Below, in pieces: positions 1 to 64,000 of a stretch of 64,000 bases of DNA; within the stretch, counting starts at the first letter, position 1, and the number at the start of each line of letters is the position of its first letter. The notes beneath the pieces are model-generated. The model saw only the letters and a program-made list of their open reading frames with translations. It had not been told where the DNA came from and did not search any database. Position numbers and translations under genes: made by a program. This DNA comes from Deltaproteobacteria bacterium. GTDB lineage: Bacteria; Myxococcota; Kuafuiibacteriia; Kuafuiibacteriales; Kuafuiibacteriaceae. The stretch lies in contig JAVJQW010000033.1 in the NCBI GenBank assembly GCA_040218735.1, positions 32,001 through 96,000 of the forward strand, in the 5' to 3' direction.

Positions 1-1105
1 CCGTCGCGCCGTCGACCTTGGGTTGGTCACCCGGCGCGGACGCATCCGCCACGACCGGGCCGGTCGGTGGCTTGGTCTTGTCCGGCTCGGGGCGCGGCCG
101 GCTCGAATCCGGGAGCGACTCGGGGCCCGTGCGATCGCTGCCGGCCTCGTACGTCCCGACCGGCGCCAACGTGCCGTCCCCGCCGACCCGCGCGGGCGGA
201 GGCGGAGGCTCCACCGGCTCGGTGCGCGTGGGCTCGAGGGTCTCGACCTCCGCCGCCGCCACCGTCTCGCCGCCCCCCGAACCGGGGACGATCGCGACGG
301 ACGGCAGACCGGAAGGGGACTTGTCGTCGAGCTTCGAAAGATAGGTGCGCGCGAGCGACGCGATCTGCGGGTTCGGGCTCTGCAGCGCCGCGACGAGGTG
401 CCGGTGCGCCGACCACACCCGCATCCGGTAGCGCGTGAATCGCACCGCGAGCGACGCCGTCTTGGGCGCGACGCGGTCGAGCGGCGGGAGGCGTTTGTTG
501 TCCTGCGTCGACAGCTTGGACAGGCCCTTCTGGCGGAGCATCCGCGCCGCCTTCTTCATGCGTGGCGCGTAGAACCGGTACCCCCAAAAGTCCGCCGTCA
601 GCTGCTCGGGCGTGGGGTTGGCCGGCCCGACGTCGAACCAGTGGGTGGTCTTCTCCTGGTGCGCGGTGTTCGCAAACCCGGTGCGCTCGACGAGCGACAG
701 CGTGACGCGCGCGCGCCCGCCCGACTTCGCGTTGGCCTCCGCGTGCACGACGTAGCGGAACGTGACCTTCTTCTTCGGACCCGCGTCGACGATCTCGAAC
801 TCGTCCATGCGCTGATGCACGACGATCCCGTCCGGCGCGACGATGCCCGTCACGAAGGCCTCGTAGTCGCGCGCCTTCTTCTTGATGCGGCTCGCGGGGA
901 CCTCGACGGTCCGTTCGACGATCAGCGTGCCGCCGGCTTCGAGCCTCATCTTGGCCGCGTAGGGCTCGATCGGAGCGAGGCGCTGCTTGATCGCCTCCTT
1001 CTCGGCGTCCGTGAGGGATTTGCCGGCCGCGGCCGCGGGGAGGAGCACCGCGCTCCCGAGTGCGATCATCGCCCAGAAACGGGGGTGAAAACGCCGGTCG
1101 CGCAA
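1..1105 (-). CDS. Hypothetical secreted protein, 3' end runs off the window; not in the ORF track
   Basis: Manual translation from TTG at 1105 (alternative ATG at 1069): MRDRRFHPRFWAMIALGSAVLLPAAAAGKSLTDAEKEAIKQRLAP... It is open to the window edge, with a signal-peptide-like N-terminus, typical GC3-rich codons and a Pro/Glu-rich linker. Confidence 0.75.
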   Translation of the reverse strand, partial: MRDRRFHPRFWAMIALGSAVLLPAAAAGKSLTDAEKEAIKQRLAPIEPYAAKMRLEAGGTLIVERTVEVPASRIKKKARDYEAFVTGIVAPDGIVVHQRMDEFEIVDAGPKKKVTFRYVVHAEANAKSGGRARVTLSLVERTGFANTAHQEKTTHWFDVGPANPTPEQLTADFWGYRFYAPRMKKAARMLRQKGLSKLSTQDNKRLPPLDRVAPKTASLAVRFTRYRMRVWSAHRHLVAALQSPNPQIASLARTYLSKLDDKSPSGLPSVAIVPGSGGGETVAAAEVETLEPTRTEPVEPPPPPARVGGDGTLAPVGTYEAGSDRTGPESLPDSSRPRPEPDKTKPPTGPVVADASAPGDQPKVDGAT

Positions 1106-1193
1106 AGTGTCGGGGATGGTAGCAGCGGCCCGAGACGGACCGCAACTCGCCGCGCTTGCCACTGAAACCCCCGGCAGGCATGAGGCGTTCGCG

Positions 1194-2714
1194 ATGAAGC
1201 TGTCGCTCTACACGGACGACCTGCGTGACGCGATGGCGGACGTCGTCGCCGTCGGCGTCTTCTCGGACGAGCCGGATCGGGGTCTCGCCTTCTCTGCGCT
1301 CAACCGCGGACTGGACGGTGCGCTCGAACGCGCCTGCCGTGACGAGTCCTTCAAGGGCAAGGCAGGGCAGACACTGACGTTCAACGTCGCCGGCGGCATC
1401 GCCGCGACGCGCGTGGTCGTCTTCGGGTTCGGGACGCGCAAACAGTATGGGCCCGAGCGTGCGCGCGCGTTCGCCGGTGCCGCCGCGCGGATCGCTTCGA
1501 AGGTCGGCGCCAAGAGCCTCGCCTTGCAGCTCACGGTCCCGGACGACGGCGCGTACGACGTCCTCGCGCTCGTCGGTGCGCTCGCGGAAGGCTCCGTCCT
1601 CGGACCGTACGTCTTCCGCGCGCACAAGACCGTCGACGCGGGCACCGACACCCTCACGGACGTGCGCATCGCATTCGTCGCCGAGGACGTGCAGGGCGTG
1701 AAGGGCACCGCGCTCCGCGGCGCGCTCAAGCGCGGACAGACACTCGCCGAGGCGGCCAACTTCTCCCGTGACCTCGTGAACGCGCCGCCGAACGTGCTCA
1801 CGCCGGTCGAGCTCGCCGATCGTTTGAAGCGAATGGCGAAGACCGCGGGCCTGTCCTGCAAGATCCTCAGCATGCGCGACCTCGATCGCCAGGGGATGCA
1901 CCTGCACCTCGGCGTCGCGCGCGGGAGCACGAACGAGCCGCGCCTGATCCACCTGACGTACACGCCGGAGGCGAAGACGGATCGCTCCGTCGCGCTCGTC
2001 GGCAAGGGCCTCACGTTCGACGCGGGCGGGCTGTCGCTCAAGACCTCGGACGGGATGCTCGAGATGAAGTCGGACATGGGCGGCGCCGCCGCCGTGGCCG
2101 GCGCGATGATGGCGATCGCCGAGCTGAAACCGGAGTGTGTGGTGCACGGGATCGTCGGCGCCGCGGAGAACATGCCCGACGGCAACGCGATCCGCCCGAG
2201 CGACGTGCTCACCTCGAAGCGCGGTCTCACCGTCGAGGTGATCAACACCGACGCCGAAGGGCGCCTCGTCCTCGCCGACGCGATCGCGTACGCGCAGGAC
2301 CAGAAGGTCGAGGAGCTCATCGACGTCGCCACCCTCACCGGCGCGTGCATGGTCGCGCTCGGCAAGCTGACGGCTGGCGCGTTCGTGAACGACGAGCGCA
2401 TGGCGACGCGCCTCGAGCAGGCGTGGAAGAACAGCGGCGAATCGTTCTGGCGGATGCCGCTCGACCCACAGCTCGACGCTCAGCTCGACAGCGACGTCGC
2501 CGATGTGAAGAACCTCGGCGAGCGCTGGGGCGGCGCGATCACCGCCGCGCTGTTCCTGCAACGTTTCGTCGAGCGGCCCTGCGCGTGGGCGCACCTCGAC
2601 ATCGCAGGCCCCGTGCTCTCGGCCGAGGCCGTCGACCACCGCCCGAAGGGCGCGACCGGCTTCGGGGCGCGCACGCTCGCCGAGTACGTGATGATTCCGA
2701 AGAAGAGGACCTGA
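1194..2714 (+). CDS. pepA: Leucyl aminopeptidase (M17)
   Basis: Motifs VGKGLTFDAGG, MKSDMGGAA, NTDAEGRLVLAD, DVATLTGAC, WAHLDIAG. Confidence 0.96.
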   Translation: MKLSLYTDDLRDAMADVVAVGVFSDEPDRGLAFSALNRGLDGALERACRDESFKGKAGQTLTFNVAGGIAATRVVVFGFGTRKQYGPERARAFAGAAARIASKVGAKSLALQLTVPDDGAYDVLALVGALAEGSVLGPYVFRAHKTVDAGTDTLTDVRIAFVAEDVQGVKGTALRGALKRGQTLAEAANFSRDLVNAPPNVLTPVELADRLKRMAKTAGLSCKILSMRDLDRQGMHLHLGVARGSTNEPRLIHLTYTPEAKTDRSVALVGKGLTFDAGGLSLKTSDGMLEMKSDMGGAAAVAGAMMAIAELKPECVVHGIVGAAENMPDGNAIRPSDVLTSKRGLTVEVINTDAEGRLVLADAIAYAQDQKVEELIDVATLTGACMVALGKLTAGAFVNDERMATRLEQAWKNSGESFWRMPLDPQLDAQLDSDVADVKNLGERWGGAITAALFLQRFVERPCAWAHLDIAGPVLSAEAVDHRPKGATGFGARTLAEYVMIPKKRT

Positions 2715-2723
2715 AGCACCGTT

Positions 2724-4442
2724 TTGTCCGAGCTCGGCCCCCTCCTCACCTTCGCGATTGTCCTCACGATCGGCCTCCTGGGAGGGGAGGCGGCGGCGCG
2801 TGCGCGGATGCCGCGCGTCACCGGGTGGATCCTGACGGGCGTCGTCCTTCGCGCGGTCGAGCTTCCGATACTCGCGCCGGATCGCCTCGCGGCGTTCGGT
2901 CCCTTCTCGCAGCTGGTGCTCGGGTACATCGCGTTCACCGTCGGCTCGCACCTGCACATCCGCAGCCTGATCAACGCCCACAAACGGCTCGTGCTCCTGG
3001 TGCTGACGGAGATGATCGTCACGCCGCTCGTCGTGTTGGCGGCGATGCGTTTCATCGGGGACGTCAGCCTCGAAGAGAGCCTCCTGTTCGCCGCGATCGC
3101 CGTCGCGGGAGCGCCCGGCACCACCGTGATCGTGATCCGCGAAGCGCGCGCGCGGGGGGTCTTCGTGAAGACACTCATCGCCGCCGTCGCGCTCATCGAC
3201 ATGGTCGCGGTGTGTTTCTTCGTGATCGTCGAAGAGGAGCTGAAGGCCGGCCCCGCGAGTTACAGCTTGCTCGTGAACGGGTTGCCCGCGGTGTTGCGGA
3301 CCGTCGCGATCGCCGTCGGCGTGGGGCTCGGTGCGGCCGGGGTCTCGATCGCGATGACCCGTGCGATCGTCGGGCCTCGGTTGCTCGGTGCTTCACTCGT
3401 TGCGTCGATCCTCCTCGCGTGGGGCGTCGCGGAGTGGGCGGGGGTGTCGAGCATCCTCGCGGTCACGTTCCTCGGCGTCGCGCTCGCCAACCTCATCACC
3501 GACAAGGAGCGCGCGGGCGAGGCGTACCTCAACACCTACGGGAGTGTGTTGTTCACCGCGTTCTACACGTTCGCCGGGCTGCGGCTGAACTTCACGCACG
3601 TCCTCCCGCTCGCCGCGTTGATCGCGGTGTTCTTCGTCGGCCGCCTCGTCGCGAAGTGGATGTCGGCGTACCTCGCGATGACACTCGCACAGGCGCCGAA
3701 ACACGTGCGCTACCTCCTCGGCCCGGCGCTCCTCCCGCACGGCGGCGTCGCGGTGGGGCTGATCATCGCGGTGCAGGCGGATCCGAACCTCGCCGCCTAC
3801 GGGGACAACATCCTGACCGTCGGGTTGTCGGCGCTCGCGATCAACCAGCTCATCGGACCGTCGGCGACGCGGTGGGCATTGTTCAAGGCGAACGAGGCCG
3901 GGCTCGATCGACCGCGGCTCCTCGACTTCATCCGCGAGCAGGACATCCTCGTGGGCCTGCGGAACAAGTCACCGAAGGCGGCGCTCGAGCGGTTGTCGCT
4001 GCACCTCTTCAAGACCCACGATCTGAGCGCCGACCGGGAGACCTTCCTGAAGGGGCTCCTCGAGCGGGAGGAGGAGGCTTGGTACCTCGGCGAGGGGCTC
4101 GCGATTCCGCACCAACGCATCGACATGGGTGAGGACATGGCGGGGGTGATCGGCCTGTCGAAGGAGGGCTTCGACTGGGACACGCCGGACGGGAAGAAGG
4201 TCCACGCGATCGTGTTGCTGGCGAGCCCGACGAACCAGCGCGATCGGCACTTGGAAGTCATCGCCGCGTTCGCGCGGATCGTGTCGCGCGAGGCGAGCCT
4301 GCGCGACCAGTTCTATCACGCCAGCTCTGCGGCCCACGCGTACAACATCCTGCACGCGGAGGACGTCGCGGAGTTCAACTACTTCCTCGACGAAGCGCTG
4401 GACGAAGACGACGAGACGACGTCGGCGCGCGAAGCCACCTGA
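2724..4442 (+). CDS. CPA2-type cation:proton antiporter fused to a C-terminal PTS EIIA (Fru/Ntr-type) domain
   Basis: About 12 hydrophobic helices followed by LLEREEE...GEGLAIPH...FDWDTPDGKKVHAIVLLASP, an EIIA_2 signature with the phospho-His retained. Confidence 0.85.
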   Translation: MSELGPLLTFAIVLTIGLLGGEAAARARMPRVTGWILTGVVLRAVELPILAPDRLAAFGPFSQLVLGYIAFTVGSHLHIRSLINAHKRLVLLVLTEMIVTPLVVLAAMRFIGDVSLEESLLFAAIAVAGAPGTTVIVIREARARGVFVKTLIAAVALIDMVAVCFFVIVEEELKAGPASYSLLVNGLPAVLRTVAIAVGVGLGAAGVSIAMTRAIVGPRLLGASLVASILLAWGVAEWAGVSSILAVTFLGVALANLITDKERAGEAYLNTYGSVLFTAFYTFAGLRLNFTHVLPLAALIAVFFVGRLVAKWMSAYLAMTLAQAPKHVRYLLGPALLPHGGVAVGLIIAVQADPNLAAYGDNILTVGLSALAINQLIGPSATRWALFKANEAGLDRPRLLDFIREQDILVGLRNKSPKAALERLSLHLFKTHDLSADRETFLKGLLEREEEAWYLGEGLAIPHQRIDMGEDMAGVIGLSKEGFDWDTPDGKKVHAIVLLASPTNQRDRHLEVIAAFARIVSREASLRDQFYHASSAAHAYNILHAEDVAEFNYFLDEALDEDDETTSAREAT

Positions 4443-5890
4443 CTCGGCCGGTTCGCGTAGCGGTCCGAGATCGCGGCGAACACCGCGAAGAGGATGATGT
4501 AGCGCGACGTCAGGAGCGTCGCCTGGAGCTGGGACACGGCGATCATCCCCAGCGTTCCCGCCAGGAGCGCGCTCGGGATCCACAGGCGTTCGACCGCGCC
4601 GCGCGCCGCGAAGATCGCGCGGGCCTGGAGCCACAAAATCGCGAGGAGGAGCCACGCCGCGGCGAGGAAACCGAGGGTCCCCGCTTTCACGAGGACGGTG
4701 AGCGGGGCGTTGTCGACGGCGGGTTGGTAGCCCTTCTTCCGGGTGCTACCGGGGCCGCCGAGCTGGTTGGCCCAAGGCACGCGCAGGAGCGCGCCCATGC
4801 CGTGACCGAAGGTGGGCGAAACGGCCGCGTCCTCGAACGCAAAGCGGTAGGAGCGGACGCGGCCCTTGAGCGAGACGTCCTTCTTCGTGGGGTCGGACGA
4901 GAGGGCGGAGAAGCGGCGAGCGACGTCCGAGTCGGCGACCGTCACGGCCGGTCGCGGTCGCGCGGTCTCGATCGCCTGGTAGCCGACCGCCGCGACCACG
5001 ACCGCGGCGACCATTGCCGACACGGGCCGCCACCAGCGGCCACGGTTGCGGCTCGTGAGGACGAGGACACCGGCGGTGAGGAGCGCGACCGCCGGGACCA
5101 GCACGATGAGCGAGCGGGTGATCGAGACCCACGTCGCCCAGATGAGCAGCGGCGCCGGCGCGGCGCGCAGGAAGCGGCTCGCCAGCGAGCGCCCCGCGAT
5201 CGCGTAACCGGTGACGAGGGGCAGCACCGTCACGAACACGAAGTGGTTGTGAAAGTAGATGCGCGCGCTGCCGCGCCAGTGATCGAGGATGACGGAGCGC
5301 GGCCACGTCGTGTCCGGGAGCGTTGACACCACACACGCCGCCACGGCGTAGAGCAGCGACCCCGCGACGATCACGCCGAGCGCAGCGCGGATCCGGCGCT
5401 CCGTCGACAACTCGACCCACGCGACGGGGAGCATCAGCCAGAGCGCGGCGTTGCGCAGGTCGCGGAACAGATCCCAGGTCGCGTGGCCGTTCACGACGCC
5501 GACGAACACCGACAGCGTAATCGCGAAGACGACGGCGAGGATCGGGGGCGCCAGCGACATGTGGCCGCGGAGCCGGTCGAGGCGGAAACGTTCGAGCGCC
5601 CAACGACCGAACCACGCGGCGAGGGAGCCCCAGTAGAGGAGGTCGATCGGGTGCAGCGGCACGCCGAGCTTCTTGCGGAACCACAGGTCGCCGAGGTTCC
5701 CGTGCGGTACGAGCGCGACGACGAACCACAGCAACAGGAGCAGCGCGAAGGGGCGTTTGAGCGCGAGCGTCAATCCCAGCGGGACGATGACGATCGCGGG
5801 CAGCACGGGCGCGCCGAAGCGAACGACCAGGACCGCGCCGACGAGCGCGAGCAACGCGCAGCCGACCGCCATCCACGCCGTTCGCGACAC
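4379..5890 (-). CDS. O-antigen ligase/polymerase-like (Wzy_C) membrane protein
   Basis: Polytopic protein with SITRS, SLKGRVRSY...SPTFGHGMG and DNAPLTVLVKAGTLG segments; sits in a polysaccharide cluster. Confidence 0.75.
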   Translation of the reverse strand: MSRTAWMAVGCALLALVGAVLVVRFGAPVLPAIVIVPLGLTLALKRPFALLLLLWFVVALVPHGNLGDLWFRKKLGVPLHPIDLLYWGSLAAWFGRWALERFRLDRLRGHMSLAPPILAVVFAITLSVFVGVVNGHATWDLFRDLRNAALWLMLPVAWVELSTERRIRAALGVIVAGSLLYAVAACVVSTLPDTTWPRSVILDHWRGSARIYFHNHFVFVTVLPLVTGYAIAGRSLASRFLRAAPAPLLIWATWVSITRSLIVLVPAVALLTAGVLVLTSRNRGRWWRPVSAMVAAVVVAAVGYQAIETARPRPAVTVADSDVARRFSALSSDPTKKDVSLKGRVRSYRFAFEDAAVSPTFGHGMGALLRVPWANQLGGPGSTRKKGYQPAVDNAPLTVLVKAGTLGFLAAAWLLLAILWLQARAIFAARGAVERLWIPSALLAGTLGMIAVSQLQATLLTSRYIILFAVFAAISDRYANRPSQVASRADVVSSSSSSASSRK

Positions 5891-5927
5891 GCGCCTCGCG
5901 TTAGCGCGCGCGCGTGGCGTGTGTCCA

Positions 5928-6632
5928 TCACCCGGCGGGGCGTCGCGCGACCAGGCCGATCGAGAGCTGCAGCGGATCGAACAGCGACCAGCGCGACGGA
6001 TCCGCGCCGAACCGCTTCGCGAGCATGTCGAGGCGCGTCAGGCCCCGGAGGTGTCCGAGGTGTTCGCCGTACCAGTCGTCGACGATCTCCAATCCGGCGG
6101 CGGTCATCGCGTGACGCCAGGTGTCGGGCGGCGCGACGGAGATGTGGCCAGGGTTTCGGTCGGGGATGCCGAACACGGGGAGGCGACGGAGCGCGTAGCC
6201 CAGACCGTCGTTCGGGGTGGTCATCATCAGGACGCCACCGGGGGTGAGGAGGCGCTTGGCGTGGTCGATGCCGAGGCGCGGCGACTCGAGGTGTTCGAGC
6301 ACGTCGAACATCGCGATGACGTCGAAGCTTTCGTCCTCGAACGGCCACGGCTCGGCGGCGTTGCCGACGAGGACGGTGTCCTCACCGAGGTGGGTGTTGG
6401 CGCGCGCGGCGAGGGAGCTCTCCAGCTCGAGGCCGCGGACCTGCATCCCGCGTTCGCGCGCGGCGAGGAGGAACGCACCGTAGGCGACGCCGACCTCGAG
6501 GAGGCGGCGCCCCGCGAGGCCTTGGAGCGCGCGCTCGATGCGGTCGAGCCGGCGCCGGTTCTTCTCGTCCTCGTACGCGGTGTTGCGCCCGAAGTACGCG
6601 TCCTCGTCGTGGCTCAGGTGGCGCGTCACCAT
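5928..6632 (-). CDS. Class I SAM-dependent methyltransferase
   Basis: LLEVGVAYGAF motif I, FDVIAMFDVLEHL, LTPGGVLMMTTPN. Confidence 0.9.
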   Translation of the reverse strand: MVTRHLSHDEDAYFGRNTAYEDEKNRRRLDRIERALQGLAGRRLLEVGVAYGAFLLAARERGMQVRGLELESSLAARANTHLGEDTVLVGNAAEPWPFEDESFDVIAMFDVLEHLESPRLGIDHAKRLLTPGGVLMMTTPNDGLGYALRRLPVFGIPDRNPGHISVAPPDTWRHAMTAAGLEIVDDWYGEHLGHLRGLTRLDMLAKRFGADPSRWSLFDPLQLSIGLVARRPAG

Positions 6633-6738
6633 GGCTCGCGGAAGCTGGCACGGTGAGATCGGGCCTCGCAACGTCGCGTTGACACACGAGGCCCGATTTC
6701 ATTAGCGTCCGCCCGCTCTGAACGATTCCCCGCCGCTC

Positions 6739-7542
6739 TTGGAGCCCCCTGCGCCCACCGATGGGGGGATAGGGTGGCTGGTCGCCGCTGTCTGGCGCCG
6801 CCGCTACCTCGTCGCCCTCGGGTCCCTCTTGTGCGGGATCGCCGCGGGTGGCCTGTCCATGCTGCGACCGAAGACGACGCAGGCCGTCGTCCAGATTCGT
6901 ATGGGGGCGATCGCGCCGATCGGGTTCGTCGAACAGGGCGAGGAGATCGTGCAACGCCTCTCGTCGCTGTCGTCGGCGCTCGACCTCGCTCAGATGAAAC
7001 CCGCGGACGCGGCCACGGCGGCGGGTGTCGACAGGAAGGACCTCCGCGCGGTGCTGGCGCTGAGCGCGACGGTGCATGGCCAGGGGCGGCTCGTTCAGTT
7101 CGTGGTCGAGGCGCCGAACGAGGAGCTCGCGCGCAAGGTCGCGCTGCAGGCGTCGCAGCAGCTCAAAGAGGAGCACGACGCGATCTTCGACACCACGCAC
7201 AAGGAGAACCTCGCGCGCATCCAGCAGCTCGAAGAGATCCTGGAGCGCATGAAGAAGGACGAGGCCGCGGTGGCGCGGAGTCCGGAGGTGGCGCCCGAGG
7301 TCGGTCGGTGGACCGCAGTGGCGCAGCTCGCGAAGGACATCTCGTCGCTCAAGGAGGCGAACCTCCCGCCCAAGGCGTTCCGCACGCGCATCATCGCGGG
7401 TCCGGACGTGAAGCCTTCGCACAAGGGGCCGTCGCGGATCCTGACGGTGTTGTTCGGCCTGTTCACGGGCGCGGTGCTCGCGCTGATCCTGATCGTGGCG
7501 GCCGAGTCGGCGGCGCCGTACCTCGAAGCGAAAGAACGATAG
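6739..7542 (+). CDS. Wzz-like polysaccharide chain-length determinant
   Basis: N-terminal TM after WRRR, coiled-coil periplasmic region, Pro-rich PSHKGPSR segment before the C-terminal TM. Confidence 0.7.
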   Translation: MEPPAPTDGGIGWLVAAVWRRRYLVALGSLLCGIAAGGLSMLRPKTTQAVVQIRMGAIAPIGFVEQGEEIVQRLSSLSSALDLAQMKPADAATAAGVDRKDLRAVLALSATVHGQGRLVQFVVEAPNEELARKVALQASQQLKEEHDAIFDTTHKENLARIQQLEEILERMKKDEAAVARSPEVAPEVGRWTAVAQLAKDISSLKEANLPPKAFRTRIIAGPDVKPSHKGPSRILTVLFGLFTGAVLALILIVAAESAAPYLEAKER

Positions 7543-7551
7543 GCACTGGCC

Positions 7552-8721
7552 ATGCGCGTCGGGATGATCCTCGACAAGGAGTATCCGCCCGACGTTCGGG
7601 TGCGTCGTGAAGCGCGCGCGCTCGTGGCGGCGGGGCACGAGGTGCTGCTCGTCGCGCGGAACCGCAAGGGGGCCGCGCGGGAGGAGACGATCGACGGCGT
7701 GCGGGTGCTGCGACTTCCTCCGCTCGACTTCGCGGGGCCGCGCGCGGCGCGCTGGATGAGTTTGCCCGTGCCGGTGAACCCGTTCTACCTCGCGGCGATC
7801 ACGCGGCTCGTGCACGAGGAGAACGTCGACGTCCTGCACGTGCACGACCTCCCGTTGGTCGTCGGTGCGGCTGCGATCGCGAAGACACGCGGGGTGCCGG
7901 TCGTGTTCGATCTGCACGAGGACTACCCATCGATGATCGCGGACGAGGTGAGCTCGCGCGCGGGGAAGATCATCTTCCGTCGGCTGCGTGCGTTGCATCA
8001 GCTGGAGCGGGTGAGTTTGGCGGCGGCGGATCACTGCCTGGTGGTGGTCGAGGAGCAGCGGCAGCGTTTGATCGGATTGGGGGTGCCGCCCGACCAGGTG
8101 ACGGTGGTGCCGAACGTCCTGGACCTGTCGGACCTCCCGCCGGCGCCCGAGTACGTGGAGCCGACGGAGGAGGTCGTGTTCCTGTACACGGGCATCTTCG
8201 GGCCGACGCGCGGGCTCTCGCAGCTGCTCGACGCGTTGGCGAAGTGGCCCGCGGAGCCCGCGGTGCGGGTCGTGTTGGTCGGTGACGGCGAGGAGCGCGA
8301 GCCCCTGGAGCGCCAGGCGCGTTCGTTGGGGTTGTCGGACCGCGTGACGTTCGCGGGGTGGCAGCCGCACGACAAGTTGGGTGAGTTCATGGCGGCGGCG
8401 GACGTGGGTTTGATTCCGCACGTGAAGACGCCCCACGTCGAGACGACGATGCCCAACAAGATTTATGAGTTCCTCGCGTATGGGTTGCCGGTGGTGACCT
8501 CCGACGCGGCGCCGCTCGCGCGACTGGTGAACGAAGCGGAGTGTGGGATCTCGGTCGACGTCGAGGACCCGGAGGCGTTTGCGAAGGCGTTGTTCACGAT
8601 GGCCTCCGACACCGACCTTCGGCTGAAGTACAGCGACGCCGGGCGTCGGTACGTCGTGAACCGCCACAACTGGTCGAAGCTCGGCGCGCCCGCGTTGCTC
8701 GGCGCGTACGCTACTCTGTAA
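7552..8721 (+). CDS. Glycosyltransferase family 4
   Basis: YPPDVRVRREARAL, VFDLHEDY, MPNKIYEFLAYGLPVVTSD (GT-B motif). Confidence 0.92.
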   Translation: MRVGMILDKEYPPDVRVRREARALVAAGHEVLLVARNRKGAAREETIDGVRVLRLPPLDFAGPRAARWMSLPVPVNPFYLAAITRLVHEENVDVLHVHDLPLVVGAAAIAKTRGVPVVFDLHEDYPSMIADEVSSRAGKIIFRRLRALHQLERVSLAAADHCLVVVEEQRQRLIGLGVPPDQVTVVPNVLDLSDLPPAPEYVEPTEEVVFLYTGIFGPTRGLSQLLDALAKWPAEPAVRVVLVGDGEEREPLERQARSLGLSDRVTFAGWQPHDKLGEFMAAADVGLIPHVKTPHVETTMPNKIYEFLAYGLPVVTSDAAPLARLVNEAECGISVDVEDPEAFAKALFTMASDTDLRLKYSDAGRRYVVNRHNWSKLGAPALLGAYATL

Positions 8722-8724
8722 CTC

Positions 8725-9927
8725 ATGCGAGGTGCGCTGAGCACGAGCGCGGGGGTCGGCGTGGTGATGGTCGCCGCGGCGCTGTCGCAGTTCTTCGCGA
8801 TGATCCTGCTGGGGCGCACGTCTGAGGCTGCGCTCGGACAGGTGTCGCTCGTGCTGTCGACCGCGACGGTGGTCGGGACGTTTGCGTTGGTCGGGCAGTC
8901 CAACGCCTTCGCGCGGATCCTGGCGCGTGGCGATGCGGCCCAGCTTGCGTGGCCGGTGCAGCTGCGACGCGCGCTGCTCGAGTCCGTCGTGCTGTCGGCG
9001 GCGATGGGGTTGGTCGCGTCGTGGGCGCTGTCGATGTCGTGGATGGCGACCGGCGTGGTGGTCGTCGCGGCGGCGGGGCTGGCGGTGTCGGAGCTCGTGG
9101 CGTCGGGCGTGCTGCGGCCGCTGGGGAAGTTCTTCTCCGCGTCGTTGCTCCTGCGGTTCTGGTCGTTGGCGTTGGGGCTCGCGGTGGTCGGGCTGTTCTT
9201 GGCGGAGGGGCTGACCAAGGACTCCTCGCTGTTGGCGTTCGGCGCGGTGGCGGGCGTCGGGGTGGTGCTCGGCCCTCTGGCTTTGATCCGCGCGCCTTCC
9301 GGGGAGGAGCCGCTGCCGTCGACGTGGCGGCGTACGGGCTTCATGTTCTGGTCGATCCAGCTGTGCCTGATCGCGACGCGGCACCTGGATAGGTTGGTGC
9401 TCGGCGGCGTGCTCGGCGAAGAGACGCTCGCGAAGTACCAGGCGGTGCTGACGCTGTTGATGGCGTTCGATCTCGCGTCGACCGCGCTCGGGTTCGTGTT
9501 GTTGCCGAAGCTCGCGCGCACGGCGCGCGTGAACGCGCCGCGGCTGGGGTCGATGGTGGGCGCGGTCGCGGCCGCGGGCGTGGTGGGTTATCTGCTGCTG
9601 GCGGAGCCGGTGCTGCACTGGGCCTACGACGGCCACTTCGACGACTCGGCTTTTTTGATCTCGTGGTTCGTGGCGGCGGGTGTGCTGAAGGTGATCTACG
9701 CGCTGCCCTCGGCGCTCTTGGGCGGCCGCACGAGTGACCGCGCGCTGGCGTGGTTCGCGGGGCTCAACGTTCCGCTGGTGGTGGTGCATGCCACGTTGAC
9801 GGCGTACCTGGCGCACGTCGACGGCGTGCGGGGGGCGGCGATCGCGCTGGTGATCGCGTGGGGGCTGCGGTTGGTGGTGTCGATCGGGTTGGTGTGGCGG
9901 TTCTGGGAACCGGAGCGGGTGAGTTAG
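8725..9927 (+). CDS. Wzx-like oligosaccharide flippase
   Basis: About 12 TM helices; HLDRLVLGGVLGEETLAKYQ is typical of MOP flippases; coupled to the GT4 gene. Confidence 0.7.
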   Translation: MRGALSTSAGVGVVMVAAALSQFFAMILLGRTSEAALGQVSLVLSTATVVGTFALVGQSNAFARILARGDAAQLAWPVQLRRALLESVVLSAAMGLVASWALSMSWMATGVVVVAAAGLAVSELVASGVLRPLGKFFSASLLLRFWSLALGLAVVGLFLAEGLTKDSSLLAFGAVAGVGVVLGPLALIRAPSGEEPLPSTWRRTGFMFWSIQLCLIATRHLDRLVLGGVLGEETLAKYQAVLTLLMAFDLASTALGFVLLPKLARTARVNAPRLGSMVGAVAAAGVVGYLLLAEPVLHWAYDGHFDDSAFLISWFVAAGVLKVIYALPSALLGGRTSDRALAWFAGLNVPLVVVHATLTAYLAHVDGVRGAAIALVIAWGLRLVVSIGLVWRFWEPERVS

Positions 9928-9937
9928 GGTTCGGTCG

Positions 9938-11263
9938 GTGGCGGACGTCTTTCTGCGTTACGCGCGCGCTGATCTGGAGATCGCGCAGCGGGTACTCGGT
10001 GTTCTGGGATACGCGGCTTCAGGCGGGGGAGTACTTCGACGAGAAGATCGAGGCGGAGCTGGAGGCTTGCGTGTGTGTGGTGGTGCTGTGGAGCGAGCGC
10101 TCGGTGAAGCGGCGGTAGGTTCGGGTCGAAGCGCGGGAGGGGGCGGAGCGGGAGATCCTCGTGCCGGTGTCGGTACACGGGGCGCGCCCGCCGCTGGAGT
10201 TTCCGGGGATCCAGACGCTCGCGATGGACGAGGCCTCGAAGGAGGTGCTCGAGGCGCTGTGGGGCGCGGTGTCGCGGCACGTGGCGCCGTCGTCGGGAGC
10301 CGAGTCGGACGTCGTCGCGAAGCACGGTGGTGAGGTGCTGAACGCGATCGAGGTGCTTCAGGGGCGCTCGAGGGATGACGACATCGAGACGGCGCTTCAG
10401 CTCGCCGGGGGGGAGGCGTTCGGGAGGACGGGCCTCCGCAGCAGCGTTCACGCTTCGTCGAACCCAAGCGGGTCGCGCGGGGGTCGCGGTCTCGGGGCTC
10501 CGCGGGGTGGGCGTTCGATGAGGCGACGGACGGGTTGGGACGTAGCGCGGTCGTGCGGATCGGTGACGTCGGGTTTCGGATGCGGTGGATCGAGGCCGGG
10601 ACGTTCCAGATGGGATCTCCGCCGGAGGATCGGGAGGCCTTCGACCGCGAGCGACCGCAGCACGTCGTGAGGCTCTCCGAGGGGTTCTGGATCGCCGAGG
10701 CGCCCTGCGAGCAGCGGCTCTGGGAGGCGGTGATGGGGTCGAATCCCAGCCAGTTCAAGGGGGGGAGCCGGCCCGTCGAGCGGGTCTCGTGGGACGTCGT
10801 GCAGGCCTTCCTCGCCGCGACGCCCGCGGCGCTGGGGCTCCGCCTGCCGACCGAAGCGGAGTGGGAGTACGCTTGCCGCGCGGGTTCGACCGCGCCGCGC
10901 TACGGTGAGCTCGACGCCATCGCTTGGTACCGAAAGAACGCGGGCGCCGGGACCCACGCGGTGAAGGAGAAACAACCCAATGTGTGGGGCCTCTACGATA
11001 CGTTGGGCAACGTCTACGAGTGGTGTGCCGATGGCGCCGATGGCTTGGTGGGTGATCGGTACGCAGCAGGGGTCCGCGCGAATCCGGTCGGCCCGTCGGG
11101 CGAGCGCCCGGGCCGCGTCTTGCGTGGTGGCTCGTGGGACGCCGACGCGGGGTACGTCCGCGCAGCGTGCCGCTTCGCGGCCCTCCGCGACCTTCGCCGT
11201 GGCGTCGTCGGGTTCCGGCTTGCCCGAGGTCGAGCCCAGCCCAGCCCCGGCGGAGCCGGTTAG
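9938..11263 (+). pseudogene. Disrupted TIR-domain + FGE-sulfatase/C-type-lectin-fold protein
   Basis: VADVFLRYARADLEIAQR | frameshift/deletion | GYSVFWDTRLQAGEYFDEKIEAELEACVCVVVLWSERSVKRR*VRVEARE is a TIR_2 pattern, with TAG at 10116-10118 where Trp is conserved. A second frameshift lies near 10407-10440. An intact FGE domain follows (FQMGSP, RPVERVSW, LRLPTEAEWEYACRAG, PNVWGLYDTLGNVYEWC, RVLRGGSW, GFRLAR). Confidence 0.85.
11111..11230 (+). other. Putative DGR variable region (VR)
   Basis: Codons at the positions that are Asn in the RGGSWNNN-R-N-R-N-N---NRNNN-GFR template consensus all end in C or T (GAC GCC GAC, TAC, TGC, TTC, GCC, CTT, CGT, GGC, GTC). Confidence 0.6.
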
Positions 11264-11279
11264 CCCCGCGGAGCGGGGC
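11247..11279 (+). promoter_or_regulatory. Tandem GGA-triloop hairpins, DGR target-recognition type
   Basis: CCGGC-GGA-GCCGG (11247-11259) and GCCCCGC-GGA-GCGGGGC (11263-11279), immediately 3' of the VR; no U-tract. Confidence 0.65.
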
Positions 11280-11694
11280 AGGGAGTGCGCGGGACGCGCC
11301 CGTGACGTGTCCTGCTGACGACACCGAAGTCGACTCCCCATGCACGTCGTTCGCGTCGCGTTCTCCGGAAACAGCGCGGAGCACTTCGGCGCCCGCATAT
11401 GCGGGATCGGCGGAGCCCGGGAAGCGCGACACGCCTCGCGGGCCCCACGCACATCGCGGTGCATCCTCCAGAGCCCGGAGACAGCGTTGCTTCGCACGTC
11501 CGTCGTGCGCTTTTTTCATTCGAGTCTTGACGGATTCGGAGGCCCTGTCCGGCGATTCTCATCGACGAACGCCGTCGCATCCGAGTTTTTCTGAGTTTGT
11601 CCGGCCTTCGCGCGTTGGCGGGCCGTACGGTGCGTTCTGGTCGATATTGGGTTGTGATCCTCGACGAGCGTCGAATCGGAGCCCGAGTCCTCGA

Positions 11695-11703
11695 TGATAC
11701 GAT
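11695..11703 (+). promoter_or_regulatory. Extended -10 element (TGnTAnnnT), probably giving a leaderless transcript
   Basis: TGATACGAT ends 7 nt before the A of ATG 11710; no Shine-Dalgarno sequence is visible. Confidence 0.5.
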
Positions 11704-11709
11704 CGTTGC

Positions 11710-12702
11710 ATGAGTTTGATCGACCGCAAGTTGTCTTGCATGACCCAGGACGATCTCTTGAAAGGCCTTCGAACTGCGCTGCGCGCCGAGCGCGAGAGCG
11801 GCGTTCAGGCCCTCCAATTCATGGCCGAGATCGAGCGCCGTAAACTCTACATTCCGCGAGGCTTCAGCTCCCTGTTTCGGTTCTGCGTCGAGGGCCTCGG
11901 TCTCACCGAGGACCAGGCGTGTCGGCGTGTCGCCGTCGTTCGCGCGGCGGCCCGAGTCCCCGACGTGTTGCCGCTCCTGGCGTCCGGTGAGTTGCACATG
12001 ACTGGCGTCGCCAAGCTCTCGAAGTTCATGACAGACGACAACGCGCACAGCCTCGTCGAGCAGGCGCGCAATAGATCCAAGGCCGAAGTGGAGCTGATGA
12101 TTGCGACCGAGTTCCCGGGCGCGAAGAGTACGGACGACCGCGTCGAAGCCGCGACGGCGGAGACGTTCAATTTCCGCTTCGACGGGAGCGCCGAGGCAAA
12201 GGCGCTTTTGGATCGAGCGAAGGAGCTCACGCCGCCGGGCACGGACATCGGGGAGATCTTCGAGGCCGCGCTCGCGTTGTACGTGGCGAAACTGGAAAGG
12301 CGCAAGAACGGGAGGACGAGCCGCCCGCGTTCCCTCGCTACGAACGACGCGCCGGCGGGCGCCGCATACGTTCCGGCCGCGACCCGGCGCGCAGTCGTGG
12401 AGCGCGATGGTGCACGGTGTACCTACGTCGGCTCCGACGGCCGGCGCTGCAGCGAGCGCTCGAACCTCGAATTCGATCACGTGGGCGGACGGGCGTTGGG
12501 CGGCAAGAGCATCCCCAGCGAGCTGCGATTGCTCTGTCGTTCGCACAACCTTCACGCAGCCCGCGAGGTGTTCGGCCACGAATTCGTCGACCGCAGAATC
12601 CGCGAGCGCCGATCTACCCTGACTGGTCAGGGTAGATATTCCGGACGCGCCGGCGCAGTAGAGTGCGAGCCGTCGGGGGTGCACACCCAGGGGCGGGACT
12701 GA
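11710..12702 (+). CDS. DUF222-like / HNH endonuclease family protein (repeat-type, possibly mobile)
   Basis: N-terminal AEIERRKLYIPRGFSSLFRFCVEGLGLTEDQACRR; C-terminal RRAVVERDGARCTYVGSDGRRCSERSNLEFDH...GG...LRLLCRSHN. Confidence 0.85.
   Translation: MSLIDRKLSCMTQDDLLKGLRTALRAERESGVQALQFMAEIERRKLYIPRGFSSLFRFCVEGLGLTEDQACRRVAVVRAAARVPDVLPLLASGELHMTGVAKLSKFMTDDNAHSLVEQARNRSKAEVELMIATEFPGAKSTDDRVEAATAETFNFRFDGSAEAKALLDRAKELTPPGTDIGEIFEAALALYVAKLERRKNGRTSRPRSLATNDAPAGAAYVPAATRRAVVERDGARCTYVGSDGRRCSERSNLEFDHVGGRALGGKSIPSELRLLCRSHNLHAAREVFGHEFVDRRIRERRSTLTGQGRYSGRAGAVECEPSGVHTQGRD
12612..12637. repeat. Near-perfect palindrome in the HNH gene tail
   Basis: ATCTACCCTGAC-TG-GTCAGGGTAGAT, 12-bp arms. 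Confidence 0.9.
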
Positions 12703-12761
12703 GGGCGTCGATGCCCGCGTTCGAGCGTCCCCTCCACCTCGGTCATTTAGCTCGGGCGTGC

Positions 12762-12861
12762 CACAACCTTCGCGCAGCCGCGACTTGCCGACCGCAGGAT
12801 CCGAAAAGCACCGCTCTGCCGGGCCCGGTCAGGGGCGGACACTCCGGGCGAGCGGTACGCA
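12762..12861 (+). repeat. Degenerate direct copy of the HNH gene 3' end (12544-12657)
   Basis: Collinear shared blocks CACAACCTTC-CGCAGCC, CGACCGCAG-ATCCG, GGTCAGGG and TCCGG-CG. Confidence 0.75.
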
Positions 12862-13208
12862 AACACACACGTTCGTGGAGAGGTACCGCCGGTCGGCCTC
12901 TCGGATTCGTCCATGCCCGGCGTCGGCCTCGGCCACACCGGCTCATCCGGGGGTCCGGAGCGGCGCCGGTGCGCCGTGGCGACTCGTCATCCGCGCCGTA
13001 GCACCGTCGCTCCGCTCATGACGCGGCGCGGGCCAAACCCCTTCCCGTCACCAGCCGGCGAACCACGGGCGAACGCCGAACTAATCCGTTGCGACGGCGC
13101 TGATCCGTACGATCCGACGCACTCGCCGCGTTTCGTACCTGCGGTTCCCCAGCGTCCGCGGCACCGGCCGCCCGCAGGTCCGGCATGGCGTTGGTCCTCG
13201 AGGCCGCA

Positions 13209-14444
13209 TCATGCGCGGCCCGCGGACTCCTGCCCTCGGATCACCCCCAGCGCCACCCAGAACACCAGCCCCACCGTCGCGTGATGCAGCGCGAAGTGTG
13301 TCAGGCCCACGACGAATACCACCACCAGGGTCGACAGCGCCCAGCGCGCGAGGTGCGCGTCGGCTCCTTGCCCTCGCCCCAACGAGCGCGCGTTTCGCAC
13401 GGCGATCCACAGCGCGCCGAAGAACATCATCGAGAAGCCGAACAGCCCCACGATCCCCGTCTCCGCCAACACCTGCAGGAACTGGTTGTGGGGCGACGTG
13501 TGGGTCACACGCGCGAGGTTCGCCGGCATGTGCGGGCCGACGACGCTGCGGTAGACGCCGTGGCCGGCGCCGAAGATCGGGTAGGCCTTCGCGACCTCCA
13601 CGCCCGCGGACATCATCGCCTTGCGGATGCCGGCGTCCTTCGTGAGCGACGACGTCACGCGTTCGCCCTGCGGTGACGCCAGCACCAGCACCACCGTCAC
13701 CACGCCCACCGCGGCGAAGGCCAAGATCGTGCGCAGGCGAACGCGGATCAGACCGAAGGTCACGGCCAACCCGGCGACCAACGCCACGAGCGCCATGCGC
13801 GCGTACGCGAACAGGACGCCAGCGCCGCTGATCACCAACGCGCCGCCGGCCAACAGCCGCCACTTTCGATCCAGCTTCCGATCGATCACCAGCGGCACCA
13901 GCATCACCAGCACCACGGCGCCGACGTGCGCGAGCTTCAGCCGGTTGTAGAACAGCCCGCTCGCGGCGCGAGTGATGCGCGGCCACCCCGGCGTCCAGAT
14001 CTGTCCCGACCGGGGGTTGCTCAACAGGTACGGGTCGAGCGGCAGCTCGCCGACCACGCGCTGCAACAGGCCGTAGGCCGCGTTGATCGTGAACGCCAAA
14101 CCAAACGCCAATGCCACGCGCCCCAACACCCGCGGCGGCGCCTTCGCGATCGTGAAGCCGACCAGCAGGGCGACCGCTTGGATCGGGCGGGTGAGATCCG
14201 TCGAAGACGCCTCACCCTCGAACGACAGGTGCCCCACGCACCCCGCCAACGCCCAGATCAGGATCCCCAGCTCGACGAAGCCCGGTCGGTACCCGCGCAA
14301 TGCCCCCGCCGCGAACGCCACCACGATCGCGACGACACACAGGATCTGCGCCGGTCCCTCGAACAGGGCGAGCATGAACACAAACCCGATCTGCGCCGCG
14401 GGGAGCGCCCGGGCGGCGGTTTCGGACAGACCAGACGAGCGCAC
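13209..14444 (-). CDS. O-antigen ligase family protein
   Basis: RAASGLFYNR, AYARMAL, PIFGAGHGVY, SPHNQFLQVLAETGIVG (WaaL/Wzy_C motif). Confidence 0.88.
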   Translation of the reverse strand: MRSSGLSETAARALPAAQIGFVFMLALFEGPAQILCVVAIVVAFAAGALRGYRPGFVELGILIWALAGCVGHLSFEGEASSTDLTRPIQAVALLVGFTIAKAPPRVLGRVALAFGLAFTINAAYGLLQRVVGELPLDPYLLSNPRSGQIWTPGWPRITRAASGLFYNRLKLAHVGAVVLVMLVPLVIDRKLDRKWRLLAGGALVISGAGVLFAYARMALVALVAGLAVTFGLIRVRLRTILAFAAVGVVTVVLVLASPQGERVTSSLTKDAGIRKAMMSAGVEVAKAYPIFGAGHGVYRSVVGPHMPANLARVTHTSPHNQFLQVLAETGIVGLFGFSMMFFGALWIAVRNARSLGRGQGADAHLARWALSTLVVVFVVGLTHFALHHATVGLVFWVALGVIRGQESAGRA

Positions 14445-14589
14445 GGCGAAGACCGCGTGCGCTTTGACGCGAGCGCGCGTTTCACGTCAACACGGTCGAG
14501 GTTTTCGCGATGCGACGTTCTGCAACGCGCAGCCCCTGCACCGGTACGCCCCCGCGTTGGCCCGCCCCGTGCACTCCCGTCCGGGCGCG

Positions 14590-16263
<1,674 letters not shown>

Positions 16264-16432
16264 GACTGGGCGCCGCGAGGGGGCGGCTAAACCCCCGCAA
16301 CTCATACGCGTTCCGAACGGGCCGTCACCTACGTCGTAGAGGGGGGATGCCTCCCGTAACGGGACGGTAACGTCCGGACCCGCGGCGCTTTCGGCGTGCG
16401 ATGGTACGTGGGGTGCATTGGGCGCGAGCGTG

Positions 16433-18589
16433 ATGAAGCGCTCGAAAGCTCTCCCGCTCTCCTTCGGTTTGATGTTTGCCGTCGCGTGCGGCGGCAGTGA
16501 CGGTGCCAAGGGTCCGGCCGGCGATCCTGGCGCGCAGGGCCCCGCCGGCCCCGCGGGTCCGGTCGGCGGTACCGGCGACCCCGGTACGGACGGCACGAAC
16601 GGCAACGACGGCCGCGACACGATCTTCTCAGGCCCCGGCCTCGCGTTCGAGATGATGAACGCGTCCCTGACCGGCACGACCGCCACGGTCGAGTTTACGG
16701 TCGCCGACGGTGACGGAACCCCGCTCGACGTCGACGGTCGTTACACCGAAGGCGCCGTCTCCGTGAGCTTCGTCCTCGCGGCGCTCGAAGAGGACGCCGA
16801 CGGCGAGGGCGTCGCGTACCACGCGTACACGACGCGCGAGCAGACGAGCCCCATCACGATGGAGACCGCCGAACAGGCGTCGACCGACAGCGGCGGCACC
16901 GTCGAAGTACTCTCCATCGAGGAGGGCCGATACCGCTACACGTTCGGGACGCCCGTCAGCGTGATGGACGAAGGGTGGACCCACACGATCGCGGCCTACG
17001 CGACGCGCACGTTCGAGGAGGTTCGCTACGTCGCGAACCACGAGCTGAACTTCCGCCCGGACGGCGCCGCCGTGACGGTCACGCGCGACATCGCCAACGA
17101 CGACGCGTGTGCCTCCTGCCACGACGACCTGTCGGCGCACGGCGGCTCGCGTCGCGACGTGTTGCTCTGCCAGACCTGCCACACGCCGGACACGGTCGAC
17201 CCGGACACCGGCAACACCGTCGACTGGAAGGTCATGATCCACAAGATCCACCGCGGCGCTTCGCTCCCGAGCGTCGAGGCCGGCGGAACCTACGAGATCA
17301 TCGGCTTCAGGCAGTCGTCGCACGACTACTCGGACGTGCACTTCCCGCAGCTCATCGAGCGCTGCGAGGTCTGCCACACCGGTGAAGATGCGGATCGCGC
17401 GCTGACCGCGCCGGCCCGCGACGCCTGCCTCTCCTGCCACGACACCACGTCGTTCGTGGACCCGCCGCCCGCCGGCATGGTCCTGCACGGCGGCGGCGCG
17501 CAGCCGGACGGTGCACCGTGCAACGTCTGCCACGCGCCGACGGGGAGCATCGCGGGCGTCACCGAGAGCCACCTCACCGCGCTCCTCGATCCGGCGAACC
17601 CGAGCGTCGGCCTCGAGCTGATGTCCGTGTCGAACAGTGGCCCCGGGATGACGCCTACCGTACGCTTCCGCGTGACGGTCGACGACATGCCGCGCGACAT
17701 CATCGCGAACCCGCTCGACACGCTGCGCCTGACCTTCACCGGGCCGAACACCGACTTCGCGACGACGTGGCAGGCGACCGTCGCGGGCGGCGGCCTCGCC
17801 GCGGTCGACGCCGCGGACGGTGTCTTCGACTTCACCGTCGGCGCCGCCCAGGCGGTCCCGGTCGGCGCGAGCGGCAGCTACACCGTCGGCATGGAAGGTT
17901 ACCTGCGCCCCGGCTCGGATCGCTTCGCGGCGTTCAGCCCCGTGATGCCGTTCGCGGTGACGGACGCGGCCGCGGTGCCGCGCCGCACCGTCGTCAGCAG
18001 CGACAAGTGCAACGCGTGTCACTACGACCTCGCGCTGCACGGTGGGCAACGCAAGAACCCGGGCGTGTACTGCGCCACGTGCCACAACGCGAACCTGACG
18101 AACGCAGGCCGCTCGCCGAAGCCCGAGGGTGAAGACATCTACGTCAACACCACCGACTTCAAGCGCATGATCCACAAGATCCACGCGGGCGAGAACCTGA
18201 CGCAGCCCTACGCGCTCGGTGGGTTCGGCGGACCGATCGACTTCGGTCACGTTCGCTACCCGGCGACGCTGTCGAACTGCGACGTCTGCCACGTCGACGA
18301 CTCGCACCAGCTGCCGGTCGCGGCGGGGGTGTTGCCGTCCATCGAAGAGGTGCGGACCTGCCTGGAGGCCCCGGGCGCCGACACCAACGACACTTGTGAC
18401 TCCGCGATGTGGGTCGTGACTTCGACCATCGTGCTGCAGCCGGAGACTTCGGCGTGCACGAGCTGTCACGACTCGCCCGCCGCGCTCGCGCACGCCAACA
18501 TCATGACCACCCCGGATGGTCGTGAGAGCTGCGCGACGTGCCACGGGTCGGGCGCTGGCTACGACGTCGACGTCGTGCACGGGAACTGA
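16433..18589 (+). CDS. OmcA/MtrC-family decaheme c-type cytochrome lipoprotein
   Basis: Lipobox FAVAC; 10 CxxCH motifs in two blocks of five; two (K/R)MIHKIH segments; beta-rich domains between the heme blocks. Confidence 0.9.
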   Translation: MKRSKALPLSFGLMFAVACGGSDGAKGPAGDPGAQGPAGPAGPVGGTGDPGTDGTNGNDGRDTIFSGPGLAFEMMNASLTGTTATVEFTVADGDGTPLDVDGRYTEGAVSVSFVLAALEEDADGEGVAYHAYTTREQTSPITMETAEQASTDSGGTVEVLSIEEGRYRYTFGTPVSVMDEGWTHTIAAYATRTFEEVRYVANHELNFRPDGAAVTVTRDIANDDACASCHDDLSAHGGSRRDVLLCQTCHTPDTVDPDTGNTVDWKVMIHKIHRGASLPSVEAGGTYEIIGFRQSSHDYSDVHFPQLIERCEVCHTGEDADRALTAPARDACLSCHDTTSFVDPPPAGMVLHGGGAQPDGAPCNVCHAPTGSIAGVTESHLTALLDPANPSVGLELMSVSNSGPGMTPTVRFRVTVDDMPRDIIANPLDTLRLTFTGPNTDFATTWQATVAGGGLAAVDAADGVFDFTVGAAQAVPVGASGSYTVGMEGYLRPGSDRFAAFSPVMPFAVTDAAAVPRRTVVSSDKCNACHYDLALHGGQRKNPGVYCATCHNANLTNAGRSPKPEGEDIYVNTTDFKRMIHKIHAGENLTQPYALGGFGGPIDFGHVRYPATLSNCDVCHVDDSHQLPVAAGVLPSIEEVRTCLEAPGADTNDTCDSAMWVVTSTIVLQPETSACTSCHDSPAALAHANIMTTPDGRESCATCHGSGAGYDVDVVHGN
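16502..16618 (+). repeat. Collagen-like (Gly-X-Y)13 stalk in the decaheme protein
   Basis: GAK GPA GDP GAQ GPA GPA GPV GGT GDP GTD GTN GND GRD. Confidence 0.85.
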
Positions 18590-19926
18590 TGCAGAGGTCG
18601 GCGCTCCTCCTCGTCCTGCTCCCGCTCGCCTGCTCCGAAGCGCGCGAGCGGGAGGCTCGGGGGGACTGTGTGAGTTACGTCGAGGACGTCGCGCCGCGTC
18701 TGCGTCAGTACTGCTCGACCTGCCACGCCGAGGATCGCGCCGAAGGCGACTACGTCACCGCCACCTACGGCGCGGTCCTCCAAGGTGGCTCGGATGACGT
18801 CCCCAACGCCATCGCCGGGGACGAGGAATCACGGATCCTCCAAGTGCTCGCCACCGCCGAACGCCACCACCTCGAGGCGACCGCGATCGCTGGGCTGCTG
18901 CGCGAGTGGGTCGTCGAGTGCGAGCTCGCCCACCGCGACTCGTTCGTCCACGAGCCCGGCATCCTCGATCCGGCCAGCGACGCGTTCCATGGCGCGTCCC
19001 TCGCGGGTACCGGCGACGTCTACGCACCGTGCCGCGAATGCCACGGCGATCGACTGCGCGGCGGCGGTACGGAGGTCTCCTGCCGGACGTGTCACCGCCC
19101 GGACGCGACGGACTGCAGCGTCTGCCACCGGCCCGAGAAGGTCGACGCTCCGCACGCGCGCCACGCTGCGTTCGACTGCGAGAGCTGCCACGCGGTCCCC
19201 GAGCGCTACGACGCGCCCGGGCACCTCGACGGCACTGCGGACGTTCGCATCGTCGCCTTTGGGCTGGACGGCGCGTTCGATACGAGCGCGAAGACCTGCG
19301 AAGCCTACTGCCACGGCGAGCAGCGCCCCGCGTGGGGGTCGGGGGAGGACGCCCCGTGCGGCACGTGCCACGGCAACCCGCCGACGTCGCACGCGTTCGA
19401 CGACTGCGCGCGCTGCCACGACACCGCGACGCACGTGAACGGGGCGGTCGAGGTGTTCGAGGACTGCGACGCCTGCCACGTCCCGGCCGAGACCGGCAAA
19501 CACCGCGAGCACCTGTCGCCGCGGCTGCGCCTCACCTCGTCGATGCAGTGCAGCGACTGCCACCTCGTACCCGAGACGGTGACGGCGCCGGGGCACCTCG
19601 ACACGCCGGCTCCGGCGGAGGTGTTCGTCGAGGCGATCCTCGGGGAGAGCCTCGCCGCCGCGCGCGGCGCGAACCCGACCTACGACGGAGCGACGTGCTC
19701 CAACGTCTACTGCCACGGCGACGCGACGCTGTCCTGGGCGCCGTCCACGGAGCACGTGGTGTTCTGCGGGACGTGCCACGGGCTCCCGCCCGAGACGTCG
19801 CCCCACGAATCGTCGATGACGATCCGAACCTGCGTCGACTGCCACGCCAGCAGCGTCGATGGGTTCGGCAACATCATCTTCGTCGACGGAGAAAGTGAGC
19901 ACCTCGACGGTGAAGTCGATCGCTGA
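18589..19926 (+). CDS. CxxxxCH/CxxCH-type multiheme cytochrome lipoprotein (13 motifs)
   Basis: Lipobox LPLAC; 11 CxxCH plus CEAYCH and CSNVYCH; start overlaps the upstream stop (TGATG). Confidence 0.88.
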   Translation: MQRSALLLVLLPLACSEAREREARGDCVSYVEDVAPRLRQYCSTCHAEDRAEGDYVTATYGAVLQGGSDDVPNAIAGDEESRILQVLATAERHHLEATAIAGLLREWVVECELAHRDSFVHEPGILDPASDAFHGASLAGTGDVYAPCRECHGDRLRGGGTEVSCRTCHRPDATDCSVCHRPEKVDAPHARHAAFDCESCHAVPERYDAPGHLDGTADVRIVAFGLDGAFDTSAKTCEAYCHGEQRPAWGSGEDAPCGTCHGNPPTSHAFDDCARCHDTATHVNGAVEVFEDCDACHVPAETGKHREHLSPRLRLTSSMQCSDCHLVPETVTAPGHLDTPAPAEVFVEAILGESLAAARGANPTYDGATCSNVYCHGDATLSWAPSTEHVVFCGTCHGLPPETSPHESSMTIRTCVDCHASSVDGFGNIIFVDGESEHLDGEVDR

Positions 19927-20548
19927 TCTCCTCGTCCTCGCGACGATCGTCTTTGCGCTGATCGCCGGAGCGATCATGGTCTGGTACCTGATACGCCAAC
20001 CCGCGCTCACCGCTGCAACCAAACTTGCGTTGCTCGCGGGCATCTTCGTCTTCCCGCTGCTGTCCGCGATGTCCGGCAACGTGTCCGGCTACGAGACCAC
20101 CCAGAAGCGTCACTTCTGCGGTGGGTGCCACGTCATGATCCCGTACACCGATGACGCGGAGAATCCGAACAGCACTTCACTCGCGTCGCTGCACGCGAGG
20201 AACGAGCTGTTCGGTGATCGCAACTGCTACCGCTGTCACGAGGACTACGCGATGTTCGGCGCCGTCACGACGAAGGCGACCGGCCTCGTGCACGCGTATC
20301 ACTACGTGAAGTCGTACTGGTCGATGCCCGCGGAGGACGCGCTCGGCAAGATGCACCTGTACAACCCGTACCCCAACTCCAACTGCATGCACTGTCACTC
20401 GACTCGGCTCCCGGGGTTCGAGGAGCTCGCGGATCACAAGGGCGCGCTCGAGTCGATTCGCGAAGGCAAGGAGAGTTGCGTGAGCTCGGGGTGCCACGGC
20501 CCGGTGCACCCGTTCTCCAAGAAGAAAGAGGAGGAGGCGCAGCCATGA
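19910..20548 (+). CDS. NapC/NirT-family membrane-bound tetraheme cytochrome (quinol dehydrogenase-like)
   Basis: Two N-terminal TMs, then FCGGCHVM, CYRCH, CMHCH and CVSSGCH. Confidence 0.85.
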   Translation: MKSIADLLVLATIVFALIAGAIMVWYLIRQPALTAATKLALLAGIFVFPLLSAMSGNVSGYETTQKRHFCGGCHVMIPYTDDAENPNSTSLASLHARNELFGDRNCYRCHEDYAMFGAVTTKATGLVHAYHYVKSYWSMPAEDALGKMHLYNPYPNSNCMHCHSTRLPGFEELADHKGALESIREGKESCVSSGCHGPVHPFSKKKEEEAQP

Positions 20549-20775
20549 CGGCGCTGTCCTCGCCGTCCGCGCATCGCCGCCTCCGCTACGCGTGCTGGAT
20601 GACCATCGCGGCGCTCGCGATGTTCGTCTGGTCCGTGATCGACCCCGGCGTCATCCCGGTGATGATCGCGATGAGCGTCGGGCAGGTGCTCGGGACGCTC
20701 GCGACGATGCTGTTCCTCTGGGTCGTGCTCTCGGACCTGCGGCGCGCACGGGTGTTGGATCGGGAACGCCGATGA
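20545..20775 (+). CDS. Small 2-TM membrane protein
   Basis: 76 aa with two hydrophobic helices; ATGA overlaps at both ends. Confidence 0.75.
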   Translation: MTALSSPSAHRRLRYACWMTIAALAMFVWSVIDPGVIPVMIAMSVGQVLGTLATMLFLWVVLSDLRRARVLDRERR

Positions 20776-21890
20776 TCCCGTTGCTCCTCCTCGTCGTCGC
20801 GCAGGCTGCGCCGAGTTATCGGTTGCGCGCCGACGTGCTCGCGGCGAGCCAGGCGCCCTCCGGCGTCATCGCGCTGTCGGGGGAGGCGAAGCAGGCTTCG
20901 TGGGTCTCCGCCGAGGCGCTGCTGTGGGCGGGCGACGAGGAGATCGACGCGCTGATCGCGTCCGTGCGGCTGGTGCACCCCGACGGACTGGGCGAGCTGC
21001 GCGCCGGTCGAATGCTGCTCGCGACGGGGGCGCTTCGGCCCGTGCACTTCGACGGCGCGGCGGGCCTCGTGCGTGCTCCGTGGGGTACGACCGTCGAGGC
21101 GTTCGCGGGGTCGCCGGTGGTGCCGCGTTTTGCGTACCGCGGCGGTGACTGGTTGGTGGGCGGGCGTGTCGTGCAGCGCGTGAGCGGCCTCGGCCACGTC
21201 GGCGTCGCGATCCTGCGACGCACCGACGACGGCGCGCTCGCGGACCAGGAGGTCGGCCTCGACGCGGTGTTCCTACCGGCGGAGAGCGTCGACGTCGCCG
21301 CGCGGGCCGCGTACGACCTCGTGACCTACGGCGTGAGCGAAGCCTCGATCGGCGGCGGCGTGACGCTGTCCCCGGTGCGGGTGAGCGTGCTCGCGCAGCA
21401 CCGTTCGCCGTCCCGGATCCTGCTCGCGACGTCCGTGTTCTCCGTGCTCGGCGACGTGCCTTCCAACGCATTCCTCGTCACGGCCGACTGGCGCGCGGCG
21501 CCGCGCCTCGACGTGTCGCTGACCGCCGGCGCGCGGCACGTGGACGGGTGGGGCGACGAGGTTCGCCTCGCCTCCACGTTACGTCTCGACGACCGCGGGC
21601 ACGGGGCCGTCGGCGTCGTCCTCACGCGCTACGGCGCAGGGGGCGCGAGGTGGATGGGCGCGCGGGTGTTCGTGCGCCAACCGATCGTCGATGCGTTGAT
21701 CGCATCGCTCGAGGCGGAGCTCGCGCGCACGGAAGACGGTGACGTCTGGCCGTGGGCGCTCGGTGCGATCACCTGGCGGTTCCTGCCGCGGTGGGACGCG
21801 GCGCTCGCGGTGGAGAGCAGCGCGTCGCCGACGTACCGCTACGCAGTGCAGGCGATCGGACGGGTGGGGTACCGGTGGAGCGGACCGTGA
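20772..21890 (+). CDS. Predicted outer-membrane beta-barrel (porin) protein
   Basis: Signal peptide, amphipathic beta-strand alternation throughout, C-terminal strand QAIGRVGYRW; lies inside the cytochrome operon. Confidence 0.7.
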   Translation: MIPLLLLVVAQAAPSYRLRADVLAASQAPSGVIALSGEAKQASWVSAEALLWAGDEEIDALIASVRLVHPDGLGELRAGRMLLATGALRPVHFDGAAGLVRAPWGTTVEAFAGSPVVPRFAYRGGDWLVGGRVVQRVSGLGHVGVAILRRTDDGALADQEVGLDAVFLPAESVDVAARAAYDLVTYGVSEASIGGGVTLSPVRVSVLAQHRSPSRILLATSVFSVLGDVPSNAFLVTADWRAAPRLDVSLTAGARHVDGWGDEVRLASTLRLDDRGHGAVGVVLTRYGAGGARWMGARVFVRQPIVDALIASLEAELARTEDGDVWPWALGAITWRFLPRWDAALAVESSASPTYRYAVQAIGRVGYRWSGP

Positions 21891-22915
21891 AGCGTTTGTT
21901 GGTGTTGTTGGCGCCGGTTGCGTTCGCGGCGTGTGCGACGTTGCTCGGGATCCGTCCGCCGGAGGGCGGGCCCTTCGAGCACCGCGCGCACGTCTTGAAC
22001 GGCATCGCCTGCCTCGACTGCCATACGTCGATCCTCGCCGCGACGTCCTCCTCCGCGGTCGCGCTGCCGACCCGCGATCTGTGCTGGAAGTGCCACGAAG
22101 ATCCGCACGACAAAAAGCCCTGCCTGACCTGCCACGGCGATCGCGACACCGCGCGCCGCACGGAGATGGCGCGTTACTACCTGAGCTTCGATCACTCGAC
22201 GCACACGCCGCGGCTCGACGGGCAGTGCGTCCGTTGCCACGTCGACGTGCGCGAGGAGCGCGCGAGCCTGATGCCGAAGATGGGCGTCTGCCTCTCCTGC
22301 CACGCACACGAAGACGACTTCGAGGTGCGCGACTGCGACCGCTGCCACGTCGCGCTGGAGGCGGAGACGGTGCGCCCCTCGAGCCACGCGGTGCACGCCG
22401 ACGACTTCGTTCGGTCGCACGGTCCGCAGGCGTCTTCGTCCGCCGACCTCTGCCGGACCTGCCACAGCGAACGCGAGTGCGCCTCCTGCCACGGCATCTC
22501 CGTGCCCGCGTTGTCCTGGCGCTTCGAGCTCGACAACCCGCGGCGCGCGGGGCTGCACCGCGCGAACTTCGTCGCTCGCCACGCGACGGAGGCGCGCGTC
22601 GACGCGAGCGCCTGTCTGTCGTGCCACACCCGCGAGACGTGCCAGAGCTGCCACGCGCGCGAGGACGTCGCGACCGGCTCCACGAAAGTGAGCCCCCACC
22701 CGCCGGGGTGGGTCGGCGTGAATTCGAACCGCCACGGGATCGAGGCGCGGCGGGATCCGCTGGCGTGTGCGTCGTGCCACGGCGGCGCGGGCGAGATGTT
22801 GTGCGTCGACTGTCACGCGGTGGGCCGCTTCGGCGGATCGCCCCATCCGCCGGGTTACCGCAGCGCGAAGAACCGCGCGCGCGACGTGCCGTGTCGCTGG
22901 TGCCACGTCCCGTGA
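21887..22915 (+). CDS. Cytochrome c3-like multiheme lipoprotein (13 CxxCH)
   Basis: Lipobox FAAC; FEHRAH and FDHSTH c3-type segments; 13 CxxCH; GTGA overlap. Confidence 0.88.
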   Translation: MKRLLVLLAPVAFAACATLLGIRPPEGGPFEHRAHVLNGIACLDCHTSILAATSSSAVALPTRDLCWKCHEDPHDKKPCLTCHGDRDTARRTEMARYYLSFDHSTHTPRLDGQCVRCHVDVREERASLMPKMGVCLSCHAHEDDFEVRDCDRCHVALEAETVRPSSHAVHADDFVRSHGPQASSSADLCRTCHSERECASCHGISVPALSWRFELDNPRRAGLHRANFVARHATEARVDASACLSCHTRETCQSCHAREDVATGSTKVSPHPPGWVGVNSNRHGIEARRDPLACASCHGGAGEMLCVDCHAVGRFGGSPHPPGYRSAKNRARDVPCRWCHVP

Positions 22916-24273
22916 AGCGTTGGGTCGCCGCGTTGTTGTTCCTCGTCGCGTGTGATGCGCCGACGCGCCCGTCCGTCTACGTCCCGGAGTCGTGGAAGGA
23001 GTACCGCAAGGGCATCGGCCACCTCGTGCACCTCGAGGCGGAGGACATCGCGTGCGCCGACTGCCACCCCGCGGAGGGGAGCGGCTTCGCTTCTCCGGGT
23101 GATCTGATCTGCGAGCGGTGCCACGAGGACGTCCTGGATCGGACGCACGTGTCCGCCGAGGCGCCGAAGAGCAAGTGCCTCGAGTGCCACGGCTTCAAGG
23201 AGGTCACGGAGGTCGCGCCCGACGCCTGCGCGCGGTGCCACGAGGACGCCGAGGTCCACACGGACAAGTGCACTTCGTGCCACCAGCCCCACGGCACCAA
23301 GCCGCGCGCCCGCTGCGAGACGTGCCATGAAGAGGTCAGCTCGGCGCTGCACGTCACCATCCGCGATCCGATCGAACGCTGCGAGGCCTGCCACGAACCG
23401 CACGGTGACGTCCGTTCGTGCGCGAGCTGCCACGAGGACAAGAAGGCGGCGCCCGGTCACGAGGGTTGCTCGGACTGCCACGTCGCGCACGACGAGCCGA
23501 AGACCTGCGCGAGTTGCCACACGAAGCAGTCGGACCTCGGGCACGAGAAGTGCTCGGACTGCCACGACCCGCACCGCGAGTCGAAGCCCCTCGACGCGTG
23601 CGCGACGTGCCACACCGACGTGTTAGTGAACCACGCCGACAAGAACGCGTGCGCCGACTGTCACGCTGGGCACGCGAAACCGACGCTCACCTGCACGAAG
23701 TGCCACGAGAACGCCCCGTCCGACCGCGCGCTGCATGCGAGCAAGACGGATTGCAAGAGCTGCCACCAGCCCCACGGGATGCAACCGCTCGATTGTTCGC
23801 GCTGCCACGCGACGGTGCTCCCGATCGCGCCGCACGAGGACTGCGCGTCCTGCCACGACACCGCGCACGCTCCGAAGAAGGACGACGCGGCGTGCGCGAC
23901 GTGCCACGAGGTCGGCGGCCACGAAAAGTGCGGCGACTGCCACGAGCCTCACACCGGGCGCACTGCGAAGAAGGACTGCGCGTCGTGCCACGACAAGGTC
24001 ACGGCGCACGGCAAGAAGGCTTGCGCGACGTGCCACGATCAACACGCGAAGAACGAGCCGCCGGCGTGTGTCTCTTGCCACGAGGTGCTGCCGGCGCTGC
24101 ACGGCGACCCCGGGCACCGCGACTGCAGTGGGTGCCACGAGGCGCACGGACCGCGCCCGGTGTCGGACCGGCGAACGTGTGGCCGTTGCCACGAAGGTCT
24201 GGAGACACACGAGCCCGCGGCGTCGTCGTGCCGCGGCTGTCACCCGTTCACGACGGCCGCCGTACCACGATGA
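22912..24273 (+). CDS. 25-heme c-type cytochrome lipoprotein
   Basis: Lipobox LVAC; 25 CxxCH counted in 453 aa; GTGA overlap with the upstream stop. Confidence 0.9.
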   Translation: MKRWVAALLFLVACDAPTRPSVYVPESWKEYRKGIGHLVHLEAEDIACADCHPAEGSGFASPGDLICERCHEDVLDRTHVSAEAPKSKCLECHGFKEVTEVAPDACARCHEDAEVHTDKCTSCHQPHGTKPRARCETCHEEVSSALHVTIRDPIERCEACHEPHGDVRSCASCHEDKKAAPGHEGCSDCHVAHDEPKTCASCHTKQSDLGHEKCSDCHDPHRESKPLDACATCHTDVLVNHADKNACADCHAGHAKPTLTCTKCHENAPSDRALHASKTDCKSCHQPHGMQPLDCSRCHATVLPIAPHEDCASCHDTAHAPKKDDAACATCHEVGGHEKCGDCHEPHTGRTAKKDCASCHDKVTAHGKKACATCHDQHAKNEPPACVSCHEVLPALHGDPGHRDCSGCHEAHGPRPVSDRRTCGRCHEGLETHEPAASSCRGCHPFTTAAVPR

Positions 24274-24928
24274 TGTTGCTGTGGTTGAGCAGTCGGAGGT
24301 CGTGGGTGAGGACCTCGAAGCCGGCGTCGCGGCACATCGGTGGGAAGGAAGCACCGGTCGTCGCGGAGAAGCCGGCGTCCTGCGCGCCGGGGAGCTGGGC
24401 GGCCTGCTTGGTCTTGTCGGAGTACTGGAGGACGGCGATGCCGCCCGGGCGCAGCACCCGGAACGACTCGCGGACGTAGGCTTCGACGACGGGCACCGGG
24501 AGGTGCACGAGGGTGCCGAAGCTGAAGACGAAGTCCACGCTCGCGTCGGCGACGCCGCGCATCTCGTCGCCGCTCGTCAAGTAGAACTCGAAGCGCGGGC
24601 CGAAGCGGTGCTCGAGGTATTCGCAGAACTCGGGGACGATCTCGACGACGATGATCTTGCGGGCGCGCAGGAGGAACTGCGTCCACCGCCCGCCGCCGGA
24701 GCCGATCTCGAGCACGGTGCTGCTCGGGCGGACGTAGGGGCGGATGTAGCGGTCGACGACCCGGCTGAGATCGCCGGGGATCTTACGTCGCCGGGCGTAG
24801 CGCTCGACGAGGTAACGCAGCGTGCCGTGGCGCGGGTCGCCCCACTGCGTGCCGTACAGGAAGGGGTCGTCGGCGGCGAGGTGGGCCCGGATGAGGGCGC
24901 CGTACTGGAGCGCTTCGTCGTGTGCCAC
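24248..24928 (-). CDS. Class I SAM-dependent methyltransferase
   Basis: VLEIGSGGGRWT, SVDFVFSFGTLVHL, RVLRPGG; GTG start inferred. Confidence 0.88.
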   Translation of the reverse strand: MAHDEALQYGALIRAHLAADDPFLYGTQWGDPRHGTLRYLVERYARRRKIPGDLSRVVDRYIRPYVRPSSTVLEIGSGGGRWTQFLLRARKIIVVEIVPEFCEYLEHRFGPRFEFYLTSGDEMRGVADASVDFVFSFGTLVHLPVPVVEAYVRESFRVLRPGGIAVLQYSDKTKQAAQLPGAQDAGFSATTGASFPPMCRDAGFEVLTHDLRLLNHSNIIVVRRPS

Positions 24929-25073
24929 GGGCGAAAACGGGGGTAGCAGCCCCGATTCGGGTGTGTCGAGTGGCGCCGGATGTCGTGATTTCAGAGGGTT
25001 GGCGAGAACGACGAAAAAACATGGAACCGACCGAAACCGCGCGTGGTCCGTTCTAGAGTTGATGGTGCGCGCC

Positions 25074-25739
25074 ATGGCGAACCCCCGGCCCACTGCCCCC
25101 GACGTCCAGCGGCCGCAACAGAAGCTGGAGTTGGCGAAGCCCGCCGAGCCCAACGGAGGTACGACCTCCGGTGTGGAGGACGTCGCCCTCGTGGAGCGCA
25201 TCGCGGGCGGTGATGACGCCGCCTTCGAGCAGCTCGTCGAGCGGTACCAACACCGCATCTTCTCGTTCTGCGCGCGGATGCTGCAGGACCGACAGGAAGC
25301 CGAGGACGTCGCGCAGGACGTCTTCATCACGCTGTACAAGAACGCCGGGGAGTTTCGAGGGGAGTCGCAGTTTTCGACGTGGCTGTTTCGAATCGCCAAG
25401 AACCAGACGCTCAACCGCATCAAGTACCTGGAGCGGCGCGGTCGTTCGAAGAAACGATCCGTCGACGAGCTCGCGGACGACGGACCGGGGGCGCTCGCCG
25501 ACCCGCAGGACGTCCCGGCCGACGACCGCATCGCCGATGCGCAGCGCGCGGCCCTCGTCCAGGAGGCGATCGGGACGCTCGCAGAAGATCACCGTGCAGT
25601 CGTCGTGCTGCGCGACATGGAGGATCTCTCGTACGAAGAGATCTCCGAGATCACCGGCCTGCCCATTGGCACGGTGAAGAGCCGCATTCACCGCGGGCGC
25701 AGCGCGCTCGCGCGTCGGCTCAAGAGGATTTTTGGATGA
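25074..25739 (+). CDS. ECF RNA polymerase sigma factor
   Basis: AFEQLVERYQ, EAEDVAQDVF, FSTWLFRIAKN, LSYEEISEITGLPIGTVKSRIHRGR. Confidence 0.95.
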   Translation: MANPRPTAPDVQRPQQKLELAKPAEPNGGTTSGVEDVALVERIAGGDDAAFEQLVERYQHRIFSFCARMLQDRQEAEDVAQDVFITLYKNAGEFRGESQFSTWLFRIAKNQTLNRIKYLERRGRSKKRSVDELADDGPGALADPQDVPADDRIADAQRAALVQEAIGTLAEDHRAVVVLRDMEDLSYEEISEITGLPIGTVKSRIHRGRSALARRLKRIFG

Positions 25740-26425
25740 ATCTCTTCGAACGAACACGGTTGCTCTTCTCTCCTCACGCACGCGCGGAGCGGTTGATCGA
25801 TGATCACCTCGACGCCGCGCGCGGCGAGGCTTCGCTGCCGCCGTCGGATCAGGCGTGGTTGGAGCAGCACCTCGAGGGTTGTGTGTCCTGTCGCGCCGTT
25901 CGCGACGAGCGCCACGCGCTCCTAGAGGCGATGCGCGCCGCGCCGACCGAGCGTGCGCCTACCGGCTTCGCGGGCCGCGTGCTGATGGCCGCGAAGGCGC
26001 GGGCGGATGTGGAGCCGGAGGTCGTGGTTCCGGAGCGTCGCTTCGGGCTCGGCGGCGTCGCTGCGTTGGCGATGGTCGCGGGACTTTTTGTATTCGCCGC
26101 GATCATCCCCACCGGGAAGGACGGCGGCGGTGGCGTGCAGGTCAGCGGTCACGCGACCGAGCTTCAGGACCGGCCGCACTTCGTCGTGCGCGCGCCGGGG
26201 GTCGGGGCCGCGAAGGTCCGCGCGCAGATCACTTCGATCGTCACGGCGCACGAAGGAACGCTGGAGGCGGCTGGAGACGACGTCCTGGTGCGCATCCCAC
26301 GCGCCGAGTTGATCGGTGCGATGCAGGACCTCGCGCAGCGCGGTCGCTTCAAGGTCAGCAAGGCCGACGCGGGGGAGATCGGCCCCGGCGTCGAGACGAT
26401 CGTCATACGCTTCGAGCTCGACTGA
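25736..26425 (+). CDS. Zinc-binding (ZAS/zf-HC2) transmembrane anti-sigma factor
   Basis: HLEGCVSC (HxxxCxxC), one TM, extracytoplasmic C-domain; ATGA overlap with the sigma gene. Confidence 0.85.
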   Translation: MNLFERTRLLFSPHARAERLIDDHLDAARGEASLPPSDQAWLEQHLEGCVSCRAVRDERHALLEAMRAAPTERAPTGFAGRVLMAAKARADVEPEVVVPERRFGLGGVAALAMVAGLFVFAAIIPTGKDGGGGVQVSGHATELQDRPHFVVRAPGVGAAKVRAQITSIVTAHEGTLEAAGDDVLVRIPRAELIGAMQDLAQRGRFKVSKADAGEIGPGVETIVIRFELD

Positions 26426-26513
26426 ATCGGTCGGGCAGCTTCAGCTGACATCGGCGCTCCGCTCTCTCGGATCGCCTATACTGGTTCTGCGGCGTTCGCG
26501 CCGTTCGAGGACC

Positions 26514-28940
26514 ATGAGCACCCGTCGCCTCCCGCCTTCCCACGCGCCGGCCCACGGGCGGCGGCGTCAGGAGGGCGGCACCACGGTGCCCGGTGGTCCG
26601 GGTGCGGCGGACGGGACGGCTCCGGGGCGTCGGGTCGGACAGCAGGGGCGCACCGCCGAGGTCACCAAGGGCCTCGCGGAGACCGACTCTTCCGCAGAGG
26701 ACCGCGCGAAGAAGCGGCGTCGCACCGAGGAGGAGCACCGACTGTTCGTCGCCGAGCGGCGTGAGGTGCACACCCGATCGCGGCGGCGTGTGCTCCGCTC
26801 CGTCGAGACACACCTCGACGATCGGCGCACCGATACCCGCGAGACCGGCGACCGCAAGACCTTCGAGTCGCGGGCGCCCGACCGACCGATGTCGAGGTCC
26901 GACGCCGTGCAGCGCGCGGCGGGCGCGTTCGAGCGGTGCGCCGGGTACATGAGTCGCGGGCTCGCTTCGGAGGCATCGTTCACGTTCCGCTCCGAGGCGA
27001 TGCAAGCGCGCAGCGCGGCGTCGGCGATGGGGCCGCGCACGACGGAGGGTCGGACGCTCGAGGCGATGGCGGCGAACATGGAGCTTCGTGCGGACGCCCT
27101 CCGGGCGATGCCGCCGGGGCACGCGCGGAAGCTCGCGCACTCGATGGATCGACTCGCGTCCGGGACGCAGGCGCGCGCGGAGCGGACGCCGGGCTTCGAC
27201 GGACGGCTGCTCGCGTCCGTGGCGATGGACACCGCCGCGCTCGCGGCGCTGCTGGAGATCGGCGCGGACAACTGCGAGGCGTTCCTGTCGAAGGGGCTCC
27301 TCCGTGCGTTGATGCGCCTGGCCGACAAGGGCGTCGACCTGATGAAGGGTCGGCACGTCCCGCAGCTCGACGGGGCGTCGGATCCGAAGGCGGAGGGTCG
27401 GGATCTGCAGAAACTCGTCGGGCGCGTCGGCCGGGGGATCGAGGACGCGCGGATACCGCTGCACCGACTCGGCGCTCCAACGGTGGACGGACCAGTGCCC
27501 GGCGCGGACCTTCGCGCGCTCGCGGAGCACCCGCTGCTGAAGGATCTGTGGCCGGCGCTCGTCGCGCTGTCGGGTGCGTTGGCCCAGGGGGATCCGCGCA
27601 ACGTTCAGCGCGCGCGCGGCGCGCTGCTGGACGGTCTGCGGCAGCACCCGCAGCTCGGCGTCGCGAAGAACCACCTCGGACTGTCGCTGCCCGCGAACCC
27701 GAAGGGCGTGAGTGATCGCGTCGCGTCCGAGCAGATGCTCCCGACGCTGCTGCTGAACGGGATGCTGAGAGGTCAGGTCGCGAACATCCTCGCGCCCGAC
27801 AACACCAACCCCATGTGGCAGTGGATGAAGAACGCCGCGGCGCCGCCGCCGCAGGGGGTGGATCTCACCGCGAGCGAGCAGATGATTTCGGATCTGTGGA
27901 ACCACGGCACGACGGCGTGGCCCGCGCAGGCGCTCGGCCGGAGCGAACACATGCTGCAAGCGAGCTACGGGTGGCTCCGCACGGCGGGGCAGGTGAGCCA
28001 GTCGATTCAGTCGCTCACCACGAGCGGCGTGCAGGCCCACGTCACCGCGTCCGACAAAAACGCGCTCACGAGCCTCCCGCCGATCGGCGCGCACGAGAAG
28101 GCGGTGCTCGTGGACAAGAACGGCGTCGTGCTCGTGCGTAGCGAGGACGGCCCGCGCTTTCACCAGGGGCACCTCGTCGACGCGTCGGGGGAGCGGCACT
28201 ACTTCGATACGCATCCGCTGCAAGCTGGGTTGCAGCGCGTGGAGTACACGAGCGCGTCGAACGCGACGAACCGGACGAACCGCGTGGAGCTGGAGGTCGC
28301 GGGGGACCGCGCGCAGCTCCTCGAACGCGAGGCGGCGCAGCGGAGTGTCTTCGTCGGCCCCGGCGTGGTGGGCGGTGAGCTCGAAGGTGTCGAGGCGGCC
28401 GAGGACGACGACGCCGCGCCGACCGTGAAACACCGGACTTGGTCGACGCAGGACGGGGAGTACGAGGACATCGCGGCTGTCGCGATCTTCAACGCGACAC
28501 CCACGGCCACGGGCTTCCGCGGGGTGACGACGCGCCACGCTGCGCGGCTCGCGGCGGACGCGATCGATCGCATCAACGCAGGCCTCCCGCGAGACCTGCG
28601 GCAACCCCATCTGTACCTCGAGTCTGCGTCCGACGCTGCGGTGCGACTCGCCGAGCTCGGCCACGATCACAGCGACGTGTTCCAGGAGCACGTTCGTGTG
28701 TCGCTCCTCGGCATCGACTGCAACCCGTCCGCTTCGGCGCTGCTCGTGCTCTTCGCGACCGACGCCGAAGGCGAGGCGCGCGCCGAAGGGATCCTCGACG
28801 AGCTCGACGGCCGTGCCGACGTCGTGGCCGGAGGCACCTGCGCGCCGTACGTGATGGGCGACGATCACCTGCGCGACGAGCGGCTGATGGTGGATGGTGT
28901 GCTGCTCGTGCAGCGGCCGGGCGCGGCGATCATCTCCTAG
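26514..28940 (+). CDS. Large hypothetical protein (808 aa)
   Basis: Long ORF with genome-typical codon usage, GAGG ribosome-binding site before ATG, no recognisable motif. Confidence 0.7.
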   Translation: MSTRRLPPSHAPAHGRRRQEGGTTVPGGPGAADGTAPGRRVGQQGRTAEVTKGLAETDSSAEDRAKKRRRTEEEHRLFVAERREVHTRSRRRVLRSVETHLDDRRTDTRETGDRKTFESRAPDRPMSRSDAVQRAAGAFERCAGYMSRGLASEASFTFRSEAMQARSAASAMGPRTTEGRTLEAMAANMELRADALRAMPPGHARKLAHSMDRLASGTQARAERTPGFDGRLLASVAMDTAALAALLEIGADNCEAFLSKGLLRALMRLADKGVDLMKGRHVPQLDGASDPKAEGRDLQKLVGRVGRGIEDARIPLHRLGAPTVDGPVPGADLRALAEHPLLKDLWPALVALSGALAQGDPRNVQRARGALLDGLRQHPQLGVAKNHLGLSLPANPKGVSDRVASEQMLPTLLLNGMLRGQVANILAPDNTNPMWQWMKNAAAPPPQGVDLTASEQMISDLWNHGTTAWPAQALGRSEHMLQASYGWLRTAGQVSQSIQSLTTSGVQAHVTASDKNALTSLPPIGAHEKAVLVDKNGVVLVRSEDGPRFHQGHLVDASGERHYFDTHPLQAGLQRVEYTSASNATNRTNRVELEVAGDRAQLLEREAAQRSVFVGPGVVGGELEGVEAAEDDDAAPTVKHRTWSTQDGEYEDIAAVAIFNATPTATGFRGVTTRHAARLAADAIDRINAGLPRDLRQPHLYLESASDAAVRLAELGHDHSDVFQEHVRVSLLGIDCNPSASALLVLFATDAEGEARAEGILDELDGRADVVAGGTCAPYVMGDDHLRDERLMVDGVLLVQRPGAAIIS

Positions 28941-28949
28941 GGAGTCACG

Positions 28950-29714
28950 GTGAGCACGAACTGCGCGCGGTACGATCGAATCGGCTTCGGCTACAGTCGT
29001 TTCCGGCGCGAGGACCCGCGACTCGCGGCGCGGATCCACGCGGCGCTCGGTGATGCACGAACCGTGGTGAACGTGGGCGCGGGCGCGGGGTCCTACGAGC
29101 CGAGGGATCGCCACGTGGTGGCGATCGAACCGAGTGACGTCATGGCGGCGCAGCGTCCTCGAGAGTTGCCGCCGGCGATCCGCGCGTTCGCCGCGGACCT
29201 ACCGCTGTACGACGACGGCGTCGACGCCGCGATGTCCGTGCTCAGCCTCCATCACTGGGACGAGGCGCAGGAGTTGGGCGTCCGCGAGCTGAGGCGCGTC
29301 GCAAAGGGCAACGTGGTGATCGTGACCTACGACGTCGAGGTCGGCGCCCAGATGTGGCTCCACGCCGACTACTTCCCGGAGCTCGTCGCGCTCGACCAAG
29401 CGACGTTCCCCGCTCCGAAGAAGATCGCCGAGTGGCTCGGTGGCGCACGCATCGAGACCGTGCTCATCCCGTCGGATTGCTCGGACTGGATGTTGGGCGC
29501 GTGGTGGGCGCACCCCGAGCGCGTCCTCGACGCCGACGCGCGCGCCGCGACGTCCGGCTTCGCGCGCCAGCCGGTGGAGGTCGTGGAGCGAGTGGTGCGC
29601 GATGTCCGCCGAGATCTCGAGGACGGGACGTGGGACGAGCGCCACGGGCACCTCAGATCGCTCGACGCCTACGACGCCGGGCTCAGGATCATCGTCGGCG
29701 AAGCGACGCGCTGA
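28950..29714 (+). CDS. Class I SAM-dependent methyltransferase (type 11)
   Basis: VVNVGAGAGSYEP, VAIEPSDVMAAQR, SLHHW. Confidence 0.9.
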   Translation: MSTNCARYDRIGFGYSRFRREDPRLAARIHAALGDARTVVNVGAGAGSYEPRDRHVVAIEPSDVMAAQRPRELPPAIRAFAADLPLYDDGVDAAMSVLSLHHWDEAQELGVRELRRVAKGNVVIVTYDVEVGAQMWLHADYFPELVALDQATFPAPKKIAEWLGGARIETVLIPSDCSDWMLGAWWAHPERVLDADARAATSGFARQPVEVVERVVRDVRRDLEDGTWDERHGHLRSLDAYDAGLRIIVGEATR

Positions 29715-29718
29715 AGGC

Positions 29719-31521
29719 TCAGCCGCCGAGCGCGGCGAACACGGCGGCGCCGATCGCGGCGCCGGCACCGAGCCCGAGGACCAGCCCGAGCCAGAAGCCG
29801 TTCGACTTGGCGGGCGGGGCGTGCACGACGGGCACGGGCGTCGCCGGTCGCGGTCTCGTCTCGACGACCGGCGGGGTCTCCGGCTTCGCTTCGGCGATGG
29901 GCTTCGCTTCGGCGACGGGCTCGGCCTCGGTGACGGGCTTCGCTTCGACGACCGGCTTCGCCTCGGCGACCTTGGCCTCGGCGACCGGTTCGGGCTCGCG
30001 TCGATCCTCGACCGGCTGCGGCGCGGGCTCCGGCTTCACCTCGACGGGCGCAGCCTCCGGCTTCGCTTCGACCGGCGCCTCGACCACGACGCCGTCGTCG
30101 GCGCGGAGCTTCGGAGCGCTGCTGGCGTCGGCGGTCGCGGCCTCGGAGGGCTCCGCCTCCGGCTTGGCCGGGAACGTCGGCAGCGCGGCTTTCTCCTTCG
30201 GCGGCGGGAGGCGCGACGGCGGGCCGGCTTCGAACAGCGGCGACGGCTCACGCACCAGCGGGTTGTGACCGTAGGCGGCGTCGGCGCGGCGGAGGATCTC
30301 CGCTTCGCTGTTCGCGTCCCAGAGGAAGTCCGGCAGAGGGGTCTCGGCCGCGAAGGGGTCCATGTCCTCGAGGTCCGACAGCTCCGTCTGGAGGTCCGCC
30401 GGCACCGAGAACAGATCCACGCTCTGCTCGTCGCCGAGGAGGCGGTCGAGCTCGAGGAGCGTTTCGTCGAGGTCCTGCGGGACGACGCCGAGGTCGCCGC
30501 CGCCCATCGTGATCGCCTGCTCGAGCGTCGGATCGATCTCCGGCACGTCCGGGTCGTTCTTGAAGTAGTGGCGGACCTGGTAGCCGAGCGTCGCCGCGGG
30601 CAGCGGACCGCCGCGCTTCGACAGCTCGTTGAGGACGTCCGCCGCCATCGACTCCGCGGTGCGGTAGCGCTCGCCCGGGTCCTTCTTGAGGCAGCGGTCG
30701 AGGATGCGCGCGATGCCGTCGCCGTACTGACGCAGCTCCTCGTGGAAGTTCGGCAGCTCGTTGCGCGCGACGGCGCCGAGCGTCTCCTTCACGCTGGGGC
30801 GCGCGAACAGCGCGCGGCCGGTGAGCAGCTCGTAGAGCACGACGCCGACGCCGTAGATGTCGGCCGTGTTGTTCACGCGTTTGCCGGCGAGCACCTCGGG
30901 CGCGACGTAACGCGGCTTGCCCTTCAGTACGCCCTTGCGCAGACCGCCGTCACGCGAAGTGACGTAGCTGATCCCGAAGTCGGTGATTTTCACCTCGCCG
31001 AAGAACGACACCAGCACGTTGCTCGGCGTCATGTCCTGGTGGACGACACCCAGCGCGCGCCCTTCGTTGTCCTTGAGGCGGTGCACGAACGCGAGCCCGC
31101 GCAGCACCTCGGAGATCGTCGAGAGTGCGAACTGCCCCGACAGCTCTTCGCCGTGCTGCGACGCCGCGCGCACGACCTGGTCGAGGTTGCGCCCGCGGAT
31201 GTACTCCATCGCGAGGTACGGGATGCCGTCGATCACCGGCTGGTCGAACACCTTGACGACGTTCGGGTGCTCCATGCGCGACATCACTTCCTGTTCGACG
31301 TCGAACATCTGGATGTGATCTTCGCGCTCGGCGTCGGCGCGCAGTCGCTTGAGGACGACGAGCTTCTCGAACCCCTTCGTCCCCTTCACTCGGGCCAGGG
31401 CGATCTCACCCATGCCCCCGCGGTTGACGACGCGCAGGACCTCGTATTTTCCGCGCGCTTCGTCGCGTGGGCTCATCAGGGTGTCCATGTCGGCGCCCGA
31501 GTCCTTCTTGTTCCCTATCAT
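29719..31521 (-). CDS. Hanks-type Ser/Thr protein kinase with C-terminal TM
   Basis: RGGMGEI, VVLKRL, VVHQDMTPSNVLV, KITDFG, GKPRYVAPE, DIYGVGVVLYELLTG. Confidence 0.93.
   Translation of the reverse strand: MIGNKKDSGADMDTLMSPRDEARGKYEVLRVVNRGGMGEIALARVKGTKGFEKLVVLKRLRADAEREDHIQMFDVEQEVMSRMEHPNVVKVFDQPVIDGIPYLAMEYIRGRNLDQVVRAASQHGEELSGQFALSTISEVLRGLAFVHRLKDNEGRALGVVHQDMTPSNVLVSFFGEVKITDFGISYVTSRDGGLRKGVLKGKPRYVAPEVLAGKRVNNTADIYGVGVVLYELLTGRALFARPSVKETLGAVARNELPNFHEELRQYGDGIARILDRCLKKDPGERYRTAESMAADVLNELSKRGGPLPAATLGYQVRHYFKNDPDVPEIDPTLEQAITMGGGDLGVVPQDLDETLLELDRLLGDEQSVDLFSVPADLQTELSDLEDMDPFAAETPLPDFLWDANSEAEILRRADAAYGHNPLVREPSPLFEAGPPSRLPPPKEKAALPTFPAKPEAEPSEAATADASSAPKLRADDGVVVEAPVEAKPEAAPVEVKPEPAPQPVEDRREPEPVAEAKVAEAKPVVEAKPVTEAEPVAEAKPIAEAKPETPPVVETRPRPATPVPVVHAPPAKSNGFWLGLVLGLGAGAAIGAAVFAALGG
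29881..29985 (-). repeat. 18-nt tandem repeat (xEAKPV, about 5-6 copies) in the kinase linker
   Basis: (C/G)GGCTTCGCTTCGGCGA(T/C)-like units repeated on the + strand. Confidence 0.8.
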
Positions 31522-31653
31522 GGCGCCGTCACGTATGGCGGAAAAGAACGCCGCGCTCGGGCCGCGCCGCCGTGCTGATTTCGCCTTCTCCGCTTCTCGT
31601 CCCACTGCTGTGTCGCCTCCATCTCCGGAGTTCGGCGCGCGCAGTGAACGGCA

Positions 31654-32130
31654 TCAGTCACCGTCCCAATTCGAGTCGCTCTTCGACAGGCGCCTCGACA
31701 CCCACATCGCAGTATCTGTGGAGAACCCCCGGCGCTCGAGTTTCCGCGCCGCTTTGCGCGGATCCGTTTCGCGCCCCACGTAACAGAGCGCCGCCGCGTG
31801 CTCGTCCCATCCCGCGAACGCTTCCTTCACCGCCGCGCGGACGACGTGCCGATCGAGGCCGCGCTGCTCGAGCTTCTTCTCCGCCCACGCCGGGGTCGTA
31901 TCGGGTCGCCCCGCGATTTCTTTGGCGTGGCGCAACGCGATCGCTTCGTCGTCCTCCATCAGGTGAAGCGATCGGGCCTTCTCGATCGTCTCGTCGATCT
32001 CGGCGTCGTCGAACCTCCGGTCACGCAGCTTGCGGACGAGCTCCGCCTGCGTGTGCGCGCGCCGGGTGAGGAGATCCAGCGCCGTGTCCCAACACGACTT
32101 CGCCGGACGTTTCTTGGTTCGAAAACCCAC
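31654..32130 (-). CDS. recX: RecX regulatory protein
   Basis: ALDLLTRRAHTQAELVRKL, KKLEQRGL, RKLERRGFS (three-helix repeats). Confidence 0.88.
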   Translation of the reverse strand: MGFRTKKRPAKSCWDTALDLLTRRAHTQAELVRKLRDRRFDDAEIDETIEKARSLHLMEDDEAIALRHAKEIAGRPDTTPAWAEKKLEQRGLDRHVVRAAVKEAFAGWDEHAAALCYVGRETDPRKAARKLERRGFSTDTAMWVSRRLSKSDSNWDGD

Positions 32131-32139
32131 CGAGTGAAA

Positions 32140-33315
32140 CTAACGCCGACCGACCGTGCTCGGGTTGCGCCCCGTGCCGGAGCTCCCGCGCGCCGCGGGC
32201 TCGCTGCCGGAGGGGCGTTCGAAGTCGTCCCACTTGCTGTCGGACGCCGACTCGATGCCCTGCACGCGGAGCGCGAAGTTGCTCGGGTTGGTCGCCTGCC
32301 GCATCGCTTCCTCGTAGGTGATGGTGCCGTTCTTGTAGAGCATCATCAGCGCCTGATCGAACGTCTGCATCCCGTAGCTGACGTGACCATCGGCGATCGC
32401 GGTCTCGATCTCCTTGGTGCGATCCTTGTCCTCGACCATCTCGCGGACACGCGGCGTCGCGCGCATGATCTCCAGCGCGGCGGTGCGGCTCTTGTTCTTG
32501 GTCGGGACCAGGCGCTGGCAGATCACCGCGCGGAGCGTCGCACCCAGCTGCAGGCGAATCTGTCGCTGTTGGTGCGGCGGGAACACCGAGACGATACGCG
32601 ACACCGTCTCCGTCGCGTCCAGGGTGTGGAGCGTGGACAGGACGAGGTGACCGGTCTCGGCCGCGAGCATCGCGGTCTCGATCGTCTCGAGGTCGCGCAT
32701 CTCGCCGACGAGGATGACGTCCGGGTCCTGACGCAGCGCCGACTTCAACGCCTGTGAGAACGACATCGTGTCGACGCCGACCTCGCGTTGATTGATCACC
32801 GATCGTTTGTCGCGGATGAGGAACTCGATCGGATCCTCGACGGTCATCACGTGCACCGTCTTGTTCGTGTTGATGTGATCGATCATCCCCGCGAGCGTCG
32901 TCGACTTACCGGAGCCGGTGGTCCCGGTGACGAGCACCAGGCCGCGCTCCTCCATCGCAATCGTCTTGAGGATCGGCGGCAGCCCGAGGTCGTCGAGCGA
33001 GCGCACCTTGAATGGGATGACACGCAGCACGATCCCCACCGTCCCGCGCTGCTGGAACACGTTGACGCGGAAACGTCCGAGCCCCGGCACGCCGTACGCG
33101 AGGTCGAGCTCGTTGAACTGCTTGAACCGCTCGCGCTGGTAGTTGTTCATGATCGACAACGCCATGCGCGACAGCTCCTCGGGGGAGATGCGCTGGCCGT
33201 CCTTCAGCGGGACGAGCTGCCCGTTGATACGGAACATCGGCGGCAAGCCGGCCTTCAGGTGAATGTCCGACGCGTTGCCCTTCAGCGCGATGTTGAGGAC
33301 CTCGTTGAGCTCCAT
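32140..33315 (-). CDS. pilT: PilT/PilU-family type IV pilus ATPase
   Basis: ASDIHLKAG, RFRVNVFQQRG, Walker A GTTGSGKST, EDPIEF, LRQDPDVILVGEMRD, TGHLVLSTLHT, GMQTFDQ. Confidence 0.93.
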   Translation of the reverse strand: MELNEVLNIALKGNASDIHLKAGLPPMFRINGQLVPLKDGQRISPEELSRMALSIMNNYQRERFKQFNELDLAYGVPGLGRFRVNVFQQRGTVGIVLRVIPFKVRSLDDLGLPPILKTIAMEERGLVLVTGTTGSGKSTTLAGMIDHINTNKTVHVMTVEDPIEFLIRDKRSVINQREVGVDTMSFSQALKSALRQDPDVILVGEMRDLETIETAMLAAETGHLVLSTLHTLDATETVSRIVSVFPPHQQRQIRLQLGATLRAVICQRLVPTKNKSRTAALEIMRATPRVREMVEDKDRTKEIETAIADGHVSYGMQTFDQALMMLYKNGTITYEEAMRQATNPSNFALRVQGIESASDSKWDDFERPSGSEPAARGSSGTGRNPSTVGRR

Positions 33316-33347
33316 GAACCCGGTCAGCGTAGCACAGAAGAAACTTT

Positions 33348-33860
33348 CTACAGCTTCCAGGGGCCGACCGGGACGATGCGCAACGCGATACCGACGACCA
33401 CCTCGACACCGTCGTCCGCCATGCGCCCACCGCTTCGCACGCCGTGCAACACGTCGACGTCGAGATCGATCGTCGCGCGATTCACCCAGAGGCTCCACAG
33501 CACGTGCAGACGTCCTCCGACGCGATGCGTCCCTTCCCTGTCGAACCCGTAGAGCGGGCCGACGAACGCACCGACCGGCAATCCACGGCGCACGTCGAAC
33601 ACCCCCTCGCCGTACCAACCGACACCGATCGACGTCGCAGTTTCGATGCGGTCGTCGACATCGATGCGAAACGAGGACGCCAACCCGAACGACGTCGCCC
33701 AGTCGAAAGTCGCCCCCACGCGGAACGCGGCCGGCGGACCCGCGTCGCGCGTGCGCAACGCACCGCCGATCCGGAGTCCAGGGTAGAGCGCGGGCGGTCG
33801 TGCTTCCGCCGGGGCGGTCGACGCGGTGACGAGGAGGAGCGCGAAGAGCGCGCGTTTCAA
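33348..33860 (-). CDS. Hypothetical exported protein, possibly a small beta-barrel
   Basis: TTG start overlapping the upstream stop; signal peptide LKRALFALLLVTASTAPAEA; amphipathic strands. Confidence 0.65.
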   Translation of the reverse strand: MKRALFALLLVTASTAPAEARPPALYPGLRIGGALRTRDAGPPAAFRVGATFDWATSFGLASSFRIDVDDRIETATSIGVGWYGEGVFDVRRGLPVGAFVGPLYGFDREGTHRVGGRLHVLWSLWVNRATIDLDVDVLHGVRSGGRMADDGVEVVVGIALRIVPVGPWKL

Positions 33861-34240
33861 CGGAACTCGATGATCGCGGCTTCGACCGCCGACTCCTCGA
33901 CCTCGGGCGGCAGCTCGTCGGCGCGCTCCGGGTGCTGCGGGCACTGGCGGCAGTGGAAGCTCTTCCAGCGCACGCGCGCGGCGAAGCTCAGACACGACTG
34001 GTAGTAGTCGCAATCCATCTGCCGGCGCGTCTGCACCTCGTCGTAGTCGAGATAGGCGATCGGTGTCGGGCGCGTCCCACGGGGGAGCTGAACGAGGTCG
34101 ATGATGTCCGCGTCCTGGCGTCGAGCGTCGGTCTTGGAACGCGCGACTGCGAGCGTGGAACCGCCGCTTTTCGAGGAACCCGTCACCTTCGCGAACGAGT
34201 CTATCACACGCTCTGCGCGCGCCGACTGCACGCGCCGCAT
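33857..34240 (-). CDS. Small Cys-motif (probably Zn-binding) hypothetical protein
   Basis: RQMDCDYYQSCLSFAARVRWKSFHCRQCP (Cx5C-x13-CxxC). Confidence 0.75.
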   Translation of the reverse strand: MRRVQSARAERVIDSFAKVTGSSKSGGSTLAVARSKTDARRQDADIIDLVQLPRGTRPTPIAYLDYDEVQTRRQMDCDYYQSCLSFAARVRWKSFHCRQCPQHPERADELPPEVEESAVEAAIIEFR

Positions 34241-34299
34241 GTTTTTTGGAATTCGAAAGTGTTCGCGCGAAGTGCGCAAAAGCGATCGATCGATCGGGG

Positions 34300-35265
34300 T
34301 CAGGCTCTTGACTGGCGGGCCAGGATCTCTTTGATTTCCTGGTTCTCTCGACCGAGTCGCGTCATCTCGTTTTCGACCGCGGCGAGACGTTCCGCGAGTT
34401 GACTGTGCATCACGGCGAGGCTCTTGAACTCGTCGAGCACCATGTCCTGACTGATCTTCATCGGCCCCGGACCCTCGCGCGGCGGCGCGGGTGGCGCTGC
34501 AGGTTGTCTTGCATTCGCGTTGGCGCCGAGGCTCGTCTTCGGAATCGAAGCCGACCAGCTGCCCGGCTTCACCGACGGCGGACGCTGCGCAGCCGCAGCA
34601 CGCGCCGCCGGGTGGTTCGCAGCGGGCGCAGCCGCGGGTGACGACGCCGGCTTCTTCCCCGCCGTGTTCGGGATGACCTTCCCGCCGGCCTTGATGTGAT
34701 TGAACACGCCGAGCGTGATGTGACGCAGCGTCTCGAGCACGCCCGTCCCCTGCGACGCGACCGCCGGGAGCGACTTCACGCCGCGCTCGTTGAGCTGCGC
34801 GGCCAGCTCCGCCTCCGGGATGAGGTGCGGGAGGTCGCGTTTGTTCCACTGCATCACGAGCGGAATCGAGCTGTAGTCGAGCCCGTTCGCGGCGAGGTTC
34901 GTCTTGAGGTCGGCGAGGGACTGGCGGTTCTCGTCGACCATGTGGTCCTGCGAGTCGGCGACGAACACGATGCCGTCCGCGCCCTTCAACACGAGCTTGC
35001 GCGTCTCGGCGTAGTAGACCTGTCCGGGCACCGTGAAGAGGCGGACCATGAACTTCATGCCGCTGATCGTCCCGAGGTTGAGGGGCAACAGATCGAAGTA
35101 GATCGTTCGGTCCGTCTCGGTCGCGACGGACAGCAGCTCGCTGCGCGTCTCGGGGCGCATGCGCGCATGGACTTGCTGGAGGTTGGTCGTCTTTCCGCAG
35201 CGACCTGGCCCGTAGTACACGATCTTGGCGATCAACTCGCGCGACTTGTAGTTATACGTCGGCAT
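34300..35265 (-). CDS. MglA-family small GTPase with C-terminal linker and coiled coil
   Basis: KIVYYGPGRCGKTTNL, TETDRTIYFD, TVPGQVYY, LKGADGIVFVADSQ, NKRD. Confidence 0.92.
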   Translation of the reverse strand: MPTYNYKSRELIAKIVYYGPGRCGKTTNLQQVHARMRPETRSELLSVATETDRTIYFDLLPLNLGTISGMKFMVRLFTVPGQVYYAETRKLVLKGADGIVFVADSQDHMVDENRQSLADLKTNLAANGLDYSSIPLVMQWNKRDLPHLIPEAELAAQLNERGVKSLPAVASQGTGVLETLRHITLGVFNHIKAGGKVIPNTAGKKPASSPAAAPAANHPAARAAAAQRPPSVKPGSWSASIPKTSLGANANARQPAAPPAPPREGPGPMKISQDMVLDEFKSLAVMHSQLAERLAAVENEMTRLGRENQEIKEILARQSRA

Positions 35266-35311
35266 CCAGAACCCGCCCGGCAGTCTCCAATCGGCAGGAT
35301 TTGTGGTCAAG

Positions 35312-36850
35312 TTACGGGATGTCGGGCCGTTCGAGGCGTCGTGCGGCCTCGGTGAGCACGACCTGCGCGCGTGGGTCCGGGAAGGCGATCAGCGCACGCG
35401 AGAGCGCAACGCGCTCGGCCGGGGGCGGAGCGGGCTCGGTCCGAAACGCCTCCATGAGCGCGGGGAGGGTGGCGGGCTCCGCAAAACGGGTCAGCCGATC
35501 GACGATCTCCAGGCGCAGGGCGAGGAGCCCGGGGCGCTCCACGTCCGTCCACGGGTTTGCGCGCAGCATCGCCGCGAGGTTCGGCGCGGGGTTGTCACTC
35601 CGCGCGACGAGCGGGACCGCCGCGCGCTGAACACGTGCGTCGGGGTCGACCCGCAGCATCGACACGCTCGACTCGATCGTCGAACCGAAGTGCTCCGCGA
35701 GCACGCGGTACGCGAGCCCGCGCGCGAGCGACGAGCCCTTGGGGTCCTTCGCGAACGCCAGCAGGCTCTCCGCCTGATCCGCGCCGCTGATCCGACGCAC
35801 CGCGCGACGCGCCACAGCGGCGATCCGGCGGTCCTTGCTCTGGGTGTGCACCCGGACGTCCTGCAGGATCCACGGCGGCGCGATCATCGCGAGGCGCTCG
35901 AGGCCCCGGACCACCGTCGCGCGCTGGGAGGCGTCGAGCATGTCTCGCGCGGCCTGGATCTCTTCGGCCAACCGGGCCTCGGAGCGGCCGGTCTTGCGGC
36001 GTCGGTACTCGGCGCCGAGGCGCTGCGTGACCTCGTCGCGTGGTTGTCGGTAGAGCGCGGCGCGCCACGGCGGGGTCTCCTTCGCGAGGAGCAGCTCGCG
36101 GCCGAGGCGGCCGACGCCCATCTCACCGTCGTGGCCCTCCGCGAGCTCTTCGGCCGCGCCGGGCAGGGTGAGCTTCGCGAAGTCCCACGGTGACCGCGCG
36201 CGCTTCGCCTGCTCGATCGCGGACTCGATCGAGATCATCCCGACCTTCGCGCGCTTCGCGAGTCGTTCGACGACCGCGGGCAGCGCCTTCAGCAGACCTT
36301 CGCGATCTTGCACCGGCGCGAGCGCACGGTTGGACCGAACCGGCGGTCCCTCTTCGGTCTCGTCGGCGAAGACAAATCCGTGCAGCGCGCACACGTAACG
36401 GCCGACGCCCTCCGCGTCGATCGTCAGCCGCGACGACGCGCCCTCGTCGAGGATCTGCAGCAGGTCGAGCTCGCGCTGCATGAGATCCACGGTGATGTTG
36501 CGCGACTGGTACTCGGGCGCGATCTCGTCGAAGCCGCGGTGGATCTCGAGCGAGCCGTCGCGTCCGTAGGTGAACGCGCGCGAACCCGTCCACACCGGCC
36601 GGCCGTCGCGCGCGACGCCGACCAGCGTCAGCTCCACGGCCTGGTCAGGTGCGAGCTGCACCTCGATGACGTACGTCCGAATGCCCGGGAAGCCGGGGGC
36701 GAAGAGGCGCGACAGCCCTTCGAGGCCCGCATCCACCCCGAGCATTCGGCGTAGGACCTCGCGCGCAGGCCCGTCGATCGCGCTCCCCTTGCCGACCCCC
36801 TCCAGCAGGCGGTGGGCGCTCGCCTGGGCGCGGGGTGCGGGGACCGACAT
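35312..36850 (-). CDS. Hypothetical protein: possible GNAT-like N-domain plus HEAT-like repeats
   Basis: EIAPEYQSRNITVDLM...LTIDAEGVGRYVCALHGF; C-terminal helical repeats (DPDARVQRAA, ERVALSRALIAFPDPRA). Confidence 0.7.
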   Translation of the reverse strand: MSVPAPRAQASAHRLLEGVGKGSAIDGPAREVLRRMLGVDAGLEGLSRLFAPGFPGIRTYVIEVQLAPDQAVELTLVGVARDGRPVWTGSRAFTYGRDGSLEIHRGFDEIAPEYQSRNITVDLMQRELDLLQILDEGASSRLTIDAEGVGRYVCALHGFVFADETEEGPPVRSNRALAPVQDREGLLKALPAVVERLAKRAKVGMISIESAIEQAKRARSPWDFAKLTLPGAAEELAEGHDGEMGVGRLGRELLLAKETPPWRAALYRQPRDEVTQRLGAEYRRRKTGRSEARLAEEIQAARDMLDASQRATVVRGLERLAMIAPPWILQDVRVHTQSKDRRIAAVARRAVRRISGADQAESLLAFAKDPKGSSLARGLAYRVLAEHFGSTIESSVSMLRVDPDARVQRAAVPLVARSDNPAPNLAAMLRANPWTDVERPGLLALRLEIVDRLTRFAEPATLPALMEAFRTEPAPPPAERVALSRALIAFPDPRAQVVLTEAARRLERPDIP

Positions 36851-36922
36851 CCGCCCATTCGTCTAACACGTCCGCCTCGGTTTGTTTGGCTGATTTCGCC
36901 GGCCCAGCTAGGGTGAGAGGCC

Positions 36923-38323
36923 GTGAGTCTTTGGCACGACGCACGCGCGCTGTTCGAACGTGCGCGTGAATACTGGCTCCAGGACATCTGGGCGCGCCGA
37001 GACTACGAGAGCCTGCCGTTCCTGACGCGCCTTCGAATCACCGCGTCGCGCGCCGTGTACATCGTGGTCGCGAGTTTCTTGCGCGATCGCATCAAGCTGC
37101 GCGCCGCGGCGCTCACGTACGTGAGTCTGTTGTCACTCGTCCCGGCCTTGGTGGTGGGTGTGTCGTTGTTCTCCGCGTTCGGCGGCCTGGAGGGCGCGGA
37201 GGCGAAGCTCAAGTCCTTCGTCGTCGACACGATCGCCGTGCAGTCGCAGCGCGAGGTGCTGCTCGGTTACATGAACCAGCTCATGGCGAAGGGGCAGGCG
37301 GCGAAGCTCGGCGTCGTCGGCATGTTGCCGTTGTTGCTGACGGTGGTGTCGCTGCTGTCGAACATCGAGCTGTCGTTCAACGACATCTGGGGCGTGCAGA
37401 AGAACCGCTCCTTCCTGCAGCGGTTCCAGGTGTACTGGCCGCTGATCACGCTGCTGCCGATCCTGTTCGGCGTCTCGATCTCGGCGACGTCCGCGTTCGA
37501 GGAGTCGATGGTCGGGCAGGCGATCTACGCGATCCCCGGGATGAGCCTCACGACGCACCTGGTGCGGGTGGTGCTGACGTGTCTGTTCTTCACGTTCCTC
37601 TACAAGATCATGCCGAACACCCGCGTGCGTCTGCGCAACGCGGCGGTCGGCGGGTTCGTCGCGGGTTCGTTGTGGTTGATCGCCGAGAACCTCTACGCGG
37701 TGTACGCGGCGAACGCGATCACGTACTCGGCGCTGTACGGCTCGCTCGGCGCGGTGCCGCTGTTCGTCATCTGGGTGTACGTGTCCTGGATCGTCACGCT
37801 GCTCGGCGCGATGCTGACGTTTGCGATTCAGTCCGCGAAGACCTACGAGCCCGACCGCGCGATCGCAGTGCTCGATCGTGAGTACGTCGCGGTGCGGTTG
37901 ATGGTCTCGGCGGCGGAGCGCTTCGCGAAGGGCGAGCACGCGGTCACGGCGCAGGAGCTCGTCGACGAGGTCGCCGTCCCGCCGCGCGTCGCGCGTCAGC
38001 TGCTCGGCGTTTTGGTGCGCCACGGTCTCCTCGCCGAGACGGTGCACGACGAGGACGTCGGCTTCGTCCCGGCGCGACCGCTGGAGAACATCTTCGTCGC
38101 GGACGTGGTCCGGTCGCTCCGCGAGGACCGCGACGTCACGCGGATTCAGGTCCCCGAGAACGACGCCGTGGGGACGAAGGTCTTCGAGCAGCTGTCGAAG
38201 GCGAACCAGGACGGGGAGCGGGATCTGACGGCGCTCTCGTTGTCGGCGTTGCTCGAGGACACCGGCAAGAAACACCTGCGGGTGCACGAAGAGCCGAAGG
38301 CGCCGCGCGCCGCTTCTTCCTGA
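36923..38323 (+). CDS. YihY/BrkB family membrane protein with C-terminal winged-helix domain
   Basis: AAALTYVSLLSLVP, IELSFNDIWGV, YSALYGSLGAVPLFVIWVYVSW. Confidence 0.92.
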   Translation: MSLWHDARALFERAREYWLQDIWARRDYESLPFLTRLRITASRAVYIVVASFLRDRIKLRAAALTYVSLLSLVPALVVGVSLFSAFGGLEGAEAKLKSFVVDTIAVQSQREVLLGYMNQLMAKGQAAKLGVVGMLPLLLTVVSLLSNIELSFNDIWGVQKNRSFLQRFQVYWPLITLLPILFGVSISATSAFEESMVGQAIYAIPGMSLTTHLVRVVLTCLFFTFLYKIMPNTRVRLRNAAVGGFVAGSLWLIAENLYAVYAANAITYSALYGSLGAVPLFVIWVYVSWIVTLLGAMLTFAIQSAKTYEPDRAIAVLDREYVAVRLMVSAAERFAKGEHAVTAQELVDEVAVPPRVARQLLGVLVRHGLLAETVHDEDVGFVPARPLENIFVADVVRSLREDRDVTRIQVPENDAVGTKVFEQLSKANQDGERDLTALSLSALLEDTGKKHLRVHEEPKAPRAASS

Positions 38324-38929
38324 TCAGTCGATCACGGCGCTGCCGTGCAGCGGGCCCGTGTACATCTCGGGCTGCGGCACGCGCGGCGTGGCGTCACCCG
38401 TCACCGTGGGCACGTCGCTCGTGCGCCACAGGCTCGGGTGTTGTTTGCGACCGGACGCGCCCGCGCCGCTTTCGTTCCCGTTGACGGAGCGCTGCTTGCG
38501 GACGGCGGTGCGGCGGGCGGTCGCGAGGGTCGCGATCGACGGCGCCGGCGTGGCGATCACGATCGGCGCGCGCGTGCGGACGAAGCGCTCGGCCGTAGCC
38601 TGCGCGTCCATCCCCGACTCGGACTCGAAGCGCTCTTGCGCGCGGACCTTCTGACGGGAGGCGAGGGCGCGGTCGCTGAGGTCCGCCTCGAAGCCGGCCT
38701 CCTCGCTGTGGAGCGCGTCGGTGCGGCCCCCGACGGCGTCGCGGCCGCCGACGGCTACGAGCTTCCCCTCGGGATCGACGAGCGTCGCCGCCCCGTCTTC
38801 GTCGACGGTCGGCATCTGGTCGAGCATCGCCCGCCAGCGCGCGAGGGCGAGGTCTCTCCGCCCCCCTCTCGTCAGTGCCTGTACCAAGCCATCGCGTATT
38901 ATCGGCGGGCGCTCCCGTGTGTTGCTCAA
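38324..38929 (-). CDS. Hypothetical protein
   Basis: Fills the gap between yihY and sppA; coding-like composition; no motif. Confidence 0.55.
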   Translation of the reverse strand: MSNTRERPPIIRDGLVQALTRGGRRDLALARWRAMLDQMPTVDEDGAATLVDPEGKLVAVGGRDAVGGRTDALHSEEAGFEADLSDRALASRQKVRAQERFESESGMDAQATAERFVRTRAPIVIATPAPSIATLATARRTAVRKQRSVNGNESGAGASGRKQHPSLWRTSDVPTVTGDATPRVPQPEMYTGPLHGSAVID

Positions 38930-38958
38930 AAAAGTGACACGTGGGCTACTGCCCCGCG

Positions 38959-41376
38959 ATGGCGAGCGCCGCAGCGTTGACGGCAGTCTTCTCCAGCCTC
39001 CTCGCGGTGCCCACGCCGATGAGGCTCACGGCCGACGTCGAGGACGCCTACGCCCTCGACGTGAACCCGGCCGCGCTGGGGTACGTCGAGGACTTCCAGC
39101 TCCGCCTGGTCTACGGGCGGGCCGACGCCGACGTGTACCGGCCGGCGACCGTCGGCGCGACCAACGGGTTCGGCGCCTTCACGGCGATCCCCCTCGCGCG
39201 GGGCTTCACGCTCGGCGGGAGCGTCGAGGTCGACGTCGACCAGGGCGACCGCACCGCCGCGCGCACCGCGATCGGGATCGGCTACGCGCGCCGCGGCTTC
39301 GGGTTGGGCCTGTCGTATTCGAACCGGCCCCGGTTCGACGCGGACAGCAAGGGGATGGTCGACTTCGGCCTCTCGCTCCGCCCGTCGCGCTACGTCGCGT
39401 TTGGCCTCACGGTGCACGACCTCGTGCAGCACGCGCAGCGCCGGGAGTGGGACATCGGCCTGGCGATCTGGCCCCACGAGGTCCTGCGGCTCTCCGCGCA
39501 GTGGCGCATCACCCAGGACGAGCCGCTCAACCAGGACACCTTCGACCTCCGCTTCCTCGCGACGGTGAACCCGGTCGACGGCCTCTACGTCGGCATCGGC
39601 GCGGACGTCGACGCCGCGGTTTACCTCAGCCTCGGCCTCGACTTCGGCGGCATCGGGATCGGCAGCGCCGTCAACGGCGTCAACGGCGATCCCGCGTTCG
39701 TCGCGGAGCTCGTGTACGACGCCGACGAGCAGCCGGCGCTCATCGAGCCGTCCGCCGTCGCCGTCGTCGATCTCGCGGGGGAGCTGAAGCCAGAGCCGGA
39801 GGTGAAGCTCCTCGGCGGCGCGTTGTTCCACGCGTACGGCGCGGCGCCGCTCGTGCTCGACGCGCTCGCGAAGAGCGACCGCGTGGACGGTGTGTTCGCA
39901 CGCATCGGCAGCCTCGACATCGACTGGGCGACCGCCGTCGAGACGCGGAAGGCGCTGATGACGCTCAAGAAGTCGGGGCGCCGGGTCGACTGCCAGCTCC
40001 TCGGTCGCGGCGACCTCGCGATGTACCTCGCGTCGGCGTGCTCTTCGATCATCGTGACGCCGCCGCAGCAGGTCGAGATGAACGGCATCGCGGCCGACGT
40101 GTTGTTCTTCGGCGAAGCGCTCGAGGACATCGGCGTGCAGGTCAACGTCGTGCGGCGCGGCGCGTACAAGAACTCGCCCGATCAGTTCGCGCGCTCCGGA
40201 ATGAGCGTGGAGCACCGCGAGGCGCTCGGCGCCTACCTCGACACGGTGTTCGACACGTTGGTCGAGGGGGTTGCGGAGGGCCGCAAGCTCGAGAAGGCGA
40301 AGGTGCTCGAGCTGATGGATCGCGGCACGTTCACGTCGAGCGAAGCCGTCGATCTGAAGCTCGTCGACGAACGGCTCTACCCCGACGAGGTCGAGGAGCA
40401 CGTACGCAAACACTACGGCGGCGGGGCCCGCTTCGTGCGCGCCGGCGAGTTGATCCCGCGCTACGTGGACCGTTGGCGTCGCCAGCCCGGTATCGCGATC
40501 ATCCACGTCGACGCCGCGATCACCGGCGGCTCGTCCCGCGACATGCCGCTGGGCTTCGGACGCACCGTCGGTGCGCGCACGTTGATCCAGGCGATCGAGG
40601 CGGCCGGCTCCGACAGCAACGTGCGCGCCGTCGTGCTGCGCGTCGACAGCCCCGGCGGCGACGCGGTCGCGTCGGACCTCATCGCACGCGCGGTGCGTCG
40701 CCTCGCCGAGAAGAAGCCCGTGATCGCCAGCTTCGGCGACATCGCGGCGAGCGGCGGCTACTACGTGTCGGCCGACGCGACGACGATCTTCGCGGAGTCG
40801 ACGACGCTCACGGGATCGATCGGCGTCTTCTCGATGTCGTTTGGTTTCGAGGAGCTCCTCGCGAAGCTCGGTGTGCACTCCGCGCTCTTGGAGCGCGGCG
40901 CGCGCTCCAGCGCGAGCTCACCGTGGACGAACCCGGACGCCGACGACATCGCGATGGTTCAGCACGGCGTCGACGACGCCTACGAGCAGTTCCTCGCCGT
41001 CGTCGCGCGCGGGCGGAAGATGGAGGTCGAGGAGGTCCGCAAGATCGCCGAGGGTCGCATCTGGAGCGGCCGCGACGCGAAGGCCAAGGGCCTCGTCGAC
41101 GAGATCGGCGGGTTGATGGATGCGGTGCGCGCCGCGAAGGCCGCCGCTGGCTTCGAGGCCGACGAGACGATCTCGGTGCGCACCTACCCGAAGAACCGCG
41201 CGCCGCTCCCGGAGCCGGTGCGGACGATCGCCGCCGCCATCCTCCCGAACGAGCCCGAGCTGCCGCGCTGGCTGCCGGACGGGCTGCGCGCGTGGGTCAC
41301 GTCGTGGCTCGTTCCGTTCGCGGACGGAAGTGCGCGGAACGTCGCGCTCGTGCCCTGGTCCGTGCGCGTGCGCTGA
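38959..41376 (+). CDS. sppA: Signal peptide peptidase SppA (S49) with N-terminal beta-barrel-like domain
   Basis: GAYKNSPDQF, LRVDSPGG, AASGGYYVS, TLTGSIGV, AEGRIWSG; the first ~260 aa are amphipathic beta-strands. Confidence 0.9.
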   Translation: MASAAALTAVFSSLLAVPTPMRLTADVEDAYALDVNPAALGYVEDFQLRLVYGRADADVYRPATVGATNGFGAFTAIPLARGFTLGGSVEVDVDQGDRTAARTAIGIGYARRGFGLGLSYSNRPRFDADSKGMVDFGLSLRPSRYVAFGLTVHDLVQHAQRREWDIGLAIWPHEVLRLSAQWRITQDEPLNQDTFDLRFLATVNPVDGLYVGIGADVDAAVYLSLGLDFGGIGIGSAVNGVNGDPAFVAELVYDADEQPALIEPSAVAVVDLAGELKPEPEVKLLGGALFHAYGAAPLVLDALAKSDRVDGVFARIGSLDIDWATAVETRKALMTLKKSGRRVDCQLLGRGDLAMYLASACSSIIVTPPQQVEMNGIAADVLFFGEALEDIGVQVNVVRRGAYKNSPDQFARSGMSVEHREALGAYLDTVFDTLVEGVAEGRKLEKAKVLELMDRGTFTSSEAVDLKLVDERLYPDEVEEHVRKHYGGGARFVRAGELIPRYVDRWRRQPGIAIIHVDAAITGGSSRDMPLGFGRTVGARTLIQAIEAAGSDSNVRAVVLRVDSPGGDAVASDLIARAVRRLAEKKPVIASFGDIAASGGYYVSADATTIFAESTTLTGSIGVFSMSFGFEELLAKLGVHSALLERGARSSASSPWTNPDADDIAMVQHGVDDAYEQFLAVVARGRKMEVEEVRKIAEGRIWSGRDAKAKGLVDEIGGLMDAVRAAKAAAGFEADETISVRTYPKNRAPLPEPVRTIAAAILPNEPELPRWLPDGLRAWVTSWLVPFADGSARNVALVPWSVRVR

Positions 41377-41395
41377 GCGACGCGTTCGGCCGACG

Positions 41396-41902
41396 TCAGC
41401 GCGGGTCGACGTCGAACGCCCGACGCACGGGCCGCTCCAGGTGCCGAGCGATGCTCTCGCGAATGTGCGTCCCGTCGTCGTCGATCACGAGGGCGTGGAC
41501 GTAGAGCGTCCGGCCGTCCGCCGACACGTCGAGGCTCAGCGTGCCTGGCGTCAGGGAGATCAGGCTCGCGAGCATCGTGATCTCCACGTCGGACGTCAGG
41601 TGGATCGGCACCGCGACCACGCCGGGGCGCACCGCCAGCTTCGGTCGCCACGCCTCGCGCGCCACGCTCAGCGCGGACTTCACCAGCTCCAACAGAAACG
41701 CCGCGGCGAGCACCAAGAGCCCCCACGGCCTTGGACGCACCCGTCGCTGCAAGTGCCCGTCGCCCGGCGGAGCCAGGCGCGTCGTCAGCGTCAGGATGAT
41801 CGCGGAGACCACCGCGCCCGCGGCGATTCCGCGCAGGTCGAGTGACGCAAAGAGCGCCGTCCACACGGCGGTCAAGAAGAGCACGGTGACGACCTGACTC
41901 AC
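41396..41902 (-). CDS. mrpE: Mrp Na+/H+ antiporter subunit E
   Basis: PGVVAVP, LASLISLTPGTLSLDV, LYVHAL. Confidence 0.93.
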   Translation of the reverse strand: MSQVVTVLFLTAVWTALFASLDLRGIAAGAVVSAIILTLTTRLAPPGDGHLQRRVRPRPWGLLVLAAAFLLELVKSALSVAREAWRPKLAVRPGVVAVPIHLTSDVEITMLASLISLTPGTLSLDVSADGRTLYVHALVIDDDGTHIRESIARHLERPVRRAFDVDPR

Positions 41903-43374
41903 TCGAGCACCCCCTTACGGTACGCCTCGACGTCGGACAGCTCCGCCGCCGCGCGGTCCGCGACCGCGAACAGCGGACCCGGCGCGAACGAGACGACCGC
42001 GACGATCGCTACCAGCAGAACGATCGGCACGAGGCGCCCCCACGCCACGACCGGCGTCGCGGGTTCGGCTGGCGCCTGCTTCCAGAGACCGAGCGACCAC
42101 GCCTGCGCGACGGACGCGAGCACGAGCGCGCTGCCCGCGAGCGCTGCGATCACACCCGGCCAGCGACCGACGGCGGTCAGGGCGTCGAGGATCGCGAGCT
42201 TGCCCCAGAAGCCGACCAGCGGCGGGAACCCAGCGACCGAGAACGCGGCGACGATGAATGCGATGGCGAGCAGCGGGTGGCTTCGGTACAGGCCCCCCAT
42301 GTCCATGAGGCGACGTCCGCGCGTGATGCGCTCGACCTCGCCACACACGAGCAGCAGCGTGGTCACGACCAGCATGTCGGAGAGCAGGTACGCGATCGTG
42401 CCCGCCCGGCCGCGCTCGGTGCCGGTCGAGATGCCGATCAGCATGAAGCCCACGGCGAAGACGACGGAGTGAACGACGGCGCCGCGCAGCGTGACTTGCG
42501 CCAGCGCGCCGAACGCTCCGACCGCCATCGAGACGAAGGCGCACACGAGGAGGAGGTCGTCGAACCAGGGCACGACGTCGTCGAACATCAGCGCCCCCGT
42601 GCGGAGGAATGCGTAGACGCCGACCTTGGTCAGCAGCCCGGCGAGCAGCGCAGCGAGGCCCGCGGGCGGGCTGCCGTACGCGGTCGGGAGCCACAGCCCG
42701 AACGGGAACATCGCGGCCTTGATCCCGAAGCCGACGACGAACAGCACCGCGATGCTCGAGACGAGCGGCACGCCGCCCGGCTGGTGCAGCGCGATGGACA
42801 GCTCCGCGAGGTTGAGCGTGCCGGTCGCCCCGTACAGCAGCGCGATGGCCACGAGGAAACACGTCGAGGACAACAGGTTCAGCACGACGTACTTGGCCGC
42901 GGCTTCGACCTGCGCGCGTGCGTTGCCGATTGCGACCAACACGAAGGACGAGATCAGCAGCACCTCGAACCAGACGTAGAGGTTGAAGAGGTCGCCGGTG
43001 AGGAAGGCGCCCTGGACCCCCATCACCAACGTGTTGGCGAGCGGCCAGAAGTCGGAGCGTCGTCGGTCTTCGTCGGCGTTCGCGAGCTGAAAGCCGGTCA
43101 CCGCGAAGTGCACGATGGACGTCACCACCACGAGCCCCGCCGAGAGGGTGTCGACGTAGACGACGATGCCGAACGGCGCCGCCCACGCGCCCATCTGCAA
43201 CCGCGCGGGGCCGCCGCCCCAAACTTCGAGGAACAGCACCGCGGCGACGACCACGTGCAGCGTGGCGCCGAGGAGCGCGACGCTCTGCTGCACCCGTCGA
43301 TTCTTGCGGGAGGAGAGCGCGAGCACCGCCGTGGCGAGCGGGACGACCTGCGGGAGGACGGGCAGGATGTTCAC
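41899..43374 (-). CDS. mrpD: Mrp antiporter subunit D
   Basis: GAFLTGDLFNLYVWFEVLLISSF, FGIKAAMFP, LLTKVGVY, GFPPLVGFWGK. Confidence 0.94.
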   Translation of the reverse strand: MNILPVLPQVVPLATAVLALSSRKNRRVQQSVALLGATLHVVVAAVLFLEVWGGGPARLQMGAWAAPFGIVVYVDTLSAGLVVVTSIVHFAVTGFQLANADEDRRRSDFWPLANTLVMGVQGAFLTGDLFNLYVWFEVLLISSFVLVAIGNARAQVEAAAKYVVLNLLSSTCFLVAIALLYGATGTLNLAELSIALHQPGGVPLVSSIAVLFVVGFGIKAAMFPFGLWLPTAYGSPPAGLAALLAGLLTKVGVYAFLRTGALMFDDVVPWFDDLLLVCAFVSMAVGAFGALAQVTLRGAVVHSVVFAVGFMLIGISTGTERGRAGTIAYLLSDMLVVTTLLLVCGEVERITRGRRLMDMGGLYRSHPLLAIAFIVAAFSVAGFPPLVGFWGKLAILDALTAVGRWPGVIAALAGSALVLASVAQAWSLGLWKQAPAEPATPVVAWGRLVPIVLLVAIVAVVSFAPGPLFAVADRAAAELSDVEAYRKGVLE

Positions 43375-43763
43375 GCCGCGAGCTCCTCTTCAGCCGCGCG
43401 ATCCGGCGTGTCGTCGGCGACGGTCTCCGCTTCGGAGAGGCGGTCGGTGTCGAGCGTGCCCAGCGTTCGGTACACGCGGAAGGCGAGCGCGAACGCAAAC
43501 GCTGTGATGCCGAAGCTGATCACGATCGCCGTGAGGATGAGCGCCTGCGGGAGCGGATTGGCGGCCTGCTCCAATGTCTGGGCGCCGGCGGGGATGATCG
43601 GCGGCATCCCGCGGGTGAGCCGGCCCGAAGTGAAGATGACGAGGTTCGCCGCGTTCGAGACGAGCATGAACCCGATCACCATGCGGAGGAAGCTCCGCCG
43701 AAGGAGCGCTTGGAGCGCGAGCGCCAGTACGATGCCGGCGCATATCGCGAGGGACACCTGCAT
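43371..43763 (-). CDS. mrpC: Mrp antiporter subunit C
   Basis: NPLPQALILTAIVISFG. Confidence 0.94.
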   Translation of the reverse strand: MQVSLAICAGIVLALALQALLRRSFLRMVIGFMLVSNAANLVIFTSGRLTRGMPPIIPAGAQTLEQAANPLPQALILTAIVISFGITAFAFALAFRVYRTLGTLDTDRLSEAETVADDTPDRAAEEELAA

Positions 43764-43765
43764 CG

Positions 43766-44203
43766 TTAGTCGTCCTCCTTCAAACGCGAGGGCTGCAGCT
43801 CGAGCGTGAAGACGAAGAGGAGCACCGTGCCGACGACGACGAAGTACACGCCGAGGTCGAACAGCGTCGTCGTGCCGATGTCGTAGTGCCCGCCGCCGGG
43901 GAGCGGCAGATGGAACCACAGGCTGCGGAGCATCGGCTCGCCGAGCAGGGCCGGGAGGACTGCGGCGATCGCGGCGCACCCCAGACCGAACGCGGCGAGC
44001 TGCGTCGGAGACACGGGGAAGCGGGCGCGGGCCTCCCGGGCGTCGCCGGAGACGATCCACAGCACGAGGCCCGCCGCTGCGACGAGGCCGCCGACGAACC
44101 CGCCGCCCGGATCGTGGTGACCGCGCAGGAACACAAACACCGAGAAGAGGAGGATGAGCGGCATCAAGAGCCGCGCCATCGTGCGCAGGAGGATCGAGTA
44201 CAT
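43766..44203 (-). CDS. mrpB: Mrp antiporter subunit B
   Basis: [26 protein letters not shown]. Confidence 0.94.
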
Positions 44204-46506
44204 CAGGAGGACCTCCTGACTTCGTTGGTGCGCGCGCGTCGCCGCAGCAACGCGAACACGCCGAGGCCCGCGATGGTCAGCACGGTGATCTCACCCCACG
44301 TATCGAACCCGCGGAAGTCGACGAGGATGACGTTGACGACGTTCCGTCCGTGGGCGTCGGGGACGGAGTGCTGCAGGTACCACTCGCTGATGCGCGCGGG
44401 GAGCGGGCCCGCGAGGTTCGACAGCAACAGCGCGCTGACCATCGTGCCGACGCCGGCGCTGATCACGAAGTCGCGCGCCGCGGAGTAGGGGCGTGGGCGC
44501 TCGAACGCGAGGTCCGGCAGGTGCAGCAACGTGAGGACCACGAGGATGACGGTGAGGGTCTCGATCGCGAACTGCGTCATCGCGACGTCGGGCGCGCCGA
44601 AGAGCAGGTAGACGATCGCGACGCAGTAGCCGCTGATGCCGACCGCGATGATCGCGCGCATGGCGGGCTCGGCGAACGCGGCGACGGTGGAGGAGACGAC
44701 GAGGAGGATGAGGAGCGCGGCCTCGTGCACGTGGATCCCGTCGAACCCGGGCCAGACCAACGCGTCGTGGGTGCTGGTCGATACGACGAGCCCGACGACC
44801 GCGGCGCCGAGCACGACCATTACGTAGCGGCGTAGTTTGCCCACGTAGATCGCGTCGGTGATGCGGTCCGCGATCCGCACCATCGACAGCAGCGCGCGCT
44901 CGAAGACCTGCGGGGGGAGCTCCGTGAAGGGGCGCACCCACGTGGCGAACGCGGACGAGTGCCGCAGGCGCACCGCCAAGAAGGCGACGCCGCCGCCGAG
45001 CGCGTAGGTGCCGAGGCTCGCGCCGAGCGCGGGCGTCAGCCCGTGCCACAGCGACAGGTGCACGTCGGGCGCGCCGGCGAGGATCGCGCCGGCCGCGCCG
45101 CCGACGGGGCCGTCGAGCCACGCCGGCATCAGCCCGGCGACGAGGCCGAGCGCCGCGAGGACGACGGGGGGCGCCGCGAGGAGCACGTCATCGTGGGCGT
45201 GTTTCGCGGCGTCCGAGGGTGCGCCGAAGAACGGACGCACGCCGACCACGTACGCGCCGGCGACGAGCGCCGCATTGGCGACGACGCCGACCGCGAGCGC
45301 GACGAACCCGAGCGCGCCCGCGCCGAGGTTCGCTTCGTACGCGACCTCCTTCCCCACGAACCCGAGGAACGGCGGGAGCCCGGCCATCGACGCACACGCG
45401 AGGACGGCGGCGGCCGTCGTGATCTTCATGGTGCGACCGAGGCCCGAGAGGGCGTCGAGGTCACGGGTGTGCGCGCCGTGATCGACCGAGCCCGCCACCA
45501 TGAACAGCGCCCCCTTGTAGAGCGCGTGCACCACCAGATACGTCATCGCGGCGACGACGCTGGCTTCGTCCCCGAAGCCGAGCAGCAGGACCAAAAGGCC
45601 CAGCGCCATCGTCGTGGTGTACGCGAGGACACTCTTGAGGTCCGAGAAGCGCAGCGCCGACCACGCCGACAGCAGCATCGTCGCGCTCCCGACCGCGACG
45701 AGGGTGTACGTCCACGGCGCGGAGCCCGACCACAGCGGCGACAGGCGCGCGAGGAGGAAGACGCCGGCCTTCACCATCGTGGCGGAGTGCAGGTACGCGC
45801 TCACCGGCGTGGGGCCGGCCATCGCCGCGGGGAGCCAGAAGTGGAACGGGAACTGCGCGGACTTGGTCAGCGCGCCGAGCAGCACGAGCGCGAGCGCCCA
45901 CGTCGACAGGGGGTGCGCCGCGATGGCGTTGGCGCCGTCGATCCACGCGCTCAGCGCCCAGGTCCCGGTCATGTGGTGGAGCAGGACGAAGCCGCCGAGG
46001 AGCGCGAGCCCGCCCGTGCCGGTGACCAGCAACGCCTTGCGCGCGGCGACGCGCGCGGAGCGCTCCTCGTGATCGAAGCCGATCAGGAGGTACGACGACA
46101 GGCTCGTGCCCTCCCAGAACACAAACAGCGTGATGGCGTCGTCCGCGAGGACGAGCCCGAGCATCGACGCCATGAACGTGAAGAGCAGCGCGTAGAACCG
46201 ACCGAGGTCTCGGTGCTGCGCGAGGTAGCGCCCGCCGTAGATCACGATCAGCGTTCCGATGCCGAGGATGAGTACGGCGAAGAGCGCCGAGAGCCCGTCG
46301 ACGCGCAGTGCGAGCTCGACGCCGAGCGGCTCGACCCAGGGGCGTCGCCACTCGGGCATGGGGTCGAGGCCCACGATCATCCGGACGAACCGAAAGCAGC
46401 CGTAGGCGGGGGCGGTCGCGAGCACGAAGGGCGCGACGCCGCGCGCGCGCGCGACGAGCGGGCTCACGAGCGCCGCCACGACGAGAGCGAGGAGGACTTC
46501 GATCAC
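44203..46506 (-). CDS. mrpA: Mrp antiporter subunit A
   Basis: [54 protein letters not shown]. Confidence 0.95.
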
Positions 46507-46901
46507 GAGCGACTCCCGTCACGCTCGGAGGCGGTCGGAGGCGGCTTCGCGCCGAACAGATCGGTCGGCTCGGGGTACGCGTCGGCGAGATCGTCGACCT
46601 CGGTGTTCGGTGCGCGGGGGGCGCCGGCGAGGTACGCCGCGCGCCCGATCATCTGCGCGGACGCGGGGGCGGTGAGGAGCGTGAAGACGATGACGCCGAC
46701 GGCGCGGGTCACGAGGGAGATGTCGTCGCCGAAGTGCACGGCCGCGGCGGCCATGAAGAAACCTACGCCGAGCGTGCCCGCCTTGGTGATGGCGTGCATG
46801 CGGGTGAACACGTCGGGGAAGCGCAGCGCGCCGAGCACGGCGCTCGCCACGAAGAAGACGCCCACGAGGAGGAGCACCGTGCTGACGACCGCGGCGGTCA
46901 C
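46503..46901 (-). CDS. mrpG: Mrp antiporter subunit G
   Basis: RFPDVFTRMHAITKAGTLG, LTAPASAQMIGRAAY. Confidence 0.93.
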   Translation of the reverse strand: MTAAVVSTVLLLVGVFFVASAVLGALRFPDVFTRMHAITKAGTLGVGFFMAAAAVHFGDDISLVTRAVGVIVFTLLTAPASAQMIGRAAYLAGAPRAPNTEVDDLADAYPEPTDLFGAKPPPTASERDGSRS

Positions 46902-47182
46902 GCCTTCCTCCGGTGGACGCGCTCGAGGAACCGCGCGAACGCGACGGTCCCGAGGAACGCGAGGAGCGAGAGCACGAGCGCGACGTCGAGGAGCGGACCT
47001 TCCTCGACGAGCATCGAGCCCGCGCCGATGATGCAGACGGTGATGTAGGCGACGAGGTCGAGGGCCACGACGCGGTCCGCGAGGTGGGGACCGCGGACGA
47101 CGCGGACGACCGCCCCGGCGAGGGCGATCACCAACAAGGACACGACGCCCATCAGGACGCCTTCGAACCAGCCGAGCGGCAC
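46898..47182 (-). CDS. mrpF: Mrp antiporter subunit F
   Basis: RVVRGPHLADRVVALD, LAFLGTVAFARFL. Confidence 0.93.
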   Translation of the reverse strand: MPLGWFEGVLMGVVSLLVIALAGAVVRVVRGPHLADRVVALDLVAYITVCIIGAGSMLVEEGPLLDVALVLSLLAFLGTVAFARFLERVHRRKA

Positions 47183-47291
47183 TGCGCTGGAAGCGGTACT
47201 ACCCCGTGTCCCCGTACGTCCACGCCCAAGTCGGTGGGGGCGTGGCCGCGCGTTTGAGCCGCGAGGGCTCGGCTGCTACACGCGGGCCACG

Positions 47292-48185
47292 ATGGCCAAC
47301 AACCAGACCATTCGGGTCGCAGCCGCTCAGATCGATCCCGTCCTCAAAGACGTGAAGGCGAACCTCGACAAACACCTCGAGTGGATCGAGCGGGCGCGCG
47401 CGGAGGGGGTCGAGCTGCTCGTGTTCCCGGAGCTGTCGTTGTCGGGCTACGACGTGCGCGACGCCGCGATCGACATCGCGATCAGCGTGATGGATCCGCT
47501 CGACGACCCGACCCTCGTCAAGATCGCGGAGGCGGCGGGGGACATGTTCGTGGTCGTCGGCTTCGTCGAGGAGGGCTTCGGCGCGCAGATCTTCAACGCC
47601 GCGGGTGTGTTCCACCGCGGCGAGCAGGTGTTCGTGCACCGCAAGCTCAACCTCGCCAACTACGGCGACATGCAGGAGGCGAAGTTCTTCGCGGCGGGGC
47701 GGTACATGGAGCCCTTCGAGCTCCCGAAGCAGTTCACCGGCGCGATCCTGTGCTGCAGCGACAGCTGGAACCCCGCGCTGGTCCACATCGCGGCCCTCCA
47801 CGGCGCGACGATGCTGACCATCCCGACGAACTCCTCCCTCGACGCGGAGAGCGGTGACGTCTCCAAACCCGAGCGCTGGGACACGGTCCTGTCGTTCTAC
47901 GCGACGCTCTACGGGCTGCCGGTCGTGTTCTGCAATCGGGTCGGGCGCGAGGGGGTCCACACGTTCTGGGGCGGCTCCCGCATCCTCGACGCGCACGGCG
48001 CTCAGGTCGCGCGCGCGAGCGGCGAAGGCGAGGAGCTCATCGTCGCCGAGATCGCGCAGCGCGACGTCCGCGAAGCGCGCTTTCGTCTCCCTACGGTCCG
48101 CGACAGCAACCTTTCTCTCATTCACCGCGAGATCGATCGCCTCGCCCAGCGCGTCGGCGTGCCGAAGGTCGTGCGCAAGACGTGA
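47292..48185 (+). CDS. Nitrilase-superfamily carbon-nitrogen hydrolase
   Basis: Glu-Lys-Cys triad segments FPELSLSGY, HRKLNL, ILCCSDSWNP; FWGGSRI. Confidence 0.9.
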   Translation: MANNQTIRVAAAQIDPVLKDVKANLDKHLEWIERARAEGVELLVFPELSLSGYDVRDAAIDIAISVMDPLDDPTLVKIAEAAGDMFVVVGFVEEGFGAQIFNAAGVFHRGEQVFVHRKLNLANYGDMQEAKFFAAGRYMEPFELPKQFTGAILCCSDSWNPALVHIAALHGATMLTIPTNSSLDAESGDVSKPERWDTVLSFYATLYGLPVVFCNRVGREGVHTFWGGSRILDAHGAQVARASGEGEELIVAEIAQRDVREARFRLPTVRDSNLSLIHREIDRLAQRVGVPKVVRKT

Positions 48186-48322
48186 AGCCGCGCGTCGCAC
48201 GGACGCGTTGTGCACCGCCGTACGCGAAATGATGCAGGGCAATACAGGTGCGACTGAGTGGAGTGATGTCGAACGTTTGTCGGCCTTGCGGCGCAGCATC
48301 GCCCTTCCGCTGAATGGTGGAC

Positions 48323-49822
48323 ATGCTGCGAAGGACCTCGTTCGGAATCATCTCTTCGGTGTTGCTGGCGGTCGGGGGGTGCCGCGATGCGCCGCTCGAC
48401 TGGGACCAGACGGCCTCCGCCGTGGGGCCGGGGCAGTCGTCGTGGCAGGGGCAGACGATCGCGGGCATGAACGTGCGGCTGTACGTCCCCGCGAGCTCGG
48501 GGCCCCGTGGGCTGATGGTGGTGCTGCACGGATGCGCGCAGCAGAACACCGCGATCGGTGACTCCGGGAACTGGGGTGACACCGCGGACCGGTTCGGCTG
48601 GGTCGTCGCCGCGCCGAACGCGCCGGGCGGCGGAGTGCTCGCCGGGTGCTGGGACTACTACGGGACGAACCAGTCGCGGACGAACAAGTTCAACGACGAC
48701 GTGCTCGCGCTCGTGCAGTCGCTCGTGAACGACGGCGCGCTCGCGATCGATCCGGACCGCGTCTACGTGAGCGGGCTTTCGTCGGGGGCGAGCCAGGCGA
48801 TGGTGCTCGGGTGCCTCGCGCCGGATGTCTTCGCGGGCGTGGGTATCAACGCCGGGCCGACGGTCGGCACGACGTCGGGGCAAGTGAGCTCCGTCGCGAC
48901 GAACGTGAACAGCGCTTCGTCGTTGTGCCGCTCGTGGGCGGGGAGCAACGGCGCGCACTTCACGACGCAGCTCACTTCGATCGTCTACGGCAGCAACGAC
49001 TTCGTCGTCGCGACCGGCTACAACACCCTCAACGCGCAGGTCATGGCCGACGTCTACGACGTCCCGGGACCGCAGTCGTTCTCGACCGCGAACCTCGTCG
49101 GCGCGAACCCCGCCGGCTCGGGGCAGGCGTGGAGTGATCTCGACGGCCCGCGCATTCGCCTGATTCAGAACACCGGCCTCGGGCACAACTGGCCGTCGGG
49201 CGCGGGCGGCTCGCAGTCGGCCGGCTTCGTGAACCCGAACAGCGTCGACTACCCCGAGGAGCTCGCGTCGTTCTTCGAGACCTACAACCGCCGCACCGGC
49301 GGGGGGGCGCCGGACGCCGGTGTCCCGAACGACGCGGGACCGGCGCCGGACGCCGGCTTCGTCGACGCGGGCACGCCGCCCGACGCGGGCACATCCGACG
49401 CCGGCGTCCCCACGGGCGTGACCGCGACGCTCACGCAGCACATCCAGGCCGGGCGGCTGACGTGGGCGCAGTTCGGGACGTACTACCTCCAGTACGGCAC
49501 CGCGCCGTTCACGCTGTATCAGCAGCCGGACGGGAGCTGGTCCGACACGCCGCCCTCGGGCCCGCCGCCGGACGCGGGGGTCCCGGCCGACGCAGGAACG
49601 CCCGACGCGGGCGCGCCGCCGCCGGACGCGGGTTCGTCGCCGTGCACGAGCTACACGTCGAACAACTACCAGCACGTCCAAGCGGGACGCGCGACAGTGT
49701 GTAACTTCTCGTACGTGTGCGCGGTGGGCTCCGGCGATCAGCTCGGCCTGTACAACGTGTTCTACACGTCGACGGTGCGCGAAACCTCGCCCGGGTACTA
49801 CGAGGCGGGCGCCTGCCCGTAG
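48323..49822 (+). CDS. Extracellular PHB depolymerase-family esterase with PDAG linkers and substrate-binding domains
   Basis: VVLHGCAQ, IDPDRVYVSGLSSGA (lipase box), GLGHNWP; C-terminal TSNNYQHVQAGRA...GLYNVFYTSTVRETSPGYYEAGACP is the PhaZ substrate-binding-domain (SBD) pattern. Confidence 0.88.
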   Translation: MLRRTSFGIISSVLLAVGGCRDAPLDWDQTASAVGPGQSSWQGQTIAGMNVRLYVPASSGPRGLMVVLHGCAQQNTAIGDSGNWGDTADRFGWVVAAPNAPGGGVLAGCWDYYGTNQSRTNKFNDDVLALVQSLVNDGALAIDPDRVYVSGLSSGASQAMVLGCLAPDVFAGVGINAGPTVGTTSGQVSSVATNVNSASSLCRSWAGSNGAHFTTQLTSIVYGSNDFVVATGYNTLNAQVMADVYDVPGPQSFSTANLVGANPAGSGQAWSDLDGPRIRLIQNTGLGHNWPSGAGGSQSAGFVNPNSVDYPEELASFFETYNRRTGGGAPDAGVPNDAGPAPDAGFVDAGTPPDAGTSDAGVPTGVTATLTQHIQAGRLTWAQFGTYYLQYGTAPFTLYQQPDGSWSDTPPSGPPPDAGVPADAGTPDAGAPPPDAGSSPCTSYTSNNYQHVQAGRATVCNFSYVCAVGSGDQLGLYNVFYTSTVRETSPGYYEAGACP

Positions 49823-50096
49823 GCTCGGGCCCTCGGCACGTGCGCTGCTCCAGCCGACAGGCCGGGGAGACGGTGCGCGCGAGAGTCTCGGGTTCGGGCG
49901 GGAGATCTTCCGTGATTCGCGAGGCGTCCTACTCAGAGGCTTGGATACTGTTCTCGCGAGCGGGGTGGGCGTCGGAGGAGGGGATGTTGGCGGGCTGTTC
50001 TATTGAGTGGAGCCGAGGCGCCGTGCCCTTAGGGCGAGGTCTGGGGCGAGGGCTCGGGCTGGGGACGAGCTGATGTCGGCGCCTGCGCGTCGCGCG

Positions 50097-50225
50097 CTAC
50101 CACAGCGTACCGTCCTTCCACTCGCGCACCAGCACGACCAGCAGGAAGAGCGTCGACACCGAGGACAGCGCCACCGCCGCCCAGAGCGCGATCGTGAGGA
50201 GGCCTTCGGGGACGAGGGTGCTCAT
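50097..50225 (-). CDS. 42-aa single-TM protein coupled to the transporter
   Basis: MSTLVPEGLLTIALWAAVALSSVSTLFLLVVLVREWKDGTLW; ATGA overlap with the SSS stop. Confidence 0.7.
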   Translation of the reverse strand: MSTLVPEGLLTIALWAAVALSSVSTLFLLVVLVREWKDGTLW

Positions 50226-51652
50226 GACGTGGCTTCCGGCGCGCGGAGGCGCTGCATTTCGGACCAGTCGAACGCGCGCGGCGCGACGAGGGTGGAGACG
50301 ACGACGCAGACCATCGAGACGCCCGCGCCCGCGAGCGCTGCCGTGTAGAAGCCCACGGTGAAGTAGGCGGTCAGGCCGGCGACGATGCCGAGCACCATGC
50401 CCGCGACCGCGCCGTTCGGGTTGGTCTTCTCCCAGTAGAGCCCGGCGGCGATCGGCCAGATCGTCGCGCCGACGAACGCTCCGGTGAATTGGATCATCTC
50501 GGCGAGCGTCGTGACGCGGCCCCAGCACAACGCGATGGCGAGGACGCCGAGCGCCACGATGATCATTCGGCTTGCGCGTTCGAGCTGCGCGCTCGAGGCC
50601 GTCGGCGCGATCAACCCGCGGTAGACGTCCTCGACGAGGAGGTCCGCCGTCGCCGCGAGGAGCGAGTCGAGGGACGACGCGAGCGAGCAGAACACGATGA
50701 CCAGGATCAGCACCGCGCCCGTCGTTCCGAGGAGGTTGCCGATCACCATCGGGCCGACCATGTCGAGCGCGGGGATGTTGAGTCCGAGCGCCGGAGCGGC
50801 GAGCGCGATCGAGCCCGCGACCACCGGCACCGGCAACCACGCGACACCCGCGAGGAAGTATGCCTTGAAGCCGACGCCCTCGCGCAGCGCGAGCGCGCGC
50901 GACCACCACACGTTGCTGTGGAAGATCTCCCCGAGCCCGAACAAGAGGTTGTTGAAGAGGAACATGATCGAGGCAGGCGCGAGCATGTCGAGCAGACCCA
51001 CGCGCTCGGTCTCGAGCGTCGTGAAGATCTCGCCTATACCCACCTGCGTGTAGACCGCGATCGCCGCGACGATCAGCCCGATCAAGATCACCACCGACTG
51101 GATATAGTCCGTCCCGATCACCGCGTGCAGCCCGCCGAGCAGCGTGTACCCGACGCACACCACGGTAATGACGATCATCCCCACGTGGTACTCGATGCCG
51201 GTCAGCGCGTTGAGCAGCACACCACCGGCCATCCCCATACTCACCAGCCAACCCAGTCCGTAGAAGAATGAGATCAAGAGGAACACGAACCACGCCGGAC
51301 GACCGAAGCGCGTCCGCACGAAGTCACCGCTCGTGTACCCATTCGGCATCAGGTGTTTGATGCGCTCGGCCATCGGCGCGAACAGGATCAAACCCACCGC
51401 GCCGAGTGAGTAACCCACCATCCCCCAGACCCCGAGCTGATAGGCGAGCTGCGGCGCCGCCATCGTGGTGTTCGAGGTGATCCAGGTGGCCATCGCCGTC
51501 GCCATCCCGAGCGCGAGGCCCACGTTGCGACCCGCGAGCATCCGGTCGTCGAAGGAGTTGGCGCGCTTGCCCCAGAGCCACCCCAGGAACACCCACGCGA
51601 CCGAGAAGAACGCGAGGACGATCCACCCCGTGCTGGCGTCGAGTGTCCTCAT
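50222..51652 (-). CDS. Sodium:solute symporter family transporter (DUR3/PutP-like)
   Basis: LAGRNVG, ATWITSNT, YTLLGGLHAVIGTDYIQ, SSLDSLLAATA; about 13 TMs. Confidence 0.9.
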   Translation of the reverse strand: MRTLDASTGWIVLAFFSVAWVFLGWLWGKRANSFDDRMLAGRNVGLALGMATAMATWITSNTTMAAPQLAYQLGVWGMVGYSLGAVGLILFAPMAERIKHLMPNGYTSGDFVRTRFGRPAWFVFLLISFFYGLGWLVSMGMAGGVLLNALTGIEYHVGMIVITVVCVGYTLLGGLHAVIGTDYIQSVVILIGLIVAAIAVYTQVGIGEIFTTLETERVGLLDMLAPASIMFLFNNLLFGLGEIFHSNVWWSRALALREGVGFKAYFLAGVAWLPVPVVAGSIALAAPALGLNIPALDMVGPMVIGNLLGTTGAVLILVIVFCSLASSLDSLLAATADLLVEDVYRGLIAPTASSAQLERASRMIIVALGVLAIALCWGRVTTLAEMIQFTGAFVGATIWPIAAGLYWEKTNPNGAVAGMVLGIVAGLTAYFTVGFYTAALAGAGVSMVCVVVSTLVAPRAFDWSEMQRLRAPEATS

Positions 51653-51990
51653 CCGATCTCTCCTCTTCGGTGCTGGCGGTGCCCGCGAACGACGAACGCG
51701 ATCGTCGACGCGGAGATGGCGAAGCCCACGAGGAACAACGCGAAGGTGAGCCCCATCGAGGGCGGCGCGACTTGCACGGTGCAGGACGCCTTCGCGTCCG
51801 CGACCGCGAGCGCATATTCGTAGGTGCCTTCACGCCGGCCGCTCACGGTGGTGGCGGCGTCGGGGCCTTCGTAGATCTTCGCGCCGTCTTCGGTAAGGGT
51901 GACCGTCGCGCCCTCGGGCACGGTCCACGCGATGCGGTAGGCGCCGGTGTCGTTCGGCGCGGTGGGGCAGTCGAGTTTCAGCTCCGGCAC
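51649..51990 (-). CDS. Small protein: beta-sandwich-like region plus C-terminal TM
   Basis: YRIAWTVP...IYEGPDAATTVSGRREGTYEYAL, then a hydrophobic helix; ATGA overlap with the SSS gene. Confidence 0.7.
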   Translation of the reverse strand: MPELKLDCPTAPNDTGAYRIAWTVPEGATVTLTEDGAKIYEGPDAATTVSGRREGTYEYALAVADAKASCTVQVAPPSMGLTFALFLVGFAISASTIAFVVRGHRQHRRGEIG

Positions 51991-51994
51991 GCCG

Positions 51995-53533
51995 TCAGCT
52001 ACCGCTCTCGGCCGTGCGGCGTTTGATGCCGTCCATCATCACCGGATAGTCGCCGAACATGTCGAAGACGCGGCGCCCACCCATCTCGCCGAAGTGCTCG
52101 CGCCAGATCTTGAAGTAGTAGTACGCCTCCTTGGAGACGAGCTGCGCTTCGGGGTGCTCGCGCTTGGCGGCTTCGAACTCGTCGTCCGTGACGCGGCCGT
52201 TGACGACCTCGATGATCGAACGCCCGCCGCTGCCCTGGTCGAACGGCATCTTCTCGCGCCACAGCAGGTCGTGCGGCAGCAGGTCCTCGAACGCCTCGCG
52301 CAGGATGTACTTCTCGACGAGGCGCCCATCGACCTCCTTGATCTTCACCTCGGCCGGCAGGTTGAGCGCGTACTCCACGAGGTCGCGGTCCATGAACGGC
52401 ACGCGCGCCTCCAGCGAGACCGCCATGCTCATGCGGTCGAGGCGCTGCAGCTCGGTCTTGTGCAGGTTCTGGATCAACGTCCACGTCGCCTGCTCGAGCT
52501 CGGGCCACGGCATGTTCCGCAGCGCCTTGTAGCCGGCGAAGATCTCGTCGCTCCCCTCGCCACACAGCACGACCTTGATGCCCATGTCCTTCGCGAAGCG
52601 CGCGGCCATGAGCGTGACCACCGAGCCGGTGACCATCGACGGGTTGTAGCTCTCGACGTGCCAGATCGCCTCCGGCAGCAGATCGAACATCTCGTCGACG
52701 GTGAAGGTCCGAACGTGGTGCCGGATGCCGAGGTGCTCACCGAGCTTTCGCGCCGCGATGACGTCGGGCCGCCCCTCCATCCCGACCGTGAAGGCCTGCA
52801 GGTTCGGGTTGTACTGCGCGGCGATCGCGGTCACGAGGCTGGAGTCGAGCCCGCCGGAGAGGAACGTCCCGACCTCGACGTCGGCGACCGTCATCCGCTT
52901 CTGGACCGCGTGGTCGAGGAGCGTGCGGACCATCTTGGGGTTCGGGAAGCTCTTGTGCGACGCGCGGTAGTAGTACTGCTCCGGCCCACGCTCCGTGAGG
53001 CGGTAACCGGGCGGTAGGCTGCGGACGGTTTGGGGCTCGACGCCGGCCGCGAGGAGGGCCTTAGCCTCCGAGGCGAAGTACCAGCGCTCACCCTCGCGGG
53101 CGTAGTAGAGCGGTTTGATGCCCAGCGCGTCGCGCGCGGCGAGGAAGCGGCCTCGGTTCTGGTCGTAGAGGACGAACGCGTACATCCCGTCGAGGAGCTT
53201 CACGCAGTCGTCACCGTGATCTTCGTAGAGGTGGGAGATGACCTCGGCGTCGGAGCCGGTCCCCAGCTCGTGAGTGGCCGACAGGTCCATCCTCAGCGCC
53301 TGGTGGTTGTAGATCTCCCCGTTGCAGACCACGTGGACGTCGCCGGTCTCGTTGTGGAGGGGCTGATCCCCCCGCTCGAGGTCCACGATCGACAGCCGAT
53401 TGATGCCCAGGCCGACCCGCCCGTCGAAGAACTGGTACTTCGTGTTGTCCTCGCCCCGGTGAACCGTATCCGAGAGCATCGCGACGAGCGCCTGCTCGTC
53501 GCTGTGGTTGAACATTCCGACGATGCCGCACAT
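51995..53533 (-). CDS. asnB: Asparagine synthetase B-like glutamine amidotransferase
   Basis: MCGI (Ntn Cys), RLSIVD, NGEIYN, ARDALGIKPLYY, LSGGLDSS, GEGSDEIFAGY, EARVPFMD. Confidence 0.88.
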   Translation of the reverse strand: MCGIVGMFNHSDEQALVAMLSDTVHRGEDNTKYQFFDGRVGLGINRLSIVDLERGDQPLHNETGDVHVVCNGEIYNHQALRMDLSATHELGTGSDAEVISHLYEDHGDDCVKLLDGMYAFVLYDQNRGRFLAARDALGIKPLYYAREGERWYFASEAKALLAAGVEPQTVRSLPPGYRLTERGPEQYYYRASHKSFPNPKMVRTLLDHAVQKRMTVADVEVGTFLSGGLDSSLVTAIAAQYNPNLQAFTVGMEGRPDVIAARKLGEHLGIRHHVRTFTVDEMFDLLPEAIWHVESYNPSMVTGSVVTLMAARFAKDMGIKVVLCGEGSDEIFAGYKALRNMPWPELEQATWTLIQNLHKTELQRLDRMSMAVSLEARVPFMDRDLVEYALNLPAEVKIKEVDGRLVEKYILREAFEDLLPHDLLWREKMPFDQGSGGRSIIEVVNGRVTDDEFEAAKREHPEAQLVSKEAYYYFKIWREHFGEMGGRRVFDMFGDYPVMMDGIKRRTAESGS

Positions 53534-53691
53534 GGTTCCGTGCGGGGTAACAACTCGGGTCGAGGCCCGCAACCGAAGGTCCTCGGAGGCGCCGGCCCCG
53601 AAAGGCGCGGTTTGTCGACGTCAGCCCGAATCGCGTGGTACTCCAGTCAGAGTAGGGGGGCGAGTCCGTTCGGACCCCGCTTTTCGTAGCG

Positions 53692-55881
53692 ATGCCGCAT
53701 CGAGTCCTGGTCGTAGACGACGAAGAGTCGATCCGCTCACTCATCAAGGACTACCTCGAAGGGCAGGGGTATCGCGTCCTCGTCGCACCGGACTGCGACA
53801 AAGCGCTCAAGATGTTCGAGAACGATCGGCCGCACATGGCGATCGTCGACTTCCTCCTGCCGCCCAAGAACGGGTTCGCGGTGGTCGAGTCGATGCGGTC
53901 TGCGCAGAAGAACGCACGTCTACCCATCATCATGATGAGCGGCGTCTTCAAGAACCCGAAGACCGCCGTCGAGGCCCGCGAGAAGTACCAGGTCGTCGAG
54001 TTCCTCTCGAAGCCGCTGGACCTCGAGCAGCTCTCGCAGATCGTCTCCGAGTCCCTCGAGGGGATCGAACCCGACGACTACCAACCCGAGGCCCCCGCCG
54101 CGATTCGGCCGACGTCCATCTCACCGGACAAGAGCGCCTCCGCACCGCGCCGCGGGCGCTCCGGATCCAAACCCCCACCCCGCGGGCTGTCGTACGGCGG
54201 TGGCGGACCAGCGCCGAAGGCCGAGGCGGGCGGTGCACCGCAGCCTCGCGCGCCGTCGGTGGCCGAGCTCATCCAGGACGGCATCTACATGGGGCGCCCG
54301 TTCCCCGAGCTCGACGAAGAGGGGGAGATCGAGACGTACCCCGTCGCGCTGCTCCTCTCGACCATCCGTTACGACGGCTCGACCGGCATGCTCGACATGA
54401 CCGACTCGGGCACCCACCGGCGCATCTACATCACCGAGGGCAACCCGACCTTCATGCAGTCGAACGCCGAGGGCGAAAACGTCGGCGCGCTGCTGTTGCG
54501 CCGCGGGCGCATCACGGAGCCCGACTTCGACCGCTGCCTTCGTTACATGAAGGACAAGCGCCGAACGCTGCAGCAGTCGCTCCTCGAGCTGAAGCTCGTG
54601 AACGAGCCGGACCTCGCGACCGCCTACAAGCTCCTCGCCGGGCAGCTGCTCCCGCTCGCGCTCGGGATGAGCGGCGGCACTTTCAAGTGGCGCGTCACGG
54701 ATGCGTTCGTGGGGCGCGTGCCCGAGGGCCGCTTCGACGCGATGGCGACGCTCTTCGACGGCATCAAGCGGCACGTGCACCCGCCGCAGATCCTGAAGTT
54801 CTTCAAGGGCCGCGAGGACATCCCGCTCGTGAAGACCACGGAGTTCGAGAAGCTCCAGCCGTACTTCAGACGCACGTTCTCCGCGACGAACATCGTCAGC
54901 CAGATCGACGGCGGCACGACGTACCGCTCCATCACGCGGTCGATGTCGGACGACGCGTCGACCGTGATCCCGCAGCTCTTCGCGCTCGCGACGAGCGGCA
55001 TGTGTGTGCTCCCGGAGCTCACGGAGTCGAACGCCATGGAGGTCGCGGTGAACGCCGCGGCGGCGGACATCCAGTTCGGCTCCGAGCTCGACGGCTCGGG
55101 AGACATCGACCTCGGCCTCGACGACGGAGGCTCGGACCTCTCGCCGGAGGCGAAGAAGGCGCAGGCGCGCATCGAGCGTTACTACGACGACATCATGTCG
55201 CAGGACTTCTTCCGAATCTTCAACGCTGCGCCCGACACCGACGAGGACACGGTGAAGGCGGCGTACTTCGACCTCGCGAAGAAGTGGCACACGGACTCGT
55301 TCGCGAACCTCGGCTTGTCGAAGTCACTCCTGCGCAAGGTCGACGAGATCTTCCAGCGCATCACCGAGGCCTACGACACGATCACCAACCCGCAGCGTCG
55401 CGGCGAGTACATGGTGTACCTCGACCGCAAGCAGAAGGGCCTCCCGACCGACGTCAACGAGATCCTGCGCGGTGAGCAGCTCTACGATCAGGCGCTCGCG
55501 ATGATTCGCCGCCGCGACTTCTCCGGTGCGCAATCCGTGTTGCAGGAAGCGACGCGCCTCAACCCGGACCCGCTCTACTACGCGACGCTCGGTTGGGCGA
55601 CGTTCAACGTGAACCAGAAGTCACAGGTGCACGTGACCGAGGCGGTGCAGCAGCTCAAACACGCGATCAGCGAGCAGGAGAACCTGCCGGTCGCGTACCA
55701 GTACCTCGGTCAGATCTGCTTCATGCGCGGGCAGAACAGCGAAGCCAAGAAGTGGTGGTCGCGCTGCCTGGAGTGGGAGCCGAACAACATCGACGCCGCC
55801 CGCGGCATCCGCATGGTCAACTCACGCGGCGAGTCCAAGGGCAACAAGGGCCTCCTCTCCAAGTTCCTCAAGGAGAAGTGA
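53692..55881 (+). CDS. Response regulator receiver + DUF4388-like + DnaJ-like + TPR protein
   Basis: VLVVDDE...IVDFLLPPKNG...FLSKP; J-like VKAAYFDLAKKWHTD...ITEAYDTI; C-terminal TPRs. Confidence 0.88.
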   Translation: MPHRVLVVDDEESIRSLIKDYLEGQGYRVLVAPDCDKALKMFENDRPHMAIVDFLLPPKNGFAVVESMRSAQKNARLPIIMMSGVFKNPKTAVEAREKYQVVEFLSKPLDLEQLSQIVSESLEGIEPDDYQPEAPAAIRPTSISPDKSASAPRRGRSGSKPPPRGLSYGGGGPAPKAEAGGAPQPRAPSVAELIQDGIYMGRPFPELDEEGEIETYPVALLLSTIRYDGSTGMLDMTDSGTHRRIYITEGNPTFMQSNAEGENVGALLLRRGRITEPDFDRCLRYMKDKRRTLQQSLLELKLVNEPDLATAYKLLAGQLLPLALGMSGGTFKWRVTDAFVGRVPEGRFDAMATLFDGIKRHVHPPQILKFFKGREDIPLVKTTEFEKLQPYFRRTFSATNIVSQIDGGTTYRSITRSMSDDASTVIPQLFALATSGMCVLPELTESNAMEVAVNAAAADIQFGSELDGSGDIDLGLDDGGSDLSPEAKKAQARIERYYDDIMSQDFFRIFNAAPDTDEDTVKAAYFDLAKKWHTDSFANLGLSKSLLRKVDEIFQRITEAYDTITNPQRRGEYMVYLDRKQKGLPTDVNEILRGEQLYDQALAMIRRRDFSGAQSVLQEATRLNPDPLYYATLGWATFNVNQKSQVHVTEAVQQLKHAISEQENLPVAYQYLGQICFMRGQNSEAKKWWSRCLEWEPNNIDAARGIRMVNSRGESKGNKGLLSKFLKEK

Positions 55882-55998
55882 CGTCGCGGCGCGTCGCGCG
55901 CCGTAGCGAAACGTCACGGACGGTCACGGATCGCCACGGACGGAACCCGCGCGCGCCTCCGCCCTCCGTCGGCACGTGTCCTGCGTGTTCGATCGGGC

Positions 55999-56364
55999 AT
56001 GTACGAATCGCTGAAACACCCCGGCACCTCGAAGATGACGACGATCTACGTGCGGCCCGAGCGTGAGGGCTGGGCCGTCCTCGGTGAGCACGGCCGCATC
56101 GCGGTCCGCGTGAGCGAGGAGGGCGCGTATCGGTTCGCGCTCGATCTGGCCAAGGCCGCCCGGCCGTCGCGGCTCGTGTGGCACCGCGCCGACGGCGAGA
56201 GTGTGGTGCGCCGCTTCGGCCCCGAGCTGTGGCCGCCGAACCCGAAGCCGCTCGACCGCTACGACGGCGCGCACGGATCCCGCGGGCACGAAGCCCGCTT
56301 TCACTTCGAGCCGGAAGGCGCGCGGTTGGATCTGCGGTGGTCGATGAAGGACGCGATGGCGTAG
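55999..56364 (+). CDS. DUF2188-like small protein
   Basis: YVRPEREGWAV...ALDLAKAARPSRLVWHRADG...FGPELWPP matches the DUF2188 pattern. Confidence 0.6.
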   Translation: MYESLKHPGTSKMTTIYVRPEREGWAVLGEHGRIAVRVSEEGAYRFALDLAKAARPSRLVWHRADGESVVRRFGPELWPPNPKPLDRYDGAHGSRGHEARFHFEPEGARLDLRWSMKDAMA

Positions 56365-56386
56365 GCGGCCCGAAGGGCGGGGCGAC

Positions 56387-57730
56387 CTACTCCTCTTCGT
56401 CCTTGATGATGATGGTGCCGCCCTGGAGCGGTTTGATCGGGCCGCGGACCTTCACGCGCTTCCGCTTGGGCCCGGCGCGTCGCGCGACCTTCGCGGGCGA
56501 CGCGTCGACCTCGTTGATCGTGCTCTGCGAGCGGATGCGTTTTTCGATCGTGGCCACCGCGGAGGCGCCTTTGAAGGAGCGCACCGACTCGTCGATCGCG
56601 CCGACGATCTGGAACACGTCGGCCTCCGCCGTCAGCAGCTCGAGGTCGAACGCGACGACGTTGAGGTGCTGGACGTTCCCGGTGCCGACGTCGACGACCA
56701 GGGTGTGCATGTTGAAGTGATCCTCGTCCTTCGCCATGCCGCCGGCGACGACGTACTTGGCGCCGGCCACCTTGCCCGCCTGCACCGCGCTCTTCACCGC
56801 GGACTTGTCGAGTTTGTTGGCCGCGATCGCGTCGGTCACGTCGCCGACGGAGTCGCCGCCGACGCTGCCGCCGAAGCTGACCGTGAACGTCGTCTTCTTG
56901 CCGGCCTTCACGTCGACGATCCCGCCGTACTGCGGCACACCTTCGACGACGGCGGTGAGGAGGTGCTTCCCGGGCACGGTCTTCTCGAGCACGACCGGCG
57001 CGACGTCCATCTCGCGGCCGTCGAGGAACACCTTCGCGCCGGGCAGCCCGCTCTTCACGAACAGCTCACCGCGCTTGTCCTTCAGCGCTTCGGTCGCGGC
57101 CGCGCGGAACCAGCGGCGGTAGTGGCGTGAGAACTCCTTCGCCGGGAGCGCGAACGACGGGCGCATCCGCGCCGCGACGTCCATGACCTTCTTGGCTTCG
57201 GCGTCGTCCGCGGCCCACATCAACGCGCGCGCGAGATCGTGGTGTGCGCGGATGAAGTCGTCGACCTCTTCGATCGCGCCCGCGTTCTTCTCCATCGCCG
57301 CGATCACCTTTTGGCGCGCGGCGATCGCCGCGCGGATGTCGCGGCGCGCTTCGGCTTCGGTGGCTTCCTTCTGCGCGGCGGTGGCTTCGTCGAGCGTCGG
57401 TCCGCTCTCCTTCGCCCCGTTGGCGACCGCGCCGCGGATGACGACGATGCCGTCCTTTTGCTGCAGCTCTTTGTTCAGCAGGTTCGTCGCGGTCGCGGCC
57501 TTCCGCTGCTCCACCGACCGGAAGATCGGTTGGTACGGCAGGACGAGCACCTTCTCGCCCGTCTTCTCCGCTTCGGCGGCTTTTTCCGCGGCGGCTTCGG
57601 CCGTCCCGTTGGTGGAGGGCTCCGCGGACTCTGCGGCGGCCTCTCCGGCTGCGAACGCGGGGGTCGACGCGAGCGCGAAGACGCTGGCGCCGAGCAAGAA
57701 GGCGTTCCGTCGGACAAGTTGGTTCATCAT
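56387..57730 (-). CDS. Exported PEGA-domain protein
   Basis: Signal peptide; GELFVKSGLPGAKVFLDGREMDVAP...VPGKHLL. Confidence 0.85.
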   Translation of the reverse strand: MMNQLVRRNAFLLGASVFALASTPAFAAGEAAAESAEPSTNGTAEAAAEKAAEAEKTGEKVLVLPYQPIFRSVEQRKAATATNLLNKELQQKDGIVVIRGAVANGAKESGPTLDEATAAQKEATEAEARRDIRAAIAARQKVIAAMEKNAGAIEEVDDFIRAHHDLARALMWAADDAEAKKVMDVAARMRPSFALPAKEFSRHYRRWFRAAATEALKDKRGELFVKSGLPGAKVFLDGREMDVAPVVLEKTVPGKHLLTAVVEGVPQYGGIVDVKAGKKTTFTVSFGGSVGGDSVGDVTDAIAANKLDKSAVKSAVQAGKVAGAKYVVAGGMAKDEDHFNMHTLVVDVGTGNVQHLNVVAFDLELLTAEADVFQIVGAIDESVRSFKGASAVATIEKRIRSQSTINEVDASPAKVARRAGPKRKRVKVRGPIKPLQGGTIIIKDEEE

Positions 57731-57773
57731 GCGCGCTCCCGATTCAAAACGTGCGATCCGGCCGGGTCAACGT

Positions 57774-58595
57774 TTACGCTCGACACTGTTCGAGCACCGT
57801 CTCGACGTACGACGAAAGCAGCGCCTTGCTGCCGCGTACGACGAACTTCACGACCCTGAATTCCGGATCCGTGGCCACGTCCTGCCCACCGGGACCGCGC
57901 ACGAGGAGCGCGCCATCGGCGTCCTCCGCGTCGCTCCAGCTCGTATCCGGGGCTTCCGTGACCAAGGTCTGCACCACAAAACTCGTCAGAGCCCGCACCG
58001 CCGCCGAGTGAAACACCATCCGACCGCGCACCTGGCTCCGCTCCTGCAGGATGTGACGCTCCAACGCCCCCAAACTTTCAAGTCCTGGGGCGATCAGCTG
58101 GCGAAAACACGTCCTGGAGGCGTCGACGACGGCCTGGCCGCCCTCCGCGAGGATGTCGGCGTACTCGCCGCGCGGGGTGTCCTCGATCAGGCACTCCTCG
58201 AAGCTCCCGAGCGTCGCCGACGCGTCCTGGGGCCTGAGGTAGCCGGTCCGCCACTTGTCGAGCGTCGACCGCTTGTTGCGCGAGAACCGCGCGAACATCG
58301 ACCGGTCCTCGCGCCCTCCGCCCTCCGTCTCGACCGGCGTGAAGCCGAGGCTGATCAGGCCGTCCTTGAGCGGCTCGGGGATCGGGGAGCGCGAGACCAC
58401 ACACGTGGCGAGGGCGAGGTTGTCCGGATCCAGGATCGTGGGATCCGTCATCGCCTGGTACTGGTGCTCGAAGATCCGCTCGTTGACCGCCGCGACGAGC
58501 TCCTCGGCCGATACGGCGTGCGGATCGACGAGGTTCGCGGTGAGCTCCACCACGCCGTCCTTCACCGCGATCAGTAGGCCCTCTTCCAGCGGCAC
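57774..58595 (-). CDS. Hypothetical protein
   Basis: Co-oriented ORF with typical codon usage between GT87 and PEGA genes. Confidence 0.7.
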   Translation of the reverse strand: MPLEEGLLIAVKDGVVELTANLVDPHAVSAEELVAAVNERIFEHQYQAMTDPTILDPDNLALATCVVSRSPIPEPLKDGLISLGFTPVETEGGGREDRSMFARFSRNKRSTLDKWRTGYLRPQDASATLGSFEECLIEDTPRGEYADILAEGGQAVVDASRTCFRQLIAPGLESLGALERHILQERSQVRGRMVFHSAAVRALTSFVVQTLVTEAPDTSWSDAEDADGALLVRGPGGQDVATDPEFRVVKFVVRGSKALLSSYVETVLEQCRA

Positions 58596-58607
58596 CGCGG
58601 GCGGAGG

Positions 58608-59927
58608 TTAGCCGACCCTTCGGCGGCGAACCAGTACCCAGCTCGTCAGCGCGAGCGCCGGCGCGTGGACCACGAACCGCACCCAGCCGAGGTCCGTCCA
58701 GCGCCCGGTCACCAGCTCCAGCCAGGACGGGTGATGGAGGAGCGGCGCGGCCACCACGAGCCACAGCACGGCCGGGGTGAAGCGAAAGCCGGGCGCCGCC
58801 AGCGCGAACGGGACGAGCCACAGCACGTACCAAGGGTGGAAGGTCGGCGCGAGGAGGAGGAGCGCGAAGATCAGCGTCCCGGCGCGCTCGGGGACGGCGT
58901 CGACCGCGACGCGGCGGCGCAGCGACACGACCATCACCCCGAGGAACAGCACCCCGGTGAGCCCGCGCGCGACCTGGTGGCGCGTGAGCGTGACCGTTCC
59001 GAAGCGGCGCCAGTCGCCGCCCAGCCCCAGCTCCGCGACCTCCAGGAGCACCGTGAACAGGCCGTCGCCGGCGCGCCAGCGCGAGGCGTAGGCGCCGAGC
59101 CCTTCGCCGGCGTGGCTCCCCGCGAGGAGGAAGGGCACCGCGAGGAGCGCGAGGCCCGCGAGGACCCAAGTCCCGCGCCGTGTGGCGCGGAGGGCCGCGG
59201 GGAGGGCGACGAGGCCGTTGAGCTTCGCGAGCGCGGCGAGCACGAGGCCGCCGTAGCCAGCCGCCGGTCTCAGCTTCGCGAAGCCGAAGACCGCGACGGC
59301 GAGGCCCAGCGCGGAGAGCCCGTCCGCGTGGCCCTCCCGCGCGACCTCGACGAGGCCGATCGGGCAGAGCCACCACGCGATCGCCGCGCGTGGCCCGGCG
59401 ACGCGGTGGAGGATCGCGGTCGTCGCGCCGTCGGCGATCACCAGGAGCGCTTTGAGCCAGTACAGGGCGTACGTCCCGGTGAGGGCGGCGAGGCCGCCGG
59501 CGAGCGCGAAGACCGTCTGCGCGAACGGCGGGTAGATCGTCGCGAGCTCGGGGTGGTTGATGCGGAGCCAGGCGCGGTCGAGCAGGGCGGGATCCACGCC
59601 GAGCGCCGGGGCCTCCGCGGGGGCGTGGGCGAACGGGAAGCCGAGGCCTTCGGACCAGACGACGCGCCCCTCGAAGACGTAGCGGAAGACGTCGTCCGAG
59701 AAGGCCGGGGCGAGCGCGATCGCCCAAATCCTGAGGAGGGCGCCCGCGACGAGCGCGGCCTGCGGTCGGCGTCCTTCACCGCGGGCGAGGAGGATCCAGC
59801 CGATCCCCGCGATGGCCATCGCGACGAGGTGAGCGAGGAACCGCCGGCGTGGATCGTCCAGGCTGAACGACGCGGCGGTGCCGAGCACGATGGCGGCGAG
59901 CGCGAGGTCTTCGCGGTGGAGTCGCAT
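58608..59927 (-). CDS. GT-C / DUF2029 (GT87-like) membrane glycosyltransferase
   Basis: FSDDVFRYVFEGRV, INHPELATIYPP, EGHADGL, PTFHPWYVLW. Confidence 0.85.
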   Translation of the reverse strand: MRLHREDLALAAIVLGTAASFSLDDPRRRFLAHLVAMAIAGIGWILLARGEGRRPQAALVAGALLRIWAIALAPAFSDDVFRYVFEGRVVWSEGLGFPFAHAPAEAPALGVDPALLDRAWLRINHPELATIYPPFAQTVFALAGGLAALTGTYALYWLKALLVIADGATTAILHRVAGPRAAIAWWLCPIGLVEVAREGHADGLSALGLAVAVFGFAKLRPAAGYGGLVLAALAKLNGLVALPAALRATRRGTWVLAGLALLAVPFLLAGSHAGEGLGAYASRWRAGDGLFTVLLEVAELGLGGDWRRFGTVTLTRHQVARGLTGVLFLGVMVVSLRRRVAVDAVPERAGTLIFALLLLAPTFHPWYVLWLVPFALAAPGFRFTPAVLWLVVAAPLLHHPSWLELVTGRWTDLGWVRFVVHAPALALTSWVLVRRRRVG

Positions 59928-60000
59928 GAGGAGGTTTCGAACCGGGATCCGCTTGTTTGACAGCCTGTCCGGAGAATGCGATTTATCCGAAACTGCCGTG

Positions 60001-60693
60001 ATGCGTCAGCTTTTACGCGCTTCACTCCTGACGACCTTGTCGTCGTTCGTGATCACTTCGGGGGCGGTCGAAGCAGCGCAGGTGCGCGGCTCGGTCCAGG
60101 CGCCGCCGAAGCCGGTCGAGGTCGGCAAGGAGGGGGGCTATGCGCGCACGCAGGTGTCCGCTCCGGCCAAGAGCCTCGAGGAGCAGAAGCAGGACGTCAC
60201 GCTGTTCCTCTACAGCAAGGAATCCCTCCCCATACCGGCTCCGGAGGCGCACCAGACCGTCACGATCCGCGGGCGGCGCTTCACGCCGGACGTCGCGGCA
60301 TGTGCAGTCGATGCGGAGATCGTGTTCGACAACCAGGAGCGGGACGCGGTGACGGTCGTCGTGAACGCCACCAAGATCGGCCCGATCCAGCCCGGCGAGA
60401 AGGCTTCGTACACGTGCGCGGCCGGCGAGCCCGAGGACCCGCGCGTCGTTCGGGTCGAGGGCATTCGGTTCATGTCGGGCCTCGTGTACGTCGGGCAGAT
60501 CGGCGTCGCGGCGCGGCCGAACGAGGCCGGGTACTTCTCGATCAGCGCGCCGCAGGGCACCTACGAACTTCAATATTTGACCAAAGCGGGGATCGTGATG
60601 CGCAAGCCCGTCGAGATCGAGCGCTCGGACGTCAACGTCGGCGCGGTGAATCTCGCCGAGTCCAGCGAACCCGAGGGTACGGACGGCGAGTGA
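60001..60693 (+). CDS. Exported cupredoxin-like / carboxypeptidase-regulatory-like protein
   Basis: Signal peptide; RRFTPDV...IVFDNQE, PNEAGYFSISAPQGTYEL. Confidence 0.65.
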   Translation: MRQLLRASLLTTLSSFVITSGAVEAAQVRGSVQAPPKPVEVGKEGGYARTQVSAPAKSLEEQKQDVTLFLYSKESLPIPAPEAHQTVTIRGRRFTPDVAACAVDAEIVFDNQERDAVTVVVNATKIGPIQPGEKASYTCAAGEPEDPRVVRVEGIRFMSGLVYVGQIGVAARPNEAGYFSISAPQGTYELQYLTKAGIVMRKPVEIERSDVNVGAVNLAESSEPEGTDGE

Positions 60694-60697
60694 GCCC

Positions 60698-62905
60698 ATG
60701 GCTTTTTGGATCCGGCACATCATCCTGATCGTCCTGTGCGTCGTGTTGCCGCTGGGCGCCGCGCTCTACTTCGACACGGAGTCGGAGAAGGACCGCGCGC
60801 GCCAGGTCGGCGCGTCCACGGTGCGCGCGGCGACGCGCGGGCTCGACTCGGCGCTGTCGCTGCAGGCCCACGAAGCGGTCGCACACGCGGTGTCGGTCGC
60901 GCAGCGGCTGTCGGACAACGAAGTCCTGAGCGAGATGGCGCGCAGCGGCTCGCGCGGTGAAGAGGCGTTCACGCGGACTGTCGCGATGCTCGACGAGGCG
61001 GCCGAAGGCGGTCGCTTCGCGTGGCTCGTCGACGCCGAGGGCAACATCGTCGCGCGCAACGGTGCGACGGCGCGTGACGAGACACCGGAGTCGGTCGTCG
61101 GTCACCCGATCTTCGTGGCGACGCAGACCGGCAACGCGCTGGACGGCATCTGGGACGATCGCAACGGCGTCGTGAGCGTCGCCGGTGCGCCGATCGTGGA
61201 CGACGGTGCGGCCTCGGGTGCGCTCTTGGTCGGGCAGCAGGTCGGGTCGAAGACGGTCAAGGAGCTCGCGGACAAGATCGAAGCGCAGGTCACGCTGATC
61301 GCCGGCGAGAACATCCTCGCGTCCAGCCTCGAGTCGGCGAAGGCGCAGGAGGTCGCGCTGCCGGCGAAGATCGACGAGACCTCCTACGGCGGTCGCCGCA
61401 ACGCGCCGCTGCCGCAATTCAACTTGCCGATGCTCCCGCTGCTGATCGACCACCGCGCGGACGGCATCGCGTTCGCGTCGACGGCCGTCCCGGTGCGGGG
61501 TTCGGTGCCCGCGGTGCACTGGGTGGTGTCGGTCGATTCGTCGAGTGGGTTGGAGGGGCTCGCGCAGCGGCAGGAGATCATCTTCGGTGTGCTCGCGGCG
61601 TCGATCCTCTTGGCGCTGCTCATCGGGTTGGTGAACCACCGAACGTTCGTGCGTCCGATCGACCGCGTCGCCGAGCACCTCTCGGAGATCCAGCTCGGTC
61701 GCGGCGACCTCGAGCTCCCCGAGGCGCGGGTGAGCAGGCCCTTCAGGCGCCTCGTACGCCTGATCAACATGACCGTGCAGCGGATGCCCGCGCGCGGTTT
61801 GTCGGGGATCGGCACGGCCGACGTCAGCCTCTCCGAAGCACGCCCGGTCTCTCGCACCGGGAGCTTGATGGTGCACCACACGCCCGTGCCGGAGCCGGCG
61901 CCCGAGCCGCCGCCGCCCGCACCCACGCCCGAGGGGCTCTCGGAGCTGGAGCTCCCCGAGCCCGAGCTCCCGCCGCCGCAGCCGCCCGCCGCCGAGATGC
62001 CGTCGCCGGCGCCGCAGTTCGCCGACCTCGGGACGCCGCAGCCCGCGGAGGTCCCCGCGGACATCGAGCCGAGCCTTCCGCCCCCGCCCGGGACGGGGCT
62101 CGGCGGTGACGACGACGTCGACGAGGCCGCGGCGATCGCCGAGGCGATCGCATCGCTCGAAGCCGGTCAGGCGCTGTCGGCGCCGCCGCAGCCCGCCGCG
62201 CCCTCGCCGCGTCAGGCGTCCCAGATCCGCGGTCGTCCGATGGGCCTCGAGGTCCCCTCCGCCGAGGAGGAGATGCCGGCGCCGTTCGCGCCGTCGCAGT
62301 CGACGTTCCTCCGCGAGGGGATGTCGTTGTCGCTGCCCAGCCAGGACGACCCGGCGCCGCCGGAGCGCCCCGCACCCGGGGTTCGCGGCGGTGGCAGCCT
62401 CGATCTGTCGGGGTACGCGGGCGTGCAGGACCGCGACAGCGCGGACGTCGATGGCGAGAGCTTCGGTCCGGAGGCGACGGTGGTCGCGCCGGTCGCCGAG
62501 GATCTGCTCGCGAAGTCAGCGCGCGACGACCTGACGGATCACCACCACGTCATCAACGGTGACGAGAAGCCCGACATGACGGTGGTCGCTTCGGTGCCGG
62601 CCGACCTGCTCGCGCAGTCGGCGGGGGAGGCGCCCATCCCGGATCCGCCGCCGCCGCCCTCGAACGAAAACGGCCTCGACGCCGCGGACCGCGCGCACTT
62701 CGAAGAGGTCTACGAGCGCTTCATCGACATGCGGAGGCGCTGCGGTGAGAAGACGGCGGACCTCGCGTTCGATCGCTTCCTGAAGAAGCTCACGAAGAAC
62801 CGCGAGAACCTCATCAAGAAGTACCACTGCCGCACGGTGCGTTTTCAGGTCTACGAGAAGGACGGCAAGGCCGCCCTCAAGGCGACGCCCGTCCGCGCGC
62901 GTTGA
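60698..62905 (+). CDS. MXAN_5187-type membrane protein (Cache-like + HAMP-like + Pro-rich + conserved C-domain)
   Basis: Two TMs flanking a periplasmic domain; C-terminal VYERFIDMRRRCGE...FDRFLKKLTKNRENLIKKYHCRTVRFQVYEKDGKAALKATPVR. Confidence 0.85.
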   Translation: MAFWIRHIILIVLCVVLPLGAALYFDTESEKDRARQVGASTVRAATRGLDSALSLQAHEAVAHAVSVAQRLSDNEVLSEMARSGSRGEEAFTRTVAMLDEAAEGGRFAWLVDAEGNIVARNGATARDETPESVVGHPIFVATQTGNALDGIWDDRNGVVSVAGAPIVDDGAASGALLVGQQVGSKTVKELADKIEAQVTLIAGENILASSLESAKAQEVALPAKIDETSYGGRRNAPLPQFNLPMLPLLIDHRADGIAFASTAVPVRGSVPAVHWVVSVDSSSGLEGLAQRQEIIFGVLAASILLALLIGLVNHRTFVRPIDRVAEHLSEIQLGRGDLELPEARVSRPFRRLVRLINMTVQRMPARGLSGIGTADVSLSEARPVSRTGSLMVHHTPVPEPAPEPPPPAPTPEGLSELELPEPELPPPQPPAAEMPSPAPQFADLGTPQPAEVPADIEPSLPPPPGTGLGGDDDVDEAAAIAEAIASLEAGQALSAPPQPAAPSPRQASQIRGRPMGLEVPSAEEEMPAPFAPSQSTFLREGMSLSLPSQDDPAPPERPAPGVRGGGSLDLSGYAGVQDRDSADVDGESFGPEATVVAPVAEDLLAKSARDDLTDHHHVINGDEKPDMTVVASVPADLLAQSAGEAPIPDPPPPPSNENGLDAADRAHFEEVYERFIDMRRRCGEKTADLAFDRFLKKLTKNRENLIKKYHCRTVRFQVYEKDGKAALKATPVRAR

Positions 62906-62941
62906 CCGGGCCCCATTGACCGCGCACGCTGACCGCGCCGC

Positions 62942-63259
62942 TCAGTTCAGAAACGTGCCGCTGGGCGGGGGTGTATTGCTGCCGCCGCCGGCTTCGATCT
63001 GCCCGAACTTTTGCTCGAACCCACGGATGGAGTCTTCCAGCGCGCGCAGCAGGCGGCGCGCGTGTTTCGGGCTGGTGATGATGCGCGCGCGGACTTTGCC
63101 CTTCGGCTCCTGCGGCTGCACGTAGATGAAGTCGAGCGTGAACTCGGTCTCGCTGTGGTTCACCATCGCCATGTTGGCGTAGCTGCCCTGCGCGGTCTCG
63201 GGATCGAGCTCGATCTTCACTTGGACTTGGTTCGGCGGGTTCTTCGGGTTCGTCATCAC
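62942..63259 (-). CDS. DUF3467 family protein
   Basis: IELDPETAQGSYANMAMVNHSETEFTLDF...VRARIITSPKHARRLLRAL. Confidence 0.9.
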   Translation of the reverse strand: MMTNPKNPPNQVQVKIELDPETAQGSYANMAMVNHSETEFTLDFIYVQPQEPKGKVRARIITSPKHARRLLRALEDSIRGFEQKFGQIEAGGGSNTPPPSGTFLN

Positions 63260-64000
63260 ATGGCCTCGAGCTTCTTCTTGGTCTGGCGTGCGCCCTTTTT
63301 GTCGCCCGCTTTCTTCTGCGCTTCGTACAGCCGCTCCCAGAGCGTCTTTTCCTTGGGGAACGCCTGCGTGAGGGCGTCGAGCTGCGTCGCCGCCTCCTTG
63401 TAGCGCTTCGCCTTCATCAACACGATCGCGTACTCACTCGTCAGCGAGGGATCCTTCGTGGCTTCGACGAGCTTCGCGTAGGTCGACAGCGCGTCGTCGA
63501 CGCGGCCGCCGAGGTAGTACGCCTTCGCGAGCTGGCTCGCGGCGTCGAGATCGTCCGGCGTGATCCGGTGCGCACGTTCGAGCTGGGTAATCGCGCCGGG
63601 GACGTCTTTCGACGCGAGGAGCAGCCGCCCGTGGATCGCCGCGCAGCGCCCACACTTGTCGTCGGCGCTCGCCTGCTTGGCGAGATCGAGCGCGGTCTTC
63701 ATGTCACCGCCGAGCCCCTTCGCGTAAGCGAGGTGCGCGAGGACGTCGCTGTTCTTGCCGTCCGTCAGACCGCGCGCGCGCTCGTAGTTCGCGACGGCGT
63801 CCGCGTTGCGACCCTCCTGCAACGCGAGGAAACCGGCCTCGGCGTGGAGCGCGACGGACGTCGGGAGCGCGGCCATCCCGTCGGCGTAGGCCTGACGCTC
63901 GCAGTCGGCGTCGTCGTTCAGCGAACACGCGCTGCCGAGGAGCAGGTAGGCCTGCTCGAGGTTCGGGTTCTTCTCGATCGCCGCGCGGCACTGCGTGATC
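63256..64000 (-). CDS. TPR-repeat protein, 5' end beyond the window
   Basis: Frame stays open upstream of 63876 to the window edge (ITQCRAAIEKNPNLEQAYLLLG...); multiple TPR-like helical pairs. Confidence 0.85.
   Translation of the reverse strand, partial: ITQCRAAIEKNPNLEQAYLLLGSACSLNDDADCERQAYADGMAALPTSVALHAEAGFLALQEGRNADAVANYERARGLTDGKNSDVLAHLAYAKGLGGDMKTALDLAKQASADDKCGRCAAIHGRLLLASKDVPGAITQLERAHRITPDDLDAASQLAKAYYLGGRVDDALSTYAKLVEATKDPSLTSEYAIVLMKAKRYKEAATQLDALTQAFPKEKTLWERLYEAQKKAGDKKGARQTKKKLEAM

What the first reader, a model, noticed from the sequence alone, without database searches (positions are those of the whole stretch)
11111..11279. Orphan (remote) DGR target: VR-like 3' end of an FGE/CLec domain plus two GGA-triloop hairpins, with no RT or TR nearby
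Seen: the FGE domain ends RVLRGGSWDADAGYVRAACRFAALRDLRRGVVGFRLAR. Every codon at the positions that are Asn in typical DGR templates ends in C or T. Two of them, CTT and CGT, are T-ending codons unusual for this genome and fit AAT template codons. Directly downstream are CCGGC-GGA-GCCGG and GCCCCGC-GGA-GCGGGGC. Established: DGRs mutate only template adenines (AAY becomes NNY) in C-terminal CLec/FGE-type domains, and they need a DNA hairpin 3' of the VR (GRNA loop in Bordetella phage BPP-1; GRA triloops in Legionella-type elements). Inference: this gene was diversified in trans by a DGR located elsewhere. I found no AAC-rich copy of this segment and no reverse transcriptase in the 64 kb. Caveat: NNC codons are common at about 70% GC, so the hairpins carry much of the weight.
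Basis: partly seen in the sequence, partly recalled or inferred. Interest (0 to 1): 0.78.

Follow-up and report, generated by a model that had tools for sequence, protein, structure and literature searches.

The report
Donor-less DGR target site, decayed gene
The tail of a partly broken TIR-lectin gene has the marks of a site that a diversity-generating retroelement rewrites, but no donor lies within 64 kb and the rest of the genome could not be searched.

Summary
ORF 10535-11263 (+) is an FGE-sulfatase/C-type-lectin-fold domain with the quoted C-terminus. It is followed by three GGA-triloop hairpins, not two.

Most relatives without a template repeat (TR) show the same Y-ending codons.

Comparison with 78 related loci is much stronger. 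Confirmed DGR variable repeats (VRs) in Accumulibacter, Rhodocyclaceae and Polyangiaceae loci carry the same layout:
- the same 23-codon spacing;
- an AGGTC boundary where their TRs read AGCTC;
- the same CCGGC-GGA-GCCGG and CCGC-GGA-GCGG hairpin cores.

Sense-strand GGA-triloop hairpins are 53-fold enriched just after such ends. The boundary-plus-hairpin signature tracks direct DGR evidence (Fisher p 7e-5).

The window holds no TR and no reverse transcriptase (RT).

The gene is a decayed TIR-FGE fusion, with a frameshifting deletion, an in-frame TAG and a frameshifting linker insert. An intact ortholog exists at 80% identity.

Verdict: a genuine DGR-type recipient site (about 0.8). It is either served remotely or, somewhat more likely, a relic. 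This is a new member of a known kind, of moderate interest.

The parts
9938..10118 (+). Remnant of the N-terminal TIR domain. It starts at GTG 9938. A frameshifting deletion of roughly 20 nt lies near 9995-10003, relative to the intact ortholog P0002. An in-frame TAG at 10116-10118 sits where P0002 has Trp.
   Evidence: Three-frame translations; Pfam TIR_2 at E 1e-5 on the fragment, 26.3 bits against a cut-off of 28; P0002 sequence; tblastn of P0002 against the window.
10119..10534 (+). The rest of the TIR domain and the linker. The linker holds an extra segment of about 160 nt (roughly 10340-10500) that is absent from P0002 and shifts the frame again.
10535..11263 (+). Intact ORF for the FGE-sulfatase / C-type-lectin-fold domain (242 aa). 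The protein collection holds it as a 236-aa protein, P0001.
   Evidence: Pfam PF03781 at E 1e-35; P0001 is 100% identical.
11123..11226 (+). VR-like segment: RGGSW, 23 codons, then VGFRLAR. The variable-type codons lie at 11138-11209.
   Evidence: Gap-free register with seven confirmed TRs; scaffold nucleotide identity of 72-83% to DGR VRs of L002, L007 and L025, against 55-64% to five other relatives.
11227..11231 (+). AGGTC boundary motif at the end of VR-TR homology. The window has the VR-type G here, where templates have C.
   Evidence: Alignment A1: VR copies read AGGTC and TR copies read AGCTC in L007, L025 and L037; L035 reads AGGTT against AGCTT.
11247..11259 (+). Hairpin 1, CCGGC-GGA-GCCGG. 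It lies inside the last codons of the ORF and has the same core as the hairpin after the confirmed VRs of L007 and L025.
11263..11279 (+). Hairpin 2, GCCCCGC-GGA-GCGGGGC, overlapping the last base of the stop codon. Its core CCGC-GGA-GCGG is shared with the three hairpins after the L002 VR.
11287..11299 (+). Hairpin 3, GCGCG-GGA-CGCGC.

Best explanation
The 3' end of this gene is a recipient (variable-repeat) site of a diversity-generating retroelement. It matches the type whose confirmed examples in the related loci sit beside MoxR-like ATPase genes and carry one long and one short FGE-domain target.

Proposed mechanism, inferred by analogy with BPP-1 and the confirmed loci: a reverse transcriptase copies a template repeat with errors at adenines. 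The cDNA replaces the segment between RGGSW and the AGGTC boundary. The boundary motif and the GGA-triloop hairpin array downstream mark this copy as recipient rather than donor. The result is rewriting of about 9-14 ligand-contact codons as NNY or NGG.

Shown here: the cis elements, their register, and their specific likeness to confirmed VRs.

Not shown: a matching template or RT in this genome. The donor is not within the 64 kb. The N-terminal TIR effector of the gene is broken, so the site is either still served in trans as a lectin-only target or, somewhat more likely, a recent relic.
For: (1) Scanning the 78 related loci for repeat pairs whose mismatches fall on adenines of one copy found TR/VR pairs in 5 loci. 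A more tolerant scan raised loci with direct DGR evidence to 10.
(2) The window aligns without gaps to 7 confirmed TRs from RGGSW to xGFR.
(3) Confirmed VRs read AGGTC where their TRs read AGCTC. The window reads AGGTC at the same place.
(4) The VRs of L007 and L025 are followed 7 nt later by GCCGGC-GGA-GCCGGC, and by further GGA hairpins. L002 has three GCCGC-GGA-GCGGC hairpins. The window has both cores.
(5) In the 78 loci, sense-strand GGA-triloop hairpins number 15 in the 9.8 kb lying within 130 nt after VR-like ends, against 68 in the other 2.35 Mb. That is 53-fold enrichment. Other triloops are enriched 1.7-fold.
(6) The signature (AGG[TA]C plus a G[GA]A triloop hairpin) occurs in 5 of 10 loci with direct DGR evidence and in 1 of 68 without (Fisher p 6.8e-5).
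(7) The window's VR scaffold and boundary are 83%, 77% and 72% identical in nucleotides to L002, L007 and L025, against 55-64% to five other relatives. The upstream domain is 56-60% identical to all eight.
(8) All 9 residues that differ between the window and ortholog P0002 in the 23-codon core fall on codons that carry adenine in at least 6 of 7 TRs. Differences are denser there: 9 of 23 against 35 of 222, p 0.01.
(9) Donor-less target loci have precedent. In L002, two unlike FGE domains share one VR scaffold and differ at 16 sites, split 6/9/1 by codon position, with no RT or TR within 10 kb.
(10) Remote targets more than 100 kb from the RT, and targets served in trans, are reported in passages of PMC5758913 and of bioRxiv 10.1101/2023.09.22.558884.
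Against: - No TR or RT lies in the 64 kb.
- A degenerate template pattern found nothing in 185,579 representative genomes. The source genome was not shown to be among them. The pattern also assumed no adenine at codon positions 1-2 of codons shared with P0002.
- No paralog on the 11,524,684-bp contig appeared in the best 120 hits of the 'near' or 'longer' protein searches. The region-limited search also found none, but it missed the known ortholog and is insensitive.
- The comparison with P0002 is weak. The 23-residue block just upstream has 8 differences. Third-base retention is 9 of 9 against 30 of 35 (p 0.30), and changes needing 2 or more nucleotides are 3 of 9 against 5 of 35 (p 0.20).
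- Six positions that usually carry adenine in TRs are identical in the two orthologs.
- The conserved Pro of the scaffold is Arg here.
- The gene's TIR half is a pseudogene.
- The folded region is not unusually stable (z -1.9 as RNA, -0.9 as DNA).
Confidence: 0.78

Rival explanations
1. Relic target. The site was written by a DGR in an ancestor, but the donor has been lost from this genome and the gene is decaying. The VR, boundary and hairpins are fossils with no present function. This is a sub-case of the best explanation, and the figure given is its share of the whole.
For: Three disruptions of the TIR half against an intact ortholog. GC3 of the ORF is lower than that of its neighbours and it has more A/T-ending codons. 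No donor lies in 64 kb. No scaffold-sharing paralog from the same contig appears in the listed protein hits.
Against: The FGE ORF, boundary motif and all three hairpin stems are still perfect. By my reading (eye count, no computed figure), the TIR remnant is more similar to P0002 than the FGE half is, so any decay is recent. Short lectin-only targets are normal in this DGR type. The genome itself was not searched.
Confidence: 0.45
2. Ordinary FGE-sulfatase-domain gene. Its C-terminus looks VR-like only because the fold is conserved, and the hairpins are a transcription terminator or a generic GC-rich palindrome.
For: RGGSW...GFR is conserved across the whole family. Y-ending codons at the 'Asn' positions are common in relatives with no template in their locus. 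Stem-loops with stems of 5 or more are no more frequent in the window than in Markov simulations, 168 against 158. Fold z-scores are unremarkable.
Against: The hairpins lack a T tract, and a T-tract terminator-like site lies 230 nt further on, at 11493-11519. GGA triloops are 53-fold enriched after VR-like ends, while other triloops are enriched 1.7-fold. Hairpin cores and the AGGTC boundary are shared with confirmed VRs and are absent from their TRs. Likeness at synonymous sites is confined to the VR scaffold.
Confidence: 0.15

Closest known systems
DGR loci with a MoxR-like AAA ATPase, a long FGE-domain target, RT, TR and a short FGE-only target. Seen here in Accumulibacter loci L007 and L025. 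The layout resembles the one described for RT 'clade 5A' in bioRxiv 10.1101/2023.09.22.558884 (passages read).
   Same: Same FGE-domain subfamily (45% identity, among the best 7 of 617 relatives). Same VR register. Same AGGTC boundary. Same GCCGGC-GGA-GCCGGC hairpin core, with arrays of several GGA hairpins. The first hairpin lies inside the ORF tail.
   Different: The window has no RT, TR or MoxR gene nearby. The N-terminal partner is a TIR domain, and it is broken. The scaffold has Arg where these have Pro. The spacer from AGGTC to the first hairpin is 15 nt rather than 7. Whether the unseen RT, if any, belongs to clade 5A was not tested.
Polyangiaceae MAG locus L002 (contig JADJRH010000001.1), a pair of long and short FGE-domain targets.
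   Same: It is the closest relative in the genome collection (48% identity). It has the highest VR-scaffold nucleotide identity (83%), including the rare CTT Leu codon and CGAGGTC. It carries three GGA-triloop hairpins with the CCGC-GGA-GCGG core. It has no RT or TR within 10 kb.
   Different: L002 has two sibling VRs whose differences show diversification directly (16 sites, 6/9/1 by codon position). The window has a single VR, so no such internal proof is possible.
Remote (non-adjacent) DGR targets, as in Treponema denticola and the Lineage 4 DGRs surveyed in PMC5758913 (passages read).
   Same: A C-terminal VR in an FGE/CLec domain, far from any RT.
   Different: [quoted passage not shown] No TR is known here.
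BPP-1 Mtd target site (IMH plus a GRNA-tetraloop cruciform), PMC3240598 (passages read).
   Same: A GC-rich hairpin 4-34 bp after the VR marks the recipient. The donor lacks it.
   Different: Here the loops are 3 nt (GGA), the stems are 5-7 bp and there are three hairpins. GRA trinucleotide loops inside the target gene are described for Nanoarchaeota DGRs in PMC4372165 (passage read).

Membership tests
DGR variable repeat (target site) | A template repeat in the same genome that differs from the VR almost only where the template has adenine | not testable with these tools
   Within the window it is not met: the best adenine-tolerant match is 73 of 105, which is background. One search did not return the source genome, and the pattern found nothing but may not have covered it.
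DGR variable repeat (target site) | A DGR-class reverse transcriptase in the genome | not testable with these tools
   None in the window. The genome was not searched.
DGR variable repeat (target site) | The VR lies at the C-terminus of a C-type-lectin / FGE-fold domain, in the register of known TRs | tested here: met
   Pfam PF03781 at E 1e-35; gap-free register with 7 confirmed TRs.
DGR variable repeat (target site) | An IMH-type 3' boundary that differs from the donor's IMH* | tested here: met
   The window has AGGTC at 11227-11231. VR copies read AGGTC and TR copies read AGCTC in L007, L025 and L037; L035 reads AGGTT against AGCTT. This rests on likeness to other elements' boundaries, because the window's own IMH* is unknown.
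DGR variable repeat (target site) | A GC-rich inverted repeat shortly downstream of the VR | tested here: met
   Three GGA-triloop hairpins lie 15-55 nt after the boundary. This class is 53-fold enriched after VR-like ends.
DGR variable repeat (target site) | Variation among alleles or paralogs confined to template-adenine positions | tested here: inconclusive
   Only one ortholog, and only as protein. All 9 differing sites fall on usual adenine codons, but the density and codon tests are weak.
TIR-domain protein | An intact TIR domain | tested here: not met
   The fragment scores 26.3 bits against the 28-bit cut-off. The reading frame is broken by a deletion and a TAG. Ortholog P0002 carries TIR_2.
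Formylglycine-generating enzyme / EgtB / PvdO enzymes | A score above the curated equivalog cut-off | tested here: not met
   The best NCBIfam scores are 55-65 bits against cut-offs of 350-500. The match is therefore at fold level only.

The most novel reading that the evidence does not exclude
A DGR elsewhere in this 11.5-Mb genome still rewrites this site. After loss of its TIR effector the gene would live on as a hypervariable lectin-only protein. The tandem array of GGA-triloop hairpins together with the AGGTC boundary would be a clade-specific recipient signal. That signal is portable enough to find DGR targets, and fossils of lost DGRs, without knowing the template.
Probability: 0.25. 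Interest if true: 0.55.

Novelty: new member of a known kind. Interest (0 to 1): 0.42.

Why it matters
DGR targets are normally found by starting from the RT and TR. Here a recipient site was recognised from its own cis elements, with no donor in view. If the boundary-plus-GGA-hairpin signature holds up, it offers a template-free way to list remote and orphaned targets. It could also date DGR loss in large genomes of multicellular bacteria, where hypervariable lectin domains fused to TIR and other effectors are thought to act as antigen sensors (passages of PMC7159879 and of bioRxiv 10.1101/2023.09.22.558884). The instance in this window is a decaying gene and is ordinary in kind.

Tried and rejected
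- Y-ending codon test. It is significant only if amino-acid composition is ignored (19 of 24, p 0.008; 13 of 18 among codons with four or more synonyms, p 0.08). It is also shared by relatives without templates. I dropped it as evidence.
- Repeat search in the window found no copy of the segment.
- Degenerate template scan of genome contigs gave 0 hits. It is uninformative because the protein scan did not return the source genome. The pattern also fixed positions 1-2 of codons shared with P0002.
- Region-limited protein search for proteins sharing the scaffold gave 2 hits among 166 candidates. It missed P0002, which scores E 8e-8 locally, so the negative carries little weight.
- The 'longer' protein search listed no hit from the 11,524,684-bp contig among its best 120. 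That list is dominated by proteins with several FGE domains.
- One tblastn RT hit at 21060-21353 (E 0.04) had no Pfam support and was rejected.
- Third-base-retention and multi-nucleotide-change tests against P0002 were not significant.
- Rfam found nothing in 9000-13000.
- PADLOC found only TIR-type matches on the fragment and on P0002.
- The Legionella DGR paper PMC3657778 is not held.

Full report
**What is at the coordinates**

The window is 69% GC. Its gene content includes Ser/Thr kinase, DUF4388, multihaem cytochromes and Mrp antiporter genes.

ORF 10535-11263 (+) encodes a 242-aa FGE-sulfatase domain (Pfam PF03781, E 1e-35). The stop codon is TAG at 11261-11263.

The two hairpins are real. 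CCGGC-GGA-GCCGG lies at 11247-11259, inside the last codons. GCCCCGC-GGA-GCGGGGC lies at 11263-11279. A third, GCGCG-GGA-CGCGC, lies at 11287-11299. Across the window, GGA/TCC triloop stems of 5 or more number 6, against 5.7 in Markov simulations. What is odd is that three sit within 53 nt.

**The gene is a decayed TIR-FGE fusion**

- The protein collection holds the FGE ORF as a 236-aa protein on an 11,524,684-bp contig (P0001).
- It also holds an intact 392-aa ortholog with TIR_2 and FGE domains at 80% identity (P0002).
- Against P0002 the window has three disruptions:
  - a GTG start at 9938 followed by a frameshifting deletion of about 20 nt near 9995-10003;
  - TAG at 10116-10118 where P0002 has Trp;
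  - an extra segment of about 160 nt in the linker that shifts the frame again.
- The first is a deletion of about 20 nt and the second a base substitution. By inference, neither is the kind of change a homopolymer sequencing error makes.
- The ORF also has lower GC3 and more A/T-ending codons than its neighbours.

- In the 24 codons at 11138-11209, 19 end in C or T, against a baseline of 0.53 (p 0.008).
- Asp, Tyr, Cys and Phe can only end in Y. Among codons with four or more synonyms the count is 13 of 18 (p 0.08).
- Against seven empirically confirmed templates, the window has Y at 11 of 11 usual AAY positions and G at both usual AGG positions.
- Most relatives with no template in their locus also score 9-11 of 11.
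- The pattern fits a VR but does not discriminate within this subfamily.

**No donor in the window**

- No RVT family was found among 45 high-GC3 ORFs.
- No repeat of the segment was found.
- The best adenine-tolerant match on either strand is 73 of 105, the same as background in control loci.
- tblastn with four DGR RTs gave only one hit, at E 0.04, which Pfam does not support.

**Comparison with related loci**

The search for related loci returned 78 loci encoding relatives at 36-48% identity.

A scan for repeat pairs whose mismatches fall on adenines of one copy found TR/VR pairs in L007, L011, L014, L025 and L078. An adenine-tolerant scan added L035, L037, L075 and L076. It also found a pair of sibling VRs in L002.

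L007 reads MoxR-like AAA ATPase, 967-aa FGE target, RT, TR, 285-aa FGE-only target. This matches a layout described for one clade of DGRs in multicellular bacteria (passages of bioRxiv 10.1101/2023.09.22.558884).

Four results bear on the window.

1. Boundary motif. Where homology between VR and TR ends, VR copies read AGGTC and TR copies read AGCTC in L007, L025 and L037. L035 reads AGGTT against AGCTT. The window reads AGGTC at 11227-11231.

2. Hairpin cores.
   - The VRs of L007 and L025 are followed 7 nt later by GCCGGC-GGA-GCCGGC and then by more GGA hairpins.
   - The L002 VR is followed by three GCCGC-GGA-GCGGC hairpins.
   - The window's hairpin 1 has the first core and hairpin 2 has the second.
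   - TR copies have neither the boundary G nor hairpins.

3. Enrichment and association.
   - Over all 78 loci and both strands, sense-strand GGA-triloop hairpins number 15 in the 9.8 kb within 130 nt after VR-like ends, and 68 in the remaining 2.35 Mb.
   - That is 53-fold enrichment. GAA is enriched 14-fold and other triloops 1.7-fold.
   - The combined signature occurs in 5 of 10 loci with direct DGR evidence and in 1 of 68 without (p 6.8e-5).
   - The regular expression demands exactly 23 codons between RGGxW and xG[FL]R, so ends with other spacing were not counted.

4. Nucleotide likeness confined to the VR.
   - The window's VR scaffold plus boundary is 83%, 77% and 72% identical to L002, L007 and L025.
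   - It is 55-64% identical to L010, L001, L003, L028 and L046.
   - The upstream domain is 56-60% identical to all eight.
   - At the variable codons amino-acid identity is 7-13%. Third-base identity is 67% for the three DGR loci (47-73% over all eight), against 38-50% upstream.

**The ortholog comparison is only weak support**

- In the 23-codon core the window and P0002 differ at 9 sites, against 35 of 222 elsewhere (p 0.01).
- The block just upstream has 8 differences.
- All 9 sites fall on codons that carry adenine in at least 6 of 7 templates (p 0.0007-0.03 per template).
- The G(GGG)/W pair sits where templates have AGG.
- These are also the ligand-contact loops of the fold.
- Third-base retention (9 of 9 against 30 of 35) and multi-nucleotide changes (3 of 9 against 5 of 35) are not significant.
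- Six usual adenine positions are identical in the two proteins.

**The genome beyond the window**

- The degenerate template pattern found nothing in the genome collection.
- The later protein scan did not return the window's own locus or P0002's contig. I therefore cannot say that the source genome was covered.
- The pattern also fixed positions 1-2 of codons shared with P0002.
- Protein searches listed no paralog from the 11,524,684-bp contig.
- The region-limited search is insensitive, since it missed P0002.
- Whether a matching TR and RT exist in this genome stays open.

**Hairpins as terminators**

The three hairpins have no T tract. A stem followed by CTTTTTT lies at 11493-11519. Fold energies of 11225-11330 are not exceptional. 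Rfam has no match.

**Reading**

The site is a DGR-type recipient, at about 0.8. Donor-less loci of the same kind exist:
- L002 shows diversification between its two VRs (16 differences, 6/9/1 by codon position; upstream ungapped identity 31%) with no RT or TR within 10 kb.
- L010 has the signature and no template in 20 kb.

Remote targets and action in trans are known (passages of PMC5758913 and of the bioRxiv preprint). GRA trinucleotide loops inside target genes are described for Nanoarchaeota DGRs (passage of PMC4372165). The standard hairpin model is a GRNA tetraloop with a 7-10 bp stem, 4-34 bp after the VR (passages of PMC3240598 and PMC6602519).

Because the TIR half is broken, I put a relic somewhat ahead of a live trans target. 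My searches for DGR together with Myxococc* listed 16 papers. I read passages of only one of them (PMC7159879), so I make no claim about what is in print for this phylum.

**Novelty**

This is a new member of a known kind. The possibly useful by-product is the template-free signature.

Noticed in passing
window 11710-12702 (+): An ORF of 330 aa in a stretch of lower GC (58-66% over 11300-12500). It has weak HNH endonuclease matches: Pfam HNH_5 at E 0.011, and NCBIfam IscB HNH region at E 5e-5, far below the cut-off. The nearest Atlas clusters are HNH-bearing hypothetical proteins, commonest in Myxococcota and Bdellovibrionota. Together with the decayed TIR-FGE gene it may form a small acquired island inside a polysaccharide-type gene cluster.
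   Followed up: partly
L002 9789-9893 and 10628-10732 (Polyangiaceae MAG, contig JADJRH010000001.1): Two adjacent FGE-domain genes (941 and 322 aa) share one VR scaffold. They differ at 16 sites, almost all at codon positions 1-2, and each is followed by GGA-triloop hairpins. No RT or TR lies within 10 kb. This is a clear donor-less DGR target pair in a myxobacterial lineage.
   Followed up: partly
window 11493-11519 (+): A terminator-like stem followed by CTTTTTT, 230 nt downstream of the FGE stop codon. The 430-nt gap between the FGE ORF and the next ORF is otherwise unexplained.
   Followed up: no
window 16340-24100 (+): A run of multihaem c-type cytochrome genes (MtrC/MtrF-like domains, cytochrome c7, NapC/NirT) with many CxxCH-encoding direct repeats.
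   Followed up: no
window 11232-11246: The spacer between AGGTC and hairpin 1 contains a tandem CCCAG CCCAG. This may be a 5-nt duplication that lengthened the spacer to 15 nt, against 7-11 nt in L007, L025 and L002.
   Followed up: no
L010 10607-10790 (Thiothrix MAG): A VR-like FGE end with AGGTC, followed by GCGGC-GAA-GCCGC and CCGCC-GGA-GGCGG hairpins. No template or RT lies in the 20 kb held. This is another candidate remote target.
   Followed up: no
P0003, P0136, P0236 (proteins on a 6,048,587-bp contig): These are the closest relatives after P0002 (49-52% identity). P0003 has two tandem FGE domains, each ending in a VR-like tail with ...GFRLSRGHGAPS. They may be multi-VR targets.
   Followed up: no

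What the first reader, a model, noticed from the sequence alone, without database searches (positions are those of the whole stretch)
16433..24273. Seven-gene porin-cytochrome operon with 65 heme motifs: a complete-looking electron conduit that is not MtrCAB
Seen: decaheme MtrC/OmcA-like (10 motifs), CxxxxCH/CxxCH protein (13), NapC/NirT-like (4), a 76-aa 2-TM protein, a 372-aa beta-barrel, a c3-like protein (13) and a 25-heme protein. Every junction overlaps (TGATG, 17 nt, ATGA, ATGA, GTGA, GTGA), and four of the cytochromes have lipoboxes. Established: extracellular electron transfer needs a quinol oxidoreductase (CymA/NapC family), a porin-sheathed cytochrome and a surface cytochrome (MtrCAB, Geobacter Pcc). 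MtrB is much larger than this barrel. Inference: one operon spans quinone pool to cell surface with a different porin/wire pair, in a probable myxobacterium. It could serve metal or electrode respiration, interspecies electron transfer, or charge storage.
Basis: partly seen in the sequence, partly recalled or inferred. Interest (0 to 1): 0.75.

Follow-up and report, generated by a model that had tools for sequence, protein, structure and literature searches.

The report
Myxobacterial porin-cytochrome electron conduit operon
Seven linked genes appear to build a chain of heme proteins that carries electrons from the inner membrane through an outer-membrane pore to the cell surface, a known strategy built here around an unnamed pore protein in myxobacteria usually regarded as aerobic predators.

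Summary
Observation confirmed: seven overlapping + strand genes, 65 heme motifs (62 CxxCH, 3 atypical), none elsewhere in the window. The 372-aa protein (g5) models as a plug-less 22-strand barrel without Pfam or NCBIfam match. The 13-heme lipoprotein g6 follows it in 72 of 72 assessable loci; a predicted g5-g6 complex scores 0.82 against a best control of 0.00 (mark reached by 116 of 157 solved, 2 of 215 mismatched pairs), with hemes 6-13 against all 22 strands. g1 is a true OmcA/MtrC-family protein; g3 is NrfH-like with its quinol-site residues; g7 is probably a periplasmic wire. Across Myxococcota the core stays while the quinone module (NapC-type, ImcH-like, Qrc-like) and surface cytochrome swap. 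It is not MtrCAB. It fits the published description of Pcc conduits; kinship to the Anaeromyxobacter Pcc pair could not be tested. Relatives in cultured Minicystis and Haliangium are listed, undiscussed, in a 2024 supplementary table. Direction, acceptor and expression are untested. New variant of a known kind.

The parts
16433..18589 (+). g1: OmcA/MtrC-family decaheme lipoprotein with a collagen-like Gly-X-Y tether after the lipid cysteine; inferred cell-surface terminal cytochrome; swappable outer module
   Evidence: TIGR03507 408.9 bits, cutoff 209.3; OmcA 4lmh E 2e-24, MtrF 3pmq E 3.7e-20; PF01391 at residues 21-61, below its cutoff
18589..19926 (+). g2: 13-motif lipoprotein of the CxxxxCH/CxxCH domain family; inferred outer-membrane adaptor between the pore cytochrome and the surface cytochrome (location not shown)
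   Evidence: TIGR01904 58.8 bits, cutoff 27; present in 38 of 41 well-flanked loci; directly behind g1 or its replacement in 39 of 60 loci with g2; no relevant PDB hit
19910..20548 (+). g3: NapC/NirT/NrfH-type tetraheme inner-membrane quinol oxidoreductase with two TM helices
   Evidence: PF03264 27.1 bits, cutoff 24.1; family profile hits NrfH 2j7a E 2.1e-5; CxxCHxM Met76 and Lys122 in 61 of 61 sequences
20545..20775 (+). g4: 76-aa two-TM hairpin of no known family; obligate genomic partner of g3, probably a membrane subunit of the quinol module
   Evidence: with g3 in 58 of the 60 loci that carry either; Pro34 and Gln47 in 61 of 61; no family above cutoff
20772..21890 (+). g5: plug-less 22-strand outer-membrane beta-barrel of an unnamed family; the porin sheath
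   Evidence: model pLDDT 88.1, pTM 0.78, 22 strands; best fold match the FyuA barrel, Z 19.6, rmsd 4.0, 318 aligned; no Pfam hit better than E 0.036 among 118 members
21887..22915 (+). g6: 13-heme lipoprotein; N-terminal two c7-like triheme domains, C-terminal seven-heme part predicted to fill the barrel
   Evidence: directly after g5 in 72 of 72 loci; 13 motifs and the lipobox in 69 of 69 complete homologues; complex score 0.82 against best control 0.00
22912..24273 (+). g7: 25-heme chain of short repeats (18 residues per heme, 25 spare His); inferred membrane-tethered periplasmic wire
   Evidence: 42 of 56 homologues lack a lipobox and begin with a hydrophobic stretch (48 by pattern, 6 of them moved to lipobox by eye)
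16264..16432 (+). 169-nt intergenic region before g1, the likely promoter region; no convincing motif
   Evidence: no sigma-70-like site; one 2-mismatch sigma-54-like match 18 nt before the start, not credible

Best explanation
The operon encodes a porin-cytochrome conduit that links the quinone pool to the outside of the cell, most likely for outward electron flow when oxygen is short. g3 (with g4) oxidises quinol at an NrfH-type heme 1 site [family and residues shown; activity inferred]. g7, tethered to a membrane, carries electrons across the periplasm [location inferred from anchor types; roughly 20 nm if linear, using a recalled 8 A per heme]. g6 is lipid-anchored beside the barrel; its two c7-like domains probably face the periplasm and its C-terminal seven hemes fill the lumen of g5 like a plug [binding and lumen position modelled; sidedness inferred]. 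g2 and the tethered MtrC-family g1 take electrons at the surface and pass them to an extracellular acceptor such as Fe/Mn oxides, humic quinones or flavins [inferred; acceptor unknown]. Architecture about 0.85; outward respiration as the main use about 0.6 of that remains open to the rivals.
For: Barrel model with 22 strands and no plug. g5-g6 adjacency 72 of 72. Predicted complex 0.82 (runs 0.82, 0.85, 0.81), best of 3 controls 0.00; the mark was reached by 116 of 157 solved and 2 of 215 mismatched pairs; runs share at least 87% of contacts; partner pLDDT at least 73. Contacts touch 22 of 22 strands and the regions of hemes 6-13, none of hemes 1-5; contact columns are more conserved, 0.69 against 0.57, p 1.7e-5. 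g6 has 13 invariant non-motif His plus invariant Met117 and g7 has 25 spare His for 25 hemes, enough for closed six-coordinate wires. A quinone-linked module lies in 40 of 41 well-flanked loci, of three unrelated or distantly related kinds (33 g3, 5 ImcH-like, 2 Qrc-like), needing 4 changes on the tree. A surface-type cytochrome lies in 39 of 41. For outward flow: ImcH is implicated only in quinol oxidation (PMC6295460), and Fe(II)-oxidiser mtr clusters tend to lack mtrC (PMC4245776).
Against: Everything is sequence and model; no expression or phenotype. The complex was folded without hemes, with my own alignments (outside the tool's calibration), and may echo the solved MtrAB complex. The conservation difference is confounded, since lumen and loop residues differ from lipid-facing ones anyway. 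Only g5-g6 was modelled; g2, g7 and g1 were not tested against the barrel. The g6 model alone is modest (pLDDT 68.5, pTM 0.45). g3 scores far below the NrfH and NapC cutoffs (28.3 of 134.2; 17.2 of 310.6). g1 lacks the domain III cysteine pair of Shewanella MtrC. The g1/hexaheme swap is a single event on the tree. 1 of 41 loci lacks a quinone module and 5 of 41 lack g7. Cultured Myxococcota are described as predominantly aerobic (abstract start of 10.1101/2021.07.06.451402).
Confidence: 0.68

Rival explanations
1. The same conduit runs inward: it harvests electrons from Fe(II), reduced humics, electrodes or other cells and reduces quinone for oxygen or nitrate respiration.
For: NapC/NirT proteins serve both directions (PMC6295460). 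The hosts are mostly regarded as aerobes (listing). 5 of 80 loci carry a Qrc-like complex whose best models are menaquinone reductase subunits.
Against: An MtrC-family protein is present; mtr clusters for Fe(II) oxidation tend to lack it. The ImcH-like replacement points to quinol oxidation. Met76 and Lys122 match the menaquinol-oxidising NrfH site.
Confidence: 0.14
2. The heme chain is mainly a capacitor or overflow valve that stores and dumps excess electrons during short anoxia in swarms, flocs or aggregates, without supporting growth on external acceptors.
For: 65 hemes per set; g7 homologues vary from 22 to 27 motifs; relatives come from soil, peat and activated-sludge genomes by their record titles.
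Against: Storage needs no outer-membrane pore, pore-filling cytochrome or surface MtrC, yet g5-g6 is the most fixed part. The two readings can coexist.
Confidence: 0.12
3. The barrel is an export or uptake channel (for the lipoproteins, or for metal or heme) and the cytochromes form a periplasmic redox complex that merely shares the operon.
For: The closest folds are TonB-dependent transporters, ushers and AlgE.
Against: Those matches cover only the barrel, at 6-15% identity; g5 has no plug. g6 is predicted inside the lumen. No transporter partner gene recurs in the neighbour clusters.
Confidence: 0.06

Closest known systems
Pcc porin-cytochrome clusters (Geobacter OmbB-OmaB-OmcB, ExtABCD, ExtEFG; Anaeromyxobacter group IV with Adeh_3392)
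   Same: Porin of 18-22 predicted strands next to a 5-14 heme cytochrome; the Anaeromyxobacter and Kuenenia partners are 338-344 aa with 12-14 hemes, like g6 (342 aa, 13); outer cytochromes carry atypical motifs like g2; outer components get replaced while the porin pair stays (PMC4245776; PMC6148476).
   Different: The Anaeromyxobacter clusters are two genes only. Here the pore cytochrome is a lipoprotein, and an MtrC-family protein, a 25-heme wire and a NapC-type quinol module are in the same operon. Sequence kinship to Pcc proteins is untested.
Shewanella MtrCAB with CymA
   Same: g1 belongs to the OmcA/MtrC family; NapC/NirT-type quinol link; cytochrome sheathed in a barrel.
   Different: No MtrA (TIGR03508 32.3 of 192.2) and no MtrB (372 aa and 22 strands against 649 residues in 6r2q_B and 26 strands). 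g1 has no domain III CX8C pair but a CX8-12C pair between hemes 8 and 9.
NrfH / CymA / ImcH quinol dehydrogenases
   Same: CxxCHxM and the conserved Lys align with NrfH. Five related loci carry a 513-529-aa, CX3CH-first protein matching the published description of ImcH.
   Different: g3 has two TM helices, a CX4CH fourth motif, His where NrfH has Asp in the alignment, and a dedicated small partner g4.
Uncharacterised MHC neighbourhoods in the MHCscan table (PMC11475568, supplementary file 1) and peat EET1-4 clusters (10.64898/2026.05.27.727921)
   Same: The Minicystis rows match locus L015 by length and heme count (876/8, 396/0, 349/13, 599/26). Haliangium ochraceum rows 4006-4011 show MtrC, 501 aa, two unlisted ORFs, 395 aa, 368 aa/13, 610 aa/27, the window's order by inference.
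   Different: The paper's main text never mentions these taxa; its Minicystis rows omit g3 and g4. The peat clusters are from Acidobacteriota and Verrucomicrobiota; their sequences were not compared.

Membership tests
MtrCAB | OmcA/MtrC-family decaheme lipoprotein | tested here: met
   g1 TIGR03507 408.9 bits, cutoff 209.3
MtrCAB | MtrA/DmsE-family decaheme cytochrome | tested here: not met
   best score g6 32.3 bits against cutoff 192.2; 13 hemes, lipoprotein
MtrCAB | MtrB/PioB porin, 26 strands, about 650 residues | tested here: not met
   no Pfam or NCBIfam hit for g5 or, in Pfam, for 117 relatives; family profile finds no MtrB in PDB at E 10; 22 strands; 6r2q_B only rank 22, Z 15.7, rmsd 4.9, 319 aligned
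MtrC (Shewanella) | domain III CX8C redox disulfide | tested here: not met
   no Cys between hemes 5 and 6 in 22 of 23 full-length sequences; a pair between hemes 8 and 9 in 23 of 23 (PMC9973256)
Pcc porin-cytochrome clusters | porin of 18-22 strands | tested here: met
   22 strands in the model; range from PMC4245776
Pcc porin-cytochrome clusters | adjacent 5-14 heme cytochrome always linked to the porin | tested here: met
   g6, 13 hemes, adjacent in 72 of 72 loci; complex 0.82 against control 0.00
Pcc porin-cytochrome clusters | outer-membrane lipoprotein cytochrome, often with atypical motifs | tested here: inconclusive
   g1 and g2 are lipoproteins and g2 has CX3CH and CX4CH, but surface location is not shown
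Pcc porin-cytochrome clusters | sequence homology to OmbB/OmaB, Ext or Adeh_3392-group proteins | not testable with these tools
   these sequences could not be obtained; no Geobacter or Anaeromyxobacter name among the 120 + 120 + 13 listed hits, most of which are unnamed; the cluster look-up could not be made
Pcc / Mtr conduits | [quoted passage not shown] | not testable with these tools
   needs proteoliposome or cell assays
NapC/NirT/NrfH (g3) | membrane-anchored tetraheme domain of PF03264 | tested here: met
   27.1 bits, cutoff 24.1; NrfH 2j7a E 2.1e-5
NapC/NirT/NrfH (g3) | heme 1 CxxCHxM and quinol-site Lys | tested here: met
   Met76 and Lys122 in 61 of 61, aligned to NrfH; roles from 10.1101/2022.01.10.475773 passages
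NrfH or NapC proper (g3) | TIGR03153 or TIGR02161 above cutoff | tested here: not met
   28.3 of 134.2 and 17.2 of 310.6
TonB-dependent transporter (g5) | N-terminal plug domain inside a 22-strand barrel | tested here: not met
   the barrel starts at residue 15; matches cover only the barrels, e.g. FyuA 137-651

The most novel reading that the evidence does not exclude
Polyangia myxobacteria, including cultured strains treated as aerobic predators, carry their own family of trans-envelope wires: a continuous, membrane-tethered heme chain from quinol to surface that needs no soluble shuttle, built on a porin family unrelated to MtrB and Geobacter Pcc, onto which MtrC has been grafted. They use it to respire or trade electrons with minerals, humics or neighbouring cells in oxygen-poor swarms and sediments.
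Probability: 0.25. Interest if true: 0.85.

Novelty: new variant of a known kind. Interest (0 to 1): 0.6.

Why it matters
It would extend extracellular electron transfer to a broad group of soil, peat and sludge myxobacteria beyond Anaeromyxobacter. It shows an MtrC-family protein paired with a porin that is not MtrB, and a fixed pore core with exchangeable inner and outer modules. The barrel has no Pfam or NCBIfam model, so marker searches miss it. Relatives sit in cultured strains (Minicystis rosea DSM 24000 by locus L015; Haliangium ochraceum DSM 14365 by protein P0088 and the published table), so the claim can be tested directly. Porin-cytochrome conduits as such are well known and new variants are being reported, which caps the surprise.

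Tried and rejected
Linking g5 to named Pcc porins: searches with alignments of distant hits returned almost only unnamed proteins; NCBIfam found no barrel family in 34 distant hits; PDB profile searches gave nothing relevant; the cluster look-up could not be made; the Shi 2014 supplement was only listed, six small spreadsheets, not opened. The A1-A2 profile comparison is not independent, as both hold the query; not used. Apparent porin-cytochrome fusions P0190, P0199, P0210 read as frameshift read-throughs; rejected. g4 as the split-off first hairpin of ImcH: probability 10.7%, score 19.8, exceeded by 1 of 30 shuffles; inconclusive. Fold searches with the g6 model reached only Z 4.9 (ActA, rmsd 4.3, 119 aligned) and left the C-terminal half barely tested. 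No PDB relatives for g2 or the hexaheme replacement; g7 hits are generic c3/c7 matches. g6 has no match in plasmids. No promoter, terminator or regulator box above chance; GC of the locus equals its flanks, so no sign of recent transfer. The g1/hexaheme exclusivity is one event, not repeated evidence. Metagenome and viral contig collections were not scanned, and bioRxiv supplements were not seen; those of 10.1101/2022.03.26.485925 and 10.64898/2026.05.27.727921 may hold these families.
Full report
Observation. Of 65 motifs, 62 are CxxCH and three are CX3CH or CX4CH. The rest of the window has no CxxCH in any frame. The operon is bounded by a sulfate-permease-family gene upstream and a convergent methyltransferase gene. 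Its GC matches the flanks.

Family assignments. g1 passes the OmcA/MtrC cutoff (408.9 against 209.3) and hits OmcA, MtrF and UndA. g2 passes TIGR01904. g3 passes PF03264 narrowly; a 56-sequence profile hits NrfH at E 2.1e-5. Met76 of CxxCHxM and Lys122 are present in 61 of 61 sequences, the residues tied to quinol oxidation in NrfH, CymA and NapC (10.1101/2022.01.10.475773, passages). g3 is well below the NrfH and NapC cutoffs. g4 and g5 have no family. g6 resembles c7 polymers in its first 140 residues.

The barrel. g5 has 693 relatives among 8000 scored candidates and 340 among 1.84 billion representatives; Atlas clusters are mostly Myxococcota and have no common Pfam family. The model (118 sequences, pLDDT 88.1) has 22 strands starting at residue 15. 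The best fold matches are the barrels, without plugs, of TonB-dependent transporters (FyuA Z 19.6, rmsd 4.0, 318 aligned); MtrB ranks 22nd (Z 15.7, rmsd 4.9, 319 aligned). A 22-strand barrel without a plug leaves a large hole (inference).

What fills it. g6 directly follows g5 in 72 of 72 loci; of the 80 fetched, 7 had under 300 nt downstream and L051 was dropped because its g5 frame was not labelled. All 69 complete homologues have 13 motifs and the same lipobox. The predicted complex scored 0.82 against a best control of 0.00; this mark was reached by 116 of 157 solved and 2 of 215 mismatched pairs, the runs share at least 87% of contacts, and partner pLDDT is at least 73. Contacts come from g6 residues 131-324 and 4-8 and reach all 22 strands; the regions of hemes 1-5 make none. 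The counts hold only roughly, since my own alignments were used; hemes were absent; and the solved MtrAB complex may have primed the model, although no sequence likeness was found. Residue 165 touches the middle of strand 11 and residues 180-189 the long-loop end, which fits an N-terminal half in the periplasm (inference). g2, g7 and g1 were not tested against the barrel.

Synteny. One genome scan with a single motif gave 124 matches, 118 relatives and 80 kept loci; 66 of 80 resolve to Myxococcota and 14 have no phylum. The motif samples only the near family. Fourteen of 80 loci hold all seven genes, 12 in the window's order and strand. In the 41 loci with about 6.5 kb on each side, 40 have a quinone-linked module: 33 g3, 5 an ImcH-like protein, 2 a QrcABCD-like set. 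The ImcH label rests on matching the published description (PMC4251993 and PMC6295460, passages), not on a sequence test. These need 4 changes on a quick tree of 70 rows, 61 labelled. For the surface module, 17 of 41 have g1, 21 a hexaheme lipoprotein, 1 only another large cytochrome, 2 none. g1 and the hexaheme share a collagen-like tether and never co-occur, but that is one event. g7 is in 36 of 41. Of 56 g7 homologues, a pattern called 8 lipoproteins and 48 others; by eye 6 more have a lipobox, leaving 42 with only a hydrophobic stretch. Such proteins should stay in the periplasm (established knowledge, recalled), so g7 is read as a periplasmic wire.

Mechanism. Quinol to g3/g4, along g7, into the c7 domains of g6, through the pore, then g2 and g1 to an external acceptor. 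The parts list, the fixed g5-g6 pair and the modelled lumen position are shown computationally. Order, sidedness, direction and acceptor are inferred. Outward flow is favoured by MtrC and the ImcH-like swap; inward flow and storage remain open.

Comparison. It is not MtrCAB. It works like Pcc and meets its descriptive criteria; the Anaeromyxobacter partner cytochromes even match g6 in size and heme number (PMC4245776: passages, part 2 of 6 and section 9). Homology could not be tested. Replacement of outer components is known in Geobacter (PMC6148476, passages).

What is in print. Ten searches of an open-access library showed no description of this operon; subscription papers are not covered. 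PMC11475568 (parts 1-2 of 3, term search, supplement rows) lists the Minicystis, Labilithrix and Haliangium neighbourhoods as table rows without comment. 10.1101/2022.03.26.485925 (passages) notes that Myxococcota lead in novel multiheme clusters. 10.64898/2026.08.10.744021 (passages) reports omcS expression by a Myxococcota genome. 10.64898/2026.07.10.737566 has none of my six terms. PMC12133095 (passages), PMC13591261 (passages), PMC9973256 (passages), PMC10092204 (passages) and 10.64898/2026.05.27.727921 (passages and section 9) gave context only.

Verdict. A real, conserved operon and very probably a trans-envelope electron conduit: a new variant of the porin-cytochrome kind with an unnamed barrel family, testable in cultured strains. 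Interest 0.6.

Noticed in passing
window 18359-18397 (g1 Cys643 and Cys655): A non-heme cysteine pair between hemes 8 and 9 is kept in 23 of 23 full-length g1 sequences, while domain III lacks the Shewanella pair in 22 of 23. It could be a relocated oxygen-sensing disulfide or merely structural.
   Followed up: partly
L003 15521-16870 (-) and relatives: A hexaheme lipoprotein with a collagen-like tether replaces g1 in one Polyangiaceae-rich clade (21 of 41 well-flanked loci). No family or PDB hit beyond the collagen repeat; its C-terminus recalls NrfA/OcwA-type proteins from memory only.
   Followed up: partly
L040 13814-19096, also L033, L045, L053, L057: A QrcABCD/alternative complex III-like set follows g7 directly where g3 and g4 are absent.
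   Followed up: partly
L015 3713-6343 (-), L005, L009, L013, L019: Large 8-9 heme proteins with carboxypeptidase-regulatory-like and PKD domains and MtrC-like heme domains lie next to the conduit.
   Followed up: no
L019, L025, L030; L051, L070: One genome carries three copies of the porin locus with different modules, another two copies on one contig.
   Followed up: no
L047 6863-9028 and L060, L065; L078 16869-17627 and L047, L065: Heme biosynthesis genes (HemN above cutoff, HemG-like just below) lie near the locus in several relatives.
   Followed up: no
window, flanks of the operon: No cytochrome c maturation gene was seen among the 40 flanking ORFs that I picked and scanned; it must lie elsewhere in the genome.
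   Followed up: partly
window 4379-9927 and 13209-14444: Polysaccharide-type genes upstream: glycosyltransferase, methyltransferase, O-antigen ligase and unassigned membrane proteins.
   Followed up: no
window 41396-46506 (-): Mrp-type cation/proton antiporter gene cluster.
   Followed up: no
window 34300-35310 (-): Small Arf-like GTPase that resembles myxobacterial MglA from memory, in line with a myxobacterial host.
   Followed up: no
PMC10092204: Haliangium and a Polyangia amplicon correlated with cable bacteria activity, which the authors read as predation; electron exchange through such a conduit is an untested alternative.
   Followed up: no
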